From: a virus
Taxonomy: Duplodnaviria > Caudoviricetes
IMG/VR virus record: IMGVR_UViG_2884622180_000001
Location: 3,013 to 67,012 of that record
Strand: one strand, 5' to 3'
Length of the DNA: 64,000 nt
A program made the position numbers and the translations under genes. Positions within the stretch are counted from its first letter, which is position 1, and every line of letters begins with the position of its first letter. A model generated the notes under the pieces. That model saw nothing but the letters and a program-made list of their open reading frames with translations. It did no database searches and was not told the origin of the DNA. Positions 1 to 64,000 of the stretch are shown piece by piece.

Positions 1-1
1 T

Positions 2-130
2 AAGAAATACCCTCCGGGAGTCGTCGCCGAACACTCCGGCAACAGCATCATCACCATCTATAAATTCTATTGGAAGAACCAAAGCGAGAGCGATATCATC
101 TCCGAACTGTGCGAGGAATTCTCCGATTAA
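2..130 (+). CDS. 3' end of a gene truncated by the window edge (hypothetical)
   Basis: Open frame from base 2 (KKYPPGVVAEHSG...ELCEEFSD) ending at TAA 128-130; function not recognised. Confidence 0.4.
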   Translation, partial: KKYPPGVVAEHSGNSIITIYKFYWKNQSESDIISELCEEFSD

Positions 131-142
131 ACATTTTTTGCG

Positions 143-150
143 TATCTTTG
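143..150 (+). promoter_or_regulatory. Bacteroidetes sigmaA -7 box (TATCTTTG) upstream of the Hc1 gene
   Basis: Exact TAnnTTTG match about 40 nt upstream of ATG 192. Confidence 0.65.
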
Positions 151-191
151 AACCATTCTTTGAAAATAATAACTCTCATAAAGTAACGAAC

Positions 192-272
192 ATGGAAGAA
201 TTACTGAAAAACATCGACGAGCAGATCGCCGCATTCCAGACTGACTCGAAACTTCAGCAGGAGAAGGGCAAC
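192..272 (+). pseudogene. Histone H1-like (Hc1 family) protein, 5' half, interrupted by the RIT element
   Basis: MEELLKNIDEQIAAFQTDSKLQQEKGN joins in frame to 3762-3854, giving a 57-aa Bacteroidetes Hc1-like protein with the EKGNKAAGTRARKASL motif. Confidence 0.85.
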
Positions 273-358
273 AATTAGGTAAACACTATTATAATGTAAA
301 GAAGCGGTTGGAATATATTATGTTCCAGCCGCTTCCTAATTATTTTCTTTACATAATT
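269..358 (+). repeat. RIT left terminal inverted repeat (90 bp) with internal hairpin 301-335
   Basis: Exact reverse complement of 3648-3737 on manual alignment. Confidence 0.9.
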
Positions 359-393
359 ATTTGTAGCTTTAGTAAATTCTAAATCTACAAGTT

Positions 394-1644
394 ATGTGTA
401 AAACGAATAAATCCATCTCGGAAATTATCGATGCATATCGATGTGAATTGATTGACAGAGGTTATAGTCAGGGAACTTTTTATGATTATTCGAAAATCTG
501 TCGTATCATACAAAAATGGTGGGATAAAAAAGGTCTTAAAGAATTTAACGAAGAAAATGCCTTCCAATTTTGTGACGAATTTATAGGGACACGTTATCTG
601 GCCCCATCTTTAACATCAGAACAGAGGCGTAAACTGCGGGTTATTCGAATGCTTCTGTCGATATATAGAGATGAAGATTTCGAAAATTATACACCCTCTC
701 ACCAAAAAATTTTTAAGACAAAACTTGGTGATGTCTTTTATCCGTATATCGACTGGTGCATATCGACACTCAAATTCACACCGTCCACAGTGGAAACCCA
801 CAAACGGGTTGCAACTAAATTCGATTCTTTTTTATGGGCACGAGGAGTTAATTTGGCGGAAGTCTCATCATCGCTTTTTGAAGATTTTATTACGTCCGAA
901 TCAAAATCCAACCGAGTAAGGTACAAAGGCGTTCTTCGCAACATTTACCGATACCTGTATGAAACAGGTATTACGAAAGGGGATTTATCAATATTCATAC
1001 TCAAAGAGCCTTATATTCGTGCTGCATCAAAGCTGCCTACAACATATACCGAAGAAGAAATTAAAAATCTAATCTCATCCGTTGACAGAAGTACACCGTT
1101 GGGGAAACGGAATTATCTTATTTTACTATTGGCTTCAGAATATGGTATGAGAGCATCGGATATCCGGAGTTTGAGTTTGAAACACATCGATTGGGAATCG
1201 AACACGATATTGTTTAACCAACAAAAAACAGATATTCCGGTTTCTTATCCTCTTATTCCGTCTATCGGTAATGCCATTATTGAATATTTGAAATACGGAC
1301 GGCCTCCGGGTGGAGATGATGTGATTATTGTACGACATGACTCTAAACGTAAAGGGTTACGGCTTTCATCCGGCGGGATTTATTCCATAGTGGAAGGCGC
1401 TTTTAAGAATTCGAATATTTCGAATTGGCAGAAAAAGAAACATGGTCCTCATTCTCTTCGGCATAGCTTTGCTTCAAATCTGTTAAAGCATGGAGCTGGA
1501 TACTATATAATCAGTATGACCATGGGGCACAGTTATGCTGAAACAACCAAAACATATTTGCAAATCGACTTTGACCAATTAAGAAAATGCAGTTTACAGA
1601 TTCCAGTTGTACGCAGTATCTATTATAACCATATGGCATATTAA
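394..1644 (+). CDS. ritA: Tyrosine recombinase RitA
   Basis: YGMRASDI (catalytic R), HSLRHSFA, TMGH...TKTY motifs; first of the trio. Confidence 0.85.
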   Translation: MCKTNKSISEIIDAYRCELIDRGYSQGTFYDYSKICRIIQKWWDKKGLKEFNEENAFQFCDEFIGTRYLAPSLTSEQRRKLRVIRMLLSIYRDEDFENYTPSHQKIFKTKLGDVFYPYIDWCISTLKFTPSTVETHKRVATKFDSFLWARGVNLAEVSSSLFEDFITSESKSNRVRYKGVLRNIYRYLYETGITKGDLSIFILKEPYIRAASKLPTTYTEEEIKNLISSVDRSTPLGKRNYLILLLASEYGMRASDIRSLSLKHIDWESNTILFNQQKTDIPVSYPLIPSIGNAIIEYLKYGRPPGGDDVIIVRHDSKRKGLRLSSGGIYSIVEGAFKNSNISNWQKKKHGPHSLRHSFASNLLKHGAGYYIISMTMGHSYAETTKTYLQIDFDQLRKCSLQIPVVRSIYYNHMAY

Positions 1645-1660
1645 GGAAAGGAGGTGGCAT

Positions 1661-2620
1661 ATGGGTAGACCTAATTATTATTCAGCCTTTGCAGAACATA
1701 TTTCCAAGTTCTTAGATTATAGAGAGAATAGCGGGATAAAATATATGTATCCGGATTATGTGCATCTCAAGAACCTCGATAACTTCTTTATCCAAGAAGG
1801 AATTACGAACATCTCTTTTTCCAGAGATCAAGCCGTCAAATGGAAACAACAACTTGAGAATGAATCAAAAAGCACACAATATGACAGAATTAATATAACA
1901 AAACGATTTTTTGAATATCTGTTCATACAAGGATTTCCGGTATTCCAATTTAAAGACATCAAACACCCTAAATCAAAATTCACTCCTCATATTTATACGG
2001 ACGAAGAAATTGAAAAATATTTCGTTGCATTGGATCGATATGAACCGATAAAAAATAGAAAGCATAAGATCCAATTACCTGTATTATTCAGAATTATGTT
2101 ATGCTGTGGAACACGTATGACCGAAACGATAAAGATTCAGAAAAAGGATGTCGATTTAGATGCAGGTATCATAAAATTATCCGAGACTAAAAACTCAAAA
2201 CAGCGTTATGTGGTTATGTCCGACAGTTTAATAGAACTTATGAGAGCATTTGCCGACAAAACGTTCTACGCTTTATTGGATGATGACTATATATTCTCCT
2301 CTTTATACGGCAAGAATATTTCTGCTTCAACAGTTGCGGCAATACATCACGATATTCTTCGGCATGCAGGCATACCGAATAGAGGTAGTGGACGATACGG
2401 AAAACGAGTGCATGATTGGCGCCACACTTTTGCCGTAAAGTCTTTTAAACAACTTATTGATTCAGGGATGGATATGTATGCTGCTTTGCCAATTATGTCT
2501 GTTTACCTGGGACATGACAGCATCTATGCTACGGAAGGTTATCTGAGATTGACTATCAGCATGTATCCATATCTCAAGGAAAAATTCGAAAAAAATCTTG
2601 ATGAAATATTTGAAAAATAG
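1661..2620 (+). CDS. ritB: Tyrosine recombinase RitB
   Basis: GTRMTE, HDWRHTFA, YLGH...TEGY motifs; start taken at ATG 1661 after AGGAGG. Confidence 0.85.
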   Translation: MGRPNYYSAFAEHISKFLDYRENSGIKYMYPDYVHLKNLDNFFIQEGITNISFSRDQAVKWKQQLENESKSTQYDRINITKRFFEYLFIQGFPVFQFKDIKHPKSKFTPHIYTDEEIEKYFVALDRYEPIKNRKHKIQLPVLFRIMLCCGTRMTETIKIQKKDVDLDAGIIKLSETKNSKQRYVVMSDSLIELMRAFADKTFYALLDDDYIFSSLYGKNISASTVAAIHHDILRHAGIPNRGSGRYGKRVHDWRHTFAVKSFKQLIDSGMDMYAALPIMSVYLGHDSIYATEGYLRLTISMYPYLKEKFEKNLDEIFEK

Positions 2621-2625
2621 CTAAT

Positions 2626-3657
2626 ATGAAACGAACTGATTTTGCCGGTGCGCTTTACCGTTATTTCCGTGATTATTTAGTTAATGATCGAGGTTGTTCT
2701 GCACGTACAATAGAAACATATCGCTATGCTTTTATACAATTTATTGACTACATGGAAAATCACCTTAATATACGACCGGAGAAAATAGAACTAACGCATA
2801 TCAATGTTCAAAATCTGCAATCATTTCTCTTGTGGCTGGAGCGCGAAAAGAAAGTATCAACGTCTACACGTAACCAGCGGCTCGCTGCTTTTAAGAGTTT
2901 CTCTTCTTTTTTGAAGTACGATCTTCCTGAATGCCTTGATAATGTAATACAAATTCAGAATATTAAAATGAAAAAATCTTTTGTTAAAGACGTATCTTAT
3001 CTTAAACCGGAGGGGATTAAACTGTTACTATCTCAGATAGATAGGTCTTCGTACAAAGGGAAAAGAGATTATGCAATGTTCTCATTGTTGTATGCAACAG
3101 GCATCAGAGTTAGTGAATTAATCAAAATAAGGGGACGGGATATTTCAATGAGTTCTCCAAAGCATATAACTATACATGGAAAGGGAAATAAAATAAGGCA
3201 TGTGCCAATCGTACAGCACTTGGCATCTATTCTTGAAAAATACTTGGAAGAAAGCCGATCCATGCTCCCGCAAAATCTGGATAAACCAATTTTTGTAAAT
3301 CATTCGGATGAAATGTTTACAAGACAAGGGATCAATCATTTACTAACAAAATATGCGAATAAAGCGAGGACGGTGAATTCATCTCTCATCCCAAAGGATT
3401 GCAGCCCTCATAAGATCAGACATTCTACTGCAATGGCTATGGTTGAGAATGGAACGGATCTAATCGTTATACGGGATTTTTTAGGTCACTCCAGTATTCA
3501 AACAACTGAAATATATGCAAGATTATCCGCTTCTCGTCGAATAAAAGCTATTGAAGCGGCCAGTAAAGAAATTGTTCCACCAGAAGATGCTATTTGGGTA
3601 AACAACACATCTATTAAAGAGTGGTTGAAATCCATGACAAATCCTAAAATTATGTAA
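2626..3657 (+). CDS. ritC: Tyrosine recombinase RitC (XerD-like)
   Basis: TGIRVSEL, HGKGNK, HKIRHSTA, LGHSSIQTTEIY motifs. Confidence 0.9.
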   Translation: MKRTDFAGALYRYFRDYLVNDRGCSARTIETYRYAFIQFIDYMENHLNIRPEKIELTHINVQNLQSFLLWLEREKKVSTSTRNQRLAAFKSFSSFLKYDLPECLDNVIQIQNIKMKKSFVKDVSYLKPEGIKLLLSQIDRSSYKGKRDYAMFSLLYATGIRVSELIKIRGRDISMSSPKHITIHGKGNKIRHVPIVQHLASILEKYLEESRSMLPQNLDKPIFVNHSDEMFTRQGINHLLTKYANKARTVNSSLIPKDCSPHKIRHSTAMAMVENGTDLIVIRDFLGHSSIQTTEIYARLSASRRIKAIEAASKEIVPPEDAIWVNNTSIKEWLKSMTNPKIM

Positions 3658-3737
3658 AGAAAATAATTAGGAAGCGGCTGGAACATAATATATTCCAACC
3701 GCTTCTTTACATTATAATAGTGTTTACCTAATTGTTG
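3648..3737 (-). repeat. RIT right terminal inverted repeat (90 bp)
   Basis: Reverse complement of 269-358; overlaps the ritC stop codon. Confidence 0.9.
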
Positions 3738-3761
3738 TTATGTCAATATTTACATAACAAC
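3734..3761. repeat. Palindrome with 10-bp arms and an 8-bp spacer; putative tyrosine recombinase crossover site
   Basis: GTTGTTATGT-caatattt-ACATAACAAC at the right junction. Confidence 0.6.
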
Positions 3762-3854
3762 AAGGCAGCAGGTACGCGCGCACGGAAAGCCTCGCTTGCA
3801 TTGGAGAAACTGCTCAAAGAGTTCCGCAAAGTATCTCTGGAGGCCGGAAAATAA
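3762..3854 (+). pseudogene. Hc1-like protein, 3' half
   Basis: KAAGTRARKASLALEKLLKEFRKVSLEAGK*; in frame with 192-272 once the insertion is removed. Confidence 0.85.
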
Positions 3855-3871
3855 GCCGATCGACAGCAATC

Positions 3872-3904
3872 AAAAAGGCGTGAACCGATTCACGCCTTTT
3901 TTTT
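3872..3904. terminator. Bidirectional intrinsic terminator
   Basis: AAAAAGGCGTGAA-ccga-TTCACGCCTTTTTTTT between convergent genes. Confidence 0.8.
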
Positions 3905-3908
3905 GTGC

Positions 3909-4550
3909 CTATGCCGGAGTTTCTTCCGAATAGGGCCTCCGCTTACACGATTCATCGTACTGCGCAACGGTCAATGTGAAATCGGTCATATCCACATCCT
4001 GTATCTTGCGCCACCAGTGGCGGAACGACAGTCCGGTGTCCGAAGACGGACGTTTGGTCTTGCACATCCTGACGACGGCCTCCGGTAGAATGTTGGTGAG
4101 CCGGGCCGCTGTTTCCGTAGTCGGACAGATGGCCGCCAGAGCTCCGTCGGCATCGAAGACCAGCACTTTCATTACCTTCGGGCCGCGCTTGCGTCTGCGC
4201 CAGTTGGGATCGGTCGTTTTTCCCGGCTTGGCCGACGGTTTCCGGCCTCTGCGTTTGGGTTCGGGTGCCGGAAGTAGTCTTCGGGCCATCGATTCCAGCA
4301 TCGGTTTCGGACGCAGTCCGGACAACCAATAGATCTCTTCGCCGGAAGCCCGGAACGCTACGCTCTGCCGGTTTTCCAACATTTCAGGCAGAAAATGAAA
4401 CCAGCGCCTTACGTCATTCTTCCTGTCGATAACGATCTCCACGACCAGCTCGTCTCCGGTCTGGAGCTTATCGAGCCGGATGCGGTGCGGCTGCGGCTCT
4501 CCACTGCTGCGGCGCTTGCGTAAGATTACCTGTTCTCCGACTACGGCCAT
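3909..4550 (-). CDS. Phage hypothetical protein, possible C-terminal NUMOD1/HTH-like DNA-binding module
   Basis: 213-aa ORF; KVLVFDADG...TTETAARLTNI...VVRMCK resembles NUMOD1; basic linker. Confidence 0.5.
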   Translation of the reverse strand: MAVVGEQVILRKRRSSGEPQPHRIRLDKLQTGDELVVEIVIDRKNDVRRWFHFLPEMLENRQSVAFRASGEEIYWLSGLRPKPMLESMARRLLPAPEPKRRGRKPSAKPGKTTDPNWRRRKRGPKVMKVLVFDADGALAAICPTTETAARLTNILPEAVVRMCKTKRPSSDTGLSFRHWWRKIQDVDMTDFTLTVAQYDESCKRRPYSEETPA

Positions 4551-4552
4551 GG

Positions 4553-4852
4553 CTATTGCTCTTTAAGAGACGCCGCGAACTCCTTCGAGGGTTTATAGGC
4601 AGGCGCTTCGTGCTCGGGAATTTCGATCATCGTATTCTTACTGATATTGCGGGCTTTCTTTGCCGCTTTCCTCTTGCGGAAGAACGTCCCGAATCCGCGT
4701 AACTGGATGGCCATACCTGCCAGAAGCGACTCCTTGATGAGTTTCAGGAACTCCTCGATAATGATTTTGATTTCCGCTTTGCCGATACCGGTACGGTTGG
4801 CGATTTCGTTCACCATGTCGGCCTTGGTCATGTTCGGTTGTCTCTGTTTCAT
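4553..4852 (-). CDS. HU/IHF-family DNA-binding protein
   Basis: MTKADMVNEIA...IQLRGFGTF...KARNI...IEIP...PAYKPSKEF signature. Confidence 0.9.
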   Translation of the reverse strand: MKQRQPNMTKADMVNEIANRTGIGKAEIKIIIEEFLKLIKESLLAGMAIQLRGFGTFFRKRKAAKKARNISKNTMIEIPEHEAPAYKPSKEFAASLKEQ

Positions 4853-5075
4853 GCGTATACGATATTTGATAACTGACGTAAAAATACAAATTAATTGGGC
4901 TCTTAATGATTTAAGAATAAAATTAACTTGATCGCAATTAAGACGGTATAATAGCAAACATTCCTATGTCAAACGGTTGCGAACAGATTTAATTGTGCTG
5001 TTACATACAATTTGCAAGTATGTTTCATGTAAATATAAATTCGGAGCATGGGGTTTTCGTTTCGGTTTTAGCCCG

Positions 5076-6095
5076 TCATGTCAGCCACGGATTCTTCCAC
5101 GGATCGTAATCGGCCTGAAACGTGGCCAACTGCCAGTCCATGACCTCTTGCTTGTCCTCGGCGATCTTGCGCGGTATCTGCGGGTTGATCCGCAGCTTCG
5201 AGGCATCGTAAAGCCACTTCATCGAATCCTCGTGATCCTTGACCCGCGTGACGCTGACGTTGTTCGGAGCGATGAGTTTCGTCAGCTCGTAGATCGCCAG
5301 CCGCACCATGTGCTTTTTGAGGTTGTAGTTGCGCGGATCGTGCACGACAAGATTCACGCCCATCTGCGGTTCGTCCGAATTGACGTCGATCTCGGGATAC
5401 CACACCCTCCCGTCATAGACCACATATTCGTGGTCGGAAAGCTCGTAGCTGTTATACTGCAGGTCATAGTCGGCGATCTCGCCCCAATTCGGGGAGTCGG
5501 CCGGCGTAAGGTTCGTATCGAACCCTTCGACCGAAGTGACGGCATAGAATGCCCCGTTATGCTCCGCGACCTCCCACAGGCCATATTCTCTCGGCACCCA
5601 CGGCTTCGGCACGACCTCCAGCCAGCCCGTCGCCATCGGCAGGCAGATATTGCCGAAGTCGTAGCCGTTCTCGGCCAGACACCGGTAACAAAGCCCGTTA
5701 TAAGCGACCAGATCGCCCGGACGGTAGGTCTTGAACTGGGAGTACGTCGGCGTGTTCTCCACCAGTACGTTCGGATCGGCGGACTCCTCCCAATAGGCGA
5801 CCGGCGCCGGAGCCTTGTACCCGCTGATGGCGCGCGTCACGGCGCAGATCCGTCCTTCATAGTAAATATGCGCTCCGACCGGGAAAGAGATGCGGCGGTC
5901 ATACTCGGCGATGTACTTGCCTTTCCAGAGTTCTTTCTCCACCTCGTAGTTCTCGCTCAGATACTCGACGATGCTCATCTCGGCCGACTCCTCGGCTTGC
6001 ACCATACGTTCGGGGTTGCCGCGCGTGATCTGCGCGAGCGCTTCGGGCGTGATGACGCTCAGATAGTCTTCGTCGTTCAGGAATCTTCGATACAT
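5076..6095 (-). CDS. DUF1320 / Mu gp36-like head-tail connector with an inserted aromatic repeat region
   Basis: N-term MYRRFLNDEDY...AEESAEMSIVEYL and C-term RNYNLKKHMVRLAIYEL...DSMKWL resemble DUF1320; directly downstream of TerL. Confidence 0.6.
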   Translation of the reverse strand: MYRRFLNDEDYLSVITPEALAQITRGNPERMVQAEESAEMSIVEYLSENYEVEKELWKGKYIAEYDRRISFPVGAHIYYEGRICAVTRAISGYKAPAPVAYWEESADPNVLVENTPTYSQFKTYRPGDLVAYNGLCYRCLAENGYDFGNICLPMATGWLEVVPKPWVPREYGLWEVAEHNGAFYAVTSVEGFDTNLTPADSPNWGEIADYDLQYNSYELSDHEYVVYDGRVWYPEIDVNSDEPQMGVNLVVHDPRNYNLKKHMVRLAIYELTKLIAPNNVSVTRVKDHEDSMKWLYDASKLRINPQIPRKIAEDKQEVMDWQLATFQADYDPWKNPWLT

Positions 6096-6130
6096 GGTTG
6101 TCGTGTAAAAATTTCCATTATACGTTACGC

Positions 6131-7981
<1,851 letters not shown>

Positions 7982-8049
7982 CGCTGTACGGATTTAGGTA
8001 ATACAGACACAGGCCCGCCATCAAGCCCTTCGACGCATAAACATCCATA

Positions 8050-8484
8050 TCATAGAATTTCGATGGTTATATCGCGCCCGTCGCCGATTCTGGCGAGCAG
8101 TTCTCTCAATGTAGCCTGCGACTCCTGCACTTTGCCTTTGACCTTGTTGCGGCCTACGACAATGCAGCCGGCCGAGTCGTCGGCCGTATTGCCGGCATGG
8201 ATGAGAATGCCCAGAAAGTGCGGCACGTCGTGCAGGTACGGGAGCAGCCGCTTAAAGCGCGGGCTGTGCTCCATCGTAACCTTGTATGTTCCGGCTGGAA
8301 TGGCTGTGCGGGCATAGACTTTTTCGCGGCAGCGGCAGGAATTGCCTCGCGGCGTGTCGGGACAGGCAGGCGGTAGGCTGCGCACCGCATCTTCGAGCGT
8401 ATCGCAGAAATACGCTCCATCGATGGAGAGCTGCCCTATGGTGTAGTCCGGGCCTTTGAAGATTCGGGTAAGAGTGAGTTTCAT
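8050..8484 (-). CDS. DUF5675 family protein, putative endolysin/peptidoglycan-acting enzyme
   Basis: MKLTLTR...YTIGQLSIDG.YFCDTLED, IPAGTY, GILIHAGNT..DSAGCIVVG pattern. Confidence 0.8.
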   Translation of the reverse strand: MKLTLTRIFKGPDYTIGQLSIDGAYFCDTLEDAVRSLPPACPDTPRGNSCRCREKVYARTAIPAGTYKVTMEHSPRFKRLLPYLHDVPHFLGILIHAGNTADDSAGCIVVGRNKVKGKVQESQATLRELLARIGDGRDITIEIL

Positions 8485-8508
8485 CTCTGACGTTCGTTGA
8501 TTACGTCA

Positions 8509-8517
8509 AAGAATAGG
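8509..8517 (-). promoter_or_regulatory. Candidate phage promoter motif CCTATTCTT
   Basis: About 25 nt upstream of the 8484 start; same motif precedes other structural operons. Confidence 0.5.
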
Positions 8518-8583
8518 GTCAAAGGCACGGAAGAGATTGCAGAATTTCAGGTAACGAAACGAAAGATATTCGGTTCCGATAAC

Positions 8584-8614
8584 AAAAAGCCGGAACGTTG
8601 CGAGCGTTCCGGCT
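8584..8614 (-). terminator. Intrinsic terminator
   Basis: AGCCGGAACG/CGTTCCGGCT stem followed by TTTTT on the minus strand. Confidence 0.65.
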
Positions 8615-8946
8615 ACGGGGCCATAAAGTAACTACTTCAACGGTAGTCGTATCACGTAATTATGCTATTCTTATTGTAATTCTTACTTGAGTTTGTATTT
8701 ATGACTCCATATCACGCTTTTAATGAGTATGAAATATTACATCTGAGTGCGTTATTGTTCAAAATGCCATATTTAATCAGTATCTGATATGAATTAAAAT
8801 TCTTAGGTCAATTTTATGATGATGCGTAATAAAATCGGGCTCTCTGATTTGGAGAATTCAAGATATTTCGGAATTAAAATCCGTAAAATACAAATATTTT
8901 TATGTTCAATATATCTCCAATATATTTTTAAATATCGTTTTTTGTA

Positions 8947-8954
8947 TATATTTG
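8947..8954 (+). promoter_or_regulatory. sigmaA -7 box TATATTTG for the peptidase-lipoprotein operon
   Basis: TAnnTTTG about 70 nt upstream of ATG 9023. Confidence 0.55.
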
Positions 8955-9022
8955 CTCTTAGGAGATTACCATAATAACTGGGTGACCATTGAAAATATAT
9001 TATTAACCTAAATTTAAGCTTT

Positions 9023-10645
9023 ATGAAACGAATCTTACTTTTTGTGTGTTGCGGGCTTCTGCTTAGCTGCCAGAAAGAGTTTGTTAGTTTGCCGTCTGAG
9101 TTGCCCCCGACCTCATCTCAAATTATTACCGATGGAATGACTGTACTGGGGCAGCAACTTGAAAATCCCTATTCAGTGGAGAATATGCGCAAAGCTCTGG
9201 AAAACCTCTCACCGAAAACCAGAGCCGGAATTACGGACATGGATATTCAGCCTACGCATTATTACGTGAAATTCCATCCTCGCTCAGCTGAAGAGTTGGA
9301 TATACTCGCGCAGGATTCTACAATTATCTGGTATGAAATTCCGCTGGATTATGAGATTGAGGAATATGGTGGCTATTATCATGATCCTACAATTCCGGAT
9401 AGCTTGCCCACTTATCAATACGCCTCCATCGAAGTTGCAAAATGGCCAGCCGTAAGTAACATAGGCGTTGAGTATGAAATTCTTTCCGACTTGTTTATTC
9501 CCGATGAAGACAAGGATGAAGAAGACGATGACGGAATTATGACCCGTTCCGGTACAAAATGGAATGAAGCGTTGACCGATGCGCTGGTCGAAGAATCCCT
9601 GCGCATGACCGGCAATGAAGAAGACGGAGAGTCAGAGCAGCAAACACGTGGGCGCAGTAAATGGAGACCGGCGGGCCGAATTACAGCCTATGATAATATT
9701 GTAGGCGGTGCAATTCCGCTTAATTATGTCAGAGTTCGTGCACGCCGTTGGTTTACAACACATATTGGCTATACAAATGCCAATGGATATTATTCCTGCA
9801 ACGGTCGCTTTAAGCGTCCGGCAAATTACAGCATCGCTTGGGAAACATCTCGCTGGGATATAAGAGATGGAAATATCGTGCAAGCCTATTATAACGGCCC
9901 GAAAAAGACAGGGAATTGGGATTTGTATATTTCTGCCAATAAGTCGATTCGTTATGCAACCATACATCGGGCTTTATATCGTTTTTACTATGGCAATACG
10001 AATGGACTGAAAAGGCCGACTAATACCCGAAAGGAAAAAATTGCCTACCTTCATAAGAAAGGAAACGGCATAAACGGAGACTATAATAGACAATGGGGCA
10101 TGGGGGTATGGTCGGATATCCGCATATATGGCCAAGGTAACAACGGCTGGCGAGAAATGTCCGAAGTATTCAGCACAGCATGCCATGAGTTGGGCCATGC
10201 TGCTCATTATACCAATAACAGGAATACTTATGGGAAATGCAAAACGAACCTGATCGAAAGTTGGGCACGGTGTGTCCAATATATTCTAACTAATCAAGAA
10301 TATAAAGAATTAGGGGTATTCAATAAATTGCCGAAAGATCTTGATTTTAATGTATATAATATTCAAGCATGGTATAAAGGTTATTCAAATTATACTCCTT
10401 TGTTCATTGATTTGATCGATGATTTCAATCAAAGAACACATCAAGGGAATAATCCCATCTATCCGGATGACGAAATTCATGACATGCCCGTATCAGTCGT
10501 TCAAGATATTGTTTTCCGATCGAAGACCTTCTCTGATGTCAAACGACTGCTGTTGGATTATGCGGCGAAGAATAAACATGCCGCGCAATTATATAACTTA
10601 ACCCCGGAAACAATCAACCGATTATTCACAGTCTATGAAAACTAA
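9023..10645 (+). CDS. Lipoprotein zinc metallopeptidase-like protein (HExxH...E)
   Basis: Lipobox LLLSC (Cys16); acidic N-terminal region; CHELGHAAH (HELGH at 10184-10198) followed by ESWA. Confidence 0.7.
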   Translation: MKRILLFVCCGLLLSCQKEFVSLPSELPPTSSQIITDGMTVLGQQLENPYSVENMRKALENLSPKTRAGITDMDIQPTHYYVKFHPRSAEELDILAQDSTIIWYEIPLDYEIEEYGGYYHDPTIPDSLPTYQYASIEVAKWPAVSNIGVEYEILSDLFIPDEDKDEEDDDGIMTRSGTKWNEALTDALVEESLRMTGNEEDGESEQQTRGRSKWRPAGRITAYDNIVGGAIPLNYVRVRARRWFTTHIGYTNANGYYSCNGRFKRPANYSIAWETSRWDIRDGNIVQAYYNGPKKTGNWDLYISANKSIRYATIHRALYRFYYGNTNGLKRPTNTRKEKIAYLHKKGNGINGDYNRQWGMGVWSDIRIYGQGNNGWREMSEVFSTACHELGHAAHYTNNRNTYGKCKTNLIESWARCVQYILTNQEYKELGVFNKLPKDLDFNVYNIQAWYKGYSNYTPLFIDLIDDFNQRTHQGNNPIYPDDEIHDMPVSVVQDIVFRSKTFSDVKRLLLDYAAKNKHAAQLYNLTPETINRLFTVYEN

Positions 10646-11081
10646 CAAACCGATTTTCACATTGCTACTGCTTGGCTTCTTCTCTATGCTTTTCAGTTGT
10701 GACAAAGAGTATGTATATAGTACGGAAATCCGCATTGAGAATGCCAGTCAGCACGATATCGAAATTATCATGCCTGAAATATGGCTCGACGGAAGCGTTT
10801 ACCCTGAAAAAATCATATTGCCGAGAGGTCAGATTTTTTCGCATATTATTATAGGTGAAGGAGGTTTTGTCGGAGTTCCCTATTTCCCCAGCATGCAGAT
10901 TCGATTCGATAATGATGTCTCCATAATGCACGTAGAGTCCGATGGAAATACTTATCACAATTTCTGTAATAAACAGGCATATGCCCGAAGTCAGCCGAAA
11001 AAACAATTCGAGGTGTTCACATTCGTATTTACGGATGAAGACTACGAATATGCCAAAAAGCATGCAGATAAAACGGAATAA
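10635..11081 (+). CDS. Small lipoprotein paralog 1
   Basis: Lipobox LFSC; ENASQHDIEI and FTFVFTDEDY motifs; ATG overlaps the peptidase stop. Confidence 0.8.
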   Translation: MKTNKPIFTLLLLGFFSMLFSCDKEYVYSTEIRIENASQHDIEIIMPEIWLDGSVYPEKIILPRGQIFSHIIIGEGGFVGVPYFPSMQIRFDNDVSIMHVESDGNTYHNFCNKQAYARSQPKKQFEVFTFVFTDEDYEYAKKHADKTE

Positions 11082-11232
11082 GTTGCTTTATATCGTTTAC
11101 AAAAATGATCCTATTTCATGCTTTTGGCATCCCGGAGACAATCAACCGATTATTCACAGTCTATGAAAACTAACAAACCGATTTTCACATTGCTGCTGCT
11201 TGGCTGCTTTTCTATGCTTTTCAGTTGTGACA
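11022..11232 (+). repeat. Direct repeat unit linking lipoprotein cassettes (other copies 10603-10704 and 11541-11684)
   Basis: Near-identical sequence covering gene end, spacer, last 13 peptidase codons and the next signal peptide. Confidence 0.85.
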
Positions 11233-11600
11233 TAGATTATCTATATGATACGGAAATCCGCATTGAGAATGCCAGCCAGCACGATATCGAAATAATAGTA
11301 GAGAAACCGAGTAGCGAATTTTTAACCGGCTCGATTACGGTAAAAAGCGGCACAACTTTCATAACAAAGCACAGTATCGATGGTGGAAATGGTTTGCCTA
11401 ATCCAGTTGATGCGCAGATTAACTTCGACGATGGAACCACAATAACTCACCACTGGGCGGATGGCGATACCTACCATAATTTCTGTTCCACAACGGCTTT
11501 CGAAAAAAAAATACTGGGAAAAAGGAGTGTGGAATATATCTTCGTATTTACGGACGAAGACTACGAATATGCCAAAAAGCATGCAGATAAAACGGAATAA
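11163..11600 (+). CDS. Small lipoprotein paralog 2
   Basis: Near-identical signal peptide and identical C-terminus to paralog 1; divergent middle. Confidence 0.8.
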   Translation: MKTNKPIFTLLLLGCFSMLFSCDIDYLYDTEIRIENASQHDIEIIVEKPSSEFLTGSITVKSGTTFITKHSIDGGNGLPNPVDAQINFDDGTTITHHWADGDTYHNFCSTTAFEKKILGKRSVEYIFVFTDEDYEYAKKHADKTE

Positions 11601-11681
11601 GTTGCTTTACATCGTTTACAAAAATGATCCTATTTCATGCTTTTGGCATCCCGGAGACAATCAACCGATTATTCACTGTCT

Positions 11682-12130
11682 ATGGATATTAATAAAAGAG
11701 TATTCGCCTTGCTTCTCTTTGCTGTTTCAACTATACTCATAGGCTGTACGAAAGATTATAGCTATGCTACTGGTCTGATCATTGAAAACCGTAGCAAACA
11801 TGCCATCGAGATTACGGTGGAGACAAATCCCGGAGGCGATCGGTTGATTCCGATACCTCTCCGTTTAAAAGACGGAGAGGTATATTCGGGTGGATATTCT
11901 ACGGAAGGTTCATTTGCTGGCTATCCGAATTTTTAAGTGCCCGAATCAAATTCGATAATGATATCGAAATTGTTCATCGTATCGAAGACGGGAATGCTTA
12001 CCATAATTTTTGCGATGAAAAGGCGTGTGTTCGAAGTCAGCCGAATAAAGAGCGCGAGGTATTCACATTCGTATTTACGAACGAAGACTACGAATATGCC
12101 AGAGAGCATGCAAATAAAACAAAAATATAA
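11682..12130 (+). pseudogene. Small lipoprotein paralog 3, frameshifted at a T5 run (11930-11934)
   Basis: One extra T gives YPNFLSARIKFDND...FTFVFTNEDYEYAREHANKTKI, collinear with paralog 1. Confidence 0.75.
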
Positions 12131-12147
12131 CAATAATACAAAGCAGC

Positions 12148-12594
12148 ATGTGGATGAACTATTTGCGTCTTGGTAGCATTGTAATGCTTTGCTGTCTGTT
12201 ATCGGGTTGCGATACTTCTCGCACCGAATATGTGCATCATGGAGAATGGGTCTATCGGAATGAATCCTCATATAAAATCGAGATCAAAGGCGCTATCGTG
12301 TCGTGGGCCATACTTGAAACCGCTACGTTTACATTACCTCCGGCCGAAATGCATCGTATTGATTTTTGGTCTGACGGGGATAAACATATTACGCCGGATG
12401 CGATCGGGTTTCCATTCATGTATCTTCCGGAGGTTGAGTGTAGCATTACAATAGATGACGCCGAGGCGATCCGATTGGTTCCGGACGAAGGCATCCGGAA
12501 TAGGAATAATTATCAAGTCGAAAAATTGGGAACCAACGATTTCCGGTTCACCTACGTCTTTACCGACGAAAATGTTGCTGGTCTCACACTGTGA
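12148..12594 (+). CDS. Small lipoprotein paralog 4 (second subfamily)
   Basis: Lipobox LSGC; WVYRNESS and NYQVEKLGTNDFRFTYVFTDE. Confidence 0.75.
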   Translation: MWMNYLRLGSIVMLCCLLSGCDTSRTEYVHHGEWVYRNESSYKIEIKGAIVSWAILETATFTLPPAEMHRIDFWSDGDKHITPDAIGFPFMYLPEVECSITIDDAEAIRLVPDEGIRNRNNYQVEKLGTNDFRFTYVFTDENVAGLTL

Positions 12595-12606
12595 GTTATT
12601 TCTTTT

Positions 12607-12645
12607 AAGGCAGTCGCCAAACAAATGGCGACAGCCTTATACACC
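12607..12645 (+). repeat. Hairpin-containing intergenic repeat (second copy 13127-13165)
   Basis: AAGGCAGTCGCC-N8-GGCGAC(A/T)GCCTT-ATACACC after paralogs 4 and 5. Confidence 0.7.
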
Positions 12646-12678
12646 TGCTAACAAAATTAAACAATAAAACAAAGCAGT

Positions 12679-13116
12679 ATGCGGATGAACTATTTGTTAC
12701 TTGGAATTTGCGGAATCAGTAGCATGTTGGTGAGTTGTAACAGAATGTCAAATACTGATTACCGGGCAGATTCGGATTGGGTTTACCTGAATCATTCATC
12801 CCACGAATTATACATTGTATTGGGACAAGGAGAATATGATGATTCCGAAACAAATTTCGTGCTCCAGGCAGGTGCGAGCCATACGATAGAATTGAGGTCG
12901 TTTGCTACAGCAGATAATTTGCAGACAACAGATTTTAGCTCACCGTATAAGTATCACGGCGCAACGGTTGAAATCGGTACAACAAAATATACAATAGCTC
13001 CTAACAAGGGATTTGCAAATGCGAACAATTATCAGGTAGAGAAATTAGGCACCAACTATTTTCGGTTTACCTATGTTTTCACCGATGAAACTATTGCCAG
13101 CCAAACACCACAGTGA
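12679..13116 (+). CDS. Small lipoprotein paralog 5 (second subfamily)
   Basis: Lipobox LVSC; WVYLNHSS and NYQVEKLGTNYFRFTYVFTDE. Confidence 0.75.
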   Translation: MRMNYLLLGICGISSMLVSCNRMSNTDYRADSDWVYLNHSSHELYIVLGQGEYDDSETNFVLQAGASHTIELRSFATADNLQTTDFSSPYKYHGATVEIGTTKYTIAPNKGFANANNYQVEKLGTNYFRFTYVFTDETIASQTPQ

Positions 13117-13182
13117 TACATATTCAAAGGCAGTCGCCTGATAAAAGGCGACTGCCTTATACACCGTCTAAAAAATACAACA

Positions 13183-13799
13183 ATGCGCCATGCCGTACAA
13201 ATATGCCATTTAATATTCGTTTTATGCCTTTTGACCTCAGCGAGAATAGTCCAAGCCCAATATATTCCCGACAAGTCGTATAAAGACGGTAATTTTATGC
13301 TTGAAGTTGGAGCGTTCACAAGCACAGATTCTAAAATTCCGTTTATGGGATTCTCCCTGACACCTGTTGGCAGCTATACTTTTAGCAAACATTTGTTTAT
13401 GGGTGGCGGCATATCGTTCTGCTTTAATACAAGCAATGACTTTTTCAGTATGTCTGTACCCTTGTTTAGTATTCGCTGTTGAAATCAAGAGTTACACCAT
13501 ACATTTTATTGGATATAGGCTTCGATCCGGCATATATTTCTATTGATTATGATATAAGCGAAGATTATATACCCTCACATGGAGACTTATGGATCTATGA
13601 AACTCACGGTGGCTTCTATCTTCGGCCCGAATTAGGAGTCTCGCTGCATTTGCGGCGACGCAGAAGCGTAAATTTCGGTATCACCTACTGCCGTCAACGT
13701 GGTGATTTTAAACGGATGGAGCGACGGAACGGCAAGATCGAGGCAGTTCCCTATTCCAAGGTTGGAAAATTGACTTTTAGAGGCGGATTTACTTTTTGA
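13183..13799 (+). pseudogene. Outer-membrane beta-barrel protein, frameshifted near 13480
   Basis: Signal peptide, alternating beta-strand pattern, SVPLF/SRVTPY/GGFYLRPELG motifs, terminal FRGGFTF; split into two overlapping ORFs. Confidence 0.65.
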
Positions 13800-14564
13800 T
13801 GTTAGACCACTTGGATACAAAAACGGCGGACGATTCTGCCGCCATTGCTTCTGCGAACCAAGCAATGATCCTATTTTGCAGCTTACTACGTCCTCTATGT
13901 ATTGGCAATGTCTTTTCTTTCTTCCGACGATTGAAAGTAAGACCACACGCTTTCCGTCAAGAAAATACAAAGAAATTACGAACACAGCTCACAAAACAAA
14001 AAAGCATCAAATGATGGACAATATTCATTTGATGTTTTTATTGTACCCGGAGCCGAACAGCAAGACAGAATCCGAAAAGAAGCACAGACTGCGGGTGGAG
14101 TACGGACGGAAACGCCGACGATGACATGACTCGCGGATGAGACGAATGATTTTCTTTTTTCACTAGCCGCTTTTATAAAACTTCCGCCGATAGTTTCTAT
14201 TTTCTCGAAAAGGTGCGCGAGCATCTAAACCTGCGAATGCAACGTGATGACGAAAAAGAACGAGAGCAGAGACGCTGATTAAATAATGCGGATAGAAAGG
14301 GCTATCCGCATTTTGCATAAACTCTATTATTACCGTTCGTTTATTTTGCAATTTCCCAAAAATATTCTATATTTGCATAGAGTTGTTTGATGAATTACAA
14401 AGTGCCGCAGTTCAGCACAGTTACATAGTCGCTAAATCGTTACCGACAACCTCCTCTTTTCTGATTTATACTGTCATTCTGACAGATACACCAAAGTTTT
14501 TATCCTTTGCAAAAGATAACGAATTTTATGACGATTACGGTATATTCCCCGACAAATAATCGCA

Positions 14565-14621
14565 CTACCTCTTCCTCTCGATCTGGATATATCCCGAATA
14601 CTTCACTTCCACATAGGGATT
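14565..14621 (-). pseudogene. Orphan duplicate of the 3' end of the DUF6549 gene
   Basis: Encodes NPYVEVKYSGYIQIERKR* versus NPYVEVKYSEYIRVEKRKRK* at the end of 15330-15947. Confidence 0.75.
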
Positions 14622-14716
14622 AGATCTGGCGGATAGCTATGTTATTATAGAGCGGCTTTTTACAAAAAATAAGGCCGGAGCATTATTCTCTAGCCTTATT
14701 TTGCGAAAAGCTCTAC

Positions 14717-15016
14717 TTATTCCTGCAACAATTTCGTATGGGACATATCCTGTACGATAACACCTTGTTCCGTTCGCTCATAAGCCAACACCCAGTGCTT
14801 TTCAAATACAGCACAACGATAGCCTAACGCACACCATTTTCTGAATCGGCACAAAGGATGATCCACTTCAACTCCGAATGACTGAATATATGCCAAAAAC
14901 CTGTCCCGGTAAGCTAAGGCAGCCTCTTCAGACAAGCAAAGGTCATTTTTAAGATAGGCGACCAACTCGCCTAATTTATCCACTACCAGCGCAGATACGA
15001 TGATATTGCGACTCAT
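14717..15016 (-). CDS. RelE/ParE-like toxin
   Basis: 99 aa; GYRCAVFEKHWVLAYE pattern; coupled downstream of a small gene. Confidence 0.6.
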   Translation of the reverse strand: MSRNIIVSALVVDKLGELVAYLKNDLCLSEEAALAYRDRFLAYIQSFGVEVDHPLCRFRKWCALGYRCAVFEKHWVLAYERTEQGVIVQDMSHTKLLQE

Positions 15017-15222
15017 TGCTTATACGCTCTGCTGATTTCTTCAGTAAATCGAGCGCCGAATTCGGACAATGACACCGCACCTTCTGCCATTGCCTTATCC
15101 CATGCGCTTGTTTTTGCTTGGTTGGAGTCTTTCTCGCCCATAACCGTGACGGATTTGTGATTGCGGATCAAATCCACCAACCATTTCCCTTCGGGAGTAT
15201 CTTCAATCATAATATGTGTCAT
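15013..15222 (-). CDS. Putative antitoxin
   Basis: 69 aa, overlaps the toxin start; TATATTTG -7 box at 15251-15258 on the minus strand. Confidence 0.55.
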   Translation of the reverse strand: MTHIMIEDTPEGKWLVDLIRNHKSVTVMGEKDSNQAKTSAWDKAMAEGAVSLSEFGARFTEEISRAYKQ

Positions 15223-15329
15223 AACAGCCGGATGTTAATTTGTCCTTGTGCAAATATAACGAAATTCGGGCCGCCAGTCGTATTTCTCACAAAAAATAAT
15301 TCCGGAAGCGGATCGACGCCTCCGGAATA

Positions 15330-15947
15330 TCACTTGCGTTTTCTCTTCTCCACCCGGATATACTCCGAATACTTTACCTCCACATAGGGATTGTCGCTCG
15401 TAATGACTTGACGGACGCCTTTGACCTTCCATCGCCACCAGAGGAACTTGTGCTTGTACTCGATCACTACGGCCTGATGGAGCGTTACGGGGATGCGTAC
15501 GTCGGCCCGGAGCGTACTGTCTTCGATAATGCCCTTGAACTCGATATGGGGATTTATCATCTCCACGCTCTTTACCGCCACCCGCACCGTATCGCGTACG
15601 ATGACCGAATCCCTCACAGGCGCCGTGATCCGTGCCTCGACTTCCATCCGGTGCCGGGCTGCGGCTTCGAGATCTTTAATACGCAGTCCGAGGCGGCGGA
15701 TCAGCTCGGCGTCCTCGGCGCGGTACTCCTCGAACTCGGCGACCGTCAGGCGCAGCGTCCGCACGTCGAGGGCCATGCGCGCGGAGTCGATCTGGCGGCG
15801 TTCGACGTCAGCGAGCAGCGTCTCGGTGTTCTGTCGGTAGCGGTCGCGCTCCCTCTCGAGCCGTGCGGCCCGACGCCAGAGCAGCACCGTCGCAGCGACT
15901 GCCAGCGCCAGTGCAACGAGCAGCAGGCGGTTAAACAGCCGTTTCAT
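15330..15947 (-). CDS. DUF6549 family protein, putative spanin-like lysis protein
   Basis: N-terminal TM helix, coiled coil RDRYRQNTETLL, VRDSVIVRDTV, C-terminal NPY pattern. Confidence 0.65.
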   Translation of the reverse strand: MKRLFNRLLLVALALAVAATVLLWRRAARLERERDRYRQNTETLLADVERRQIDSARMALDVRTLRLTVAEFEEYRAEDAELIRRLGLRIKDLEAAARHRMEVEARITAPVRDSVIVRDTVRVAVKSVEMINPHIEFKGIIEDSTLRADVRIPVTLHQAVVIEYKHKFLWWRWKVKGVRQVITSDNPYVEVKYSEYIRVEKRKRK

Positions 15948-16149
15948 CGTCGAGTGCATCCTGCGGAATGAACCAAAGATACTCGCCTTGGAAGGCTTTG
16001 TCGAGCAGCACCATGTAACCGATCAGCCGGCCGGGGATGGCCATCACCAGCTCGGTTACCGTGCCGCAGCGCCCGGCGATTCCCGACAGACGCATATCGC
16101 TCAGTTCAATAGAGGGTACGACCCTCACTCTTTCCGTTACTTTCTTCAT
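15931..16149 (-). CDS. Hypothetical protein (72 aa)
   Basis: Coupled ORF inside the minus-strand operon. Confidence 0.55.
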   Translation of the reverse strand: MKKVTERVRVVPSIELSDMRLSGIAGRCGTVTELVMAIPGRLIGYMVLLDKAFQGEYLWFIPQDALDDETAV

Positions 16150-16153
16150 CTTC

Positions 16154-16456
16154 TTACTGTTGGTTTTTTAGTAGTTCTTTGATGTCGGCCCGCATCTCGC
16201 GCAGGTCGGACTGTATGGATGAGAATTGGGTCATCGTCGCCTCGAAGACGGCCTTGTCGAGCTTGATGGCGTTTATGCGATCATACTGGTCGGCGATCTT
16301 TGTCTCCAGTGCGGCGCACTTGCCCTGAAGATCGGCGATGCGGGCCGTGTTGTTGGCGAACTGCACGTAGGTCGTTACGGCAAATGCCAGTACGGTGATG
16401 ATGATTTTGAAGTTCTCCTCCACGAATTCTCGGAATTTTTCGCTTGTATTGGTCAT
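16154..16456 (-). CDS. Membrane-anchored coiled-coil protein (holin/lysis-associated candidate)
   Basis: IIITVLAFAVTTYVQF TM segment followed by a heptad region. Confidence 0.55.
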   Translation of the reverse strand: MTNTSEKFREFVEENFKIIITVLAFAVTTYVQFANNTARIADLQGKCAALETKIADQYDRINAIKLDKAVFEATMTQFSSIQSDLREMRADIKELLKNQQ

Positions 16457-16632
16457 GGCGTTAGGTTGAACAGTAGTAAAAAAGCCTCCTTGACAGCCCC
16501 GATCAGGCTCACGGCGGCCCCGCTGTCCCTGAGCCCGTAGAGGGCCAGCAGGACGATGAGCACGAGGTAAACCGTGCGCTCGACCTGACGGCGCGTTACC
16601 TTACGTCTCTTCGGTCCATTCGGCTTCGGCAT
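16453..16632 (-). CDS. Small membrane protein (59 aa), holin-like; below the ORF track cutoff
   Basis: MPKPNGPKRRKVTRRQVERTVYLVLIVLLALYGLRDSGAAVSLIGAVKEAFLLLFNLTP*; ATGA overlap with the next gene. Confidence 0.55.
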   Translation of the reverse strand: MPKPNGPKRRKVTRRQVERTVYLVLIVLLALYGLRDSGAAVSLIGAVKEAFLLLFNLTP

Positions 16633-17143
16633 AGTCGTCGGCGGGTTTGGGGGTCGAGGGTACGATGACGTTGAAGATGATGCCGTTCTGCGAGCCCTCG
16701 ACCTTGAGCTTCGTCTCGCTGCTGTGCCTTACCGGATAGAGTTCCATAAGGGCCTTGGCTGCGTTCACGGCCACGGCACGCAGGGGCGCCGGAGATATCG
16801 GGTTTCCGAAGCGGTCCTGATAGATTCCCTGCGCCGTTTCGCGCATGACCGCCTTGAGCGTCTCGCTGATCTGCATCTTCACGGCGATGCTCTCCGTATC
16901 GCTCATCATATCGGCGCCGAGCTCCCGGATGCGGGCCATGACCGCCGGCTGGCGGGTCAGGCGCAGGGCCTTGACGCGGAAATGCTCGTCCTCGATGCCG
17001 AACACCTGCTCGTAGCACTTGACCAGCTGTCCGGCGTATTGTAGTCCCCCGCAGACATAAAGCTGACAGAAGTGCTCCTGCTCGGGAGTAAGCGTCTGCT
17101 CTTCGAGGGCCTGCGAGGTGGATTGTGTGATCTTCTTTGCCAT
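16601..17143 (-). CDS. Probable terminase small subunit
   Basis: LTPEQEHFCQLYV resembles the TerS LTxKQxxF HTH start; helical oligomerisation region; about 180 aa. Confidence 0.55.
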   Translation of the reverse strand: MAKKITQSTSQALEEQTLTPEQEHFCQLYVCGGLQYAGQLVKCYEQVFGIEDEHFRVKALRLTRQPAVMARIRELGADMMSDTESIAVKMQISETLKAVMRETAQGIYQDRFGNPISPAPLRAVAVNAAKALMELYPVRHSSETKLKVEGSQNGIIFNVIVPSTPKPADDYAEAEWTEET

Positions 17144-17193
17144 ATCGTTTACCGAAAACCCCGAACGACCGGCATCCGGGGATCCATTCACCT

Positions 17194-17202
17194 AAGAATA
17201 GG
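17194..17202 (-). promoter_or_regulatory. Candidate phage promoter motif CCTATTCTT
   Basis: Exact motif copy upstream of the TerS/lysis operon. Confidence 0.5.
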
Positions 17203-17493
17203 TTACTTTTCCTCGGGTGGTTTTGCGAAGTCCCGCTTCTGGGCGATAAGCCGGTCCATGAGCGCCTCGTAAAAGACGTCGGCCATGCTGTCGGCCATCG
17301 CCTCGGCGTCAGCCAGCGAGTTGATGAGTTTCATGTTAAAGGCTATGTCGAGTCCGTAACCCGATATGGTGGCCATGAACTCCACGCCGTCGGCTCCCAG
17401 CACGCCGTAGGTCGTCAGATCCTTCACGCGGAAGGTGATCGTCTCCTCGCCTTTATCGTTGCAGCCGAGCACTACGTTTTCATTCCGTTCCAT
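17203..17493 (-). CDS. Hypothetical protein (96 aa)
   Basis: ORF at the end of the replication operon. Confidence 0.6.
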   Translation of the reverse strand: MERNENVVLGCNDKGEETITFRVKDLTTYGVLGADGVEFMATISGYGLDIAFNMKLINSLADAEAMADSMADVFYEALMDRLIAQKRDFAKPPEEK

Positions 17494-17502
17494 ACGTTGT
17501 CG

Positions 17503-18267
17503 CTATATCAGAAAGTGATCCCTCGTTTTCTCCTTGCGTGCGGCGCCGGGCATCGCATCCCCGCCGTTACGCATGCGGGCCGCGCAGACACGGACGATCT
17601 CGAGCGTCGCCGCGACGTCGGCCCCGGCATCGTGGGCGTCGTCGAGCTCCACACCGAGGCGTTCGGCGATGATTTCCAACTTGTATGACGTAACCCCGGG
17701 ATCGGCCCCCAGAGCCAGCCGTGCAAGCAGTATCGTATCCAGATAGAGAGGCTGGAAGTTGCCATAGAAGTCGGTTTTCCCGGCGAAGGTCTTCTCGTAC
17801 TCCTTCGTAAGGCCCGCATAGCTCATCAGCTGCGTGAGAAAGCCGATATCGAAAGTGATGTTCTGGCCGATCAGCACCGGTTTGCACTGTACGCCCTTGC
17901 TGAGCGTCGCCCGCTCGGCGAAACGGAGCACGGCCCCGGCGACCTCCTTCAGGTCGACGCCCTGTGCCGTGAGCGTCTCCATTGTGATGCCCGAATATTC
18001 CAGTGCCCGCGGCTCGTAGTCCATCCGCTCGGTGGGCTGCGCCAGTTCGTGCTTTGTTTTGAGCACCTTGCGCCGGGCCGCGCCCAGCTCCTGCTTGCAG
18101 TACGGGGCAATGTAGGCCGCGTAGCGGTCGAAGACCTCCAGCGTATCGAGCCGGATGGCCTCGAGGGCAATCTGGGTGCAGGCGCAGCGCACGGGGTCGA
18201 GCCCTCCGGTCTCGAAGTCGAGGCCCACGGCCGTATAGATCTTCTTCTCTACCGCAGGTGCTGCCAT
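17503..18267 (-). CDS. DEDDh 3'-5' exonuclease (DnaQ-like)
   Basis: LDFETGG, GQNITFDIGF, HDAGADV motifs. Confidence 0.85.
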   Translation of the reverse strand: MAAPAVEKKIYTAVGLDFETGGLDPVRCACTQIALEAIRLDTLEVFDRYAAYIAPYCKQELGAARRKVLKTKHELAQPTERMDYEPRALEYSGITMETLTAQGVDLKEVAGAVLRFAERATLSKGVQCKPVLIGQNITFDIGFLTQLMSYAGLTKEYEKTFAGKTDFYGNFQPLYLDTILLARLALGADPGVTSYKLEIIAERLGVELDDAHDAGADVAATLEIVRVCAARMRNGGDAMPGAARKEKTRDHFLI

Positions 18268-18782
18268 TGTCCGATGATTTGCATGAGTCGGTCGGCCCCT
18301 TCGAGGAACTCCGCCTCGGTGTTGTTATTCCCCAGCACCACGTCGATCATGGAATAGTCCACCTGACGGCGGTGGCTGTCGCGCTCGATACGCTCGGCAT
18401 CGACGCCCCGCGCGGGCAGGTTCTCCGCCCGGCAGGAGACATAGACGGCGAAGACGTCGTACTCCGCTCCGACCGTCTGTTTGAGGGCGCGGATGCCGTT
18501 CTCGTCCACCACGTAGGTGCAGTAACCTGACGCAGGGAGCTGGCTCTTCCGGGAGAAGTATTCGTGTTTCCCGAAACGGGTGTAGGTCAGCATCGCTTCC
18601 CGGCTGATCCCGCGGGTACTGCTTACGAAGAAATAATCCTCGCCTTCCCGCTCGTCCGGACGCCGCGGGCGCGTGGTGGTCGATACGATGGCGGGAATGC
18701 CGTATTTACGTTGCAGGTACTTCGACAGTGTGGTCTTGCCGGAACCCGAAGCACCCGCGATGGCAATGATTACTGGTTTCAC
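18249..18782 (-). CDS. gmk: Guanylate kinase-like nucleotide kinase
   Basis: GASGSGKTT P-loop; STTTRPRRPDEREGEDYFFV signature. Confidence 0.8.
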   Translation of the reverse strand: MKPVIIAIAGASGSGKTTLSKYLQRKYGIPAIVSTTTRPRRPDEREGEDYFFVSSTRGISREAMLTYTRFGKHEYFSRKSQLPASGYCTYVVDENGIRALKQTVGAEYDVFAVYVSCRAENLPARGVDAERIERDSHRRQVDYSMIDVVLGNNNTEAEFLEGADRLMQIIGQWQHLR

Positions 18783-20950
18783 TCTTGCGATAATATGGAG
18801 GTTTTGGTCGTATGCAGGGTGTTGGCACCCGAATAGTCGCTGTACTTGATGACGGCCGTAAGAATCACGATACGGTCTTTGAAGCCCATGATCTCGGCGC
18901 GGCGGGAGCTGAAAAAATCGTTCCAGCAGACCGCCTCGATCGTATCGGTGTTCTGTTGCAGGGTCATCTTGCAGAACGCGACCCGGTCGCCCGTCGTCCT
19001 GTCCTTATAGGATAGCTCCTCCACATCGGTTACGGTTGCACAGACGGCGACTTTTTTCCCTTCGTTCTCCATCACGAGGGCGTCGTGCAGGCTCATGTAC
19101 GACGCGCGGCCCTTGATCCGGACACGAACTGCCGACTCGTCGAAGATGCGGCGGTAGTCCACGGATCCGATGCCCGACACGGCGATCTGCTGCCGGGCCC
19201 AGAAGTGGTGCTTGACGATCTCTTCCGGCGGATAGTCCCGCTCGTTGAGCGCGAAACCCAGCTCCGCGGCGGCACGCTGAAGGATGCCGTAACGCTCGGT
19301 AACAGATGCGATACGTTCCACCGTATCGAAGCAGCCGGCCAAAATCAGGTTACGGACATGGCGGGCGTTTACGGGGACACGTTCCGCCTCGGCAGGCGGA
19401 AGGTCGTCCTCCCATGTACGGTATTTCTTGAGCCGGTGGCGGAAGATGCGGCGGATGAAATCCCCGATGCCCGCAAACTCCCCGCCGCGCTCCCGCTCGC
19501 GGACGATATATTCTGCCGTCTTGATGCCGACCATCTTGATGCGGCCGAGCGACCAGTAGATACTGTCGCTGCCATAGTCCGTATAGAACTGCACCTGCGA
19601 GCGGTTGATCTCGGGCGGCACGATGCGGGCCCCGGAGCACCGCTCCATTTCGGACATCAGCGCAACGATTTCCTTGTCGTCGGCATACTGCAGGGCCACG
19701 GTATAGAAAGCCGTGGGATAGTTGGCCTTGAGCCACGCACCGGCATAGGCCGTAATCGCATAGGCCGTGGCGTGGGACAGATTGAAGAGATAAATTCCGG
19801 CGCTTTCGATCAGATCCCAGATACGCAGGGCATCTTCTTTTGGGCATCCTTTCTCTGCGGCCCCGGCCATAAACTTCTCCCGCATGGCATGGATGACGTC
19901 GATCTTTTTCTTGGAAATCAGCTTGACGAGCCGCACACCCTCGGCCAATGAAAAGCCGCCCACGTCGCGGACAAGCCGGCTGACCTGCTCCTGATAGATC
20001 AGTTCGCCGTAGGTGGTATGCAGAGCCTCGTACGTTCCCCACAGATAGACCGGAGCGACCTCGCCCAGACGGCAGCGCAGGTAGTTCTCCGCCGCGCCGG
20101 AGTCGAGCGTCGCAGGACGATAGAGAGCATTGGCTGCGATCAAATCGCCGATCGACGCCGGCTGCATATCCTGCAGGTAACGCGTCATGCCTGCCGAGGA
20201 GAGCTGGAATATGTTGGCCGTGTACCCTTCGCAAAGCAGACCGTAGGTCTTCTTGTCATCCAGCCCGCTGCGGACGATCTCCTCGAAAGAGAGCTTTGTG
20301 CCGTACTCACGATTTATCTCGTCCAGCACGCTCTGAATCTTGGTCAGCTCCAAAATGCCGAGGCAGTCGTTCTTCAGAAGGCCCACCTCATCCAGCGAGT
20401 AGCCGTCCAGCTCGCTGACGAGCATGCCGTCCACCCGTTTTACGGGCGTGAAGTCGAAGCATTCGGCCACCTCTCCGTCACGGGTTTCCGGCGTGATCAG
20501 GATGGCCGAAGCATGCACCGAGGCCGAGCGAGGCTGGCCCAGCAGCGGGCGCATATCCTCGACGACCTGCGGGTAGTCGTTCACGAACTTGCGGACTTTG
20601 GGCGTGCGGGCCGCCAGACGGAACAGGTCGGTCCATGTCGCATCCGAAGTGTCGATGATCGCCGAGATATAGCCTGCCAGCGACACGGGAATCCTATGCA
20701 CGCGGCAGACGTCTTTCAGGCAGGCTTTGAGCTTCATGGTCGAGAACGTCCCGGCCGAGAAGACCCGCTGCCGTCCTTCGGTATTGTAGCGGCGCTCCAG
20801 ATACTCCTTGACCTCCTGACGACGGTCGGCCTGATAATCGACATCGACGTCGGCCAGCACGCGGCCGGGGCCTTGCAGGTAGCCGGCGTCCGCAACGGTG
20901 TCGAGCGCCTCGGTCGGCTCGGTTTCGTGTGTGATTTTCGTTATCTTCAT
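18779..20950 (-). CDS. dnaE: DNA polymerase III alpha, C-terminal part (palm, fingers, OB)
   Basis: ADVDVDY, SVHASA, KNDCLG, IFQLSS, ANALYRP, IYQEQ, FNLSHATAY motifs. Confidence 0.9.
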   Translation of the reverse strand: MKITKITHETEPTEALDTVADAGYLQGPGRVLADVDVDYQADRRQEVKEYLERRYNTEGRQRVFSAGTFSTMKLKACLKDVCRVHRIPVSLAGYISAIIDTSDATWTDLFRLAARTPKVRKFVNDYPQVVEDMRPLLGQPRSASVHASAILITPETRDGEVAECFDFTPVKRVDGMLVSELDGYSLDEVGLLKNDCLGILELTKIQSVLDEINREYGTKLSFEEIVRSGLDDKKTYGLLCEGYTANIFQLSSAGMTRYLQDMQPASIGDLIAANALYRPATLDSGAAENYLRCRLGEVAPVYLWGTYEALHTTYGELIYQEQVSRLVRDVGGFSLAEGVRLVKLISKKKIDVIHAMREKFMAGAAEKGCPKEDALRIWDLIESAGIYLFNLSHATAYAITAYAGAWLKANYPTAFYTVALQYADDKEIVALMSEMERCSGARIVPPEINRSQVQFYTDYGSDSIYWSLGRIKMVGIKTAEYIVRERERGGEFAGIGDFIRRIFRHRLKKYRTWEDDLPPAEAERVPVNARHVRNLILAGCFDTVERIASVTERYGILQRAAAELGFALNERDYPPEEIVKHHFWARQQIAVSGIGSVDYRRIFDESAVRVRIKGRASYMSLHDALVMENEGKKVAVCATVTDVEELSYKDRTTGDRVAFCKMTLQQNTDTIEAVCWNDFFSSRRAEIMGFKDRIVILTAVIKYSDYSGANTLHTTKTSILSQE

Positions 20951-22656
20951 GGTCGTTGTCGGTCTATTTCAAACAGTAAATCGCGGTTGTCGAACAGAAT
21001 ATCGTCCCCTTCCTGAAGCTCGTCGGCATAGATCTCCATCTGCTCTCCGCCGCGGCGAACCATCAGCCGGGCGTCGCGATCCAGCAGGATTTCGCGCCCG
21101 TTCTCCAATCCGATACGGTAGCAGTCCCGCGAGTCGATGCGTCCCACGACACGCGTCGTGCGGGCCGCATACAATCCGGCACGTTCGGGCAGCAGGAAAC
21201 GCTCGAACAGCAGGCCGTATTTCACAGGGTCGATCAGCGTGATGCCAAGCAGGTACAGGGCCAGAGAGCCGCCCGCCGAGCCGCGGCCGCAGCCTACGAG
21301 GATGCCGTTGCGGCGGGCCCAGTTCACGGTGTCGTACTGGACCAGCAGGTAGTCGATATTGTCCGTCGATTCGAGGATGTAGATCTCCTTGTCGAGCCGC
21401 TCCCGATACTCGGCCTCCCGGCCCGCAGGGACCAATTTCTGAAACCCCTCTTCGAGCAGGGAAAGGAACATCGTATGCGTATCGCCGTACTTCGCTTGCT
21501 CGTCCGGCGTCATGTCGTAGCGCGGCATGAAGACGGCATCCGTCCGGTAAGCCGCCTCGGCCCCTTGGGCGATCGCGACCGTATGGCGGCACATCCGCCG
21601 GAACAATTCGTCCACATCCCAGCGTGCGGGATCGAACAGCGGCCGCAGCTTGTCCAGAAGCTCCCCGGCCGAGCGCAGGTACTGCTCGTCGCTCTGCTCG
21701 TGCGCGGCACCCGTGGCGATCTTGTTCAATACGATCTTGCTGCGGGCGTCGGCGTGGTCGATGTAGTAGCACTCCGGGATCAGTACCGGTTCCACCTCGA
21801 ACACGCCATTCTTGCTGAACTCGTGGAAGTATCGCCGCATACTCTCCAGCCGCTGTACATCGATGCGGTCGGCCTTGAACTCCGTCGGGTCGATCTGGTA
21901 AAAGAGGGATTCGAAGGCTTTGCGCAGCCGCCCGACAGCCGGGCGGTTCTGTGCCATCCATGCCGTTGCGAGCGTTCCCAGCACGAGGACATTGCCGCGT
22001 CCGTGGGCCGCGAGATTCTCCATGTCGATCCTGCCGTCCTCGCGGTCCACCATCACCGCTTTCTGGATGCGCAGCAGGTTTTGCAATCCCTGTTGGCTCT
22101 GGCAGTAGACCTTCATTGGGACTTCCGTGCCGTCGTCATCCAGCGTGAGCGAATAGCCGAAGACGTGTTTGATTCCGGATTTGGCGCACTCTTTCTGGAA
22201 CGCCAGCGTCCCGGCCATCGTATTGCGGTCGCAGAGACCGAGGGCCGTATGGCCCATCCATTTTGCCTTTCGGACCCACGCCTCGATATCGCCCGAGGCG
22301 TTGAGCAGTTCGTAGGAAGTGTGGACGCCCAGATTGACGAACTCCACGTTGCACCCGTCGGGCCTCGGCCGGCCGATATGCCGCAGGATATTCAGGGAAA
22401 ACTCCCCGCGCAGGTCGTAGCAGTACCAGTTGTCGCCGAAGGGAAAGGCGACGTGAAAGATACCCTCGTCGATAAGCGTCTGCGGGTCTTCCATCAGGTT
22501 GAAGACCTGCTCGTCGCCCCGCTGGCGGAAGATGCTTTTTACCCCGGATAGATCGGCACGGAACAGCCGCCCGAAATCCGGAATATCGACCACCTCGCCG
22601 TCTACGACACGGTAGTCAATGTTTTGGCTGTCGAGCCATCGGGTTAGATCGTTCAT
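20947..22656 (-). CDS. dnaE: DNA polymerase III alpha, N-terminal part (PHP domain to FERFLLPER)
   Basis: VHTSYELL, LCDRNTMAG, GCGRGSAGGSL, LLFERFLLPER motifs; ATGA overlap with the C-part. Confidence 0.9.
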   Translation of the reverse strand: MNDLTRWLDSQNIDYRVVDGEVVDIPDFGRLFRADLSGVKSIFRQRGDEQVFNLMEDPQTLIDEGIFHVAFPFGDNWYCYDLRGEFSLNILRHIGRPRPDGCNVEFVNLGVHTSYELLNASGDIEAWVRKAKWMGHTALGLCDRNTMAGTLAFQKECAKSGIKHVFGYSLTLDDDGTEVPMKVYCQSQQGLQNLLRIQKAVMVDREDGRIDMENLAAHGRGNVLVLGTLATAWMAQNRPAVGRLRKAFESLFYQIDPTEFKADRIDVQRLESMRRYFHEFSKNGVFEVEPVLIPECYYIDHADARSKIVLNKIATGAAHEQSDEQYLRSAGELLDKLRPLFDPARWDVDELFRRMCRHTVAIAQGAEAAYRTDAVFMPRYDMTPDEQAKYGDTHTMFLSLLEEGFQKLVPAGREAEYRERLDKEIYILESTDNIDYLLVQYDTVNWARRNGILVGCGRGSAGGSLALYLLGITLIDPVKYGLLFERFLLPERAGLYAARTTRVVGRIDSRDCYRIGLENGREILLDRDARLMVRRGGEQMEIYADELQEGDDILFDNRDLLFEIDRQRP

Positions 22657-23684
22657 AGTTGTTGGATTTTGCAGATTTTATACTCGACGGGCGTTCTGAG
22701 GCGGTAGGCGAAGATGTCGTAGATCTCCCGCTGTGTCAGGTCTTCCCAGTCTTTCTCCGGATCGGGAATGTCGGCCACCAGCACCTCGAAGTAGCGGCTC
22801 AGTTCCTCGGCCGTCTTCTTCGTGGCGTCCACGGCATCCCCGTCGTATCCCACTACGACGTTGCTCACACCCTTTGTCTGAAGCTTGTAGATCTGGGCCT
22901 GCGATATCTTCTTTCCGAAGGTGGCCACCACGGCCACGCGCCCGTTCTCGTAAAGGTCGAGCTTGCGCGTGAGAGCCACCACGTCGAAGATCCCTTCGCA
23001 GAGGATAACTGTTTCGGTCTTTCCCTCGCGCACCACATCGTAGTTATAGAGCAACTTCACGAAGTCGTTCTGCGTGGAGTTGCGGAAACGCCGGATCGAA
23101 TAGTCGCCCGTGAGCTTGGCCCGGCGGTTATAGGCGTCGATCTCGGCCTTGGGCCAAAGGTGGCGGGCAACGTATCCTACCGTGTCGCCGGAGTCGATAA
23201 CCGGAAAAATCACGTAATCGTCGTAGCGGAAGTTCAGGCCCCGTGTGGTTCCCACCGGAAAAAACTCATAGTCGTCGGCCGTAAATCCGCGTCCCTTGAG
23301 GTATGGATGCAGGAAAGTGCGGCGGTAAAACTCCGGTAGCTCCACAATCCCCAGCTCGTCGTCCACCTCTTCGACCTGTTCGAGCGGGAACAGCAGACTG
23401 CACTCCAGCTGCCCGTCCAGAGAGGCCGTTCGCGTAGGCAACAGATCCATGCGGCCGAGGGCTTCGAGCGTGCGCTCCAGCGAATGCGTCGAGGCCCCGC
23501 ACGAAAAGCAGTGCGCCATGAAGGGTTTCTTGCGGGAGGTCTCGAGACCTATGTAGACGCCGTACTTACCATCCTTGCCGCAATACGGGCAGCGGGCTAT
23601 GAGATTGCGGCCCGGGCCGTCGCGATGCGCAGAGAGCTCGCGGGACAGTTCCTCGATAAGGTATATTTCCTCTTGGGTATGCAC
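22653..23684 (-). CDS. dnaG: Zinc-finger + TOPRIM DNA primase
   Basis: CPYC...CFSC zinc finger; ILCEGIFD and GYDGDA TOPRIM motifs. Confidence 0.8.
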   Translation of the reverse strand: MHTQEEIYLIEELSRELSAHRDGPGRNLIARCPYCGKDGKYGVYIGLETSRKKPFMAHCFSCGASTHSLERTLEALGRMDLLPTRTASLDGQLECSLLFPLEQVEEVDDELGIVELPEFYRRTFLHPYLKGRGFTADDYEFFPVGTTRGLNFRYDDYVIFPVIDSGDTVGYVARHLWPKAEIDAYNRRAKLTGDYSIRRFRNSTQNDFVKLLYNYDVVREGKTETVILCEGIFDVVALTRKLDLYENGRVAVVATFGKKISQAQIYKLQTKGVSNVVVGYDGDAVDATKKTAEELSRYFEVLVADIPDPEKDWEDLTQREIYDIFAYRLRTPVEYKICKIQQL

Positions 23685-23943
23685 ATAAAGGTATAGACCT
23701 GTTTCGGGCAGGATAGTTGGCGAAATGCCGAAAAAATGACTGATTTTTTCGGTATAATGAAATTCGTCAGGGTGGCGATTAGCAAAAACTCACTGAGAAA
23801 CGCCGCATCAGGTTCGTTACACCCTTACGGACTGACAAGAGCGATTGATGAGATGCGGATGCGCCGTTGTCAGACAATACGCAAACAAAAACTCCGATCC
23901 GCATTTTAGCGGACCGGAGTTTTCAATTATGAATTGAAACATA

Positions 23944-24273
23944 TCAACTTAACGCTTGCTCATTGCCTGCAATATACAGTTTGGCATCGACATCGAGCGC
24001 CTTGAAGACTTTGAAAATAGTAGCGACAGTCAGGTTATGCCCGTTCTCAATGCGCGAAATCTGGGCTTTCTTCACGCCGATCATGCGCCCCAAATCCTCC
24101 TGCGTTAGATTGCGCTTCTCACGAATTTCCCGAATCGTCTGACCGATTGAAAACAGTTCGACAGTCAGGTCGTAGGCATCGCGTCGGGCCGTGCCCTTTT
24201 CTCCAACCAGCGTATCGACCGTTTCATCGTGGGTGTATATTCGTTTTTGTGCCATATCCGGAAACTCAACCAT
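23944..24273 (-). CDS. XRE-family HTH protein (HigA-like)
   Basis: IREIREKRNLTQEDLGRMIGVKKAQISRIENG. Confidence 0.85.
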   Translation of the reverse strand: MVEFPDMAQKRIYTHDETVDTLVGEKGTARRDAYDLTVELFSIGQTIREIREKRNLTQEDLGRMIGVKKAQISRIENGHNLTVATIFKVFKALDVDAKLYIAGNEQALS

Positions 24274-25363
24274 TCGGATTATCGATTTTAATCACCCAGA
24301 AACCGTTTCTTTTGCCGTTCCTGCGCTCGATGATGCCTTTCGCGGCGAGATTGACGGTGATGGTTTTGATCGTTCTCTCGGATTTGCCTACATGCGCGGC
24401 GATCTCTTTTTGCGTTGCTTTAGGTTGTTCCCGTAAGTAGTTCAGTACGGCTATCTCCTCCAAAGTGCAATTCAAAGTGCAAATATTGCACTTTGAATCT
24501 TCAGCCTTGGATGTGGCAGTGCTTCGGGTATTCTGTGCGGAAGATTCCCCTACGAGCATCGTCCGGTTTTTCAGTTCATTGTGCTCAGACAGGATCAGAT
24601 TCCTGAAAAACGTTTCGATATATTCGGTAGTAGCGTAAATGCCTTTGCTCAGGTTGTTGTAGTTGGCACGCACCAGCGCATTGCGAAAATACCATGAATG
24701 GTCGGCGAAAGCCCCGTTGTCGATATCGAACCCGAATGTCCGCAGATACTTGATCGCGAATACGGCCGTCGTACGGGTGTTGCCTTCGCCGAAAGCGTGG
24801 ATTTGCCAGATTCCGGAGATGAATTTTGCGATGTGGGTGATCGCATCGTTTATGTTCAGCTCCTTATAGCTGAAATTCTTTTCCTGTCCGAAATCGTAGT
24901 CGAGGGTTTCGCGTATGCTGTCTGCACTGGCATAGAGGACGGTTTCGCCCCTCAGCACCCACTCCTTTTTGGTGATGTTGTAATCCCTGATCTTTCCGGC
25001 AAACTTATAGATGCCCTGAAACAGTCTGCGGTGGATGGTAATGTATTCGACGGGTGAGAAGGTAAAGGTTTTCTCAGACAGTATCTCGGCGATTCTTGCC
25101 GAGACCTTGTCGGCTTCCTCCGTTCTGTCTCCGATGTCGGCTCTGACGGTCTTGGTCTGGTAGTAGCTGTCGATAAGCTGTTTGGCCTCTTCGATAGTAA
25201 TGTCGCCCTCGATGTGCTGGCGCGCCGTTCGGAGCAGATATTCCGAAGGTTTCAAATCATCGACCGCTTGCAGACCGATCGCGGTTTGCCATGCGTAGCC
25301 CTTTTCTCTTTGCTGAGGTTCGCCTTGTCTTATGTACTCTTCAAAATCATTCATTACCACCAA
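24266..25363 (-). CDS. Fic-domain protein with N-terminal VbhA-like segment and C-terminal HTH
   Basis: HAFGEGNTRT Fic motif; TATCTTTG -7 box at 25451-25458 on the minus strand. Confidence 0.85.
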   Translation of the reverse strand: MVVMNDFEEYIRQGEPQQREKGYAWQTAIGLQAVDDLKPSEYLLRTARQHIEGDITIEEAKQLIDSYYQTKTVRADIGDRTEEADKVSARIAEILSEKTFTFSPVEYITIHRRLFQGIYKFAGKIRDYNITKKEWVLRGETVLYASADSIRETLDYDFGQEKNFSYKELNINDAITHIAKFISGIWQIHAFGEGNTRTTAVFAIKYLRTFGFDIDNGAFADHSWYFRNALVRANYNNLSKGIYATTEYIETFFRNLILSEHNELKNRTMLVGESSAQNTRSTATSKAEDSKCNICTLNCTLEEIAVLNYLREQPKATQKEIAAHVGKSERTIKTITVNLAAKGIIERRNGKRNGFWVIKIDNPNG

Positions 25364-25504
25364 ATTTTATTTGACCAGTCGGGTGCCTTTTATCTATCTG
25401 TCGTGAAAGAACAGCGGCTTTGGCCTCATTTCTTCATCGGGGACACTAAGCAAAGATACAAAAAAGTTTCCATGTATGTAAACATCATCCGGCTTTTTGC
25501 CGAA

Positions 25505-26860
25505 TCATCGCCTCATACCGAGCGTCCGCGCCGCATCGTAGAAGGTCTCGTTGTCGTAGTCCGTGGCGATCCGGAACGTATCGCCCTTGCGGAAGAAGCG
25601 GCTCTTGGCCACATGCAGGCGCATCAGGTTGGCATCGCGTTCGGCCGAGGACTGGTTGAGCGATATGAGGTGGGTGCAGGGCCTCGCCAGTCCCTTGGCC
25701 TCCGAGCAGTTGTACTCCGTAAGTACGTTGTTCTCGTCGTTGAGCCAGTCGCGGTTCTCGATCGTAGCCTGATACGTGACGACCATCCATACGTTCTCGT
25801 CGGCCGCAAGATCTTTCAGGTCGTTGGCCACAGCAATACGCTTGCTGCGTTCGTGCTCGGCTCCCCACTGACGGCGCGAGGCGTCGTTCAAGAGGTCCAT
25901 CGAGTCGATGATGACTACGTCCGGCGTCCGTCCGTTTATCTTGCGGTACTCGGCGATGCCGTTCTTAACGTCGATGGTCGATATTCGTGCCGCGAAACGC
26001 GGGAACGACCGCACGGTAATGCTTCCGGCATACTGCCCGATCTCCTTCTCGAAGCGGCGCATCTCCAGCTCGGAGATCCGTCCCCGCTCGAAGTAGAAGG
26101 CATTGCGCGAGATCAGCCCGCCGCTGTATGCGTTCAGCGCCTCCTCTTCCGACCCTTCCAACTGGAAGTGCAGCACATGCAGCCCGTCGTCTATGTTGGC
26201 TCGTATTCCGACGTGTTTGGCCATGTGCGACTTTCCCACGCCCGTCGATGCGAGGATGCAGGACAGCTGCCCGCGCAGGTTGCGCCCGGCATTGAGCTCG
26301 TCCAGATCGGGGATATAGAAACGCGTGACAGGCCGCAGCCCCGACGCCTGAAGCTCCTCCTCGCGTCGTCGGTTGCGGTCGAAGCGTGCCGCGAAGGTCT
26401 TCACCACGTCGATAAAGGCCGTGCTCTTGAGCGTGAAGCCTGCCAGCCACTGGGCATACTCGCGCAGCTTGCGCTCGGCCTCGTCCTGCCGCCGCTGGTT
26501 ATAGAGCTTGCCGACCTCCGTATAGACGGACTGAAGCTCCACGCCCTTGATGTAGGTCTCGAGCATATCGACGACCACCTCGGGGTTGTTCTCGCCGTCG
26601 TATTCGCGGAAGGTGTTGATGAGCTCTATCGCATCGAAGTCCGAAGCGAAGGTCTGCGCGAGCACGGCATAGGTCGGCGGCCGCCGGTAGGTGCGGTAGT
26701 GACTGACGAAGCACTCGTGGATATGCTGGAACGTCCGGTCCGGCAGGTACTCCCGCCGCATGTAGGTCACCAGCACGCCGCATACGACGTCGTGACGTAT
26801 GGCCGTCGAGTAAAGCTCGTAGAGGTATTCGGCCGTAAGGGCGTTGCGCGTCGTGCTCAT
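25505..26860 (-). CDS. dnaB: DnaB-like (SF4) replicative helicase
   Basis: ASTGVGKS Walker A, FQLEG, VVIIDSMD Walker B, VTYQA, VAKSR. Confidence 0.8.
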   Translation of the reverse strand: MSTTRNALTAEYLYELYSTAIRHDVVCGVLVTYMRREYLPDRTFQHIHECFVSHYRTYRRPPTYAVLAQTFASDFDAIELINTFREYDGENNPEVVVDMLETYIKGVELQSVYTEVGKLYNQRRQDEAERKLREYAQWLAGFTLKSTAFIDVVKTFAARFDRNRRREEELQASGLRPVTRFYIPDLDELNAGRNLRGQLSCILASTGVGKSHMAKHVGIRANIDDGLHVLHFQLEGSEEEALNAYSGGLISRNAFYFERGRISELEMRRFEKEIGQYAGSITVRSFPRFAARISTIDVKNGIAEYRKINGRTPDVVIIDSMDLLNDASRRQWGAEHERSKRIAVANDLKDLAADENVWMVVTYQATIENRDWLNDENNVLTEYNCSEAKGLARPCTHLISLNQSSAERDANLMRLHVAKSRFFRKGDTFRIATDYDNETFYDAARTLGMRR

Positions 26861-27474
26861 CGGCTCTCCTCCTTTCCCTGCCGCTCCGCCCGCAGGCGGT
26901 AGAGTTCCGGATAGCGCTTGCGCGTCATCTTGCGGCACACGTCAGCCATCGCGCATTCACTGCATACGGGAGAAAGAGGCGCCCACATCAGGGTCGACAG
27001 AGAGCAGATGTAGAGTCCCGCCTCGGTACCGATCCTGCGGCGCTTGGTGGCGTCTTCATATTCGGGATAGAGGAACTTCGCGAGCGGATGCTCCGAGCGG
27101 TCGCGCGCTTCATGGAGCAGCTCCCCGCGCGAGAGTCCGTGCTCCTTCAGCCACCGGTCCTCCCAGTAGCGGTGCGTGGAGGTGTTGCGCGCGAAACGTT
27201 CCAAGGCTTTCGACCCGAACGAATGGGCTGGCGTCCAGCCGCGTAATACCTTCTTTTCATAAAAGGTCAGGGCATAGACCGAGCAGACGCAGAAGTCCAC
27301 GACCCGTTCCCGGGCCGGGGCGTCGGCGCCGCCGGCAAGGGCCTCCATGCAGTCGTCCACGGCACGGCGTGCAAGGCCCCCTCCGGGAAAGCGGAACGCC
27401 TCGTCGAGGGTGCGGCGCACAAGGAGCGTGAAGAGCCGTTCGACCCATCTATTTTTTCTTGCGGCTGTTCCCAT
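26857..27474 (-). CDS. Hypothetical protein with C-terminal Cys cluster
   Basis: 205-aa ORF coupled between sigma and helicase; C...CSEC...C. Confidence 0.6.
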   Translation of the reverse strand: MGTAARKNRWVERLFTLLVRRTLDEAFRFPGGGLARRAVDDCMEALAGGADAPARERVVDFCVCSVYALTFYEKKVLRGWTPAHSFGSKALERFARNTSTHRYWEDRWLKEHGLSRGELLHEARDRSEHPLAKFLYPEYEDATKRRRIGTEAGLYICSLSTLMWAPLSPVCSECAMADVCRKMTRKRYPELYRLRAERQGKEESR

Positions 27475-28066
27475 CGCGGTCGATCAGTTGTCTCATCTTC
27501 TGCTTGGCTAAAAAGAGGCGGCTCTTGACCGTCTCGATGTTGCGCGTCGAGAGCGTTCCCCGTCGCAGGGCGATCTCCATGATCTCTTCGAGCTTATAGC
27601 CCGCCTGCTGCAGGAGCAGCGCCTCGCGGTATATGGGGTTCAGGCTCCCGAGCGCCCGCAGGATGTCGTCGTTGTAGAACTCCCGGTAGTTTTTCATCCC
27701 CATGCAGTTGCCGCTGACGTGCTCCATGTCCTCGGCGTAGTGGCTTACGATATGCTCCGGATCGAGGTCGTCCGTGGTCTTGAAAGCCTCGCGGCGGCGG
27801 TCCAGATCGAAGATCAGGCGCTTGCAGCAGATAAATATCCAGTTGGCCAGCGACTTTCGCCGGTCGTAAGTATGGACATACCTGAAGAGGTTCGCCAAAC
27901 ACTCGTTGTAGTTCTCGTCGATATCCTGCCGGTGCGACGAGAAGCGGATCGAAAGGCTGTAAACCAGATTCAGGTTGGGAAGTATCAATTCGTTGAAAAG
28001 GGCCGTACGCTCAGCGATGGATTCCTCGCTGTCGTGACAGTACGGCTGTATTCGGTCTGTTTTCAC
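27449..28066 (-). CDS. ECF-type sigma factor
   Basis: Region 2 (LFNEL...NLVYSL...ANWIF) and region 4 (YREALLL...EEI...TVKSRLFLAK). Confidence 0.8.
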   Translation of the reverse strand: MKTDRIQPYCHDSEESIAERTALFNELILPNLNLVYSLSIRFSSHRQDIDENYNECLANLFRYVHTYDRRKSLANWIFICCKRLIFDLDRRREAFKTTDDLDPEHIVSHYAEDMEHVSGNCMGMKNYREFYNDDILRALGSLNPIYREALLLQQAGYKLEEIMEIALRRGTLSTRNIETVKSRLFLAKQKMRQLIDRDGNSRKKK

Positions 28067-28193
28067 TCACTTTCACTGACTTGCTGTTAGAAATCACCTG
28101 TTGGAACTGTCAGCTTATGGATAGCGTCAAATTGGGAATCGGACGGGGCGGCTCGAAGTCCGCCCCGCGATCAAAGTGAGCGATATGTGTCCG

Positions 28194-28673
28194 CTACCGG
28201 ATGCGGTATTTGCGGACGTAGTAATGAAAGAGCAGAAAGGCGTCGGCCTCGTCGTGCGAAGACGGATGAAAACGGTAGTCGTCGATGCAGGCGGCGATCA
28301 TGCGCCCCTTATCGGCCCGGCCGTCCCCCGTGGCGAACTTCTTGAGCGAGGCCGCGTTCACGAACTCCACGGGCAGCAGCTCCAGCTCTTCGGAGAGCAA
28401 AAGCACGATGCCCCGCAGTTCGGAGAGTTTCCGAAAGTCGCGGTTGTGGGCGTTGAAGCTCACGTCTTCGGCTACGATGCGCCGTATGCCATGCCGGAGG
28501 ACGAACTCCCGCAGCGTACGGTAGAACGCGAGGTAGGTGCGGCGGTGGCGCGTAGCATGAAATCGCCACGCTCCGGAGCCGTGCAGCGAGTAGTAGCCCG
28601 TCGTGGTGGCCACGTCCAGAGCCAAAATCTCGGAGCGCGTGAGCCTACCGCTGTTCGATCCGGGACTCTCCAT
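28194..28673 (-). CDS. ruvC: RuvC-like Holliday junction resolvase
   Basis: ILALDVA, IVAEDV, SLKKFATGDGRADK, DEADA. Confidence 0.8.
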   Translation of the reverse strand: MESPGSNSGRLTRSEILALDVATTTGYYSLHGSGAWRFHATRHRRTYLAFYRTLREFVLRHGIRRIVAEDVSFNAHNRDFRKLSELRGIVLLLSEELELLPVEFVNAASLKKFATGDGRADKGRMIAACIDDYRFHPSSHDEADAFLLFHYYVRKYRIR

Positions 28674-30963
28674 TCTCCTTGACAACGGTTATACGGTGCG
28701 GGTATCCTTCGTGTACCAAGCCGTGCGATACGACCAGCGCGGTCGCCTCGAGGCGGTTCAGCGCGGCGAAGACGCTCGAAAGGCCGTCCGAGTCCATGGC
28801 GTCGATCACCTCGTCGATACAGAGCAGATCCAAGCCCTTGCCGAAGTCGCAGTTGCCGTTCACGAGGCGCTGCATGGCCACGACCGAAGCGAGGTTCACG
28901 CGGGCCCGCTCGCCTTCGGAGAACTTGGCGAAAGCGCCGGCGTCCATGCCGTCGCGCAGGATCGAAACGGAGATCTTCTCCCGTACGGCGCCGCTCTTGA
29001 GCTGGGTATAGCCGGAAAGGTTAACGCGCAGGTCCGATCCCAGATCTTCGAGCACGCGGTTGAGCATCCCGGCCAGCGCATCGATCTTCGTGTTGGCCAA
29101 ATAGGTCTTGAACTGTACGAAAGTCTGCTGCTGGGACTGTAAGGCGGCAATGCGCTCCGAGAGCTCCCGGCGGCGCTCTACGGCTTCCGAGGATTTGCGG
29201 CGGTACTCCCCCAGCGATGCCCGGAGCGATGCGACGAGCTCTCCGGCCGTGGCCTTCTCCAGCTCGGCCGCGGTCTGCTCCAGTGTGTCGATGGAGCTTT
29301 CGGCGGCGGCGATACGCTCGCGGGCAAGGGCGGATTCCCGCTCCGCGCCTTTGCGGGCCGCATCGAGGGCGTCGTAGGCTTCGTCGAAGAGACTGCGGCG
29401 CATATCCTCCACCTCGCGGGTGCGGGCCGCGACGTAATCCCTGACGCGGCCGATGTTGAAACGGGCTCCTTCCATCTCGTATTCGGCAGCCTCGACCGCG
29501 CGTTTGCCCTTGGCCATGCGCTCCTGCCAGTCATGGCGCTCCGCCGCCAGCGTGCGCACTTCGCCCCGTACGGCCGAGATCATCTGCTCGACCTTCTCGG
29601 CTTCGAGCCCGTCGTCTAAAAGACACTCCCCAACGCCCGTCATTTCCGACTCCTTCTGCGCCAGCTCCGCCTGAGCCGCTGCGACGTCGAACGTACGGTC
29701 CGAGACGAGGAAGCGGTGCGCGCAGGCGGGACACTCCACCGTCCCGGCCAGCCGGGCTAGCAGCGTCTCGATCCCCGCCGAGAGCGTCCTCTTGCGCCGC
29801 TGCAGCTCCCCGATACGCGCCGTGGCCGCACTGAGTCGCTGTTCCAGCTCCCGCATCTCCGCCGCGAGCGAGGTATCCTGCTGCGCCGCCGCGGTCTCGA
29901 ACTGCGCATGCTCGCCTTTCAGGGCCTCGAAGTCGGAGGCGGCGCGGGCGAGCTTGTCACTGGTCGCAGCGATGATCTTGGTCCACTTGTCGATCTCGGC
30001 ACGGGCCTCGTCGATCTGGCGGCCCTTGGTCCGAGCCACCTCGCCCCAGTCGGTGAGTTTTGCTCCGGGAACGGGCGCAAGCAGCTCCCTCACGCGGGCC
30101 GTGCATCCTGCGAGCGGCTCCTCGGAGTCCTCGACCTGCTGCATCCGCTCGTCGATATCGGAGAGCAGCTCGCAGAACTCCCGTTTGGCGGCGATAAGAT
30201 TCTTCTCCTCGCGGATCGTCTCGCGCTTGGCCGCTATGCCCGCGCGGATGCCTTCGATCTTCTCCTGCCGCGAACGCTCTTTCATGGTGCGGTTTTCCTC
30301 CTCAGCGCGGATCTGCTCGGAGAGCATCCCGATACGTCCGTCGAGAGAAGCCAATTCGAGATCGGCCTCATGCAGGGCTTCGCCCAGCGGCGCGAGGTCC
30401 GTCTCGACCTGTTCGATGGCCCGGTCCACGACGCTGCCGCCGCTGAAACGATTGATGATCTCCTTCTTCTCCCGATCGGAGCTCGACAGGAAATCCTCGT
30501 AGCGGTGACGCGAGAGGATAAAGGCCGAGAAAAGCTCGTCGCGCGAGACGCCCAGCCGGTCGAGGATATAGCGGTTGGCGGCGTCCACGCTCTCGAGTGC
30601 GACCTCCTCCAGCTCCCCGGCCATTCCGGCAAGGCAGCGCACGGACGAAGCGCCCCGGCGGAAGATCTCGCGTTCGACGAAGAGCCCTTCGCCCGTGGCC
30701 GCGTTGCCCATGCGCAGCGCGACGCGGCACGAGTCCGCACTGTCGTTTATGATCTCCTCGGAGCGTACGCGCCGCAGGGGCGCTCCCGTGATGCCGAAGG
30801 CGATGGCCTCGACGAGGGTCGATTTTCCGGAGCCGTTGCTCCGCTGGTTGTCGTTGTCGGCGTTGCGGCCGAAGACAAGGGTCGTAGTGCCCCGTGCGGG
30901 CGAATATTCCAGTTCGCGGAAGGAGCAGATATTCCGGGCGGATACATGTTCTAAATACCACAT
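28645..30963 (-). CDS. sbcC: SbcC/Rad50-like ATPase
   Basis: NGSGKS Walker A, long coiled coil with CPAC zinc hook, FSEGE signature, LCIDE Walker B, VVSH. Confidence 0.9.
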   Translation of the reverse strand: MWYLEHVSARNICSFRELEYSPARGTTTLVFGRNADNDNQRSNGSGKSTLVEAIAFGITGAPLRRVRSEEIINDSADSCRVALRMGNAATGEGLFVEREIFRRGASSVRCLAGMAGELEEVALESVDAANRYILDRLGVSRDELFSAFILSRHRYEDFLSSSDREKKEIINRFSGGSVVDRAIEQVETDLAPLGEALHEADLELASLDGRIGMLSEQIRAEEENRTMKERSRQEKIEGIRAGIAAKRETIREEKNLIAAKREFCELLSDIDERMQQVEDSEEPLAGCTARVRELLAPVPGAKLTDWGEVARTKGRQIDEARAEIDKWTKIIAATSDKLARAASDFEALKGEHAQFETAAAQQDTSLAAEMRELEQRLSAATARIGELQRRKRTLSAGIETLLARLAGTVECPACAHRFLVSDRTFDVAAAQAELAQKESEMTGVGECLLDDGLEAEKVEQMISAVRGEVRTLAAERHDWQERMAKGKRAVEAAEYEMEGARFNIGRVRDYVAARTREVEDMRRSLFDEAYDALDAARKGAERESALARERIAAAESSIDTLEQTAAELEKATAGELVASLRASLGEYRRKSSEAVERRRELSERIAALQSQQQTFVQFKTYLANTKIDALAGMLNRVLEDLGSDLRVNLSGYTQLKSGAVREKISVSILRDGMDAGAFAKFSEGERARVNLASVVAMQRLVNGNCDFGKGLDLLCIDEVIDAMDSDGLSSVFAALNRLEATALVVSHGLVHEGYPHRITVVKENGESRIEQR

Positions 30964-32015
30964 GGCGAGTCGATTTTTTTCAGGTAAGACATTCCGAGGC
31001 TTTGGTCGATGCTGCGCGCGGCGCAGAACTCCCCGTAGGCATGGCGCAGGCGCGCGCTGTCGTATTTTTCCAGCACGTCCTCTTCGGGAGCCTGCACCTG
31101 CGGGGCATCTTGTACAAGGACCTCGACTTTTCCGGCTCCGGCTTCGAGCAGACGCCGTTTGTCCACCGTATCGGTCGCCGAAGCCGCGACGCGCACCCGG
31201 ATGCGACAGCGCCCCTCGTCGCGCAGCTCGTCGATGCGGTCGAACAGCGGGACGTCCACCTCGGCGGCCGTGACGTCAAGGGTACGGTAGCGTTGGTTGG
31301 CGCGGTTGCGGACGAACTCCGTAGAGCCGTCCGCACAGAGGATCGTATAGCCCTTCTCTTCGTCCTCGCCGAAGTTGAACTGCCGCGAGGAGCCGATATA
31401 CTCGATACGTGTTCCGGCAACCTTCGCCCGGTTGTGGTAGTGCCCGGCAAAGACGCGGTCGAAAGGCTCGAAGATGTGCGCCGGAAGCTCCTGCGGCGCG
31501 GGGGTCGCAAGGGCGCCGTTTATGCCCTCGTGGATGTAGAGGTAGTTGAGCTTGCCTGTCGCGAGCCCTCCGGCGACGAGGGCCTGCAGGCGTGCGGTAA
31601 AGCTGCCGTCTTCGGGGAAGTAGCTCATCATGTGCAGCGCGAAGGCCCACGCAGGGTCGTCGAGCGTCAGAATGTCGTCCACGACCGCAACCGAGGGATG
31701 CTGGTCGAAGACGTGGCAGTAGCCGCGTATGGCTTCCTGATCCACCTTGCAGTGGTTGCCCTCGGCCAGCGTGATGGTCATGCCTGACCGGGCTACATCC
31801 AGTAAAGCATCGTGAACAGCCAATAATACATCCAATGTTTGTGCATGGCGATTTTGGAACAGGTCGCCACCTAATGCAATGTTTTTTATTCCATAACGGC
31901 GACAAATAGCCAGAGCCTCACTCCAATTTTTTTGAAATTCAACGATTTCATTTCTAGATACATGAATGTCGTTAAAAAGAAGCAAACAGGGCTTCGGTGT
32001 ATTTTGCATATTCAT
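30951..32015 (-). CDS. sbcD: SbcD/Mre11-like metallophosphoesterase nuclease
   Basis: NDIH, GGDLF, EGNH, IHEG, FAGHYH motifs. Confidence 0.9.
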   Translation of the reverse strand: MNMQNTPKPCLLLFNDIHVSRNEIVEFQKNWSEALAICRRYGIKNIALGGDLFQNRHAQTLDVLLAVHDALLDVARSGMTITLAEGNHCKVDQEAIRGYCHVFDQHPSVAVVDDILTLDDPAWAFALHMMSYFPEDGSFTARLQALVAGGLATGKLNYLYIHEGINGALATPAPQELPAHIFEPFDRVFAGHYHNRAKVAGTRIEYIGSSRQFNFGEDEEKGYTILCADGSTEFVRNRANQRYRTLDVTAAEVDVPLFDRIDELRDEGRCRIRVRVAASATDTVDKRRLLEAGAGKVEVLVQDAPQVQAPEEDVLEKYDSARLRHAYGEFCAARSIDQSLGMSYLKKIDSPCGI

Positions 32016-32599
32016 TAGTCCGTAATTTCAACTGTATAATTGATTAGTGCATCGTATACACGAGGCGAAATGTCCCCTTTGTATTTTTCCGCAACTTCCC
32101 TGATGTGTAACTCTTTTGCTTTTTTGTAAGCATAAAACGCCTCTTCTACGGTATGATACCGACCGAGATTATGAGTTTTTCCGTAGCAGTGCATAGTTGC
32201 CTTATATGTTTTTCGTTTGGATTCGTAAACTACTCCGATCGGAGTATTACCCCGATGTATATAGCGTTTAACAAGCATTTTGTTAATTTCTGGAGGAACA
32301 TAAGCGCAGCGCTCGGGAGAATAAATCCTATTCTTTTTTACCAAAAGATCTTTATCTAAATGCCACCCATTTTTGCGATAGTGATCACCGTAATAGAACT
32401 CAGCAAAATTTTGAAAGTTCTTCCATTCTTCACATACGATACAGTCTTGATATGACTTATATTTATTAGCGTGGTTATAACATCGCTCCAGTATGTTAAA
32501 CCACGACTTATAAGCGAAACTATTTGTGACCGTATCATATTTACCAAAACCCAATGTGCCGACACCATATATCAGTCCATCTTTTCTTGTAAACCTCAT
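32015..32599 (-). CDS. Free-standing HNH-type homing endonuclease with C-terminal AP2-like domain
   Basis: SWFNILERCY, CEEWKNFQNF, LDKDLL...YSPERC...IN, then GV..KRKTYKA...NLGRYHTVEEAFYAY; AT-rich; TAATG overlap with sbcD. Confidence 0.75.
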   Translation of the reverse strand: MRFTRKDGLIYGVGTLGFGKYDTVTNSFAYKSWFNILERCYNHANKYKSYQDCIVCEEWKNFQNFAEFYYGDHYRKNGWHLDKDLLVKKNRIYSPERCAYVPPEINKMLVKRYIHRGNTPIGVVYESKRKTYKATMHCYGKTHNLGRYHTVEEAFYAYKKAKELHIREVAEKYKGDISPRVYDALINYTVEITD

Positions 32600-32614
32600 A
32601 ACAGTCTAAGGGAT

Positions 32615-32640
32615 AAAAAAGGGAGCGCAGGGACGCTCCC
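32615..32640 (-). terminator. Intrinsic terminator-like hairpin
   Basis: GGGAGCG-tccctg-CGCTCCC-TTTTTT on the minus strand. Confidence 0.7.
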
Positions 32641-32662
32641 GATAAAACATAGATGATGACCG

Positions 32663-33919
32663 CTAACGCCTGCGGCGTAAGGGTTGCTCGCTCTCGTCCT
32701 GCTCCCCGGCAGCCGTGCCGGGCTCCTCTTCGTCCGGAGTCGGTTCGTCGTCTCTGATGGAACGGTCTCCCAGCGCGTCCTCGATCATGTCGAGCAGTTC
32801 GTCGTTGGTTGTAGAGCGCGTGACGCGCACCGGAAGTTTCTCCTGTTCGATGAACGAGCGGATCGCGGCCCGCAGCTCCTGACCCTCTTCGGTCCTGTCG
32901 CCCAAGCCCTGCGCCTTGAGCTCCTCGAAGCGGCTGCACAGCGACTCGATGGTAAGGGCATTGCTGTCGGCATTCTCGCGCGCCTCTTTCGAGCGCTTGT
33001 CGAAGCTGAACGACGAGGTGTCCTGCGTGGGAATTTCGGCACGGAAGGTCTCGATGGCCGATGTCATCTCCCCGCTCCGCATGACCTGCAGACCATAGCG
33101 CGCGTCGCACTGCGAGAGAAACTCCAGCGTCGCCTCGAAGTGGTAGCGCGTATAGCGGCACACCACCTCTGGGATACGGGGCGTATTGACTAAAAGGGTC
33201 ATCTCCTCGCGCGTCAGCGCCTCGGGATCAGACTCGTTGTCGATGGAGATGTAATACTCGGTCTTGCCCCCGTTCTTGCGCTTCTCGACCTCCACGGGAT
33301 AGGCGTTGTAGACCGAGGAAATGGGGCACGGATGCTGGGGGTTCTTGGCGATCTTCTTCTCCCAGAGCTTGAACTTGCGCTCGTCCAGTTCCTTGAACTG
33401 GGAGTGCGAGAGCGTCAGAAGCTGGATGCCCTTGGCGCGCTCGCGAAGGTCGATCACGTACATGGCGTGGCCGTAGGTGAATTTAAGGCCGCCGCCGAAC
33501 GATCCGCCGCCGATCTTCTCGGCGAGCTTTTCGTCCCCGGCCTCCTTGGCCGCCTCGACGGCCAGCAGACGGTAGGTGTCGATGAGATCCAGCGAGTAGC
33601 CGGCGTCCGTGGCGCGGGGTACGGTGACATACATGCTCTGGGGCTTGTCGCCCGGGCGGGCGAGCTCCATCAGCAACTGCCGCACGGGGTACTCGTAACC
33701 GCGGCGGCAGGCGGCGTCCTCCTGTGCGCCCGGCGCGATGGGGAGGATACGGATGCGGTAGGTTCCTAACTTGTCGAAGCGGAAGAACTCCGTGCGTACG
33801 AACGAGCGGTTCTCCTCGATGGCGCGGGCCTGCGCCTCGGCATACGACTCCTGAAGGCCCAGAAACAGCTCTTCCACGGAGCCTTCCCCTACGCCCTTTT
33901 CTTGAAAATTGTCCTGCAT
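32663..33919 (-). CDS. Putative ssDNA-binding/recombination protein (gp32-like)
   Basis: GTYRIRILP motif, acidic C-terminal tail, located beside sbcCD. Confidence 0.45.
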   Translation of the reverse strand: MQDNFQEKGVGEGSVEELFLGLQESYAEAQARAIEENRSFVRTEFFRFDKLGTYRIRILPIAPGAQEDAACRRGYEYPVRQLLMELARPGDKPQSMYVTVPRATDAGYSLDLIDTYRLLAVEAAKEAGDEKLAEKIGGGSFGGGLKFTYGHAMYVIDLRERAKGIQLLTLSHSQFKELDERKFKLWEKKIAKNPQHPCPISSVYNAYPVEVEKRKNGGKTEYYISIDNESDPEALTREEMTLLVNTPRIPEVVCRYTRYHFEATLEFLSQCDARYGLQVMRSGEMTSAIETFRAEIPTQDTSSFSFDKRSKEARENADSNALTIESLCSRFEELKAQGLGDRTEEGQELRAAIRSFIEQEKLPVRVTRSTTNDELLDMIEDALGDRSIRDDEPTPDEEEPGTAAGEQDESEQPLRRRR

Positions 33920-34238
33920 AACGATGCTTGATGATAGTTGATACTGCCGAACGACCTAAAGATTCTTGCTCCGGGTTCGGATACGCCGGGAACCGTCAGA
34001 TTTATGGGATATGGCGAGAAAAAAACCGGTGCGCGAAGGCTCCCGGCTCGAACTATCACTCTTATGCCCGAACGGGCAGAGCATCAAATTGACTGCGGCG
34101 AAGACAAGGCCGCAAGAACAAAGGTATGCGGACCGTATCTCAAATCCAAATATCCGCCAATTAGTTTTCCATAAATTATTTCAACTTACTGGCATAGGCG
34201 GATATGGCCTGCGGTTTTTAAGGACGCTTTTTGTCCGC

Positions 34239-34700
34239 TCAGGGTTCTTCCGCCTCGAAGCCCCGCTGCCGCAGCTCGATCTCGTCCCAGTGGGAGAGGA
34301 TATACTCCTCCAGCCGTTTTTCCCGCAGCCGCTCGTAGTAGCGCGCCCTTTCAGGGGTGAGCTTCTTGCCGCGACGGCAGTAGACCCCGTCGCGGGCGTA
34401 CTCGTCCATGTAGCGGCGGAACTTGGGCTTGCGGAAGGCAGGATCCGGGGAGGCCGCGCAGACAGCCTCCACCAGCTCCGGATAGGGACACTGCCGCCGC
34501 GAGGGCGGCGAGAGCCGCATGACCAGATCGTAGACCACAGGGGTCTCGTAACGGAGCATGAAGCCCAGACGCGTCTCGACGAAGGGAAAGCGTTTAAGGC
34601 TTCCCTCCGGCCGTCCCCCGCGGTCTTTTACTCCGGGCAGGCGCAGCCGCTTCACTTTCCGGCTGCGGTAGCCGCTCCGGCGGTGTTTCTGTTTGCTCAT
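34239..34700 (-). CDS. Basic hypothetical protein (153 aa)
   Basis: Arg/Lys-rich ORF in the minus-strand operon. Confidence 0.6.
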   Translation of the reverse strand: MSKQKHRRSGYRSRKVKRLRLPGVKDRGGRPEGSLKRFPFVETRLGFMLRYETPVVYDLVMRLSPPSRRQCPYPELVEAVCAASPDPAFRKPKFRRYMDEYARDGVYCRRGKKLTPERARYYERLREKRLEEYILSHWDEIELRQRGFEAEEP

Positions 34701-34814
34701 CTTTGTTCGGTTTTTCTACGGGTCTTGCCGCACGGGGTGCGGCGCCGCTGCGCCGGGCGATATGTCGGCGGCTCTCCACATCACGCATGATGTTCACTCT
34801 CTTTTTCATGTTTG

Positions 34815-37373
34815 TCAGGTCATATAGGAAAAACTCAGTTCTGTGGTTACGTTATACGTGCCGCGCTCGTGCATGAGGATCGTGCGCGAGCCGGCGCGGA
34901 TGATGAACGAGCAGCCGCGGTTGTACTTGTGGTCGTCGTTGAAGTCGGCCATCGTCTGGCGGCACCCGAAGCGCGGGGCGCCGATGGCGTTGGGGATCGT
35001 GGCGATCGAGCCCCATGTGTTCGACTCCCGGCGGGCCGTGTTGATCGTGCCCTGCACGCAGACGATGCTGCCGATCTGCCGGGCCCAGAGCGTTCCTGCA
35101 TTTTCGCCTCCGCAGGCAAGCCATCCCGTATCCGTGATCTTCTTCTCGTACTCCTCGGCGAAGGCGGCCCCGATATGCTGGCAGGCCAGACGCCGGGCGT
35201 TGTCGTCCTTGAGCGCGAGGTCCGCGAGGTTCCGGTCGCAACGGACATAGGCCGAAAGGTCATCCATACCCGCTGCGGCGAGCGCCTCGCGCAGCGCCTT
35301 ACGCGCCTCGGAGGTGCTTTTGCCCTGACGTACGAGGTACGCAATGTAGTCGCTGAAGCTTTGTGCGAGGGCCGCGAATCTTCCGTCGGCCTCCGTCTTG
35401 GTATAGAGGCCCAGATTGGCTGCTATGCTCGTTCGATCTTGGGTGCTGTAACCGCCCATAAGTTTCGGGGCGTATTTCGCAAGCTCGCGCACCACGGCCG
35501 AGGTCATCACGTACCCTTCGGTCTGCGTCTGATCGACGCCCTCGGCGTTTTTCCCCGCGAACGTACCCGTTCGGATCGCTTCGAGCTTCGTTCGGTGCTC
35601 CTCGGTAAAGAGCGCCCCGGTATAGGCTCCGTCCATACCGAGCTTTCCGGAGAGCAGTTTGTCCACCTCTTCGACGGAATAGACTTCGATATTCTGCCGG
35701 GCGCGGGCTTTGTCCGTAAGGTCCGCAAGGTTCGAGGCTTTGGCGAGCTTCTCTTCGCCAGTGCCTTTCTTTTCGGCGCCGATATTCTCGCGCGCCGCAG
35801 CGCGCCGCTCCTCCTGCAGGGCGATGATCTCTTCGGGGCTCTTGCCCTCGATCTCCGAGGCCGTAAGCTCCGTCATATCCGCGAGGTATTTCGACGTGTT
35901 CAGAAAGCGGCTGTCCGACTCCGTCCGGGAATAGACCTCCAATACGCTGCGGGCCTCGGCCTTATCCGCAAGGTCCGCCAGATTGTCCGTACAGCTGAGT
36001 TTGCCGCCCAACGCACGGGAGACGTCCTCCGCCGTCACGAACCCCGCCGAGCCCGACAGGAGGCTGCCCTGCGTGATGGCATCCAGTTTTTTGCGGTATG
36101 TCGTAGTGAAATCTTCCGTGCTGAGGCCCTTGCCCGCCTCTTTGTCCACTTTTCCGGCCAGTCCTTCGGCAAAGGCCGTGAGCGTGGTGTAGATCTCGCC
36201 GACGGGCTTTCCCGCAAGGCGCAGTTCGCAGGCGATATCCACGTAGCTGCGCGCGGAGATAACCACGCCGCCCAAATCGTTATGGAGCGTCCAGTCGAGG
36301 CTCTCGGAATCGGCATAGCCGAGCCATGCGATCCTCTCGGCATTCTTATCCTGCCATTGCACGAGGCCCGTGAACGCCGCCTCATCCTTGCCGTAAGCCG
36401 TGTTACGCAGCGTGACGCCTGCCGTGCCCTCGACCTCGAAAGCCCCCTCGACGGCTACGCGGCCGCTGCGCCCCTCCACATGCAGCAGGGCTTTGCCGCG
36501 CCCGTCGTAGACCGTAAAGTCGCGGTAGCGGTCCGAGCCCCCTAAGTAACCCGTGCGGTTTACGGCAACGGCCCCCTCGTCCGTATCGTCCGCCGCATTG
36601 AAAATATCGTTCTTTTCAATATGCAGGGCCCCGATGCGGGCGCTGTCGGAGGTGAAGTGCCGGGTCCGCACGCCGTCGGCGCCGATCGTCACAAGGGGCG
36701 TATCCTGACGGTAGAGCGTGAACGAGCCGTCCGTCGAGATCTCGATGCGGCTCACGAGCAGTCCCCCGTGGTAAAGTCCTACGGCGGCATCGCCCGACTC
36801 TTCGACAAGCCCCCGCAGCGTATAGCCGCCCTCTGCATTTACCACCGAAAATCCCGTCTTGCATTCGAGCAGTCCCCCGATGCTCACGGCGCCTGTGAGC
36901 GTCAGGTCCCTGCGTACGGTCTGCCGGGCGAAGGGGCTGTCGAGCAGCACGGCATAGCGGCCGATGAACTTGTCGATAAAGCGCGGGGCGTAATCCTCGC
37001 GCACTTCGATATAGCCGGGCAGCGCGCCCGTCACTTCGTCCTCGCTCTGCGGTACCGACGTTCCACCCGAAGTGAGATAGCAGCAGCGGCCCTGCTTGTC
37101 CACGTCCCCGGCGTAGGCGATCGTCTCGTAGTGGTTCTTTTCGTAGATGTAATACGGGAACGATACCTCGGCAGCGCCCTCGAAGGGGCGTACGCGGCCG
37201 CCGATCCACACGTAGCCGGGCGTGATGCGGCCGCCGCTGACCTCGCAGCCCGAGATGATGAAGTTGGAACACCCCTCGAAGATCGCCGTCATGCTCCGGG
37301 CAAGATCCTGAAGGTTCAGCAGGTCGTCGTTGTAGGTGTAGCGCCCGCCCGTTTTGGCTATATACTCTTTCAC
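34815..37373 (-). CDS. Tail fibre-like protein (852 aa, GTG start)
   Basis: Follows baseplate wedge genes; repeated NLADL.DKA.AR..(L/I)EVYS motifs typical of fibre shafts. Confidence 0.65.
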   Translation of the reverse strand: MKEYIAKTGGRYTYNDDLLNLQDLARSMTAIFEGCSNFIISGCEVSGGRITPGYVWIGGRVRPFEGAAEVSFPYYIYEKNHYETIAYAGDVDKQGRCCYLTSGGTSVPQSEDEVTGALPGYIEVREDYAPRFIDKFIGRYAVLLDSPFARQTVRRDLTLTGAVSIGGLLECKTGFSVVNAEGGYTLRGLVEESGDAAVGLYHGGLLVSRIEISTDGSFTLYRQDTPLVTIGADGVRTRHFTSDSARIGALHIEKNDIFNAADDTDEGAVAVNRTGYLGGSDRYRDFTVYDGRGKALLHVEGRSGRVAVEGAFEVEGTAGVTLRNTAYGKDEAAFTGLVQWQDKNAERIAWLGYADSESLDWTLHNDLGGVVISARSYVDIACELRLAGKPVGEIYTTLTAFAEGLAGKVDKEAGKGLSTEDFTTTYRKKLDAITQGSLLSGSAGFVTAEDVSRALGGKLSCTDNLADLADKAEARSVLEVYSRTESDSRFLNTSKYLADMTELTASEIEGKSPEEIIALQEERRAAARENIGAEKKGTGEEKLAKASNLADLTDKARARQNIEVYSVEEVDKLLSGKLGMDGAYTGALFTEEHRTKLEAIRTGTFAGKNAEGVDQTQTEGYVMTSAVVRELAKYAPKLMGGYSTQDRTSIAANLGLYTKTEADGRFAALAQSFSDYIAYLVRQGKSTSEARKALREALAAAGMDDLSAYVRCDRNLADLALKDDNARRLACQHIGAAFAEEYEKKITDTGWLACGGENAGTLWARQIGSIVCVQGTINTARRESNTWGSIATIPNAIGAPRFGCRQTMADFNDDHKYNRGCSFIIRAGSRTILMHERGTYNVTTELSFSYMT

Positions 37374-37375
37374 TG

Positions 37376-37933
37376 CTATTGTCTTTCTTGGTTTGTCGCT
37401 TTGCTTTCGATGCGGACGAGGTAGGTGCGTCCGGCCAGCCGGTAGCGTTCCACCTCGTGCGCGATCATGTGTACGAACTGCTCGTCGGGAATCGTAATCT
37501 CCGGCACGCAGACCGTGAAGCTGGCCTGCTGCTGCGCCTTCTCCTCGGCCTGCAGGAACATCCGCCGGGGCTGCTCCTCGTCCGTACCCGCCGGAACCTC
37601 GCCCTCGAACCATACCGTAAAGGGGCGTCCGTACTGCGCGTTCTCATGGTAGAGATCCACGCCGGCCGAAGCCCCCTCGGAGATCGAGATGCGCTGCGAG
37701 GGATCGCGCAGCCACCGCCCGAAGCGGCGGTTCAGATACCACTCGAAGTAGAGCGTCTGACTGGTCATCGCAGCCTCGATACGCCGCTCGCGGGCCCAGT
37801 CGCAGAAGCGGTCGTTCAAGGTCTGCAAGGGCCACACGAGACTCTGCATCCAGAGGATGAACCGCCGCCCCGACAAGTAATGCGGGACAAGGCAGTTCAC
37901 AAGACGGTCTATGGGAAGACGGTAGCGCATCAT
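37376..37933 (-). CDS. Baseplate wedge protein (gpI-like)
   Basis: Located between baseplate J and the fibre; LVPHYL...L.WYLN..F pattern. Confidence 0.55.
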   Translation of the reverse strand: MMRYRLPIDRLVNCLVPHYLSGRRFILWMQSLVWPLQTLNDRFCDWARERRIEAAMTSQTLYFEWYLNRRFGRWLRDPSQRISISEGASAGVDLYHENAQYGRPFTVWFEGEVPAGTDEEQPRRMFLQAEEKAQQQASFTVCVPEITIPDEQFVHMIAHEVERYRLAGRTYLVRIESKATNQERQ

Positions 37934-38814
37934 CGGTCGATTACGAGTTTCAGGGCCTCGCGGAAGTTCGGAAGGTCGGCTTCGGCGCCCTCGCCCGAGG
38001 ACTGCCGCACATAGCCCGAAGAAGTATAGGCCACGCGCTCGATGCGTCGGGCGGGCTGCAAGTTTCCGTCGCCATCGTACGAGGCGAGAAATATGCCCTG
38101 CGCAGGCGTGGCCGCAGAGTCGATCCACACGTCCGTAACGTGCTCCACCGAGCGGATCGCCTCCCATACGCGGCTGACGTAGACCCCGGCGTCGAAGTCG
38201 ATCTCCATCACATAACGGTTCAGCCGCTCTTCGATGGCGTCGTACACCTCCGATTCGGGAACGGCGCCGTCCCAGTAGACCGTGACGCGGGGGATCAGCA
38301 CATCGCCCTTGCGGCTGATCACCTCGATGCGCGTGCCGGCGAACTTGAGCTGATTGATATAAGCCGCAATAAGCGTCAGCTCCTCGGCATCGATCTCGCG
38401 AAGTGCGCCCCGCTCGCCCGTAGCCACCTTGAGGATCAGCTTGCTGTCTACGTTTTTATCGTCCGTACTCTCGACATAGGAGACCTGCGTGATGATACGC
38501 TTGCTGGGATCGATACTGGCATAACCGAAGGCCAGCCCGTCCTCGCGCACAACGAGACGGTCGCCCTTCTGGTAGTTGAGAAGCGCATCGGCGTAATAGC
38601 GCGGCGTGCCGTTGATGCGACTCGAGAGCGTTTCGGAGACGTCCACGGCGAAGACGTCGAGGATCGACTCGAAGGTATAGATCAGCGCCGCCGTCATCCA
38701 CGCCACGCCGTTGAGCACCGACATCTTCGAGTCGTTCGAAAACTCGGTAAGCTCCAGACGCCGGTTACGCTCGGCGATCGCTTCCTGATAGATCTCTTTG
38801 AGGGTTCGGCTCAT
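37930..38814 (-). CDS. Baseplate J-like protein
   Basis: GTPRYYADALLNYQ, LILKVA, QLKFAGTRIEV, VEHVTDV; synteny. Confidence 0.65.
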   Translation of the reverse strand: MSRTLKEIYQEAIAERNRRLELTEFSNDSKMSVLNGVAWMTAALIYTFESILDVFAVDVSETLSSRINGTPRYYADALLNYQKGDRLVVREDGLAFGYASIDPSKRIITQVSYVESTDDKNVDSKLILKVATGERGALREIDAEELTLIAAYINQLKFAGTRIEVISRKGDVLIPRVTVYWDGAVPESEVYDAIEERLNRYVMEIDFDAGVYVSRVWEAIRSVEHVTDVWIDSAATPAQGIFLASYDGDGNLQPARRIERVAYTSSGYVRQSSGEGAEADLPNFREALKLVIDR

Positions 38815-38833
38815 CGTTCGTTTGTTTCAAGAT

Positions 38834-39904
38834 TCAATTATTCATACCGCCGGAATGCCATGGCGGCGTCGGATCGGGATCAGGTTCTGGTTCTGGTTCG
38901 GGTTCCGGCTCAGGTTCCGGTTCCGGTTCTGGCTCAGGGTCTGGTTCCGGGTCGGGTTCCGGCAGCGGCGCGACGGGTTCGTACTCGTACAGCACCCCGT
39001 CCACGAAAAAGCGCCACGGCCCCCCTTCGTTCCATGCCTCTTCATGTGTCAACAGCCACACGGCCTCCATGCCGCAGGTAAGCACATAGTTCAGATCCCC
39101 GTCCCGCACCGGCTCGCGGTACTCGCCCGACGGCCTCCCCGGCAGCAGCACCTCGCAGGCACGGCGTCCGTAGTGCTCCTCCACAAGGGCGATCAGCCAC
39201 CCGTCGAGTGCCTGTCGCGGGACGTCCATGTCCGTCATGTCGAGGCGCATCAGGGAGCGGCACTCCACCAATGGATGCAGGTCTTCGGCTTTCGCACCCC
39301 GCAGGTCCAAAGCGTACAATCCTTCCACAAGGGGCAGGAACTCCAGCGGTGCATGGCAATTCCGAAAGGTCAGTTCCTCGATGTGCAGCGGAGAGAAGAG
39401 CCGCACGGTATCGGGTGCGAGGCCCGTAAGATCGGCCGCCTGCAACACGAAGTCGCCGTACAGACGCACCGTGCGTCTTCCGGAGATCATACTGTCGAAC
39501 GAATGCGCCAGCGCCGAGGGCCGATCCGTAAGCATGACGGCCTGCAGGGCGGAGTTGTCGCCCCAGTCGATCTCTATCGTCCCGCTGCCCGCAAGGGACA
39601 GGGAGGCCGAGACCGCTGCGGCCGGCAGGCAGAACTCCGCGCGGCGCGCGAGCCCGGTTTCCTTAAAATAGACATGCCGCTCCCCGCCTGCGGGCGTGAT
39701 GCCCTCGCGGTGCAGGTAGGCCACGGTATCGGCGTCGATCAGGTAGTCGTCCGAATAATCCAATACATCGCCGGAATGTAAACGCGCAGCCATCGAGAGC
39801 TGAGGGTTGCAGATCAGAAGATCCGTGATCCCCTCGATCGACCCGTAGATGCCGAGCGCCACGTCGTAGAGGTTTTGTCCCGTTATGACTGTATATTTAC
39901 CCAT
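38834..39904 (-). CDS. LysM/gpX-like baseplate protein with C-terminal extension and (PE/PD)n tract
   Basis: YTVITGQNLYDVALGIYGSIEG...LL..NP is a LysM-like start. Confidence 0.6.
   Translation of the reverse strand: MGKYTVITGQNLYDVALGIYGSIEGITDLLICNPQLSMAARLHSGDVLDYSDDYLIDADTVAYLHREGITPAGGERHVYFKETGLARRAEFCLPAAAVSASLSLAGSGTIEIDWGDNSALQAVMLTDRPSALAHSFDSMISGRRTVRLYGDFVLQAADLTGLAPDTVRLFSPLHIEELTFRNCHAPLEFLPLVEGLYALDLRGAKAEDLHPLVECRSLMRLDMTDMDVPRQALDGWLIALVEEHYGRRACEVLLPGRPSGEYREPVRDGDLNYVLTCGMEAVWLLTHEEAWNEGGPWRFFVDGVLYEYEPVAPLPEPDPEPDPEPEPEPEPEPEPEPEPEPDPDPTPPWHSGGMNN
38866..38965 (-). repeat. Pro-Glu/Asp dipeptide tandem repeat
   Basis: PLPEPDPEPDPEPEPEPEPEPEPEPEPEPDPDPTP, encoded by degenerate 6-bp units. 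Confidence 0.9.
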
Positions 39905-40577
39905 CTTTTTCGGTTACGTCGAGCAGCAGTTCGCCCGTCTCGGAGTTCATGAATGCGTCGTTGATCGTCATGCGGTCGTTCTCGAACTCGGACTGCAGCC
40001 GCGCGGCAAGGCCCGTGTTCTCGAAATTTCCGTGCAGGAAATCGACGAGGCCCACACCCGTTGTCGGGTGCTGGTAGAGCGTCCCTGCGGCGGCTTTCAG
40101 CAGAAAGACCTCGTTCTGGCGCAGGGCCGCGCCGATGGGAAGGTCGGTGTCCGTGCCGCCGTAAAGGTGCAGCTCCCCGCCGCAGCGCACCAGACGGAAC
40201 AGGCCCTCCGCATCCGCCGTCCCGAACTCCGAGAGACGGATCGGGCCACCGGTACGGTCGCGCACCGTGAACCAGACCGTATTGTCGGCAGGATTTATCA
40301 GGCAGTGCTCGCCGCCTACGGAGGTCGTGACCCGGAAGCGCACCTTCAGCTCCCGATACACGGCCGTATAGGGTATCCGCACATGAAGACTTTCGACCTG
40401 CGCGAAACGCTCTCCGAAGCGTTCCGGCACGGCAATCTGTCCGTACGCATAACGCTCGTTATCCAACCCTTCCATACGGCCCAGCAGCATGAAGTCGTAG
40501 ACGGTTCGGCCTACTGGGTTATCCACCGTCTGCAGCTCGCCGTAGTCGGTATCGATGAGTATGTCCTGCCGTGCCAT
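39897..40577 (-). CDS. gp25/GPW-like baseplate protein (sheath initiator) with insertion
   Basis: MARQDILID...QNEVFLLKA..G.LYQHPTTGVG...LQSEF pattern. Confidence 0.55.
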   Translation of the reverse strand: MARQDILIDTDYGELQTVDNPVGRTVYDFMLLGRMEGLDNERYAYGQIAVPERFGERFAQVESLHVRIPYTAVYRELKVRFRVTTSVGGEHCLINPADNTVWFTVRDRTGGPIRLSEFGTADAEGLFRLVRCGGELHLYGGTDTDLPIGAALRQNEVFLLKAAAGTLYQHPTTGVGLVDFLHGNFENTGLAARLQSEFENDRMTINDAFMNSETGELLLDVTEKDG

Positions 40578-40606
40578 ATCCGCCGTCGTAGAGATTCTCG
40601 TCGCTA

Positions 40607-40615
40607 AAGGATAGG
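40607..40615 (-). promoter_or_regulatory. Candidate phage promoter motif CCTATCCTT
   Basis: About 30 nt upstream of the baseplate operon start at 40577. Confidence 0.45.
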
Positions 40616-40725
40616 CCGCCCCATGGGCGAGGGTTTACCCTTCGGACGTGCAGCGGTGCGAGGAATTCTACTCACGGGGAGGAAGTGTTTCTTCGCAAAT
40701 TATTGTTATCATGAGGAGAATTTAA

Positions 40726-40733
40726 TACCTTTG
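40726..40733 (+). promoter_or_regulatory. sigmaA -7 box TACCTTTG for the Fic/pAgo cargo
   Basis: TAnnTTTG about 30 nt upstream of ATG 40765. Confidence 0.55.
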
Positions 40734-40764
40734 TGAGGAGAAAAACAGATAAATCAATCTATAT

Positions 40765-41802
40765 ATGACACATGACCGATCGAACCTCATTACCGAATAT
40801 GTAAGGACACATCCTGCATCATCCTCGACGGAAATATTCGAAGGGACCGGACGTATCGCAGCCTATGCCACGATAGGGCGCGATCTGGCAAAGTTGGTAT
40901 CCAACGGCGTATTGTCTGTAACAGGCAAAGGCAAGGCGAGCCGTTATTCGCTGTCGCCCGTATACGAATTGTCACAGCCGGTCGATCTGGACGTATATTT
41001 CAGCCGTGAGATCGACCAAAGGCAAATACACGACGGATATAATTTCTCCCTGATCGAAACGCTGGCGTCCGTACCTCTGTTTACGGAAGCCGAATCACAG
41101 CGGCTCGCAGCGCAGCAGGCCCTGTTTGCAGACAACATATCGAAACTCACATCGGCCGGATACCGAAAGGAAATGGAACGGCTGGGTGTGGACCTGAGCT
41201 GGAAATCGTCCCAGATAGAGGGCAACACCTATTCATTGCTCGAGACCGAGAGGCTGCTGCTGGAAAAAGAGACGGCGGCGGGAAAAAGCAAGGAAGAGGC
41301 CGTGATGCTGCTCAATCACAAGGAAGCCCTCGATTTCATTCTCGACAATCCCGATTACCTGTCGGAACTCACGATGGCCAAGATCGAGACCATCCACTCG
41401 ATTCTGGTTAAAGAACTGGACGTGGACTGCAATATCCGTACACGCCGTGTCGGTATTACGGGAACGAACTACCGTCCGCTGGACAACGAATTTCAGATCA
41501 GGGAGGCATTGGAGCAGACCTGCCGTCTGGTAAACGGCAGGTCGTCCGTATTCGAGCGGGCGCTGCTTATCCTCCTGCTGCTATCCTACATCCAGCCGTT
41601 CAATGACGGGAACAAACGTACGGCGCGCATCGTAAGCAATGCCTCCCTGATCGCCGAGGGCTATTGTCCGCTCTCGTTCCGAACGGTGGATTCGATAGAT
41701 TACAAGAAGGCCATGTTGCTGTTCTACGAACAGAACAATATTTCAGCCTTCAAACAGATCTTTATCGAGCAGTTCATATTTGCTGTTAAAACTTACTTCT
41801 GA
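40765..41802 (+). CDS. Fic family protein with N-terminal HTH
   Basis: SSQIEGN inhibitory motif; QPFNDGNKRTAR Fic motif with Gln in place of the canonical His. Confidence 0.85.
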   Translation: MTHDRSNLITEYVRTHPASSSTEIFEGTGRIAAYATIGRDLAKLVSNGVLSVTGKGKASRYSLSPVYELSQPVDLDVYFSREIDQRQIHDGYNFSLIETLASVPLFTEAESQRLAAQQALFADNISKLTSAGYRKEMERLGVDLSWKSSQIEGNTYSLLETERLLLEKETAAGKSKEEAVMLLNHKEALDFILDNPDYLSELTMAKIETIHSILVKELDVDCNIRTRRVGITGTNYRPLDNEFQIREALEQTCRLVNGRSSVFERALLILLLLSYIQPFNDGNKRTARIVSNASLIAEGYCPLSFRTVDSIDYKKAMLLFYEQNNISAFKQIFIEQFIFAVKTYF

Positions 41803-41899
41803 TTCATGATGCTCTCCGACACGATTCGTAGCTCATCAAAAAGTTGACACTGAATGGTATAAAAACAGAGATATAGTTATATAAGATATCAATAGACTG

Positions 41900-43288
41900 A
41901 TGATTACATCTCAACTTAAAATATTCGTCAGCAGCACTATTTTCGATATGCCCAATGAGCGGCAAGCTGCATTTGAGGCCCTCAGAAATATGGGGGCCAT
42001 ACCCATCATGTCGGAATATACGATGGAGGCGGTAAGCGTCGATTCCGTTACTGCCTGCCTGAATAAAGTAAAAGAATCCGATATATATATTCTGATTGTC
42101 GGCGGTCGTTATGGCTGGCAGCCTTATGGCAAAGAATCCATAACCGAATTAGAGTATAATACCGCTCTTGAAAATAAATTGCCGATTATCGTATTCAACA
42201 CTACGTATCATAAAGAGGATGCTCAGGAACAATTTTTCAAAAAGGTAGAGTCGAAATATTTTCGGAAGACGGTTCAGAATGCGTTTGAACTGAAAGATGA
42301 GATTGAAAAATCGGTTAAATCCGAAATAGAAAAACGACGGGAACAATTTTTTAATAAGCAAGAATTCATATACACCAGTCTTGTTGAAATTCAATTTCCA
42401 AAAACATTGTTTATCGCGAATTTAAGTGTCAATAAAAAAGAGATAAATGAGTATAATAGAGAACGTAAACGTTATAAGAAAAAACCGTCGCTTTTCGATT
42501 ATGCGGTGTCTGCATTGCATATGAAAGATATAAGTTTTCCGAGAGATTGGATAATTGATGGAAAATCACTTATAACCTTTCATAATTTGCACGATACGTC
42601 AATGCCTCTTCGAGAGATTATCGATGCTGGTACCATAGAGGAAATTGGCTGCGATGAGTTTTATACGCTTTCCAATAAGAATGAGGCCACGTTTAGATAC
42701 TTGTTACGACGATGTTTTGAAACAAAAGTTCATAAGGAAAAAATCAAATGGATCAAAACAGCAGGATTATTCGCGTTTATTCCTATAGATAAAGATGCCA
42801 ATGGCAACTGGTGTGCAAGGTGTATCAGTTGGCAAAAGACTAAGAAAAAAGCTACGCGAACCGTGGTCGATCCGAAACCGGATCTAAAAGACAGAAGTAA
42901 AATATTTAATCTTAAATGTTTGGCATTCAGGGTGAAATTTGAATTTCTCAATACAAAATGGTATTTGAATTTGAAGCCAGACTGGATTTTCCTGTGGAAC
43001 GACCTAACCGAATGTACTCTGGCGTTCGAGAAGGTACAATACCTGAAGCGTGTTGAACGAAACGTTATCATATTCAATCACTTTAACTTCATACTCAGTC
43101 AGTTACAACCTTCGACTTCGAATAAACTTTTCCCGGAGATGAATGATTATCCTTTCTTAATTTTAGGATCGATCTTGAAGTTCGAATTCTCTCCGGTAGT
43201 TAATGACGATATCTGGGTCAATCTCGAAGATGGCAAACAGCGGGAAAAGTTGACGGATAAAGAAGGCAATGTCAATTTATTCAGTTAA
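41900..43288 (+). CDS. DUF4062-APAZ fusion; partner/effector of the short pAgo
   Basis: N-term KIFVSST..D...ER...DIYILIVGGRYG...SITELEY..A is DUF4062; C-term resembles APAZ (LITFHNL, AFRVKF...WYLNLKPDW, LKRVERN); 3 bp upstream of the pAgo. Confidence 0.75.
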   Translation: MITSQLKIFVSSTIFDMPNERQAAFEALRNMGAIPIMSEYTMEAVSVDSVTACLNKVKESDIYILIVGGRYGWQPYGKESITELEYNTALENKLPIIVFNTTYHKEDAQEQFFKKVESKYFRKTVQNAFELKDEIEKSVKSEIEKRREQFFNKQEFIYTSLVEIQFPKTLFIANLSVNKKEINEYNRERKRYKKKPSLFDYAVSALHMKDISFPRDWIIDGKSLITFHNLHDTSMPLREIIDAGTIEEIGCDEFYTLSNKNEATFRYLLRRCFETKVHKEKIKWIKTAGLFAFIPIDKDANGNWCARCISWQKTKKKATRTVVDPKPDLKDRSKIFNLKCLAFRVKFEFLNTKWYLNLKPDWIFLWNDLTECTLAFEKVQYLKRVERNVIIFNHFNFILSQLQPSTSNKLFPEMNDYPFLILGSILKFEFSPVVNDDIWVNLEDGKQREKLTDKEGNVNLFS

Positions 43289-43291
43289 ACT

Positions 43292-44716
43292 ATGAAAGCA
43301 GAATATATAGAGGAGCCGTTATTGATATTCGGTACAGATAAATGTATTTGTCCTCGCGAGGGGATAACTTCATTTAAAGTTTACGATACGGTTGAACCGG
43401 CCCGAAAAGATCAACTGTCCTTGGGGATTGTCGGCATCGAGGAAGATATCGAAGTTTTTAAAGGATGGCTGAAAAGATTCGAATCCTTTATCCCGTCTGC
43501 GACTTCCAGAAGGCAAAAAGGATTGTTCAAGTCGTTTCCGGGATTTAACAAAGATCATGGATTCTGCGCTCAGTTCGTATATGGCTCTAATTATGAAAGA
43601 TTTCTGTCGAATAACGATATTGACAGTGTATTAAAAACCGGTACATACGAAGAGAAAGTATCGTCAGCCGTCGAGCTGTTCGCCAATAATATACAGTTTT
43701 TGTCGGATATAAAAAATTGTGATGTTGTAATATGCATAATTCCAAAAGTTTTTGAAGGCAAAATTGTCAAAGAAGATATAAATGACGAGCCTGTTGAAAC
43801 TACTGCGGAAGATGTCGCCTGCGCAGAAAAAGAACTGAATTTCCGGAGGGCATTAAAAGCGAGGGCTATGCGGTACAATACTCCCATCCAGTTGATCCGG
43901 GAGTATATCCTGCATGACAACAAAAAATCTCAGGATGCTGCGACAAAAGCATGGAACCTGTGTACGGCCCTTTACTATAAGGGGCTACAAACTATCCCGT
44001 GGAAACTGGACATTGATGAAAACAGGCCCAAGGCATGCTATATCGGAATCGGATTTTACAGGAGCAGGGACAAACAAACTATACAAACGAGTTTGGCACA
44101 AATATTTAACGAAAACGGGAAAGGCGTAATATTGAGAGGAACTCCGGTTTTAGAAGATAAAGACGACAGAATACCTCATTTGACTTATGAGCAATCTTGT
44201 TCCTTGCTCAAGGACGCTTTGAGTAAATATAAATTCGCAACGGGAATCATGCCCGGCAGGATTGTTTTACACAAGACTTCGAAATATTATGAAGATGAAT
44301 TGGATGGATTTGAAAAAGCCTTGCAAGAACTTCAGATAAGCGAGTATGATATTGTGACGGTAATGGAAACAGATATAAGGTTTTTCCGCAACGGCCTTTA
44401 TCCTCCTGTTAGGGGTGCATTGTTTACTCTGGAAGAAAACAGATATATCTTATATACTAGAGGCTCTGTACACCAGTATGAAACCTATCCGGGAATGTAT
44501 ATCCCCTCGCCTCTGGAGATCAGAATCGTTAAGAAATCCTCTTCATATAAAACAATATGCAGGGAAATATTGGGCCTGACAAAAATGAACTGGAACAATA
44601 CTCAATTCGACAACAAATACCCCATTACGATAGGATGCGCCCGAAAAGTAGGAGAGATTATGAAATACCTTAATGATCAAGAGATTCCTAAGGAATCTTA
44701 TGCTTATTATATGTAA
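43292..44716 (+). CDS. Short prokaryotic Argonaute (MID-PIWI, catalytically inactive)
   Basis: YIEEPLLIF start, FPGF, LKARAM..NTPIQ, ALYYKG..IPWKL, CYIGIGF, YTRGSV, EILGLTKMNWN...PITI..ARKVGEI; catalytic Asp positions replaced. Confidence 0.92.
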   Translation: MKAEYIEEPLLIFGTDKCICPREGITSFKVYDTVEPARKDQLSLGIVGIEEDIEVFKGWLKRFESFIPSATSRRQKGLFKSFPGFNKDHGFCAQFVYGSNYERFLSNNDIDSVLKTGTYEEKVSSAVELFANNIQFLSDIKNCDVVICIIPKVFEGKIVKEDINDEPVETTAEDVACAEKELNFRRALKARAMRYNTPIQLIREYILHDNKKSQDAATKAWNLCTALYYKGLQTIPWKLDIDENRPKACYIGIGFYRSRDKQTIQTSLAQIFNENGKGVILRGTPVLEDKDDRIPHLTYEQSCSLLKDALSKYKFATGIMPGRIVLHKTSKYYEDELDGFEKALQELQISEYDIVTVMETDIRFFRNGLYPPVRGALFTLEENRYILYTRGSVHQYETYPGMYIPSPLEIRIVKKSSSYKTICREILGLTKMNWNNTQFDNKYPITIGCARKVGEIMKYLNDQEIPKESYAYYM

Positions 44717-45008
44717 ATTCATATTATGGCAGTCCGGTGTGGCTGAGTACACATTAATGCCGGAATTTCATTCATAAGGTTCCGAATATTGCCATGGTGT
44801 TATGCTCTGCTATTTCATGTAGACCGCACGGAGGAATCGTTTACCGTATGTATGTCGTCGGAATACTTTCCCCGTATATCTTCAAAATCCGATCTGTTTC
44901 CACCTTATCGGCCCGACTTTCACGGCCATGGCGAACAGACCGGGATTTCATCGGTTCTATGCTGTCATTGATCGAGTTTATACTTTTTCAATTCGGAGCA
45001 AAGTCAAG

Positions 45009-45056
45009 GAATATAATCAGGTGTTTGCAAAAAGTTGCAAACACCTGATTATATTC
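45009..45056. repeat. Perfect 22-bp inverted repeat with a 4-nt loop
   Basis: GAATATAATCAGGTGTTTGCAA-aaag-TTGCAAACACCTGATTATATTC upstream of the ATPase gene. Confidence 0.85.
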
Positions 45057-45107
45057 ATGGAAAAAAGTTGTATATTTACGCCATTGTATGTGGAAAAATA
45101 TTGAGAT

Positions 45108-46406
45108 ATGCTCGACCGGAAAATCATAAACAAACTGAAAGAGTGGAAAATATCGACAAACCGGAAGGCTCTGTTGATCAAAGGGGCGAGACAGGTCGGT
45201 AAAACGACCAGCATCCGACATTTCGGAAAAGAGAACTATAAAAATTACATCGAAATCAATTTCGAAAAAACGCCTCTCGCACGTCAGGCATTCTCCGGTA
45301 ACCTCGATGCAAAAACCATTATTCTGAACCTTTCGGCTATGGGATACGGCCCGTTCGAAAAGGGAGAAACGCTGGTGTTCTTCGATGAGATTCAAAGTTG
45401 CCCCGAGGCACGTACCTCCATTAAATTTCTGGTCGAAGACGGCTCTTACGACTATATCGAATCGGGATCGCTGCTCGGAATCAATTACAAGGAGGTGTCC
45501 TCCTATCCGGTAGGTTTCGAGGAGCAGATCGATATGTTCCCCTTGGATTTCGAAGAATTCCTATGGGCGGGTGGCGTTTCGCGTGATGTAATCGCCCTGC
45601 TTCGGCAGGCGTATGAAACGGTTACACCCCTTCCGGACTTTCTGCATGAACAGATCATGACGCATTTCCGACAATTTTTAATCGTCGGGGGGATGCCCGA
45701 AGCGGTAATGACGTTCCTTGCAAACGATGATATCACAAAAACCTTAAAGGTACAAGCCGCGCTTCTAGATGGTTACCGAAACGATATTGCCAAATATGCC
45801 GGAAGCGAGAAACACCTTGCAAAAAAAGTATTCGATGCGATCCCCGAACAATTATGCAAGAAGGATAAGCGGTTCATTTTGGCCAGTCTGGAAAAAGGGG
45901 CGTCACAACGCAAATACGGAGATGCGACAGAATGGCTCGTTGATGCGGGGATCGCCTATTTCTCATTCAATGTCGGAGCATTCGAGTTGCCTTTCTCGTT
46001 TTCAGAGAAGCGCAACCTTTACAAACTCTTCATGCTCGACACGGGACTTTTAAGCAGTATGAGCCTCAAGAATATGCAGTTTCAGGTATTGAACGGAGAG
46101 ATCGATATCAATGAAGGGGCGCTGACCGAGAATTATGTGGCGACGGAGTTGATCAAGAGAGGTATCGGACTGAATTATTATGACAAGAAAAGCAAGCAGG
46201 AACTCGATTTTATTTTTCTCGATGAAAATGTGATTTCCATTATCGAGGTCAAATCAGGAGATAATTACCGACGTCATGCGTCGTTGGATGCCGCAATTGA
46301 TGCTTATGAAGACAAGATCGGCCGGGCCATGGTATTCAGCAAATTCAACGTAGAAAAAACTGCGAATGCAATCTATTATCCGCTTTATATGACAATGTTT
46401 TTATGA
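45108..46406 (+). CDS. AAA+ ATPase with DUF4143-type C-terminal domain
   Basis: GARQVGKT, FFDEIQ, SGSLLG, VGGMPE, KLFMLDTGL, ELDF...IIEVKSG. Confidence 0.85.
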   Translation: MLDRKIINKLKEWKISTNRKALLIKGARQVGKTTSIRHFGKENYKNYIEINFEKTPLARQAFSGNLDAKTIILNLSAMGYGPFEKGETLVFFDEIQSCPEARTSIKFLVEDGSYDYIESGSLLGINYKEVSSYPVGFEEQIDMFPLDFEEFLWAGGVSRDVIALLRQAYETVTPLPDFLHEQIMTHFRQFLIVGGMPEAVMTFLANDDITKTLKVQAALLDGYRNDIAKYAGSEKHLAKKVFDAIPEQLCKKDKRFILASLEKGASQRKYGDATEWLVDAGIAYFSFNVGAFELPFSFSEKRNLYKLFMLDTGLLSSMSLKNMQFQVLNGEIDINEGALTENYVATELIKRGIGLNYYDKKSKQELDFIFLDENVISIIEVKSGDNYRRHASLDAAIDAYEDKIGRAMVFSKFNVEKTANAIYYPLYMTMFL

Positions 46407-46600
46407 AAGGGCACAAAATCACACAGCAGGACTACCTCAAGGCCCACCGCAAGGCGAGCCGCGAGGAGGAGATCGCGCACCACGGCAAGCCCGTCGGGCT
46501 GCGGCCGAAGACGCACCGCTCCAAGAAAACGTATAACCGCAAAAAGGAAAAGACAGGAATCCGCAAGATCCTGCCTTTCTCTTTACCCGTCGCAGCGTAA
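46403..46600 (+). CDS. Small basic hypothetical protein
   Basis: 65 aa; ATGA overlap with the ATPase. Confidence 0.5.
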   Translation: MKGHKITQQDYLKAHRKASREEEIAHHGKPVGLRPKTHRSKKTYNRKKEKTGIRKILPFSLPVAA

Positions 46601-46603
46601 GTA

Positions 46604-46927
46604 TTACAATTCCTGACACGCATCGAAAATCCGCTCGACCGTTCCCCACATATCGTCCGGAAGGGTCTGCTCCGAAAGCCGTTCGCAGGAACTCTTCAGG
46701 AGTTCCAGCTCCTCGCGCGAGAACTCTACCGCCAGCGGGGTCTCCTTCTCAGTATTCCACTCGATACGCCCCGTCTCCTCGACGCGGTGCAGGCCGAGCT
46801 CCTCGCGCTCGGCGTCCGTGATGGCGACCTTCTGCAGGATGCCTTGCTTGATGTTGAACTCCTTATAGGTTCCCTTGTCGGGCAGGAGCGCCGGCAGGTA
46901 GAGCCGGTCTTTAAGTATCAGTTCCAT
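46604..46927 (-). CDS. Phage protein downstream of the tail fibre (possible chaperone)
   Basis: 107-aa ORF ending the fibre operon. Confidence 0.55.
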   Translation of the reverse strand: MELILKDRLYLPALLPDKGTYKEFNIKQGILQKVAITDAEREELGLHRVEETGRIEWNTEKETPLAVEFSREELELLKSSCERLSEQTLPDDMWGTVERIFDACQEL

Positions 46928-46945
46928 GAATATATCGTTAAGTTG

Positions 46946-47227
46946 TTATTTTTTTGCAAATCCCGCGACTATAAGCTGCTGGAATTGCTCGAAGTCTTCA
47001 AAATACGCAGGCAGCGAGCGCTCCGCAGGAAAACTGCATGAGACGGTATCCTGCTCCTGGTAAATCGTACCTATCACATTCGGATTCGTGGCTGAGGAGT
47101 TTTTCTCCATAACCGTGGCCTGGATACGCAATATCTTATCCCCAGAAATCGAGTACTCCACAAGATAAAAGGCGTTGTCGGTTTTCTCTTCGGCGATGCG
47201 GATCACCGTTTCATGCGTTACATTCAT
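46946..47227 (-). CDS. Small protein directly after the tail fibre (possible fibre assembly factor)
   Basis: 93 aa; lower GC than the core. Confidence 0.55.
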   Translation of the reverse strand: MNVTHETVIRIAEEKTDNAFYLVEYSISGDKILRIQATVMEKNSSATNPNVIGTIYQEQDTVSCSFPAERSLPAYFEDFEQFQQLIVAGFAKK

Positions 47228-47286
47228 AACTTATTGTATTTAGATTGCGGTAAAGGTTAGGACTCCCAATCGAAAAAAGGTGACAC

Positions 47287-50200
47287 TTACCATGTATTTC
47301 TTCCAAAAATGATAAACTCAAAAGCCGCAGCATCCGGCTTACCTTCCACTCCAACATTTTGAAGCACAAAGTAGTTTGTACCTTTCTCCAGAAGCCTGTA
47401 AAACCCACGGTAACCGCTATCGCCCAACTGCATGGCCATGACTGTATAATTCGTATGATAAAGGTTATGCATTACTTTATATTTTCCACTGCCGATATGG
47501 GAGAATGAGGAAACCTCGACTCCCTCGCCCCAGATTTTCCGGAAGGTACTGTTATAGCCCGTAGTGTATTTTGAACCAATATAAAGCACTCCGGGGACAT
47601 TCCACCTCTCACCCCCGCGCTGCCCCAACTGCATGGGACCATAGGACTCGATAGCATAGACAGAACCTGCATTGGCAATGATACGGATGCCTCGGGCTCC
47701 CGAAGCGTAGGTCTCGATATTGATGCCTGTACGCGAAGAGTCAGCGCGCATGCTGATCAGCGACGAGCCGCTATTAATGTAGAGTGAGGCATAACCGATC
47801 ATCGAACTGAACTCGATGGAGGAATCTGCAGCCGTATTGACCAGCCTGTTGCCTTTGATGGTGAAGCCTGCGATACTCCCGGCCGAGGCAGTTATTGTTC
47901 CTGTCATTGTGACACTGCCCGCGGTATCCCATGTGATATTACGAGCTGCGAGATGTCCCGAACCATCGTGATTAAAGGAAATAGCCCCGCCGCCAAAGGT
48001 TGCCGAACCGTCGCTTTTTAGGTTCCAGTAATCCTTACCCGTAGAAGGGTCGTCATGGTAGAGAGCTCCCAAAGCAGAAAGACAGACTCGGTGCCCGGAG
48101 GATGTCACAATGGTAGAAACCGAGGAACTGTCAATCGTCCAGCCGCCGATCTTACCTCCGACCGCCGTGATGCCTGTGCGGTCGAGCGTCACCTTGACGG
48201 AATTGCCTGCGTCACGCACCGAGATACTGCCCGCATAGGCGCTTCCGCCAACCACGAGCGCCGAGTCCACCTGAATCTGGTTGGCGCGTATCGTTCCCGT
48301 ATAGATGCCCGTCGAGGAGATGTAGGTCAGCGGATGTCCTTTGAGCGTGGTGTCGTTGCCCTGCGCCAATACGATGAAGCGGTGGCGGCGGATCTCCTCC
48401 TCGACCGTGGCCGTGAGCGTACGCGGCGCCGGAGCGTCAGCCGTCGTGCTTCCGCTCAGAAAAATCCGATCCGAATTGTAGGCAATCTGCGGAGCTGCGG
48501 GGATCGGCGAGGGGCTCATGGCAGAACTCTCGATGGGCTGGTCCGAATAGAGATGATACACGGCTCCTGTCGTGCCTCCGCCGCGCAGGAACACGGCGAA
48601 CATACACCAGTTGCCGCAGTGCGCTGCCCCGGCAAACATACGGCTGTATGCCTCCTGCAGGTCGTAGATGTCCCATGAGTAGCCCGTGCCACCCCAGCCG
48701 CCGAAGTTCGTCTTGATAAGCAGGTTCAGTCCACCCATGTGCGTCGTGCTCCCATTATTCCAGTCCGAAGGCGCCTGCTCGTTGAACGAGCGCCGGATCA
48801 TTATGTCGCGCTGCACGGTCTGATCCCCACCTTTGAAAACGACGGGATAGTATGTCGCAGAGTCGCCGTTGACAACAATCCTCTTGTAGTAGCGGTAGCC
48901 ATAGTTGGCACTCTTGGCGGCTTGGATGTCGTTCTTCCACTGGAGCGACACCGACGCTCCGAACGTCACGGCTCCAGCGGCATTCCACGAAATATTGCCC
49001 GAGGCGATCGAGCCCGAGCCATCGTTATTCAGCTTCCATTTCGAGCCGTTTACGATGGAACCGTCGGCGCCTAACGAGACATTGTTCTTCCAGATGCGCG
49101 TATGATCGAAAGCCCAGCCTGCGATACGGTTGTAGACCTCCTTACTGCCGCTGCGGGCGTAGCTCGTCGAAAGGCAGAAGTATTCCAATCCTTCCCAGCC
49201 CATCATCTGCAATCCGATAAAGCCCGTCTTCACCGTAGTAGGCGTGGCAGCCACCTGTCCGAAGACGAAATGCCCGGCGTTGCCTATCTGTCTCCAAAGC
49301 ATACTGATGCCCAGTGGTTTGTAAGACCCCTCATACCAATATCCCGACCCTACGGATGCCGATCGGATCTGGATCGGCGTGGCACCGTACGTGCCCACAC
49401 TACCCGCCGTAATGTTGTCCGCACCGATCGTCCAGCCACCGATCTTACCCCGCGAGAAAGTGAGCTCCAGACCGTTGATGTAGGAGGCGTTGACAATATT
49501 CGTCTTGATGCTCGCCGCATCGAGTTTGTCGGCCTTGATACTTCCCGCGGCGATACGGTCGGCCGAAAGGGTGCCGGTCTTGATGCTGCCCGCATCGATC
49601 GAAACGGCATTGACCTGCGCGGCCGTCAGCGTCCCGGTATAGATGCCGTTGGCGTCGAGCGTGGTCGTGTATCCTTCCGAGGCCGTGACATCGAAAACCG
49701 TGGCGTAGGCCGTATACCAGACAAGCGGTGCCGCTGCCGTAGGCTCCGCGCCACCCGTCAGCGCAAAATGGTTCAGTGTCCTGAACGGCTCTGCAGTTCC
49801 GCAGACGATCTTGCAGACGTACTCTTCCCATTTGCCCGTTCCTACATTTGATGTAAGCCATCGGGTCGTACCTCCCGTACCGTACGCATTGTGGTAGTTC
49901 TGCAGGGCGCGGCCTATAGGAATCTGCGCGATAAGCCGCACGATAAAGACTGCATTCGCACGGCTCGGCGTGCCGAACAGAAAGCCGCCGGCACGCTTGT
50001 CCGTAGAATTATTCCACCCTGTAGCGGTATATTTGAGGGCATAGCCAGTAGAGTTAGGACAACCCGTCACTTGCTCGATCGTTCGAGTGGTATTGCCCAA
50101 ATAATTACTCGTCCCGTTGTAATGGACACTTCCTTTGAGAAAAAATTCCGGCACGCGGTAGAGCATTTTCCCGAAAGCCATGGCACGGGCCAGCTCCTTG

Positions 50201-53200
50201 GCTGCCTCGGCCTTCGAGGTGGCATCCGCCGCCGCGGCACTTACCGCCTCGTTTTTCTTCGTATCGGCATACGTCTTGGCCGAGGCCAGTGCGGCGTTCG
50301 CGGCGCTGGTCCACTGGAGCGACACGGAAGCCCCGAACGTCACATTGCCGTACGTGTCCCATGCGATATTGCCCGAGGCGAGGCGTCCCGAGCCGTCATT
50401 GCCCAGTTTCCACTTCGTAGCGCCTGCGATCGAGCCGTCCGCTCCCAGCGAGACGTTGTTCTTCCAGATGCGCGAGGCTTCGATGTGCCATCCGGCGATT
50501 TCGTTCATGGAGCCCAGCGCGGCGACACGGACGCCGGAAGCATCCGACGCCCACAGGCCGAAGTCGTTGTCCGAATTGTAGTAGATCTGCACGCGGTGTC
50601 CTGCCGTGGAACTTCCGCCCGCACCGTAGACCGCGACGCGCCGGTTGCCGCTGTCGAGCAGGATATGGCTGCTCGCAAGCGTCGAAGCCCCGATCGTCCA
50701 GCCGCCGATTCTGCCTTTCTGGAAGTTCAGCGCAAGGCCCTCGATATAGGACGTATTGATGATGTCCGCCCGAATGCTTGACGCATCGAGCTTCCCGGCC
50801 GTAATGCTCCCGGCCGCGATACGGTCGGCCGAAAGCGTTCCGGTCTTGATACTGCCTGCATCGATCGACACGGCATTGACTTGCGAGGCCGTAAGCGTCC
50901 CGGTATAGATGCCCGTCGAAGAGATGTAGGTCAGCCGCGGGTACGACTCGCCGCCGAGGGCCGTCGTGATCGCGCCGACAGGTGCGCTCCAGTTCAGGGA
51001 GACTTCCTCCGCGAAAGTCACTTTCCCTGCGGCATCCCACGCGATCCGGCCGCCCGCCACGGCTCCGGCGCCCGACGCCTCCAGACGCCACTGATAACCC
51101 CGGATGCCGTTCGAGGAGAGCGTCACGGCGCCCGGGCCTGCCGTATAGCCGCCTACGGCATTGCATTTCGTACCGCGGAAGATCGCCTCCGAATCGATCG
51201 TCCAGCCGCCGATCGTGCCGCGCTCCACGTCGAGCGTCAGGGCCTCGATGTTCTCGGCCGTCAGCAGCCGGGCCTTCAGCGTATCCACATCGAGGTGCTC
51301 CGCAGCGATGACCCCGGCCGTGATCTGGGCCGCATCGATCGTGACGGCCCGCACCGTATCGGCCGAGAGCGTACCCGTAAAGACCCCATTGGCGTCGATA
51401 TAGGTCGCCCCGGCCCACTGCATCGAGACGGCTTTGCCGAACGAGATCTTGCCCGTTCCGGCATCGTAGCGGATAGACTCCTCCCCGCGGCCGATGATGA
51501 CACTTCCCGTCGTATCTATGGCGAATGTTTTCTGTCCGCCGTGAAAACCGTACAGCCCGTCGATCATCTCGCTCTGAAACTCTCCGGCCTCATTGCGCGA
51601 AAGCAGCTCGTAGCGACCCAGCGCAACGCCTGTGACCGTGCCGTCGCTGTTTTTTACTCCGGCGAAGATCTTCGGCGTAATGACGCTGCTCCCGTCGATG
51701 ACGGTCTTCCCGCTGTCCCAATCAGCAACCCAGTCCGGAAGGATGGCCGCGCCATCCTTGCCGGGCTCTCCTTTCTCGCCTTTGAGGTTCTCGCGCGCCT
51801 CCTCGCTCAGGTCTTCCCAGCGGATCATGAAGTCCTGAAGCGCGATCGTATCTGTCGTCCAGCGGAAACGGCCCGCAGCGAAGTGCCCCGTACCGTCGGG
51901 GTTGATGACAAAGGAATCGTCGCCCGCACGGATCGCGCCGTCGTCGTCGAGCCGCAGCAGCGGATGCTGGATCGTGCCGCCGATACCGCCGCGCGCGAAC
52001 CACGCGCCGTACTCGTCCGTCTCGCGCAGCACTCCGTCCGTAGGCTGGTAAGGCGTGGGTCGCGTGCCCGGCTCCAGTTGGGGCGCCGCGAGATCGAAAA
52101 TAACTCCTTTGGTGAAGGTGATCGCCATTTTCGATCCCTGTATGCGCTGTACCCGGAACGTATAATAAAAGCGCTGCCACTGTGCAGTAAGCGCGACGCT
52201 GACGGACGGACGGCGTCCGTGCCCCACTGTCAGCTTGTGGGGCGAACCCGTCCGGGCCCAGAACGAAAAGCAGTACCACTGCCCGTCGTGCGCCTTCGAC
52301 CACTCCTCGCTCTGGATTTCCAGAATCGCCGTGCCGGAAGAGACCCGGCAATAGCCGCCGATCCCTGTCGGAGCGCCGGAAGCGATCCATGTCGCCTTGG
52401 GGATAAATTGCGGCTGCAGGCTGTTGAGCACGCAGTTGCGGTGGATGCGCCCCACGTAGAAGGTCGAGGCGAAGCCCCGTTCGTCGGCCGCCGTGAGCGT
52501 TCCGGCGATGTGCACGTCGCCCGAAGCGTAGAGGTTGCGGAAGTAGGCCCCGTAGCCGTCGAGCCGTCCGAAGACGGGATCGACGACGCCCCGGATCCTG
52601 CCCACACGCCCCTTGGTCGCCCGGCCGAAGGAGGCGATGTCCTCCAGCCGTACGAGGTTGAGCTCCGCGATCTCGAACCACTGGCCCTCCGAAAGAGAGG
52701 CCGTAAGGTCTATCGAAAGCGCCCGCCGGTATATGGACGGATAGTCGGCCGTGAAGACGGCCAGAAAGTATGTCCACTCCGTACCTGCCGAAACCGTATC
52801 GGCGTAGTCCAGTTGCGTACCTCCCGTATAGCCGAACGTCACCGGAATATCCTGCAACGGAGCCGAAGCACGGACTTTGAACGAGAGAAGCAGCCGGTGG
52901 GAACTTTCCACGGTCTGTTCCAAGGTAATCTTCAGCCCGAAGGCGTCCGTACCCTCGTATGCGGTGCGCGTAAGACGGTAAATGCGAGAGACGCCCTCTT
53001 CGCTGTCCGCATAGCTCTCGTCGAGGTACTCCGCACCCTGCCGGGCGTAACGGCTGCCGTCGGGAGATTCGGGATAGCCGCCGCCCGTCTCGGGCCACAG
53101 CAGGGCGAAGTCGCGGGCAAGGCCGTCGATCACGTCCATATAGGGAGCCTCGGCGTCGGCGGCCGTGAGATAGAGGGCCCCGCTGCGCTCCGTATCGAAG

Positions 53201-53457
53201 AGGTTCGTGATACGCGCGAAGTCGAGCAGCTCGTCCGCACGGGGTTCGTCCCCCTCGACAAGGGCTCCTGTGAAATACGGAACCTCGGTCTCCCCGACGG
53301 TCTCGGTGCCGGTATCGAGCACCACCATCAGCGAATAGACCGTGCGCGGGGCGTCGCAGTATTCACGTCGCACGACGTCCCCGGCCTTGAGGCCCTGCAC
53401 CTTTTTCGAGTGCGGGTCCGTGCGGATCTTGTATATCGGATAATCGACCTTTGCCAT
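47287..53457 (-). CDS. Large modular tail fibre / receptor-binding protein (2056 aa)
   Basis: True start taken at MAKVDYP (53457); four G(I/V)(Y/F)TGT...GGWTI modules with inserted domains; upstream ORF extension overlaps the real gene 53460-55118. Confidence 0.8.
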   Translation of the reverse strand: MAKVDYPIYKIRTDPHSKKVQGLKAGDVVRREYCDAPRTVYSLMVVLDTGTETVGETEVPYFTGALVEGDEPRADELLDFARITNLFDTERSGALYLTAADAEAPYMDVIDGLARDFALLWPETGGGYPESPDGSRYARQGAEYLDESYADSEEGVSRIYRLTRTAYEGTDAFGLKITLEQTVESSHRLLLSFKVRASAPLQDIPVTFGYTGGTQLDYADTVSAGTEWTYFLAVFTADYPSIYRRALSIDLTASLSEGQWFEIAELNLVRLEDIASFGRATKGRVGRIRGVVDPVFGRLDGYGAYFRNLYASGDVHIAGTLTAADERGFASTFYVGRIHRNCVLNSLQPQFIPKATWIASGAPTGIGGYCRVSSGTAILEIQSEEWSKAHDGQWYCFSFWARTGSPHKLTVGHGRRPSVSVALTAQWQRFYYTFRVQRIQGSKMAITFTKGVIFDLAAPQLEPGTRPTPYQPTDGVLRETDEYGAWFARGGIGGTIQHPLLRLDDDGAIRAGDDSFVINPDGTGHFAAGRFRWTTDTIALQDFMIRWEDLSEEARENLKGEKGEPGKDGAAILPDWVADWDSGKTVIDGSSVITPKIFAGVKNSDGTVTGVALGRYELLSRNEAGEFQSEMIDGLYGFHGGQKTFAIDTTGSVIIGRGEESIRYDAGTGKISFGKAVSMQWAGATYIDANGVFTGTLSADTVRAVTIDAAQITAGVIAAEHLDVDTLKARLLTAENIEALTLDVERGTIGGWTIDSEAIFRGTKCNAVGGYTAGPGAVTLSSNGIRGYQWRLEASGAGAVAGGRIAWDAAGKVTFAEEVSLNWSAPVGAITTALGGESYPRLTYISSTGIYTGTLTASQVNAVSIDAGSIKTGTLSADRIAAGSITAGKLDASSIRADIINTSYIEGLALNFQKGRIGGWTIGASTLASSHILLDSGNRRVAVYGAGGSSTAGHRVQIYYNSDNDFGLWASDASGVRVAALGSMNEIAGWHIEASRIWKNNVSLGADGSIAGATKWKLGNDGSGRLASGNIAWDTYGNVTFGASVSLQWTSAANAALASAKTYADTKKNEAVSAAAADATSKAEAAKELARAMAFGKMLYRVPEFFLKGSVHYNGTSNYLGNTTRTIEQVTGCPNSTGYALKYTATGWNNSTDKRAGGFLFGTPSRANAVFIVRLIAQIPIGRALQNYHNAYGTGGTTRWLTSNVGTGKWEEYVCKIVCGTAEPFRTLNHFALTGGAEPTAAAPLVWYTAYATVFDVTASEGYTTTLDANGIYTGTLTAAQVNAVSIDAGSIKTGTLSADRIAAGSIKADKLDAASIKTNIVNASYINGLELTFSRGKIGGWTIGADNITAGSVGTYGATPIQIRSASVGSGYWYEGSYKPLGISMLWRQIGNAGHFVFGQVAATPTTVKTGFIGLQMMGWEGLEYFCLSTSYARSGSKEVYNRIAGWAFDHTRIWKNNVSLGADGSIVNGSKWKLNNDGSGSIASGNISWNAAGAVTFGASVSLQWKNDIQAAKSANYGYRYYKRIVVNGDSATYYPVVFKGGDQTVQRDIMIRRSFNEQAPSDWNNGSTTHMGGLNLLIKTNFGGWGGTGYSWDIYDLQEAYSRMFAGAAHCGNWCMFAVFLRGGGTTGAVYHLYSDQPIESSAMSPSPIPAAPQIAYNSDRIFLSGSTTADAPAPRTLTATVEEEIRRHRFIVLAQGNDTTLKGHPLTYISSTGIYTGTIRANQIQVDSALVVGGSAYAGSISVRDAGNSVKVTLDRTGITAVGGKIGGWTIDSSSVSTIVTSSGHRVCLSALGALYHDDPSTGKDYWNLKSDGSATFGGGAISFNHDGSGHLAARNITWDTAGSVTMTGTITASAGSIAGFTIKGNRLVNTAADSSIEFSSMIGYASLYINSGSSLISMRADSSRTGINIETYASGARGIRIIANAGSVYAIESYGPMQLGQRGGERWNVPGVLYIGSKYTTGYNSTFRKIWGEGVEVSSFSHIGSGKYKVMHNLYHTNYTVMAMQLGDSGYRGFYRLLEKGTNYFVLQNVGVEGKPDAAAFEFIIFGRNTW

Positions 53458-53459
53458 TC

Positions 53460-55118
53460 TCAGTGTATTCTTTCGACCGTGTCGCCACGGAAGCTGTGGC
53501 TGATCCACAGCGCCCCGGGGACGACCTCCGTGCGTTGTATTTCCAGTTCGTAGACGCGCATCCGCTTGCGGACGGTCACTTCGTCGAACGTCGCCCGGGT
53601 GCTGCCCGTCGTGCGGTTGCGCTGTACGGCCCAGCCCTCGCCGGCGAGTCCCGGCGTAAAGCGCTCGCTCGTCACATCGCCCGTCATATAGGCGTTTCCG
53701 TAGTGCATGATCCCGTCCTTTGCGGCCGAGAGGAAGAGCCCGTCGGATAAGTATAGGACGCCGTCCGCAAGGCGGGTGGCGGAACCGGCGATTTCGAAAG
53801 AAGCCACAGAGCGAACCGGCACGTCGAACAGCACGGCCGCAGCGTCCGTCCCGATCGAGAGGACTCCCTTCGGAGCATCGTCCTCCGCAGTATCCGCTAC
53901 GGAGAAAAGGTAGCGAAGGGTCATGGCGAGCGCTGTACGCTCCACCGTACCGCTGTCTGGCAGCGTGCGTTCGAAGCATCCGTGGAGCGCGACGCCTCCG
54001 TCCTTTTCGCAGAGGTACGGCCCCGCATCCGAGCCGAAGCGCAGCCGCCGATGGATCACGATGCCCTCGTCTGCGGAATCCGTCCGGTAGCTTGAAAGCA
54101 GCATCTCGCCGAAGTCGTGGCGCACGGTAAGCGACGCGGGAAACGAGGCCGCGCCGTGCGGCGAGAGGAGCATGTAGCTGTCGTCCGTATCCATCAGCCC
54201 CGAGAGCAGGCGGATGCGGCCCGTCTGCCCGCCGCCCAAGAGCAGGTTGCCCCCGGCGCCCGAAAGCTGTACCTCTCTTTCCGATACGCGATTCAGTACC
54301 GTAGCTCCGCCCATGCGGATACCGTACCCTTCGCCGAAGGAGAGGTGGCACGAGGCCGCGAGCTCATCCTCGCGCAACAGCGCCATCCGCCGTCCCTCGA
54401 TACCCAGCTCCGCGCCGTGCAGCGCCCGGAGCGTGCCTGATAATTCGACGACACCAGCAACGGACAACGCGCCTGCGACCCTTGCGTCGCGCATCGTCCA
54501 GTCCGCATCGTCGCGGTTGGCGTTGCCGCCATGAAAGACCGCGTGCCCGCCGACCGCGATACCGTCCGGAGCGATCCGCACGCCGCTGTCCTCCGCTCCC
54601 ACAAGGATCGAAGCCTGCGATGTGAGAGCCGTATCGCCCAGATCGAATGCTGCAGCCGAGACCGTGACACGTCCATCCTCCGGATCATAAGCGATCACCC
54701 GTTTTCCGGAAAGGAGGATGCCGCCCCGCACGTCGATATCTTCCGGGAAGCGCACGCCGGCCCCATCCTCACGGGCGTAAGCCGCCATCAGGGTACGGTT
54801 CCCCGCACCCGCCTCGAACCCGTAGTGGGCCCGCAGCAGGCCCGACATATCCCCGCCGCTCTTTCGCAGGTACTCCATGAGGACGCCGCCCTCGCTGCCG
54901 CCGTCTCCGCCTACGGCTCCCGCAATGGCCGCAGCGAAGCCGTAGGCCGTATTGTGCAGGCGGGTCGATGTCGCGTCCCCTTCCTCCACGCCCCACGGAT
55001 GCTCGTCATCCTTGCGATCTTGGGCGTTTAAGAACCGGTTGTAAAGTTCCGTATAGATGCTGTGGCAGAGGCTCCCCGGCGTAAGGGAGCCGATGGCGGG
55101 GTCTTTCTCGACGCTCAT
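53460..55118 (-). CDS. Tail/baseplate structural protein (552 aa)
   Basis: Beta-rich ORF between spike and fibre; C-terminal FDEVTVRKRMRVYELEI motif. Confidence 0.55.
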   Translation of the reverse strand: MSVEKDPAIGSLTPGSLCHSIYTELYNRFLNAQDRKDDEHPWGVEEGDATSTRLHNTAYGFAAAIAGAVGGDGGSEGGVLMEYLRKSGGDMSGLLRAHYGFEAGAGNRTLMAAYAREDGAGVRFPEDIDVRGGILLSGKRVIAYDPEDGRVTVSAAAFDLGDTALTSQASILVGAEDSGVRIAPDGIAVGGHAVFHGGNANRDDADWTMRDARVAGALSVAGVVELSGTLRALHGAELGIEGRRMALLREDELAASCHLSFGEGYGIRMGGATVLNRVSEREVQLSGAGGNLLLGGGQTGRIRLLSGLMDTDDSYMLLSPHGAASFPASLTVRHDFGEMLLSSYRTDSADEGIVIHRRLRFGSDAGPYLCEKDGGVALHGCFERTLPDSGTVERTALAMTLRYLFSVADTAEDDAPKGVLSIGTDAAAVLFDVPVRSVASFEIAGSATRLADGVLYLSDGLFLSAAKDGIMHYGNAYMTGDVTSERFTPGLAGEGWAVQRNRTTGSTRATFDEVTVRKRMRVYELEIQRTEVVPGALWISHSFRGDTVERIH

Positions 55119-56023
55119 TTCGTAAAGGAAGTTTGGGAGAGGAAATTCTGTATCTTGGAGATCAGCGGCGCGAAGTTAGGGGCATTCACCGCCGGCATCG
55201 TACCCATCAGCGTAGGGGTCATAATTTTCGTGCATTCGGTAATAAATTCCATCATGAGCTGCGCGAGCTGCCGGCCGAGGACCATGGGTTCGGTGGCATC
55301 CTCGGCCCCGAGGGTGATCTTCTCTCCCGTGACGGTCACGGCCTGCTCGCCGACCTTCGTTTCGGCCTTGTCAGCCGAAAGGTTGAACTCGCCCCGGTCG
55401 GCTTTCAGGGCGATCGTCTCGGCATCCTGTGTGAGGGCCGTTTCCTTGCCGGCATCGCTTTTGACCTTCGAGGCGATCCCCTCGGACGTATAGTGTGTCG
55501 AGGCTTCGTTGCCCGTAGGTTCCAGTTCGTCATAGTCGGGCGTCGAGTCGCTCGACGTATCCAGTTGCTCGGTCTCACGGACGCCCACCGTGACCGTCGT
55601 GTGGGCGCTGAGCTGGATCAGATCCGCATGCGAGAAGTTCACGACGTACATCGCGCGCGTGGCGGCGTCCGAGACGATCGTAACGTCCGAGAGCAGTGTC
55701 GGGACGATGAGAAAGCCGCCGCTGTTGTCCTGCGTGCCGGCCAGCAGTACGCCTTTGTGGATGATCGGCTCCGTGGAGGCCGTCTCGTCGGGGTATTCGC
55801 CCACGTCGATCGTGCCGCCGTACCGGGCGAACTCCGCATCCGCGGGGTCGTCATGGATCTTGGCCACGTAGCCGTGGATCAGGCGTGCCGTACCTACGCC
55901 GCCCGTACCCCCGGGCGACATGTCCACACGGTCGATGCTCCGCCCCAGAGCGATGCGGCGGATCGCTTCGCGGATCAGGTGCTGGCTGCCGGAGCTATTG
56001 AGGGTTTTATTTTCCGTTTCCAT
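55115..56023 (-). CDS. Baseplate spike / gpV-like protein
   Basis: N-terminal OB-like region, beta-helical C-terminus, ITLGAEDATEPMVLGRQL ending. Confidence 0.5.
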   Translation of the reverse strand: METENKTLNSSGSQHLIREAIRRIALGRSIDRVDMSPGGTGGVGTARLIHGYVAKIHDDPADAEFARYGGTIDVGEYPDETASTEPIIHKGVLLAGTQDNSGGFLIVPTLLSDVTIVSDAATRAMYVVNFSHADLIQLSAHTTVTVGVRETEQLDTSSDSTPDYDELEPTGNEASTHYTSEGIASKVKSDAGKETALTQDAETIALKADRGEFNLSADKAETKVGEQAVTVTGEKITLGAEDATEPMVLGRQLAQLMMEFITECTKIMTPTLMGTMPAVNAPNFAPLISKIQNFLSQTSFTK

Positions 56024-56261
56024 TCCTTACAGGTATTTAGTAAGAAATAGGAGGAATCGGAGCGGAGCGGTGAATCCGCTTATGAAAAGAGCCGGAAGGG
56101 ATTTTGCGTCGAGTTGATGCAACGACAGATCATCCGTTTAGGCTATTACTGGAAACGGCGTATGCCGATCAACCGACGAATTCCTGAGTTAAATTACTTT
56201 TAGATATATTGGTTTGCCCGAATTTTGCGTTATCTTTGTAATAAGAGAAATGGAGGAAACT

Positions 56262-56486
56262 ATGAATCAGATCATCATAACCCCGAAATCCGAACAGGAG
56301 CATTCGTTCGTGATGGAGATGCTCAAGCGGATGAAGATCAAGGCCACGTCCATAGAGGAGAAGCCTTTGCGCCGTATGACGGTCGAAGAGTATCGTGCGA
56401 TGGCAGAGAGAGCTATTGCTGATGCGGAGGCGGGCCGCACGATATCGCAATCCGAAATGGAAAAACGCGTTGCATCGTGGCGGTAA
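56262..56486 (+). CDS. Antitoxin (ParD-like)
   Basis: RAIADAEAGRTISQSEM motif; overlaps the toxin; TATCTTTG -7 box at 56231-56238. Confidence 0.65.
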   Translation: MNQIIITPKSEQEHSFVMEMLKRMKIKATSIEEKPLRRMTVEEYRAMAERAIADAEAGRTISQSEMEKRVASWR

Positions 56487-56788
56487 TCGTCGAATGGTCG
56501 GAGCAGGCCGCTTCGAGTTTGGAGGAGATCTTTGGCTACCACAAAGAGGTGGCCGGGTTGAGAGTTGCGCGAAAGATCGCAACGAAAATTACGCAGCGCA
56601 CACAAATTCTTTCGGACAATCCCCTTATCGGACAGCGGGAAGAATTACTGAAAGACTTATCGGTCGAGTTCAGGTATCTTGTCGAGGGGAACTATAAAAT
56701 TCTCTATTATACACTGCCGGAAAAGGTCGTCATTTCTCTTGTTTTCGATTGTCGTCAGAACCCTGAAAAGATGCGGGATATAAAATAA
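56477..56788 (+). CDS. RelE/ParE family toxin
   Basis: VEWSEQA...LEEIFGY...LSDNPLIG...FRYLVEGNYKILY...VFDCRQNP. Confidence 0.85.
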   Translation: MAVIVEWSEQAASSLEEIFGYHKEVAGLRVARKIATKITQRTQILSDNPLIGQREELLKDLSVEFRYLVEGNYKILYYTLPEKVVISLVFDCRQNPEKMRDIK

Positions 56789-56818
56789 CGACTATATCGT
56801 GGTTCTTATCACAAATAG

Positions 56819-56845
56819 AACGTGCAAACTATTGCACGTTTTTTT
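56819..56845 (+). terminator. Intrinsic terminator
   Basis: AACGTGCAA-acta-TTGCACGTT-TTTTT. Confidence 0.75.
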
Positions 56846-56952
56846 ATGCTTGGGAATTTACATAAGAGCGACACCTCCGGCAATAAAATGAAATTTGTCG
56901 ACAAATTTATTGGAGTGTTGAAACGGATTAAAAACAGCCTGTTTCCGCTATG

Positions 56953-58311
56953 TTATGCCCCTTTCTTCCTATCCCCATAAGTTTCCTTCCTGCCCCGTAT
57001 TTTGTATGGTAAGGTCAACCTTTGGCGGTACCCGCCCGTTCCGAATGTCGTCGTGACCTCTTCGACTAAATAGACTCCGTTCTTCGAAGGATTGCGCTCG
57101 TCGATAAGCTCTACCTGACAGGCGGGTGCGAGGGCGTGGTCGCCGAAGATCGTCAGGTGGCCCGTGATGCCGTTCAGGTTGTATCCACGGAAGTATTCGA
57201 TGGCCTCCTCGACGAGTTTATCGGAGGTAATACGCATATTGGTCGAAGTGTACGGCACGACCGTATAGCTCGAAAGATCGACCTTCGTGCGCGTCGCGGC
57301 CCCTGCGGCCGTAGTGTTGCCCGTGAGCTTGTGCGTCTTCTTCGAAATCTGCGTGGCGTTGACCGTCTGGAACTCCTTGCTCTGGGGGTTCGAGGGGTCG
57401 TAGTCGGGATTCAGGCGCACGGTCACCTCGAAGAATTTCTCGTCCGTACCCAGCGCCTTGGCCTGCACGGCCAGAAAGCGCGGGTCGGTACGCAGCACCT
57501 TCAGGTCGTTGCTCGCCACATGCCGGTCGAAGCGGATCGGGAACGGCGCCGGGTCGTCGTTCGGAAACTGCGGCTGGCTGGCCGAAGAGGAGTACGGACG
57601 TCCCACGGCGATCGTCGGCATCGCATCTTCCGAGGCGCTGTCGTACTTCAAAAAGCAGTAGACGCGGTAGCGGCTCCATGAGTTCAGCACGTCGGCCACG
57701 GTAAAGTTGTCCGTAACCTTGATCTTGCCGATCTCGATGTCGAAGCGGCGGGTCTGGCTGTGGAGCGTAAAGCCCGTGTCTTTCAGCAGGCCGTACTTGT
57801 CTCCCAGCACGTCGTTTACCTTCGTGCCTTCCACGGGCGTCTCGAACTTGGGCGCCGTCTTGAGTTTGAGCTTGTAGGCCAAATTCTCGCACTCGATTTC
57901 GAACCGGCTGTCGGAGTTGTAGGCCGTGATATAGCCGTCGAACATGTTCTTGAGCGCCCCGTTGTATCCTAACTTGATATTGATGCGCTGACCGACCTTG
58001 AAAGTCTTGTCGTCGAGGGCCGCCTGCCCGGTACGCTTCTCAACGAGCACGCCGTCCTGCATGATCTCCGTCGTCAGGCGCGAGGCGTCCACGCCCTCGG
58101 CCGTCACAGAGCCGATGATCGTGCTTTTATAGACCGTGCCCTTGGGGAAGGTCAGCTTGGCCGTGCCGATGAGCTCCTTGTAAGATTCGGTAATCTGGAT
58201 CTCCTGCACCTCCGTAAGCTCGATGCCGTTGCGGATGACAATGGGGTTCGACGGGTCGGCGTCGCCGATGGTGATGCGGCATGAGAGTATGTCCAAACCG
58301 TTCAGAGCCAT
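56953..58311 (-). CDS. Baseplate hub / late control D-like protein
   Basis: IQITESYKELIGTAKLTFP, INIKLGYNG...MFDGYI, GVYLVEEVTTTFG.GGYRQ. Confidence 0.65.
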   Translation of the reverse strand: MALNGLDILSCRITIGDADPSNPIVIRNGIELTEVQEIQITESYKELIGTAKLTFPKGTVYKSTIIGSVTAEGVDASRLTTEIMQDGVLVEKRTGQAALDDKTFKVGQRINIKLGYNGALKNMFDGYITAYNSDSRFEIECENLAYKLKLKTAPKFETPVEGTKVNDVLGDKYGLLKDTGFTLHSQTRRFDIEIGKIKVTDNFTVADVLNSWSRYRVYCFLKYDSASEDAMPTIAVGRPYSSSASQPQFPNDDPAPFPIRFDRHVASNDLKVLRTDPRFLAVQAKALGTDEKFFEVTVRLNPDYDPSNPQSKEFQTVNATQISKKTHKLTGNTTAAGAATRTKVDLSSYTVVPYTSTNMRITSDKLVEEAIEYFRGYNLNGITGHLTIFGDHALAPACQVELIDERNPSKNGVYLVEEVTTTFGTGGYRQRLTLPYKIRGRKETYGDRKKGA

Positions 58312-59252
58312 AGGCGGCTGATTTTAAGCAGGGAGGCCGGATCCACGACGTCCGTGCCCATTTTGACCCACTTGATCCACTTGTTCGTATGCTTGATCGC
58401 TTCGTCCAGACGTTCCTGCTCGGCGGTCTTGACCTCGATGGCCTCCGAAGGCTCCACGGCCACGCACTGCATCTGGTAGGGCTGCACATTGCGGCAGTCG
58501 GAAGTCCCGAGCGTATAGCCCAGCACGATAAGCTGCGTAATCTTGAACTGCCGCAGGATCGTGTTGCTGCAGTCAATGATTCCTTTGTGCCGCATGAGCT
58601 TGAGGAATTTCGACACCTCGGCTTCGGGATAGACGTCCGGGTACTTGCTCGTGATGCGGCCGCTGATCGCGATCTCGTAGTCGCCGCCCGAGACGTACTC
58701 CTTGCGCGAATAGTCGCGTCCCTGCACGGTCGTCAGCACCACATTGTTCTTGCTCGACACCTGCACATGGGGTCCGAGATCCACGAACTCCACGCGTGCG
58801 GCGCCTTTCCCCGCCGCGCCGTCGCCGACCGTGGCGCCCAACTCGAGATAGTCGGTCACGATGTTACCCACGATCGTGTCGGTATAGTTCTTCTGCCGCG
58901 CCACGGCCTGCTGGTTCTCGATCAGCCGGTAATACTGGCCCGTCTTGTTGGCAAGGCTTGTCTGCGACTGCGTTTCGAGGTATTTGTTGCGTACCTGCTG
59001 CTCCCAGTATTTCAGATAGCGGGGATATGAACGCAGCGCTCCGTAGGCCGCCTGATGCGCCGTCTGGACCAAGCCCCGTCCCAGCAGGTTCACGTCCTTG
59101 CCCAGATAGTGCACCGTGCCGTCCTGCAGGTGCGCCAGCCCCATGCCCAGCGCACGGCGGGCCGCATCCGAGATGTAGCCGCCGAGCGTATAATGGTTGA
59201 TGAGCCCGCCCGAGAGGAGGGTCGAAATCCCTATGTTCAGCAATCTTCCCAT
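58302..59252 (-). CDS. DUF6046-domain tail/baseplate protein
   Basis: VSSKNNVVLTTVQGRDYSRKEYVSGGDYEIAISG; follows the tape measure. Confidence 0.6.
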   Translation of the reverse strand: MGRLLNIGISTLLSGGLINHYTLGGYISDAARRALGMGLAHLQDGTVHYLGKDVNLLGRGLVQTAHQAAYGALRSYPRYLKYWEQQVRNKYLETQSQTSLANKTGQYYRLIENQQAVARQKNYTDTIVGNIVTDYLELGATVGDGAAGKGAARVEFVDLGPHVQVSSKNNVVLTTVQGRDYSRKEYVSGGDYEIAISGRITSKYPDVYPEAEVSKFLKLMRHKGIIDCSNTILRQFKITQLIVLGYTLGTSDCRNVQPYQMQCVAVEPSEAIEVKTAEQERLDEAIKHTNKWIKWVKMGTDVVDPASLLKISRLWL

Positions 59253-59256
59253 ACCG

Positions 59257-62200
59257 TTATGCTCCGTTCCATGAGGCGTCGAAGTCGTGGACCACATCGA
59301 CGAGGGCCTGCGCCATCTGCTCTTTGAGATTTTGAATCCGGGGATGGCTGCCGTCCTCGCTTTCGAGCAGTTCGACGGTCTCGATGCTCAGAAGATTAGT
59401 GATGTTTACGATAACCTGTTTGGGCGCGGCCGAAGATAACTTGCCCGTGCCGGAGTAGTTGCCCCCGGCGCCTCCGTCGTCGGCCCCGAGACCCGTTACC
59501 GAAATACCGGGGGCGTTCCACGGAGTCTCGTCCACGCTCATCGGCTCGTTGGAATACATGTAGGCCGGAATACCCGCCCGCTTGAAGATGTTCTCGGCGA
59601 TCTCGCCGCTCTGGTACGTGTCGCGCATGGCCCCGAGCACCGTGACCAGCTTGTCGTGTACGATGCGGAAGTTCTTCAGATGCTCTTTCTTCTGCTCCTC
59701 GGTGGCATTCTTAGGCAGGGGCGCCTGCTCCCAGAGGCCGCGCTTGTCGTTGAAGCGGAAGCCGCGGTCGATCATCTCGGAAAAAGCGAAGCCCGTGGCC
59801 GCGATACCGGACTGGGCATTTACCTGACTCTCCATCAGGTACCGGTATTCGCGGGCCGCGACGAGCGCCTCGGGGATCAGCTTCTCATTGATGCGGTTCT
59901 GGTACTCCCATGTCTGCGTGGCTTCCAGATCGGTGATATCCTTCAGTCCGCGCCGAAACGTCCGTGCCGTGTCGCTGTAATGGCTGTAGAGCGTCCGGTC
60001 CACCTTCGAGAAGTCGTAGCCGAGGACCGTGGGGATGGCGTCGATATAAGCCTGAATCTCGGTCTGCGTGGTCAGCTTGCCCAGCTCGGCATAGACGCTC
60101 TTGATGCGCTTGGCCCCGTCTTTGTCCGCTTGGGCGATGATGGCCCGCGTCAGGTCGTCCCGGTAAGCGTCCCCGAACGTATAGGCCGGCAGCGTGTAGG
60201 TGTAACCCCCGTATGTGCTGCCGCCCGAAGGCAGGTGGTTAAAAAGGGCCCGGAACCAGTTGCCCGTCCATGCCCCGATCTTGAGGCCCGTGGTCTCCTG
60301 CAGGCTCTTGCCTGCGGTAAGGTCGTCCACGGCGCCCTTGGCGCTCACGGCCGCCGAGTAGGTCTTGCGCAGCGAATCGTAGAGGGCGTCCACCGAGGGG
60401 TAGTTGTACTTGCGCTCTTCCTGCAGCTCTGCGAAAGCCGCCTCCGTAGCCTCCTTGACCTGCCACGCCTTGTAGGCCACCCAACCCAGCGCTCCGACCA
60501 GCACACCCACGGCGCCCGCCGCAGCGACGGCTCCCGAACCCAGTGCGCCGAGGGCCGCGCCTGCCCCGACGATTCCGCGCCCCGTAGCCACCTGCGAGGC
60601 GAAGATTCCCGAAGCGGTGCGGCGCAGGCCCAATCCCGTGAGCGAGCGCTGTACCCCGGCGCCTGCGAGGGCCGAGGTCAGGGCCCCGCGGCCTCCCGAG
60701 ACGCCCGCCTGGCGCAACGCACCGACCAGATTGCGCTTGTCGGCGAAGGTCATGCGTCCCAGTCGTCCGCTCCCGCCCAGTCCTGTGAGTGACGAGAGGA
60801 GCTCCACACCCGTTGCGGCGGCTTTCTGCTTGCCCAGCAGCCCGAAGGCCACGGCGAGGTTCGTGACGGCGCCAGCGAGTCTGAAAAGGCGCGTGGCGGC
60901 GAAACCCGTAAAGAGCACCGGCTCTATCCAGCGGTAGTTGTTTCCCACCCACGCCGCGATCTTCCCGAAGAGCGCGAACAGGTCAAGCAGCGCCGAGGAG
61001 ATCGAGGCGAGACCCTTGGCGAACCGCTCCGTATCGATCGAGGCCGTGAGCTTGCGCAGCGTACGCCGGATCTTCGGCTCCATGATCTCGTAGCCGCGCA
61101 TGAACATCTCCGAGAAGGTAGAGGTAAACTGGTACCACAGGCCCTTCGTCGTCTCCTGCTTGACCTTGGCCAGCTGCGCCGAGATGCCCTGCGAGGTACG
61201 GTTGTGGGCCGTGAGTTCCCTGAGCTGTTCGTAGTTTTGCAGGAACATCATCGCCGCGTTGCCGCCGATACGGCCGAAGATCTTGTGCATATCGCCCAGC
61301 GTGGCGCCTTTCTCGTTAAGTTCCTCGAAGATGTCGGCCAGCGGACGGATCTTCTCCAGCGTCTTGCCGTAGACGTCGACCTTGTGCGTGAACTTCACGC
61401 CCAGCCGTTCGAGGATGTCGCGCGCCTCCTTGGGCTGGTAGGCAAGGCGCGTGGCCATGGCACGCAGCGACGTGCCGGCCATCGTGCCCTTGACGCCCAT
61501 ATTGCCCAGCATGCCGACGGCCGCCGAGGATTCCGTGAAGTCGATGCCCGCCATCCGCAGGTAGCCCGCAGCCATCTTGAACGCCTCGGCCGTCTCGATG
61601 ACATTGACGTTCGAGCGCGAGATCGTCGAGGAGATGATATCGGCGACGACCGGCATACTCTTCGAGTCGATGTCGTAGCCGGCCATGATGTTCGTCACCA
61701 GATCCGCAACCTGATCCAACGCATTGTCGCCGATAAGCGCGAGGTTCGTGATAGGCCGTATCGAGGAGTTGATCTGCTCGATGCCCTGCCCGGCCATGGC
61801 GAGGTACTTCACGGCGCCGCCCACCTCTACGGCCGTGAACTTCGTCTCGATACCCACCTGACGGACACCCCGGGCCATGGCTGCGAAGCGCTTCTCGAAA
61901 GTCGAAAGCTCGCCGTCGGCCACGCGCAGGATACTGCGTGCCGACTCCATCGTGTTGGCGTACTCCACGGCTTCGACGAGCTGCGAGCGCATCGTATCGT
62001 AGAGCATATAGCCGTTGAGCATATAAGCGAAAGGCAACGCTCCGCGCAACGACGGCGGACGCGAATATTGCAGGCGGTTGATCGCGGCACGCTGGCGGCT
62101 GTTCTGTGCGGTGCGATAGAGCGCGTCGGTGCGCATGACCCCACGCACGGCATCGACGTTGCGCTGCCGCAGGGCCTTGGCGGCGGCTTTCTCGGCCCTC

Positions 62201-62949
62201 TCCTGCTCGGTGCGGAGCCTTTTTGCGGCAGCCGCGGCCTCTTTCTCCGCAGGCGGAGTCACGGCGCTCTTCGGCAGTATGGCAACGAGCCGCTGCTGCA
62301 CATGCGGCGGAAGCACGAAGGCCGTCCGTGCCGGCTGCGGCGTGCGCCCTTTGGGCGGAACCCTCAGCGGCATGGTCGCCCCAGCGGCCGTGCGGACCTG
62401 TCCCAAGAGGGAGAGGATCTCCTCCAGACGCGCTTTCGCGGCATCGGTCTTGATGGTGAGCTCACGCTCCCGTGTCAGGCGCGTGAGCGAAGCGTTGATC
62501 TTGCCCAGCGAGCGCGTGAGGCTCGTCTGCGTCGTACCTGTCGTCTTCGTAAGACTGCGGAAGATGCCCTCCGACTGTTCGATGATCTGCTTGGCGTTCC
62601 GCTTCACCGTACGGCTGTCGAACGCCTTGCCGGGGTTTACGACGAGATGAATGCCTTTGGCCTTGGCCTCGATCGTCTCCAGCGCCGTGAGGATGCGTCC
62701 GAGCTTCCCCTCGCCGCTTTTCGTATCGATGTTGAACTTGACCTCGTAGCGGCGCCCTTTGCCCGAGGCATCGGCCTTGAACTTGCTGTCGAGGAGCCGC
62801 AGGGCATCCTTGACGTTCCCTACGGCTCCCGAGAGGTCCTTGAACTTCGAGAGGGACTCCACGGCCCGCGTGAAGTTATTCAGGTTCTGCGTGGCGACAG
62901 TGGACTCTACCTCGATGTTGTATTTGACGTTATAGGTCTGGTCGGACAT
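59257..62949 (-). CDS. Tail tape measure protein (TP901-type core)
   Basis: 1230 aa helical; KFTAVEVGGAVKYLAMAG, LGNMGVKGTMAGTSLRA. Confidence 0.9.
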   Translation of the reverse strand: MSDQTYNVKYNIEVESTVATQNLNNFTRAVESLSKFKDLSGAVGNVKDALRLLDSKFKADASGKGRRYEVKFNIDTKSGEGKLGRILTALETIEAKAKGIHLVVNPGKAFDSRTVKRNAKQIIEQSEGIFRSLTKTTGTTQTSLTRSLGKINASLTRLTRERELTIKTDAAKARLEEILSLLGQVRTAAGATMPLRVPPKGRTPQPARTAFVLPPHVQQRLVAILPKSAVTPPAEKEAAAAAKRLRTEQERAEKAAAKALRQRNVDAVRGVMRTDALYRTAQNSRQRAAINRLQYSRPPSLRGALPFAYMLNGYMLYDTMRSQLVEAVEYANTMESARSILRVADGELSTFEKRFAAMARGVRQVGIETKFTAVEVGGAVKYLAMAGQGIEQINSSIRPITNLALIGDNALDQVADLVTNIMAGYDIDSKSMPVVADIISSTISRSNVNVIETAEAFKMAAGYLRMAGIDFTESSAAVGMLGNMGVKGTMAGTSLRAMATRLAYQPKEARDILERLGVKFTHKVDVYGKTLEKIRPLADIFEELNEKGATLGDMHKIFGRIGGNAAMMFLQNYEQLRELTAHNRTSQGISAQLAKVKQETTKGLWYQFTSTFSEMFMRGYEIMEPKIRRTLRKLTASIDTERFAKGLASISSALLDLFALFGKIAAWVGNNYRWIEPVLFTGFAATRLFRLAGAVTNLAVAFGLLGKQKAAATGVELLSSLTGLGGSGRLGRMTFADKRNLVGALRQAGVSGGRGALTSALAGAGVQRSLTGLGLRRTASGIFASQVATGRGIVGAGAALGALGSGAVAAAGAVGVLVGALGWVAYKAWQVKEATEAAFAELQEERKYNYPSVDALYDSLRKTYSAAVSAKGAVDDLTAGKSLQETTGLKIGAWTGNWFRALFNHLPSGGSTYGGYTYTLPAYTFGDAYRDDLTRAIIAQADKDGAKRIKSVYAELGKLTTQTEIQAYIDAIPTVLGYDFSKVDRTLYSHYSDTARTFRRGLKDITDLEATQTWEYQNRINEKLIPEALVAAREYRYLMESQVNAQSGIAATGFAFSEMIDRGFRFNDKRGLWEQAPLPKNATEEQKKEHLKNFRIVHDKLVTVLGAMRDTYQSGEIAENIFKRAGIPAYMYSNEPMSVDETPWNAPGISVTGLGADDGGAGGNYSGTGKLSSAAPKQVIVNITNLLSIETVELLESEDGSHPRIQNLKEQMAQALVDVVHDFDASWNGA

Positions 62950-62969
62950 GGGCGCGGTTGTGTTCTCAT

Positions 62970-62978
62970 AAGAATAGG
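62970..62978 (-). promoter_or_regulatory. Candidate phage promoter motif CCTATTCTT
   Basis: About 21 nt upstream of the tape measure start, just after a terminator. Confidence 0.5.
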
Positions 62979-63017
62979 GCCGCGCGGGACGGAGTGATTA
63001 CGTCGCCGTAAAAGACG

Positions 63018-63046
63018 AAAAAGCCTGCACCCGAGAGGGTGCAGGC
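63018..63046 (-). terminator. Intrinsic terminator
   Basis: GCCTGCACC/GGTGCAGGC stem followed by TTTTT on the minus strand. Confidence 0.7.
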
Positions 63047-63057
63047 GCATCTGCAAG

Positions 63058-63264
63058 TCAAGCTTTCGTGGGAGTGAAAAAGGCCCGCGCGGAGTTGTGG
63101 ACCATAAACTGTTCGTGCAGCCAGAGAGCCTCTTCGGAGAGCTGCGCGAACTCCTCGTCCGTGATCCTTTCGAGGTCTACGCCGGGGAAGTAGTGGCGGA
63201 TATACAAAAGCCGCTGACGGATCCGCTGTCCGTCTTTCACTACCGCCCCGTCGATCAGTTTACC
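63058..63264 (-). CDS. Tail assembly chaperone extension (T-like frame, reached by probable -1 frameshift)
   Basis: -1 frame open across the TAC stop; LLYIRHYFPGVDL...ALWL; directly upstream of the tape measure. Confidence 0.55.
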   Translation of the reverse strand, partial: GKLIDGAVVKDGQRIRQRLLYIRHYFPGVDLERITDEEFAQLSEEALWLHEQFMVHNSARAFFTPTKA

Positions 63265-63608
63265 AGCGTCGTCTGGCGGGTCTGGATGATCTCCGCGAGC
63301 TGGCCCATCAACCCGAAGAGGAACAGCGAGTCGTTGTCCACCAGATCGCGGTCGCCCTCCAGAAAACAGTCCTTGGCAAGCGTCCGCATGGCCGTCACCT
63401 CGTCCTTTTTGGAGGCGGCCATGAACTTCGAGAACTGTGGGAACGTAGGCTCGGCCATATAGGCCACGTAGATCTCCTTCTCGCCGCAATCCGTATCCCC
63501 GAAGACCACCATCGGGTAGACCTTACGGAGTTTCTTCTCGGCTTTGAGCGCCGCAGCCCGTTCGCGGATCTCGGACTCCTGTTTGAGTGTCAGATTTCTT
63601 TCTTCCAT
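63255..63608 (-). CDS. Tail assembly chaperone (G-like)
   Basis: 117 aa; PTFPQFSKFM...KDCFLEGD; lambda G/GT-like position. Confidence 0.65.
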   Translation of the reverse strand: MEERNLTLKQESEIRERAAALKAEKKLRKVYPMVVFGDTDCGEKEIYVAYMAEPTFPQFSKFMAASKKDEVTAMRTLAKDCFLEGDRDLVDNDSLFLFGLMGQLAEIIQTRQTTLVN

Positions 63609-63715
63609 GATACTATGAGTTTTGTACATGGAAGGATAGAGACAACGGCGGGGAATGTTTACATGCGGCGACAAAAATGTCGCTTTTTACAGGGTGGGGT
63701 AAACATTTTGCGATT

Positions 63716-64000
63716 CTACTTGTAACGCATATCGATTCGCTCCTGCAAGGCAGGAGAAGTCTTAAAACGTACCGACTTGCCAGCCGGAATGAGAATATGC
63801 TCACGTCGATACGGATCGTAAGCCATCCGTTCGCAATGGTCGCGCAAACAGAACGAGCCTAATGAGGATATGGTGACTTTCTGACCATCGAGAATCGAGG
63901 CTGTTATACAATCAAACAGAGCATTGACGATCGGAGCTACTTCACGCATCGGTCGTTCTAACATTTTGGAAACTTGGCGGGTCAGCACATATTTATTCAT
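63716..64000 (-). CDS. HU/IHF-family DNA-binding protein
   Basis: MNKYVL...GQKVTISSLGSF...AYDP..RE.I.IPA.KSVRFKTSPAL; start codon lies at the window edge. Confidence 0.85.
   Translation of the reverse strand: MNKYVLTRQVSKMLERPMREVAPIVNALFDCITASILDGQKVTISSLGSFCLRDHCERMAYDPYRREHILIPAGKSVRFKTSPALQERIDMRYK

Follow-up and report, generated by a model that had tools for sequence, protein, structure and literature searches.

What does a short prokaryotic Argonaute (pAgo) do when its partner protein carries a DUF4062 domain, and why would a phage carry such a pair? The short-Argonaute sensor is modular, and the heads found on it so far are SIR2, TIR, DREN, HNH, SMEK, and Schlafen. A locus in the IMG/VR virus record IMGVR_UViG_2884622180_000001 adds a predicted DUF4062/NIR NADase to this list. 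The window analyzed here comprises 64,000 nucleotides (positions 3,013 to 67,012 of that record), and all coordinates refer to it (Table 1). Our data indicate that the locus probably encodes a self-contained two-gene immune system of clade S2B, in which a presumably non-cutting pAgo and an APAZ partner headed by a predicted DUF4062 TIR-like NADase would protect the lysogen through guide-triggered NAD+ depletion.

Table 1. Coordinates of the cassette, its domains, and the surrounding island in the window
Feature	Position	Strand	Basis
Low-GC accessory (defense) island of 5763 nt within the phage tail-gene module	40652..46414	.	Junction contigs; MT835494.1 comparison
Fic-domain gene (SoFic/PDC-S04-like), first gene of the island	40765..41802	+	Pfam, PADLOC
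DUF4062(NIR)-APAZ partner gene	41900..43288	+	462 aa; DUF4062, then helical linker, then APAZ
DUF4062/NIR TIR-like domain core (aa 7-89)	41918..42166	+	Pfam PF13271
Codon of Glu85, predicted catalytic glutamate	42152..42154	+	Invariance and alignment to KpSwz
APAZ domain (aa ~160-462)	42377..43285	+	phmmer to 9jsb_D; Foldseek; pLDDT profile
Short pAgo gene (MID-PIWI, 474 aa), catalytically inactive type by sequence	43292..44716	+	PADLOC pAgo_I PDLC02376; phmmer vs PDB
MID-domain stretch with N183, Q214, and N222	43838..43957	+	Alignment to 9qbl_B
Inverted repeat of 27 nt, 93% complementary, 4-nt loop, between pAgo and next gene	45004..45061	.	
Final island gene, encoding an AAA_14 + DUF4143 ATPase (PADLOC candidate PDC-S01)	45108..46406	+	Pfam; PADLOC E 1.8e-153

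Partner and pAgo form a conserved two-gene operon

A sequence-only reading of this DNA had described a 474-aa pAgo made of MID and PIWI alone, 3 bp downstream of a 462-aa gene. Both ORFs were found exactly as first described, and the junction between them consists of TAA, three nucleotides (ACT), and ATG. The same reading had proposed a search for further DUF4062-APAZ and pAgo pairs, and such pairs were found: the pAgo lies 2-5 nt downstream of the partner in 34 of the 36 species genomes that carry the partner (mostly Bacteroidota), and divergent partners (30-40% identity) likewise precede a pAgo (40-58% identity) within defense islands. Neither the 34 paired loci nor the divergent relatives have a conserved third gene beside the pair, and the loci share no other neighbor. 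Judged by the 34 of 36 loci, the pairing of partner and pAgo is obligate.

Comparison with a gut-metagenome copy gave dN/dS values of 0.13 (partner) and 0.07 (pAgo), which indicates purifying selection on both genes. Both ORFs are intact, every family-invariant residue is retained, and PADLOC HMMs match the two proteins over their full length.

The partner carries a DUF4062 head on an APAZ domain

The N terminus of the partner is a DUF4062 domain, as had been proposed. Pfam matched PF13271 over aa 7-89 with an E value of 7.4e-25 (87.4 bits against a gathering score of 24.7; profile positions 1-82 of 82), and at E <= 0.1 it returned DUF4062 alone, with no match in the partner to a canonical TIR family, DUF4365, SMEK, or HNH. 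In the AF2 domain model of the head (pLDDT 85, pTM 0.84), a five-strand beta/alpha fold ends near aa 127, and a long helix (aa 128-154) comes next. Its Foldseek neighbors include the MilB CMP N-glycosidase (TM 0.66), DNPH1, and several nucleoside 2-deoxyribosyltransferases, along with the TIR domains of RPS4 and SARM1, in agreement with the fold group to which the sequence-only reading had assigned DUF4062. With N-glycosidases, deoxyribosyltransferases, and TIR domains among these neighbors, the fold does not fix the substrate.

At the sequence level, the closest match of the head was KpSwz (PDB entry 10wc), with an E value of 2.8e-8 over aa 4-125; no NDT or MilB chain was matched. KpSwz is a solved DUF4062 NADase with the catalytic residue Glu97, and 10wc is the structure of its E97A mutant (bioRxiv 10.64898/2026.05.01.722283). 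Glu85, which lies in the SITELEY motif and had been singled out as conserved, aligns with the alanine of this structure, that is, with the position of the catalytic Glu97, and is invariant in 33 full-length homologues and in 30 N-domains. Preprints from 2026 report Glu-dependent NADase activity, with depletion of NAD+, for the DUF4062 domains of Swarozyc, Avs2, Vulcan, Vesta, and TEP1. The earlier guess of an NAD+ N-glycosidase has therefore gained experimental backing for the domain family from three preprints, and by analogy with these proteins we infer that the head studied here is an NAD+ hydrolase.

The C-terminal part of the partner, previously called APAZ-like, is an APAZ domain. In a phmmer search, aa 215-441 matched the DREN-APAZ chain 9jsb_D with an E value of 3.7e-10, and Foldseek retrieved the APAZ chains of SPARDA, SPARHA, and SPARTA (E 5e-14 to 1e-8). 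SPARDA partner chains matched aa 215-441 alone, corresponding to the APAZ part, and the TIR-APAZ chains gave whole-length Foldseek alignments over 413-459 columns. The nearest APAZ sequences bear SMEK_N heads. According to the pLDDT profile, the last ~90 aa of the partner are disordered in the monomer model.

The pAgo resembles inactive SPARDA Argonautes

Residues 2-461 of the pAgo align with SPARDA Argonautes of 482-485 aa, and the protein has no N or PAZ domain. The alignment with the Eae, Xau, and Nba SPARDA short pAgos runs end to end (E 6e-77 to 5e-69), and PADLOC pAgo_I (PDLC02376) matched over the full length with an E value of 1e-175. A phmmer search of the PDB ranked SPARDA (E 6e-77) before SPARHA (2e-57) and SPARTA (3e-39 to 7e-35). 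The bit scores against the solved Argonautes were 262-236, 198, and 138-124, respectively, and 85 for 8in8 ("Piwi domain protein"); the match to SPARTA Argonautes was limited to the C-terminal two thirds of the pAgo. Judged by this bit-score ranking, the pAgo groups with the S2B Argonautes associated with DREN, HNH, and SMEK and not with S2A or S1.

The motifs YIGIGF and LHKTS, on which the assignment of a noncatalytic PIWI domain had been based, are present and occupy the places of FLGIGF and VLKTS in inactive SPARDA Argonautes. Our comparison of the DEDX tetrad covered the GxDV and RDG positions, with the Eae and Xau SPARDA Argonautes, published as inactive, as references. G254 was found at the GxDV position and K328-T329-S330 at the RDG position, and the same substitutions occur in both references. 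Across 29 pAgo orthologues, mean column identity was 89%. In XauAgo, the counterparts of Asn-183, Gln-214, and Asn-222 recognize the guide RNA 5'-AU (bioRxiv 10.1101/2025.04.08.647717), and all three residues are invariant in this alignment.

Relation to characterized systems

The closest known systems are those of clade S2B, namely SPARDA (DREN/DUF4365-APAZ; Nba, Xau, and Eae; PDB entries 9jsb, 9qbl, and 9qbp), SMEK-APAZ, and SPARHA (HNH-APAZ), both for the pAgo (E 6e-77 to 2e-57) and for APAZ (Foldseek E 5e-14). Like our locus, they have the partner gene upstream of the pAgo gene in an operon of two genes, as well as the residues that contact the guide 5'-AU. Their heads, however, are nucleases, whereas here a DUF4062 TIR-like fold takes this place, and we therefore expect the system to act through NAD+ loss and not DNA degradation. 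With SPARTA (TIR-APAZ, clade S2A; PDB entries 8fex, 8ifk, and 8qlo), the expected likeness is functional: a Glu-dependent NADase of TIR fold mounted on APAZ and restrained by a short pAgo. Because Pfam finds DUF4062 in the head instead of a TIR family, and because the pAgo is much nearer to SPARDA and SPARHA than to SPARTA, the system is not an ordinary SPARTA, in line with the sequence-only reading. As far as these sequence comparisons indicate, a TIR-like NADase seems to have been acquired independently within S2B.

Swarozyc (KpSwz), DUF4062-Avs2, Vulcan, Vesta, and Evangelion have a homologous effector domain with its catalytic Glu, and abortive infection via NAD+ depletion is reported for these DUF4062/NIR proteins (2026 preprints). 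These systems rely on STAND, HEAT, or other modules to sense phage proteins (portal, terminase, and others), whereas here the predicted sensor is a nucleic acid-guided Argonaute. SPARSA (SIR2-APAZ, with or without fusion to pAgo) also occurs on (pro)viral contigs, and we found three such contigs in IMG/VR; it differs in its SIR2 effector, in its clades (S1A/S1B), and in its pAgos, which are only 23-28% identical to the one described here. Another candidate for the same architecture was the "DHS-like-APAZ" of Koopal 2022. Compared by label only, its identity with DUF4062-APAZ was judged unlikely, the label being InterPro IPR029035, a SIR2-like NAD/FAD-binding fold.

The sequence-only reading knew of no characterized DUF4062-APAZ system. 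This holds for experiment, as the searchable literature contains no biochemical or genetic study of any DUF4062-APAZ/pAgo system, but not for the association itself, which is named in a single sentence of one preprint, and PADLOC HMMs match both genes. With the NADase activity of DUF4062 published in 2026, we regard the novelty of the locus as moderate.

The cassette lies in an island within a phage genome

The carrier, a phage or prophage, comes from gut samples of animals or humans. The IMG/VR record bears a provirus label, and its completeness is only about 60%; it has tyrosine recombinases at one end, and no host flank was identified on it. The phage may be temperate. Genes for the terminase, tape measure, baseplate, tail fibers, DnaB, and Pol III alpha are present in the window, and phage genes lie on both sides of the island, which has a GC content of 36-42% compared with roughly 60% in the backbone. 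From 15 to 64 kb, the window is collinear with phage MT835494.1, where the homologues of the island-flanking genes are 96 nt apart; tblastx tiles over 41-46 kb found no counterpart in that genome. Contigs from an independent metagenome (X3), about 95% identical, span both island junctions, and a contig from a further metagenome (X5) links 40651 to 46415 with 62 other letters in between. Together, these data confirm the phage carriage claimed earlier: the insertion is real, and an empty-site variant exists in nature. A joint from 40103 to 46638 in run X4 was discounted, as it was supported by 26 letters only.

The integrase type and the closest relatives of the cassette point to a Bacteroidota host. 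In 401 genomes from the order of one Bacteroidales locus, the terminase had distant matches only (<=36% identity) and one 78-residue fragment at 56%. The surroundings of the closest relative were not phage-like by PHROGs, save for peptidase and primase-like matches, and a partner-alignment scan, which was pattern-limited, found no relatives on viral contigs. Occurrence of the DUF4062-APAZ/pAgo module on phages is rare.

Proposed mechanism and alternative explanations

In the mechanism that we propose, the pAgo would pair with its partner through the APAZ domain, and the heterodimer, by analogy with the closest solved relatives, would load small guide RNAs that probably start with 5'-AU. Once loaded, the complex would bind complementary invader DNA, and duplex binding would lead to a higher-order assembly, either tetramers as in SPARTA or filaments as in SPARDA and SPARHA. 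Such an assembly would gather the DUF4062 heads and switch on Glu85-dependent hydrolysis of NAD+, and the host cell would arrest or die, blocking the spread of the invader. When carried on a phage, the system would most likely guard the lysogen, and hence the prophage, against plasmids and competing phages.

The same architecture and trigger could serve a head that cleaves another N-glycosidic substrate, such as CMP/dNMP or other nucleotides (cf. MilB/BcmB, DNPH1, and the nucleoside deoxyribosyltransferases), with arrest caused by damage to the nucleotide pool instead of NAD+ loss. The structural neighbors of the head, which comprise MilB and the deoxyribosyltransferases beside TIR domains, would be compatible with this, as would the placement of DUF4062 in the Pfam clan Nribosyltransf (per preprint). 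We nevertheless consider it unlikely, given that NADase activity is reported for each DUF4062 domain assayed so far (KpSwz, PsAvs2, Vulcan, Vesta, and human TEP1) and that KpSwz is the nearest sequence match of the head. Less probable still is that the head produces a signaling nucleotide, such as the cyclic ADP-ribose isomers made by Thoeris TIRs, and thereby activates an effector whose gene lies elsewhere. Signal production is known for some TIR domains of bacteria and plants, and the fold of the head is TIR-like; the loci, however, hold no conserved third gene beside the pair, and the reported products of DUF4062 domains are ADP-ribose and nicotinamide.

A cassette that is an inert or decaying passenger, or a phage link that reflects an assembly artifact or host flank, would fit the sharp difference in GC content from the backbone and the incomplete record labeled as a provirus. 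Against this stand the intact ORFs with their retained invariant residues and low dN/dS (0.07-0.13), the phage genes on either side of the island, and the junction-spanning contigs together with the precise empty site, which make such an explanation highly improbable. For a guide-triggered NADase system, carriage by a phage raises a question of its own, posed in nature by the filled and empty sites: in what way can a phage harbor a suicide module that foreign DNA sets off as it replicates? If strongly transcribed, replicating foreign DNA is the trigger, the system should endanger the phage's own lytic growth. One possible, although rather doubtful, answer is that an S2B scaffold re-armed with a DUF4062 NADase has become a phage-owned, nucleic acid-guided form of superinfection exclusion, which would abort competing plasmids and phages, avoid self-triggering, and use a new mode of NADase activation. 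Escape from self-triggering might involve, for example, a bias in guide loading, silencing during induction, or the Fic or AAA_14 genes as regulators.

The cassette is well delimited (2.9 kb, two genes), and clustering at 90% gives about 180 relatives; the system is thus directly testable. Since its pAgo and APAZ are nearest to those of the nuclease-armed, filament-forming SPARDA and SPARHA, it could show whether filament assembly, and not a SPARTA tetramer, can activate a TIR-like NADase. If it behaves like SPARTA, it would be a further candidate for nucleic acid detection assays.

Other features of the island and its surroundings

The first gene of the island matched Pfam Fic (E 1.9e-12) and the PADLOC models SoFic (8.5e-18) and PDC-S04 (4.4e-18), and it is linked to the pAgo pair in no other locus. 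The inverted repeat downstream of the pAgo may be a terminator or operator. Just short matches at chance level were found when we looked for flanking direct or inverted repeats marking the insertion mechanism, and scans for Sigma-70 promoters and terminators gave nothing above shuffled expectation. An ORF at 39885-40607 (+) with a weak Transposase_mut match was rejected; the overlapping ORF at 39897-40577 (-) is a conserved phage gene. Upstream of the Fic gene, a Bacteroidetes-type TAnnTTTG motif was spotted by eye only.

The DUF4062-APAZ partner and its short Argonaute

Both ORFs of the pair have exactly the coordinates and lengths assigned to them in the sequence-only reading. Only 3 nt separate the stop codon of the partner from the ATG of the pAgo, and both ORFs lie in the window's lowest-GC stretch (36–42% versus ~60% for the backbone).

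Features of the window, with coordinates where available
Feature	Position	Strand	Remarks
DUF4062-APAZ partner gene	41900–43288	+	462 aa
Short pAgo gene	43292–44716	+	474 aa
Fic gene, island		+	SoFic/PDC-S04-like (Pfam, PADLOC)
AAA_14/DUF4143 ATPase gene, island		+	PDC-S01 (Pfam, PADLOC)
Inverted repeat	45004–45061		27 nt, near-perfect; directly upstream of AAA_14/DUF4143 gene
Left flanking gene	39897–40577	−	
Right flanking gene	46604–46927	−	
Tyrosine recombinase genes	394–3657		Three in tandem, 37–40% GC
DUF5675 gene	8050–8484	−	
ORF	9023–10645		540 aa
Pol III alpha	18779–22656	−	Two abutting ORFs
Second Fic gene	24266–25363	−	Fused to winged-helix (MarR/HTH_24) domain
tRNA-Gln(CTG)	38849–38935	+	ARAGORN; 87 nt, unusually long

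PADLOC v2 HMMs already match both proteins, and the pAgo_I model PDLC02376 covers the full length of the pAgo (E 1e-175). Among solved Argonautes, the best matches were the Eae, Xau, and Nba SPARDA proteins (E 6e-77 to 5e-69, residues 2–461), followed by the SPARHA Argonaute (E 1.6e-57), the SPARTA Argonautes (E 2.6e-39 to 7e-35, C-terminal two thirds only), and the 8in8 "Piwi domain protein" chain (E 4e-23). Because the pAgo is closest to the SPARDA and SPARHA proteins, whose DREN and HNH systems are assigned to clade S2B (PMC9097488; PMC12738770), its sequence places it as an S2B-type short pAgo. Aligned to the SPARDA Argonautes, it has G-I-G-F at the canonical GxDV position and H-K-T-S at the RDG position; these motifs, noticed earlier, have counterparts in the inactive SPARDA proteins of that alignment (G-I-G-F and L-K-T-S). 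XauAgo reads the guide RNA 5′-AU through N179, Q222, and N230 (bioRxiv 10.1101/2025.04.08.647717), which align with N183, Q214, and N222 of the pAgo, all invariant among 29 orthologues.

DUF4062 is the sole Pfam family in the partner (aa 7–89, E 7.4e-25, 87 bits versus a cut-off of 24.7), confirming the N-terminal domain proposed earlier. Even with hits up to E 0.1 admitted, the Pfam search returned no TIR, SIR2, or nuclease family, and thus no sign of a canonical TIR as the N-domain. The AlphaFold2 model of the partner, built from 33 homologues, shows a five-strand β/α domain (aa 7–125), a long helix (128–151), and a mixed α/β domain (160 to ~370), with the last ~90 residues placed at low confidence in the monomer. 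Modeled separately (pLDDT 85, pTM 0.84), aa 1–155 had as nearest solved folds in Foldseek the MilB CMP N-glycosidase (TM 0.66), nucleoside 2-deoxyribosyltransferases, and the TIR domains of RPS4, SARM1, and TIR-STING. By sequence, the head matches the DUF4062 domain of the NADase KpSwz (PDB 10wc, E 2.8e-8), whose structure was determined on the E97A mutant (preprint 10.64898/2026.05.01.722283). The predicted catalytic residue Glu85 aligns on the alanine of that mutant; its conservation, remarked on earlier, extends to invariance in 33 full-length homologues and 30 N-domains, the latter including actinobacterial DUF4062 proteins without APAZ.

The PADLOC partner model PDLC02415, named "Aga_REase-PNTD1-PNTD2", aligns over residues 2–454 (profile 10–421). 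Its nuclease label does not fit the modeled fold and, because the profile covers the DUF4062 head as well as APAZ, the restriction-endonuclease label appears to be mistaken, at least in this subgroup.

The APAZ-like C terminus of the sequence-only reading was borne out by Foldseek, in which this domain matched APAZ chains of SPARDA (E 5e-14 to 1e-11), SPARTA (E 2e-10 to 1e-7), and SPARHA (E 1e-8); aa 215–441 also match the DREN-APAZ chain 9jsb_D by sequence alone (E 3.7e-10). Outside DUF4062 proteins, the APAZ part has its closest relatives among proteins with SMEK_N heads, and SMEK is a nuclease that is published, though little studied, as a partner of short pAgos (PMC10810196); the DUF4062 lineage thus looks like a head swap within the nuclease-armed S2B group. 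The nearest SMEK_N-APAZ proteins outside the family (P0133, P0135, and P0136) have 490–505 aa; at the one such locus looked up (L061:430-3383), a 480-aa gene comes next.

Conservation and origin of the gene pair

A search of 90%-identity clusters gave 182 partner relatives at E ≤ 0.001; the best 120 are mostly 461–466 aa and all contain PF13271. Scanning one genome per GTDB species yielded 36 partner loci, the named ones mostly from Bacteroidota, plus Kapabacteria and Ignavibacteria. A pAgo (57–77% identity) begins 2–5 nt after the partner in 34 of them; of the other two, one lies at a contig end and one has a truncated partner. Full-length DUF4062-APAZ proteins fall into at least seven separate clusters in a search of 50%-identity representatives, and all three divergent partners looked up (30–40% identity) are followed by a pAgo at 40–58% identity, in neighborhoods with restriction, GmrSD, Thoeris-TIR, and HEPN genes. 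Further DUF4062-APAZ/pAgo pairs, sought as a check on the earlier reading, thus exist. Comparison of neighborhoods between loci found no common third neighbor, and on these genomic comparisons the partner and pAgo form a unit. In a Chitinophagaceae genome (L035:6001-7050), the DUF4062-APAZ match ends at residue 351 with no pAgo after it, probably a degraded version of the system.

Close relatives elsewhere were found only for the two-gene cassette (41890–44831), whose DNA shares 91.7% identity with metagenome contigs, one or more of them labeled human gut. There it adjoins Mfa2/DUF3575/DUF4906 fimbrial genes, typical of Bacteroidales, and the Fic and AAA_14 genes were not found beside it. A comparison of the phage and metagenome copies gave a dN/dS of 0.13 in the partner, equal in both its domains, and of 0.07 in the pAgo; both genes are under purifying selection.

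A pattern-limited scan covering 2.9 million IMG/VR contigs turned up no further DUF4062-APAZ. SIR2-type short pAgo systems did appear, on three contigs (L058, L059, and L060): two SIR2-APAZ-pAgo fusions of ~1050 aa and one SIR2-APAZ plus pAgo operon. Within such scans, short pAgos on phages exist but are rare.

Published effector lists for short pAgos give SIR2, TIR, DUF4365/DREN, Mrr/REase, HNH, SMEK, DHS-like, and "additional uncharacterized effectors", and do not name DUF4062 (PMC9097488; PMC12738770; PMC10810196). A preprint mentions the DUF4062/short-pAgo association and reports no experiment. What is new is that a phage carries the pair, that the island around it is delimited and polymorphic, and that it is linked to cassettes of gut Bacteroidales.

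Predicted activity

In the nearest relatives of known structure, a heterodimer takes up guide RNA and binds DNA complementary to it before it assembles: SPARTA makes tetramers in which TIR heads are paired, and SPARDA and SPARHA make filaments in which nuclease heads are paired (PMC12738770; bioRxiv 10.1101/2025.04.08.647717). The DUF4062 domains so far tested are Glu-dependent NADases that require higher-order assembly, and the loss of NAD+ leads to growth arrest (2026 preprints, including 10.64898/2026.05.01.722283). Combining the two, target recognition by the pAgo/APAZ core would bring DUF4062 heads together, and the gathered heads would deplete NAD+, so that the system should act by target-triggered NAD+ depletion. 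The main alternative is that the head acts on an N-glycosidic substrate other than NAD+; the fold alone is compatible with this, as its neighbors include a CMP N-glycosidase and 2-deoxyribosyltransferases.

The island and its phage

The parent IMG/VR record (67 kb) is labeled provirus and estimated to be ~60% complete. The window encodes a large terminase, HU, a DnaB-like helicase, an SbcC-like ATPase, Pol III alpha, a tape measure, two baseplate-hub proteins, tail fibers, and a 2354-aa tail protein. From 15 to 64 kb it is collinear gene by gene with MT835494.1, a 99.8-kb human-fecal phage (45–79% amino acid identity), apart from three gaps, one at 41–46 kb; in MT835494.1, 96 nt lie between the homologues of the two flanking genes.

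In run X1, the probable source and not independent, the whole of this stretch is on one 43-kb contig. In run X3, from another study, a 5.1-kb contig spans the left junction (39301–42321, ~95% identical) and an 11.4-kb contig the right (44697–46927). A 2.3-kb contig of run X5 joins 40651 directly to 46415 with 62 other letters in between, and so shows the site empty. This puts the island at 40652–46414 (5763 nt), and these public contigs settle its phage setting, upholding the carriage originally proposed. Its four plus-strand genes stand amid minus-strand tail genes. The stretch 44866–44980 is similar (85%) to the DNA preceding an ATPase_2 gene that adjoins the cassette in its closest relative (L041).

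Five tyrosine recombinase genes stand in series at the record's low-GC left end (37–40%), two of them upstream of the tandem three (G000:C1:1-3142, L054). One of these two is a Bacteroidetes-type Arm-DNA-bind_5 integrase, and an HTH_17 excisionase-like gene lies between them; the array could serve the integration of the phage or be a mobile element in its own right. The first Pol III alpha ORF (568 aa) holds PHP and the start of the NTPase domain, and the second (722 aa) the remainder with the finger and HHH domains, as would result from a split gene or a frameshift. The second Fic gene sits in a small lower-GC stretch without a counterpart in MT835494.1. Between 8000 and 15000, a 7-kb stretch of 40–45% GC has mostly small plus-strand ORFs; DUF5675 is the only gene recognized, and the 540-aa ORF matched neither Pfam nor PHROG and lacks a counterpart in MT835494.1. 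A short stretch of 45% GC amid the baseplate genes (56000–57000) has only small ORFs and likewise no counterpart there. The tRNA-Gln(CTG) call overlaps the 3′ end of a conserved minus-strand phage ORF and may be false.
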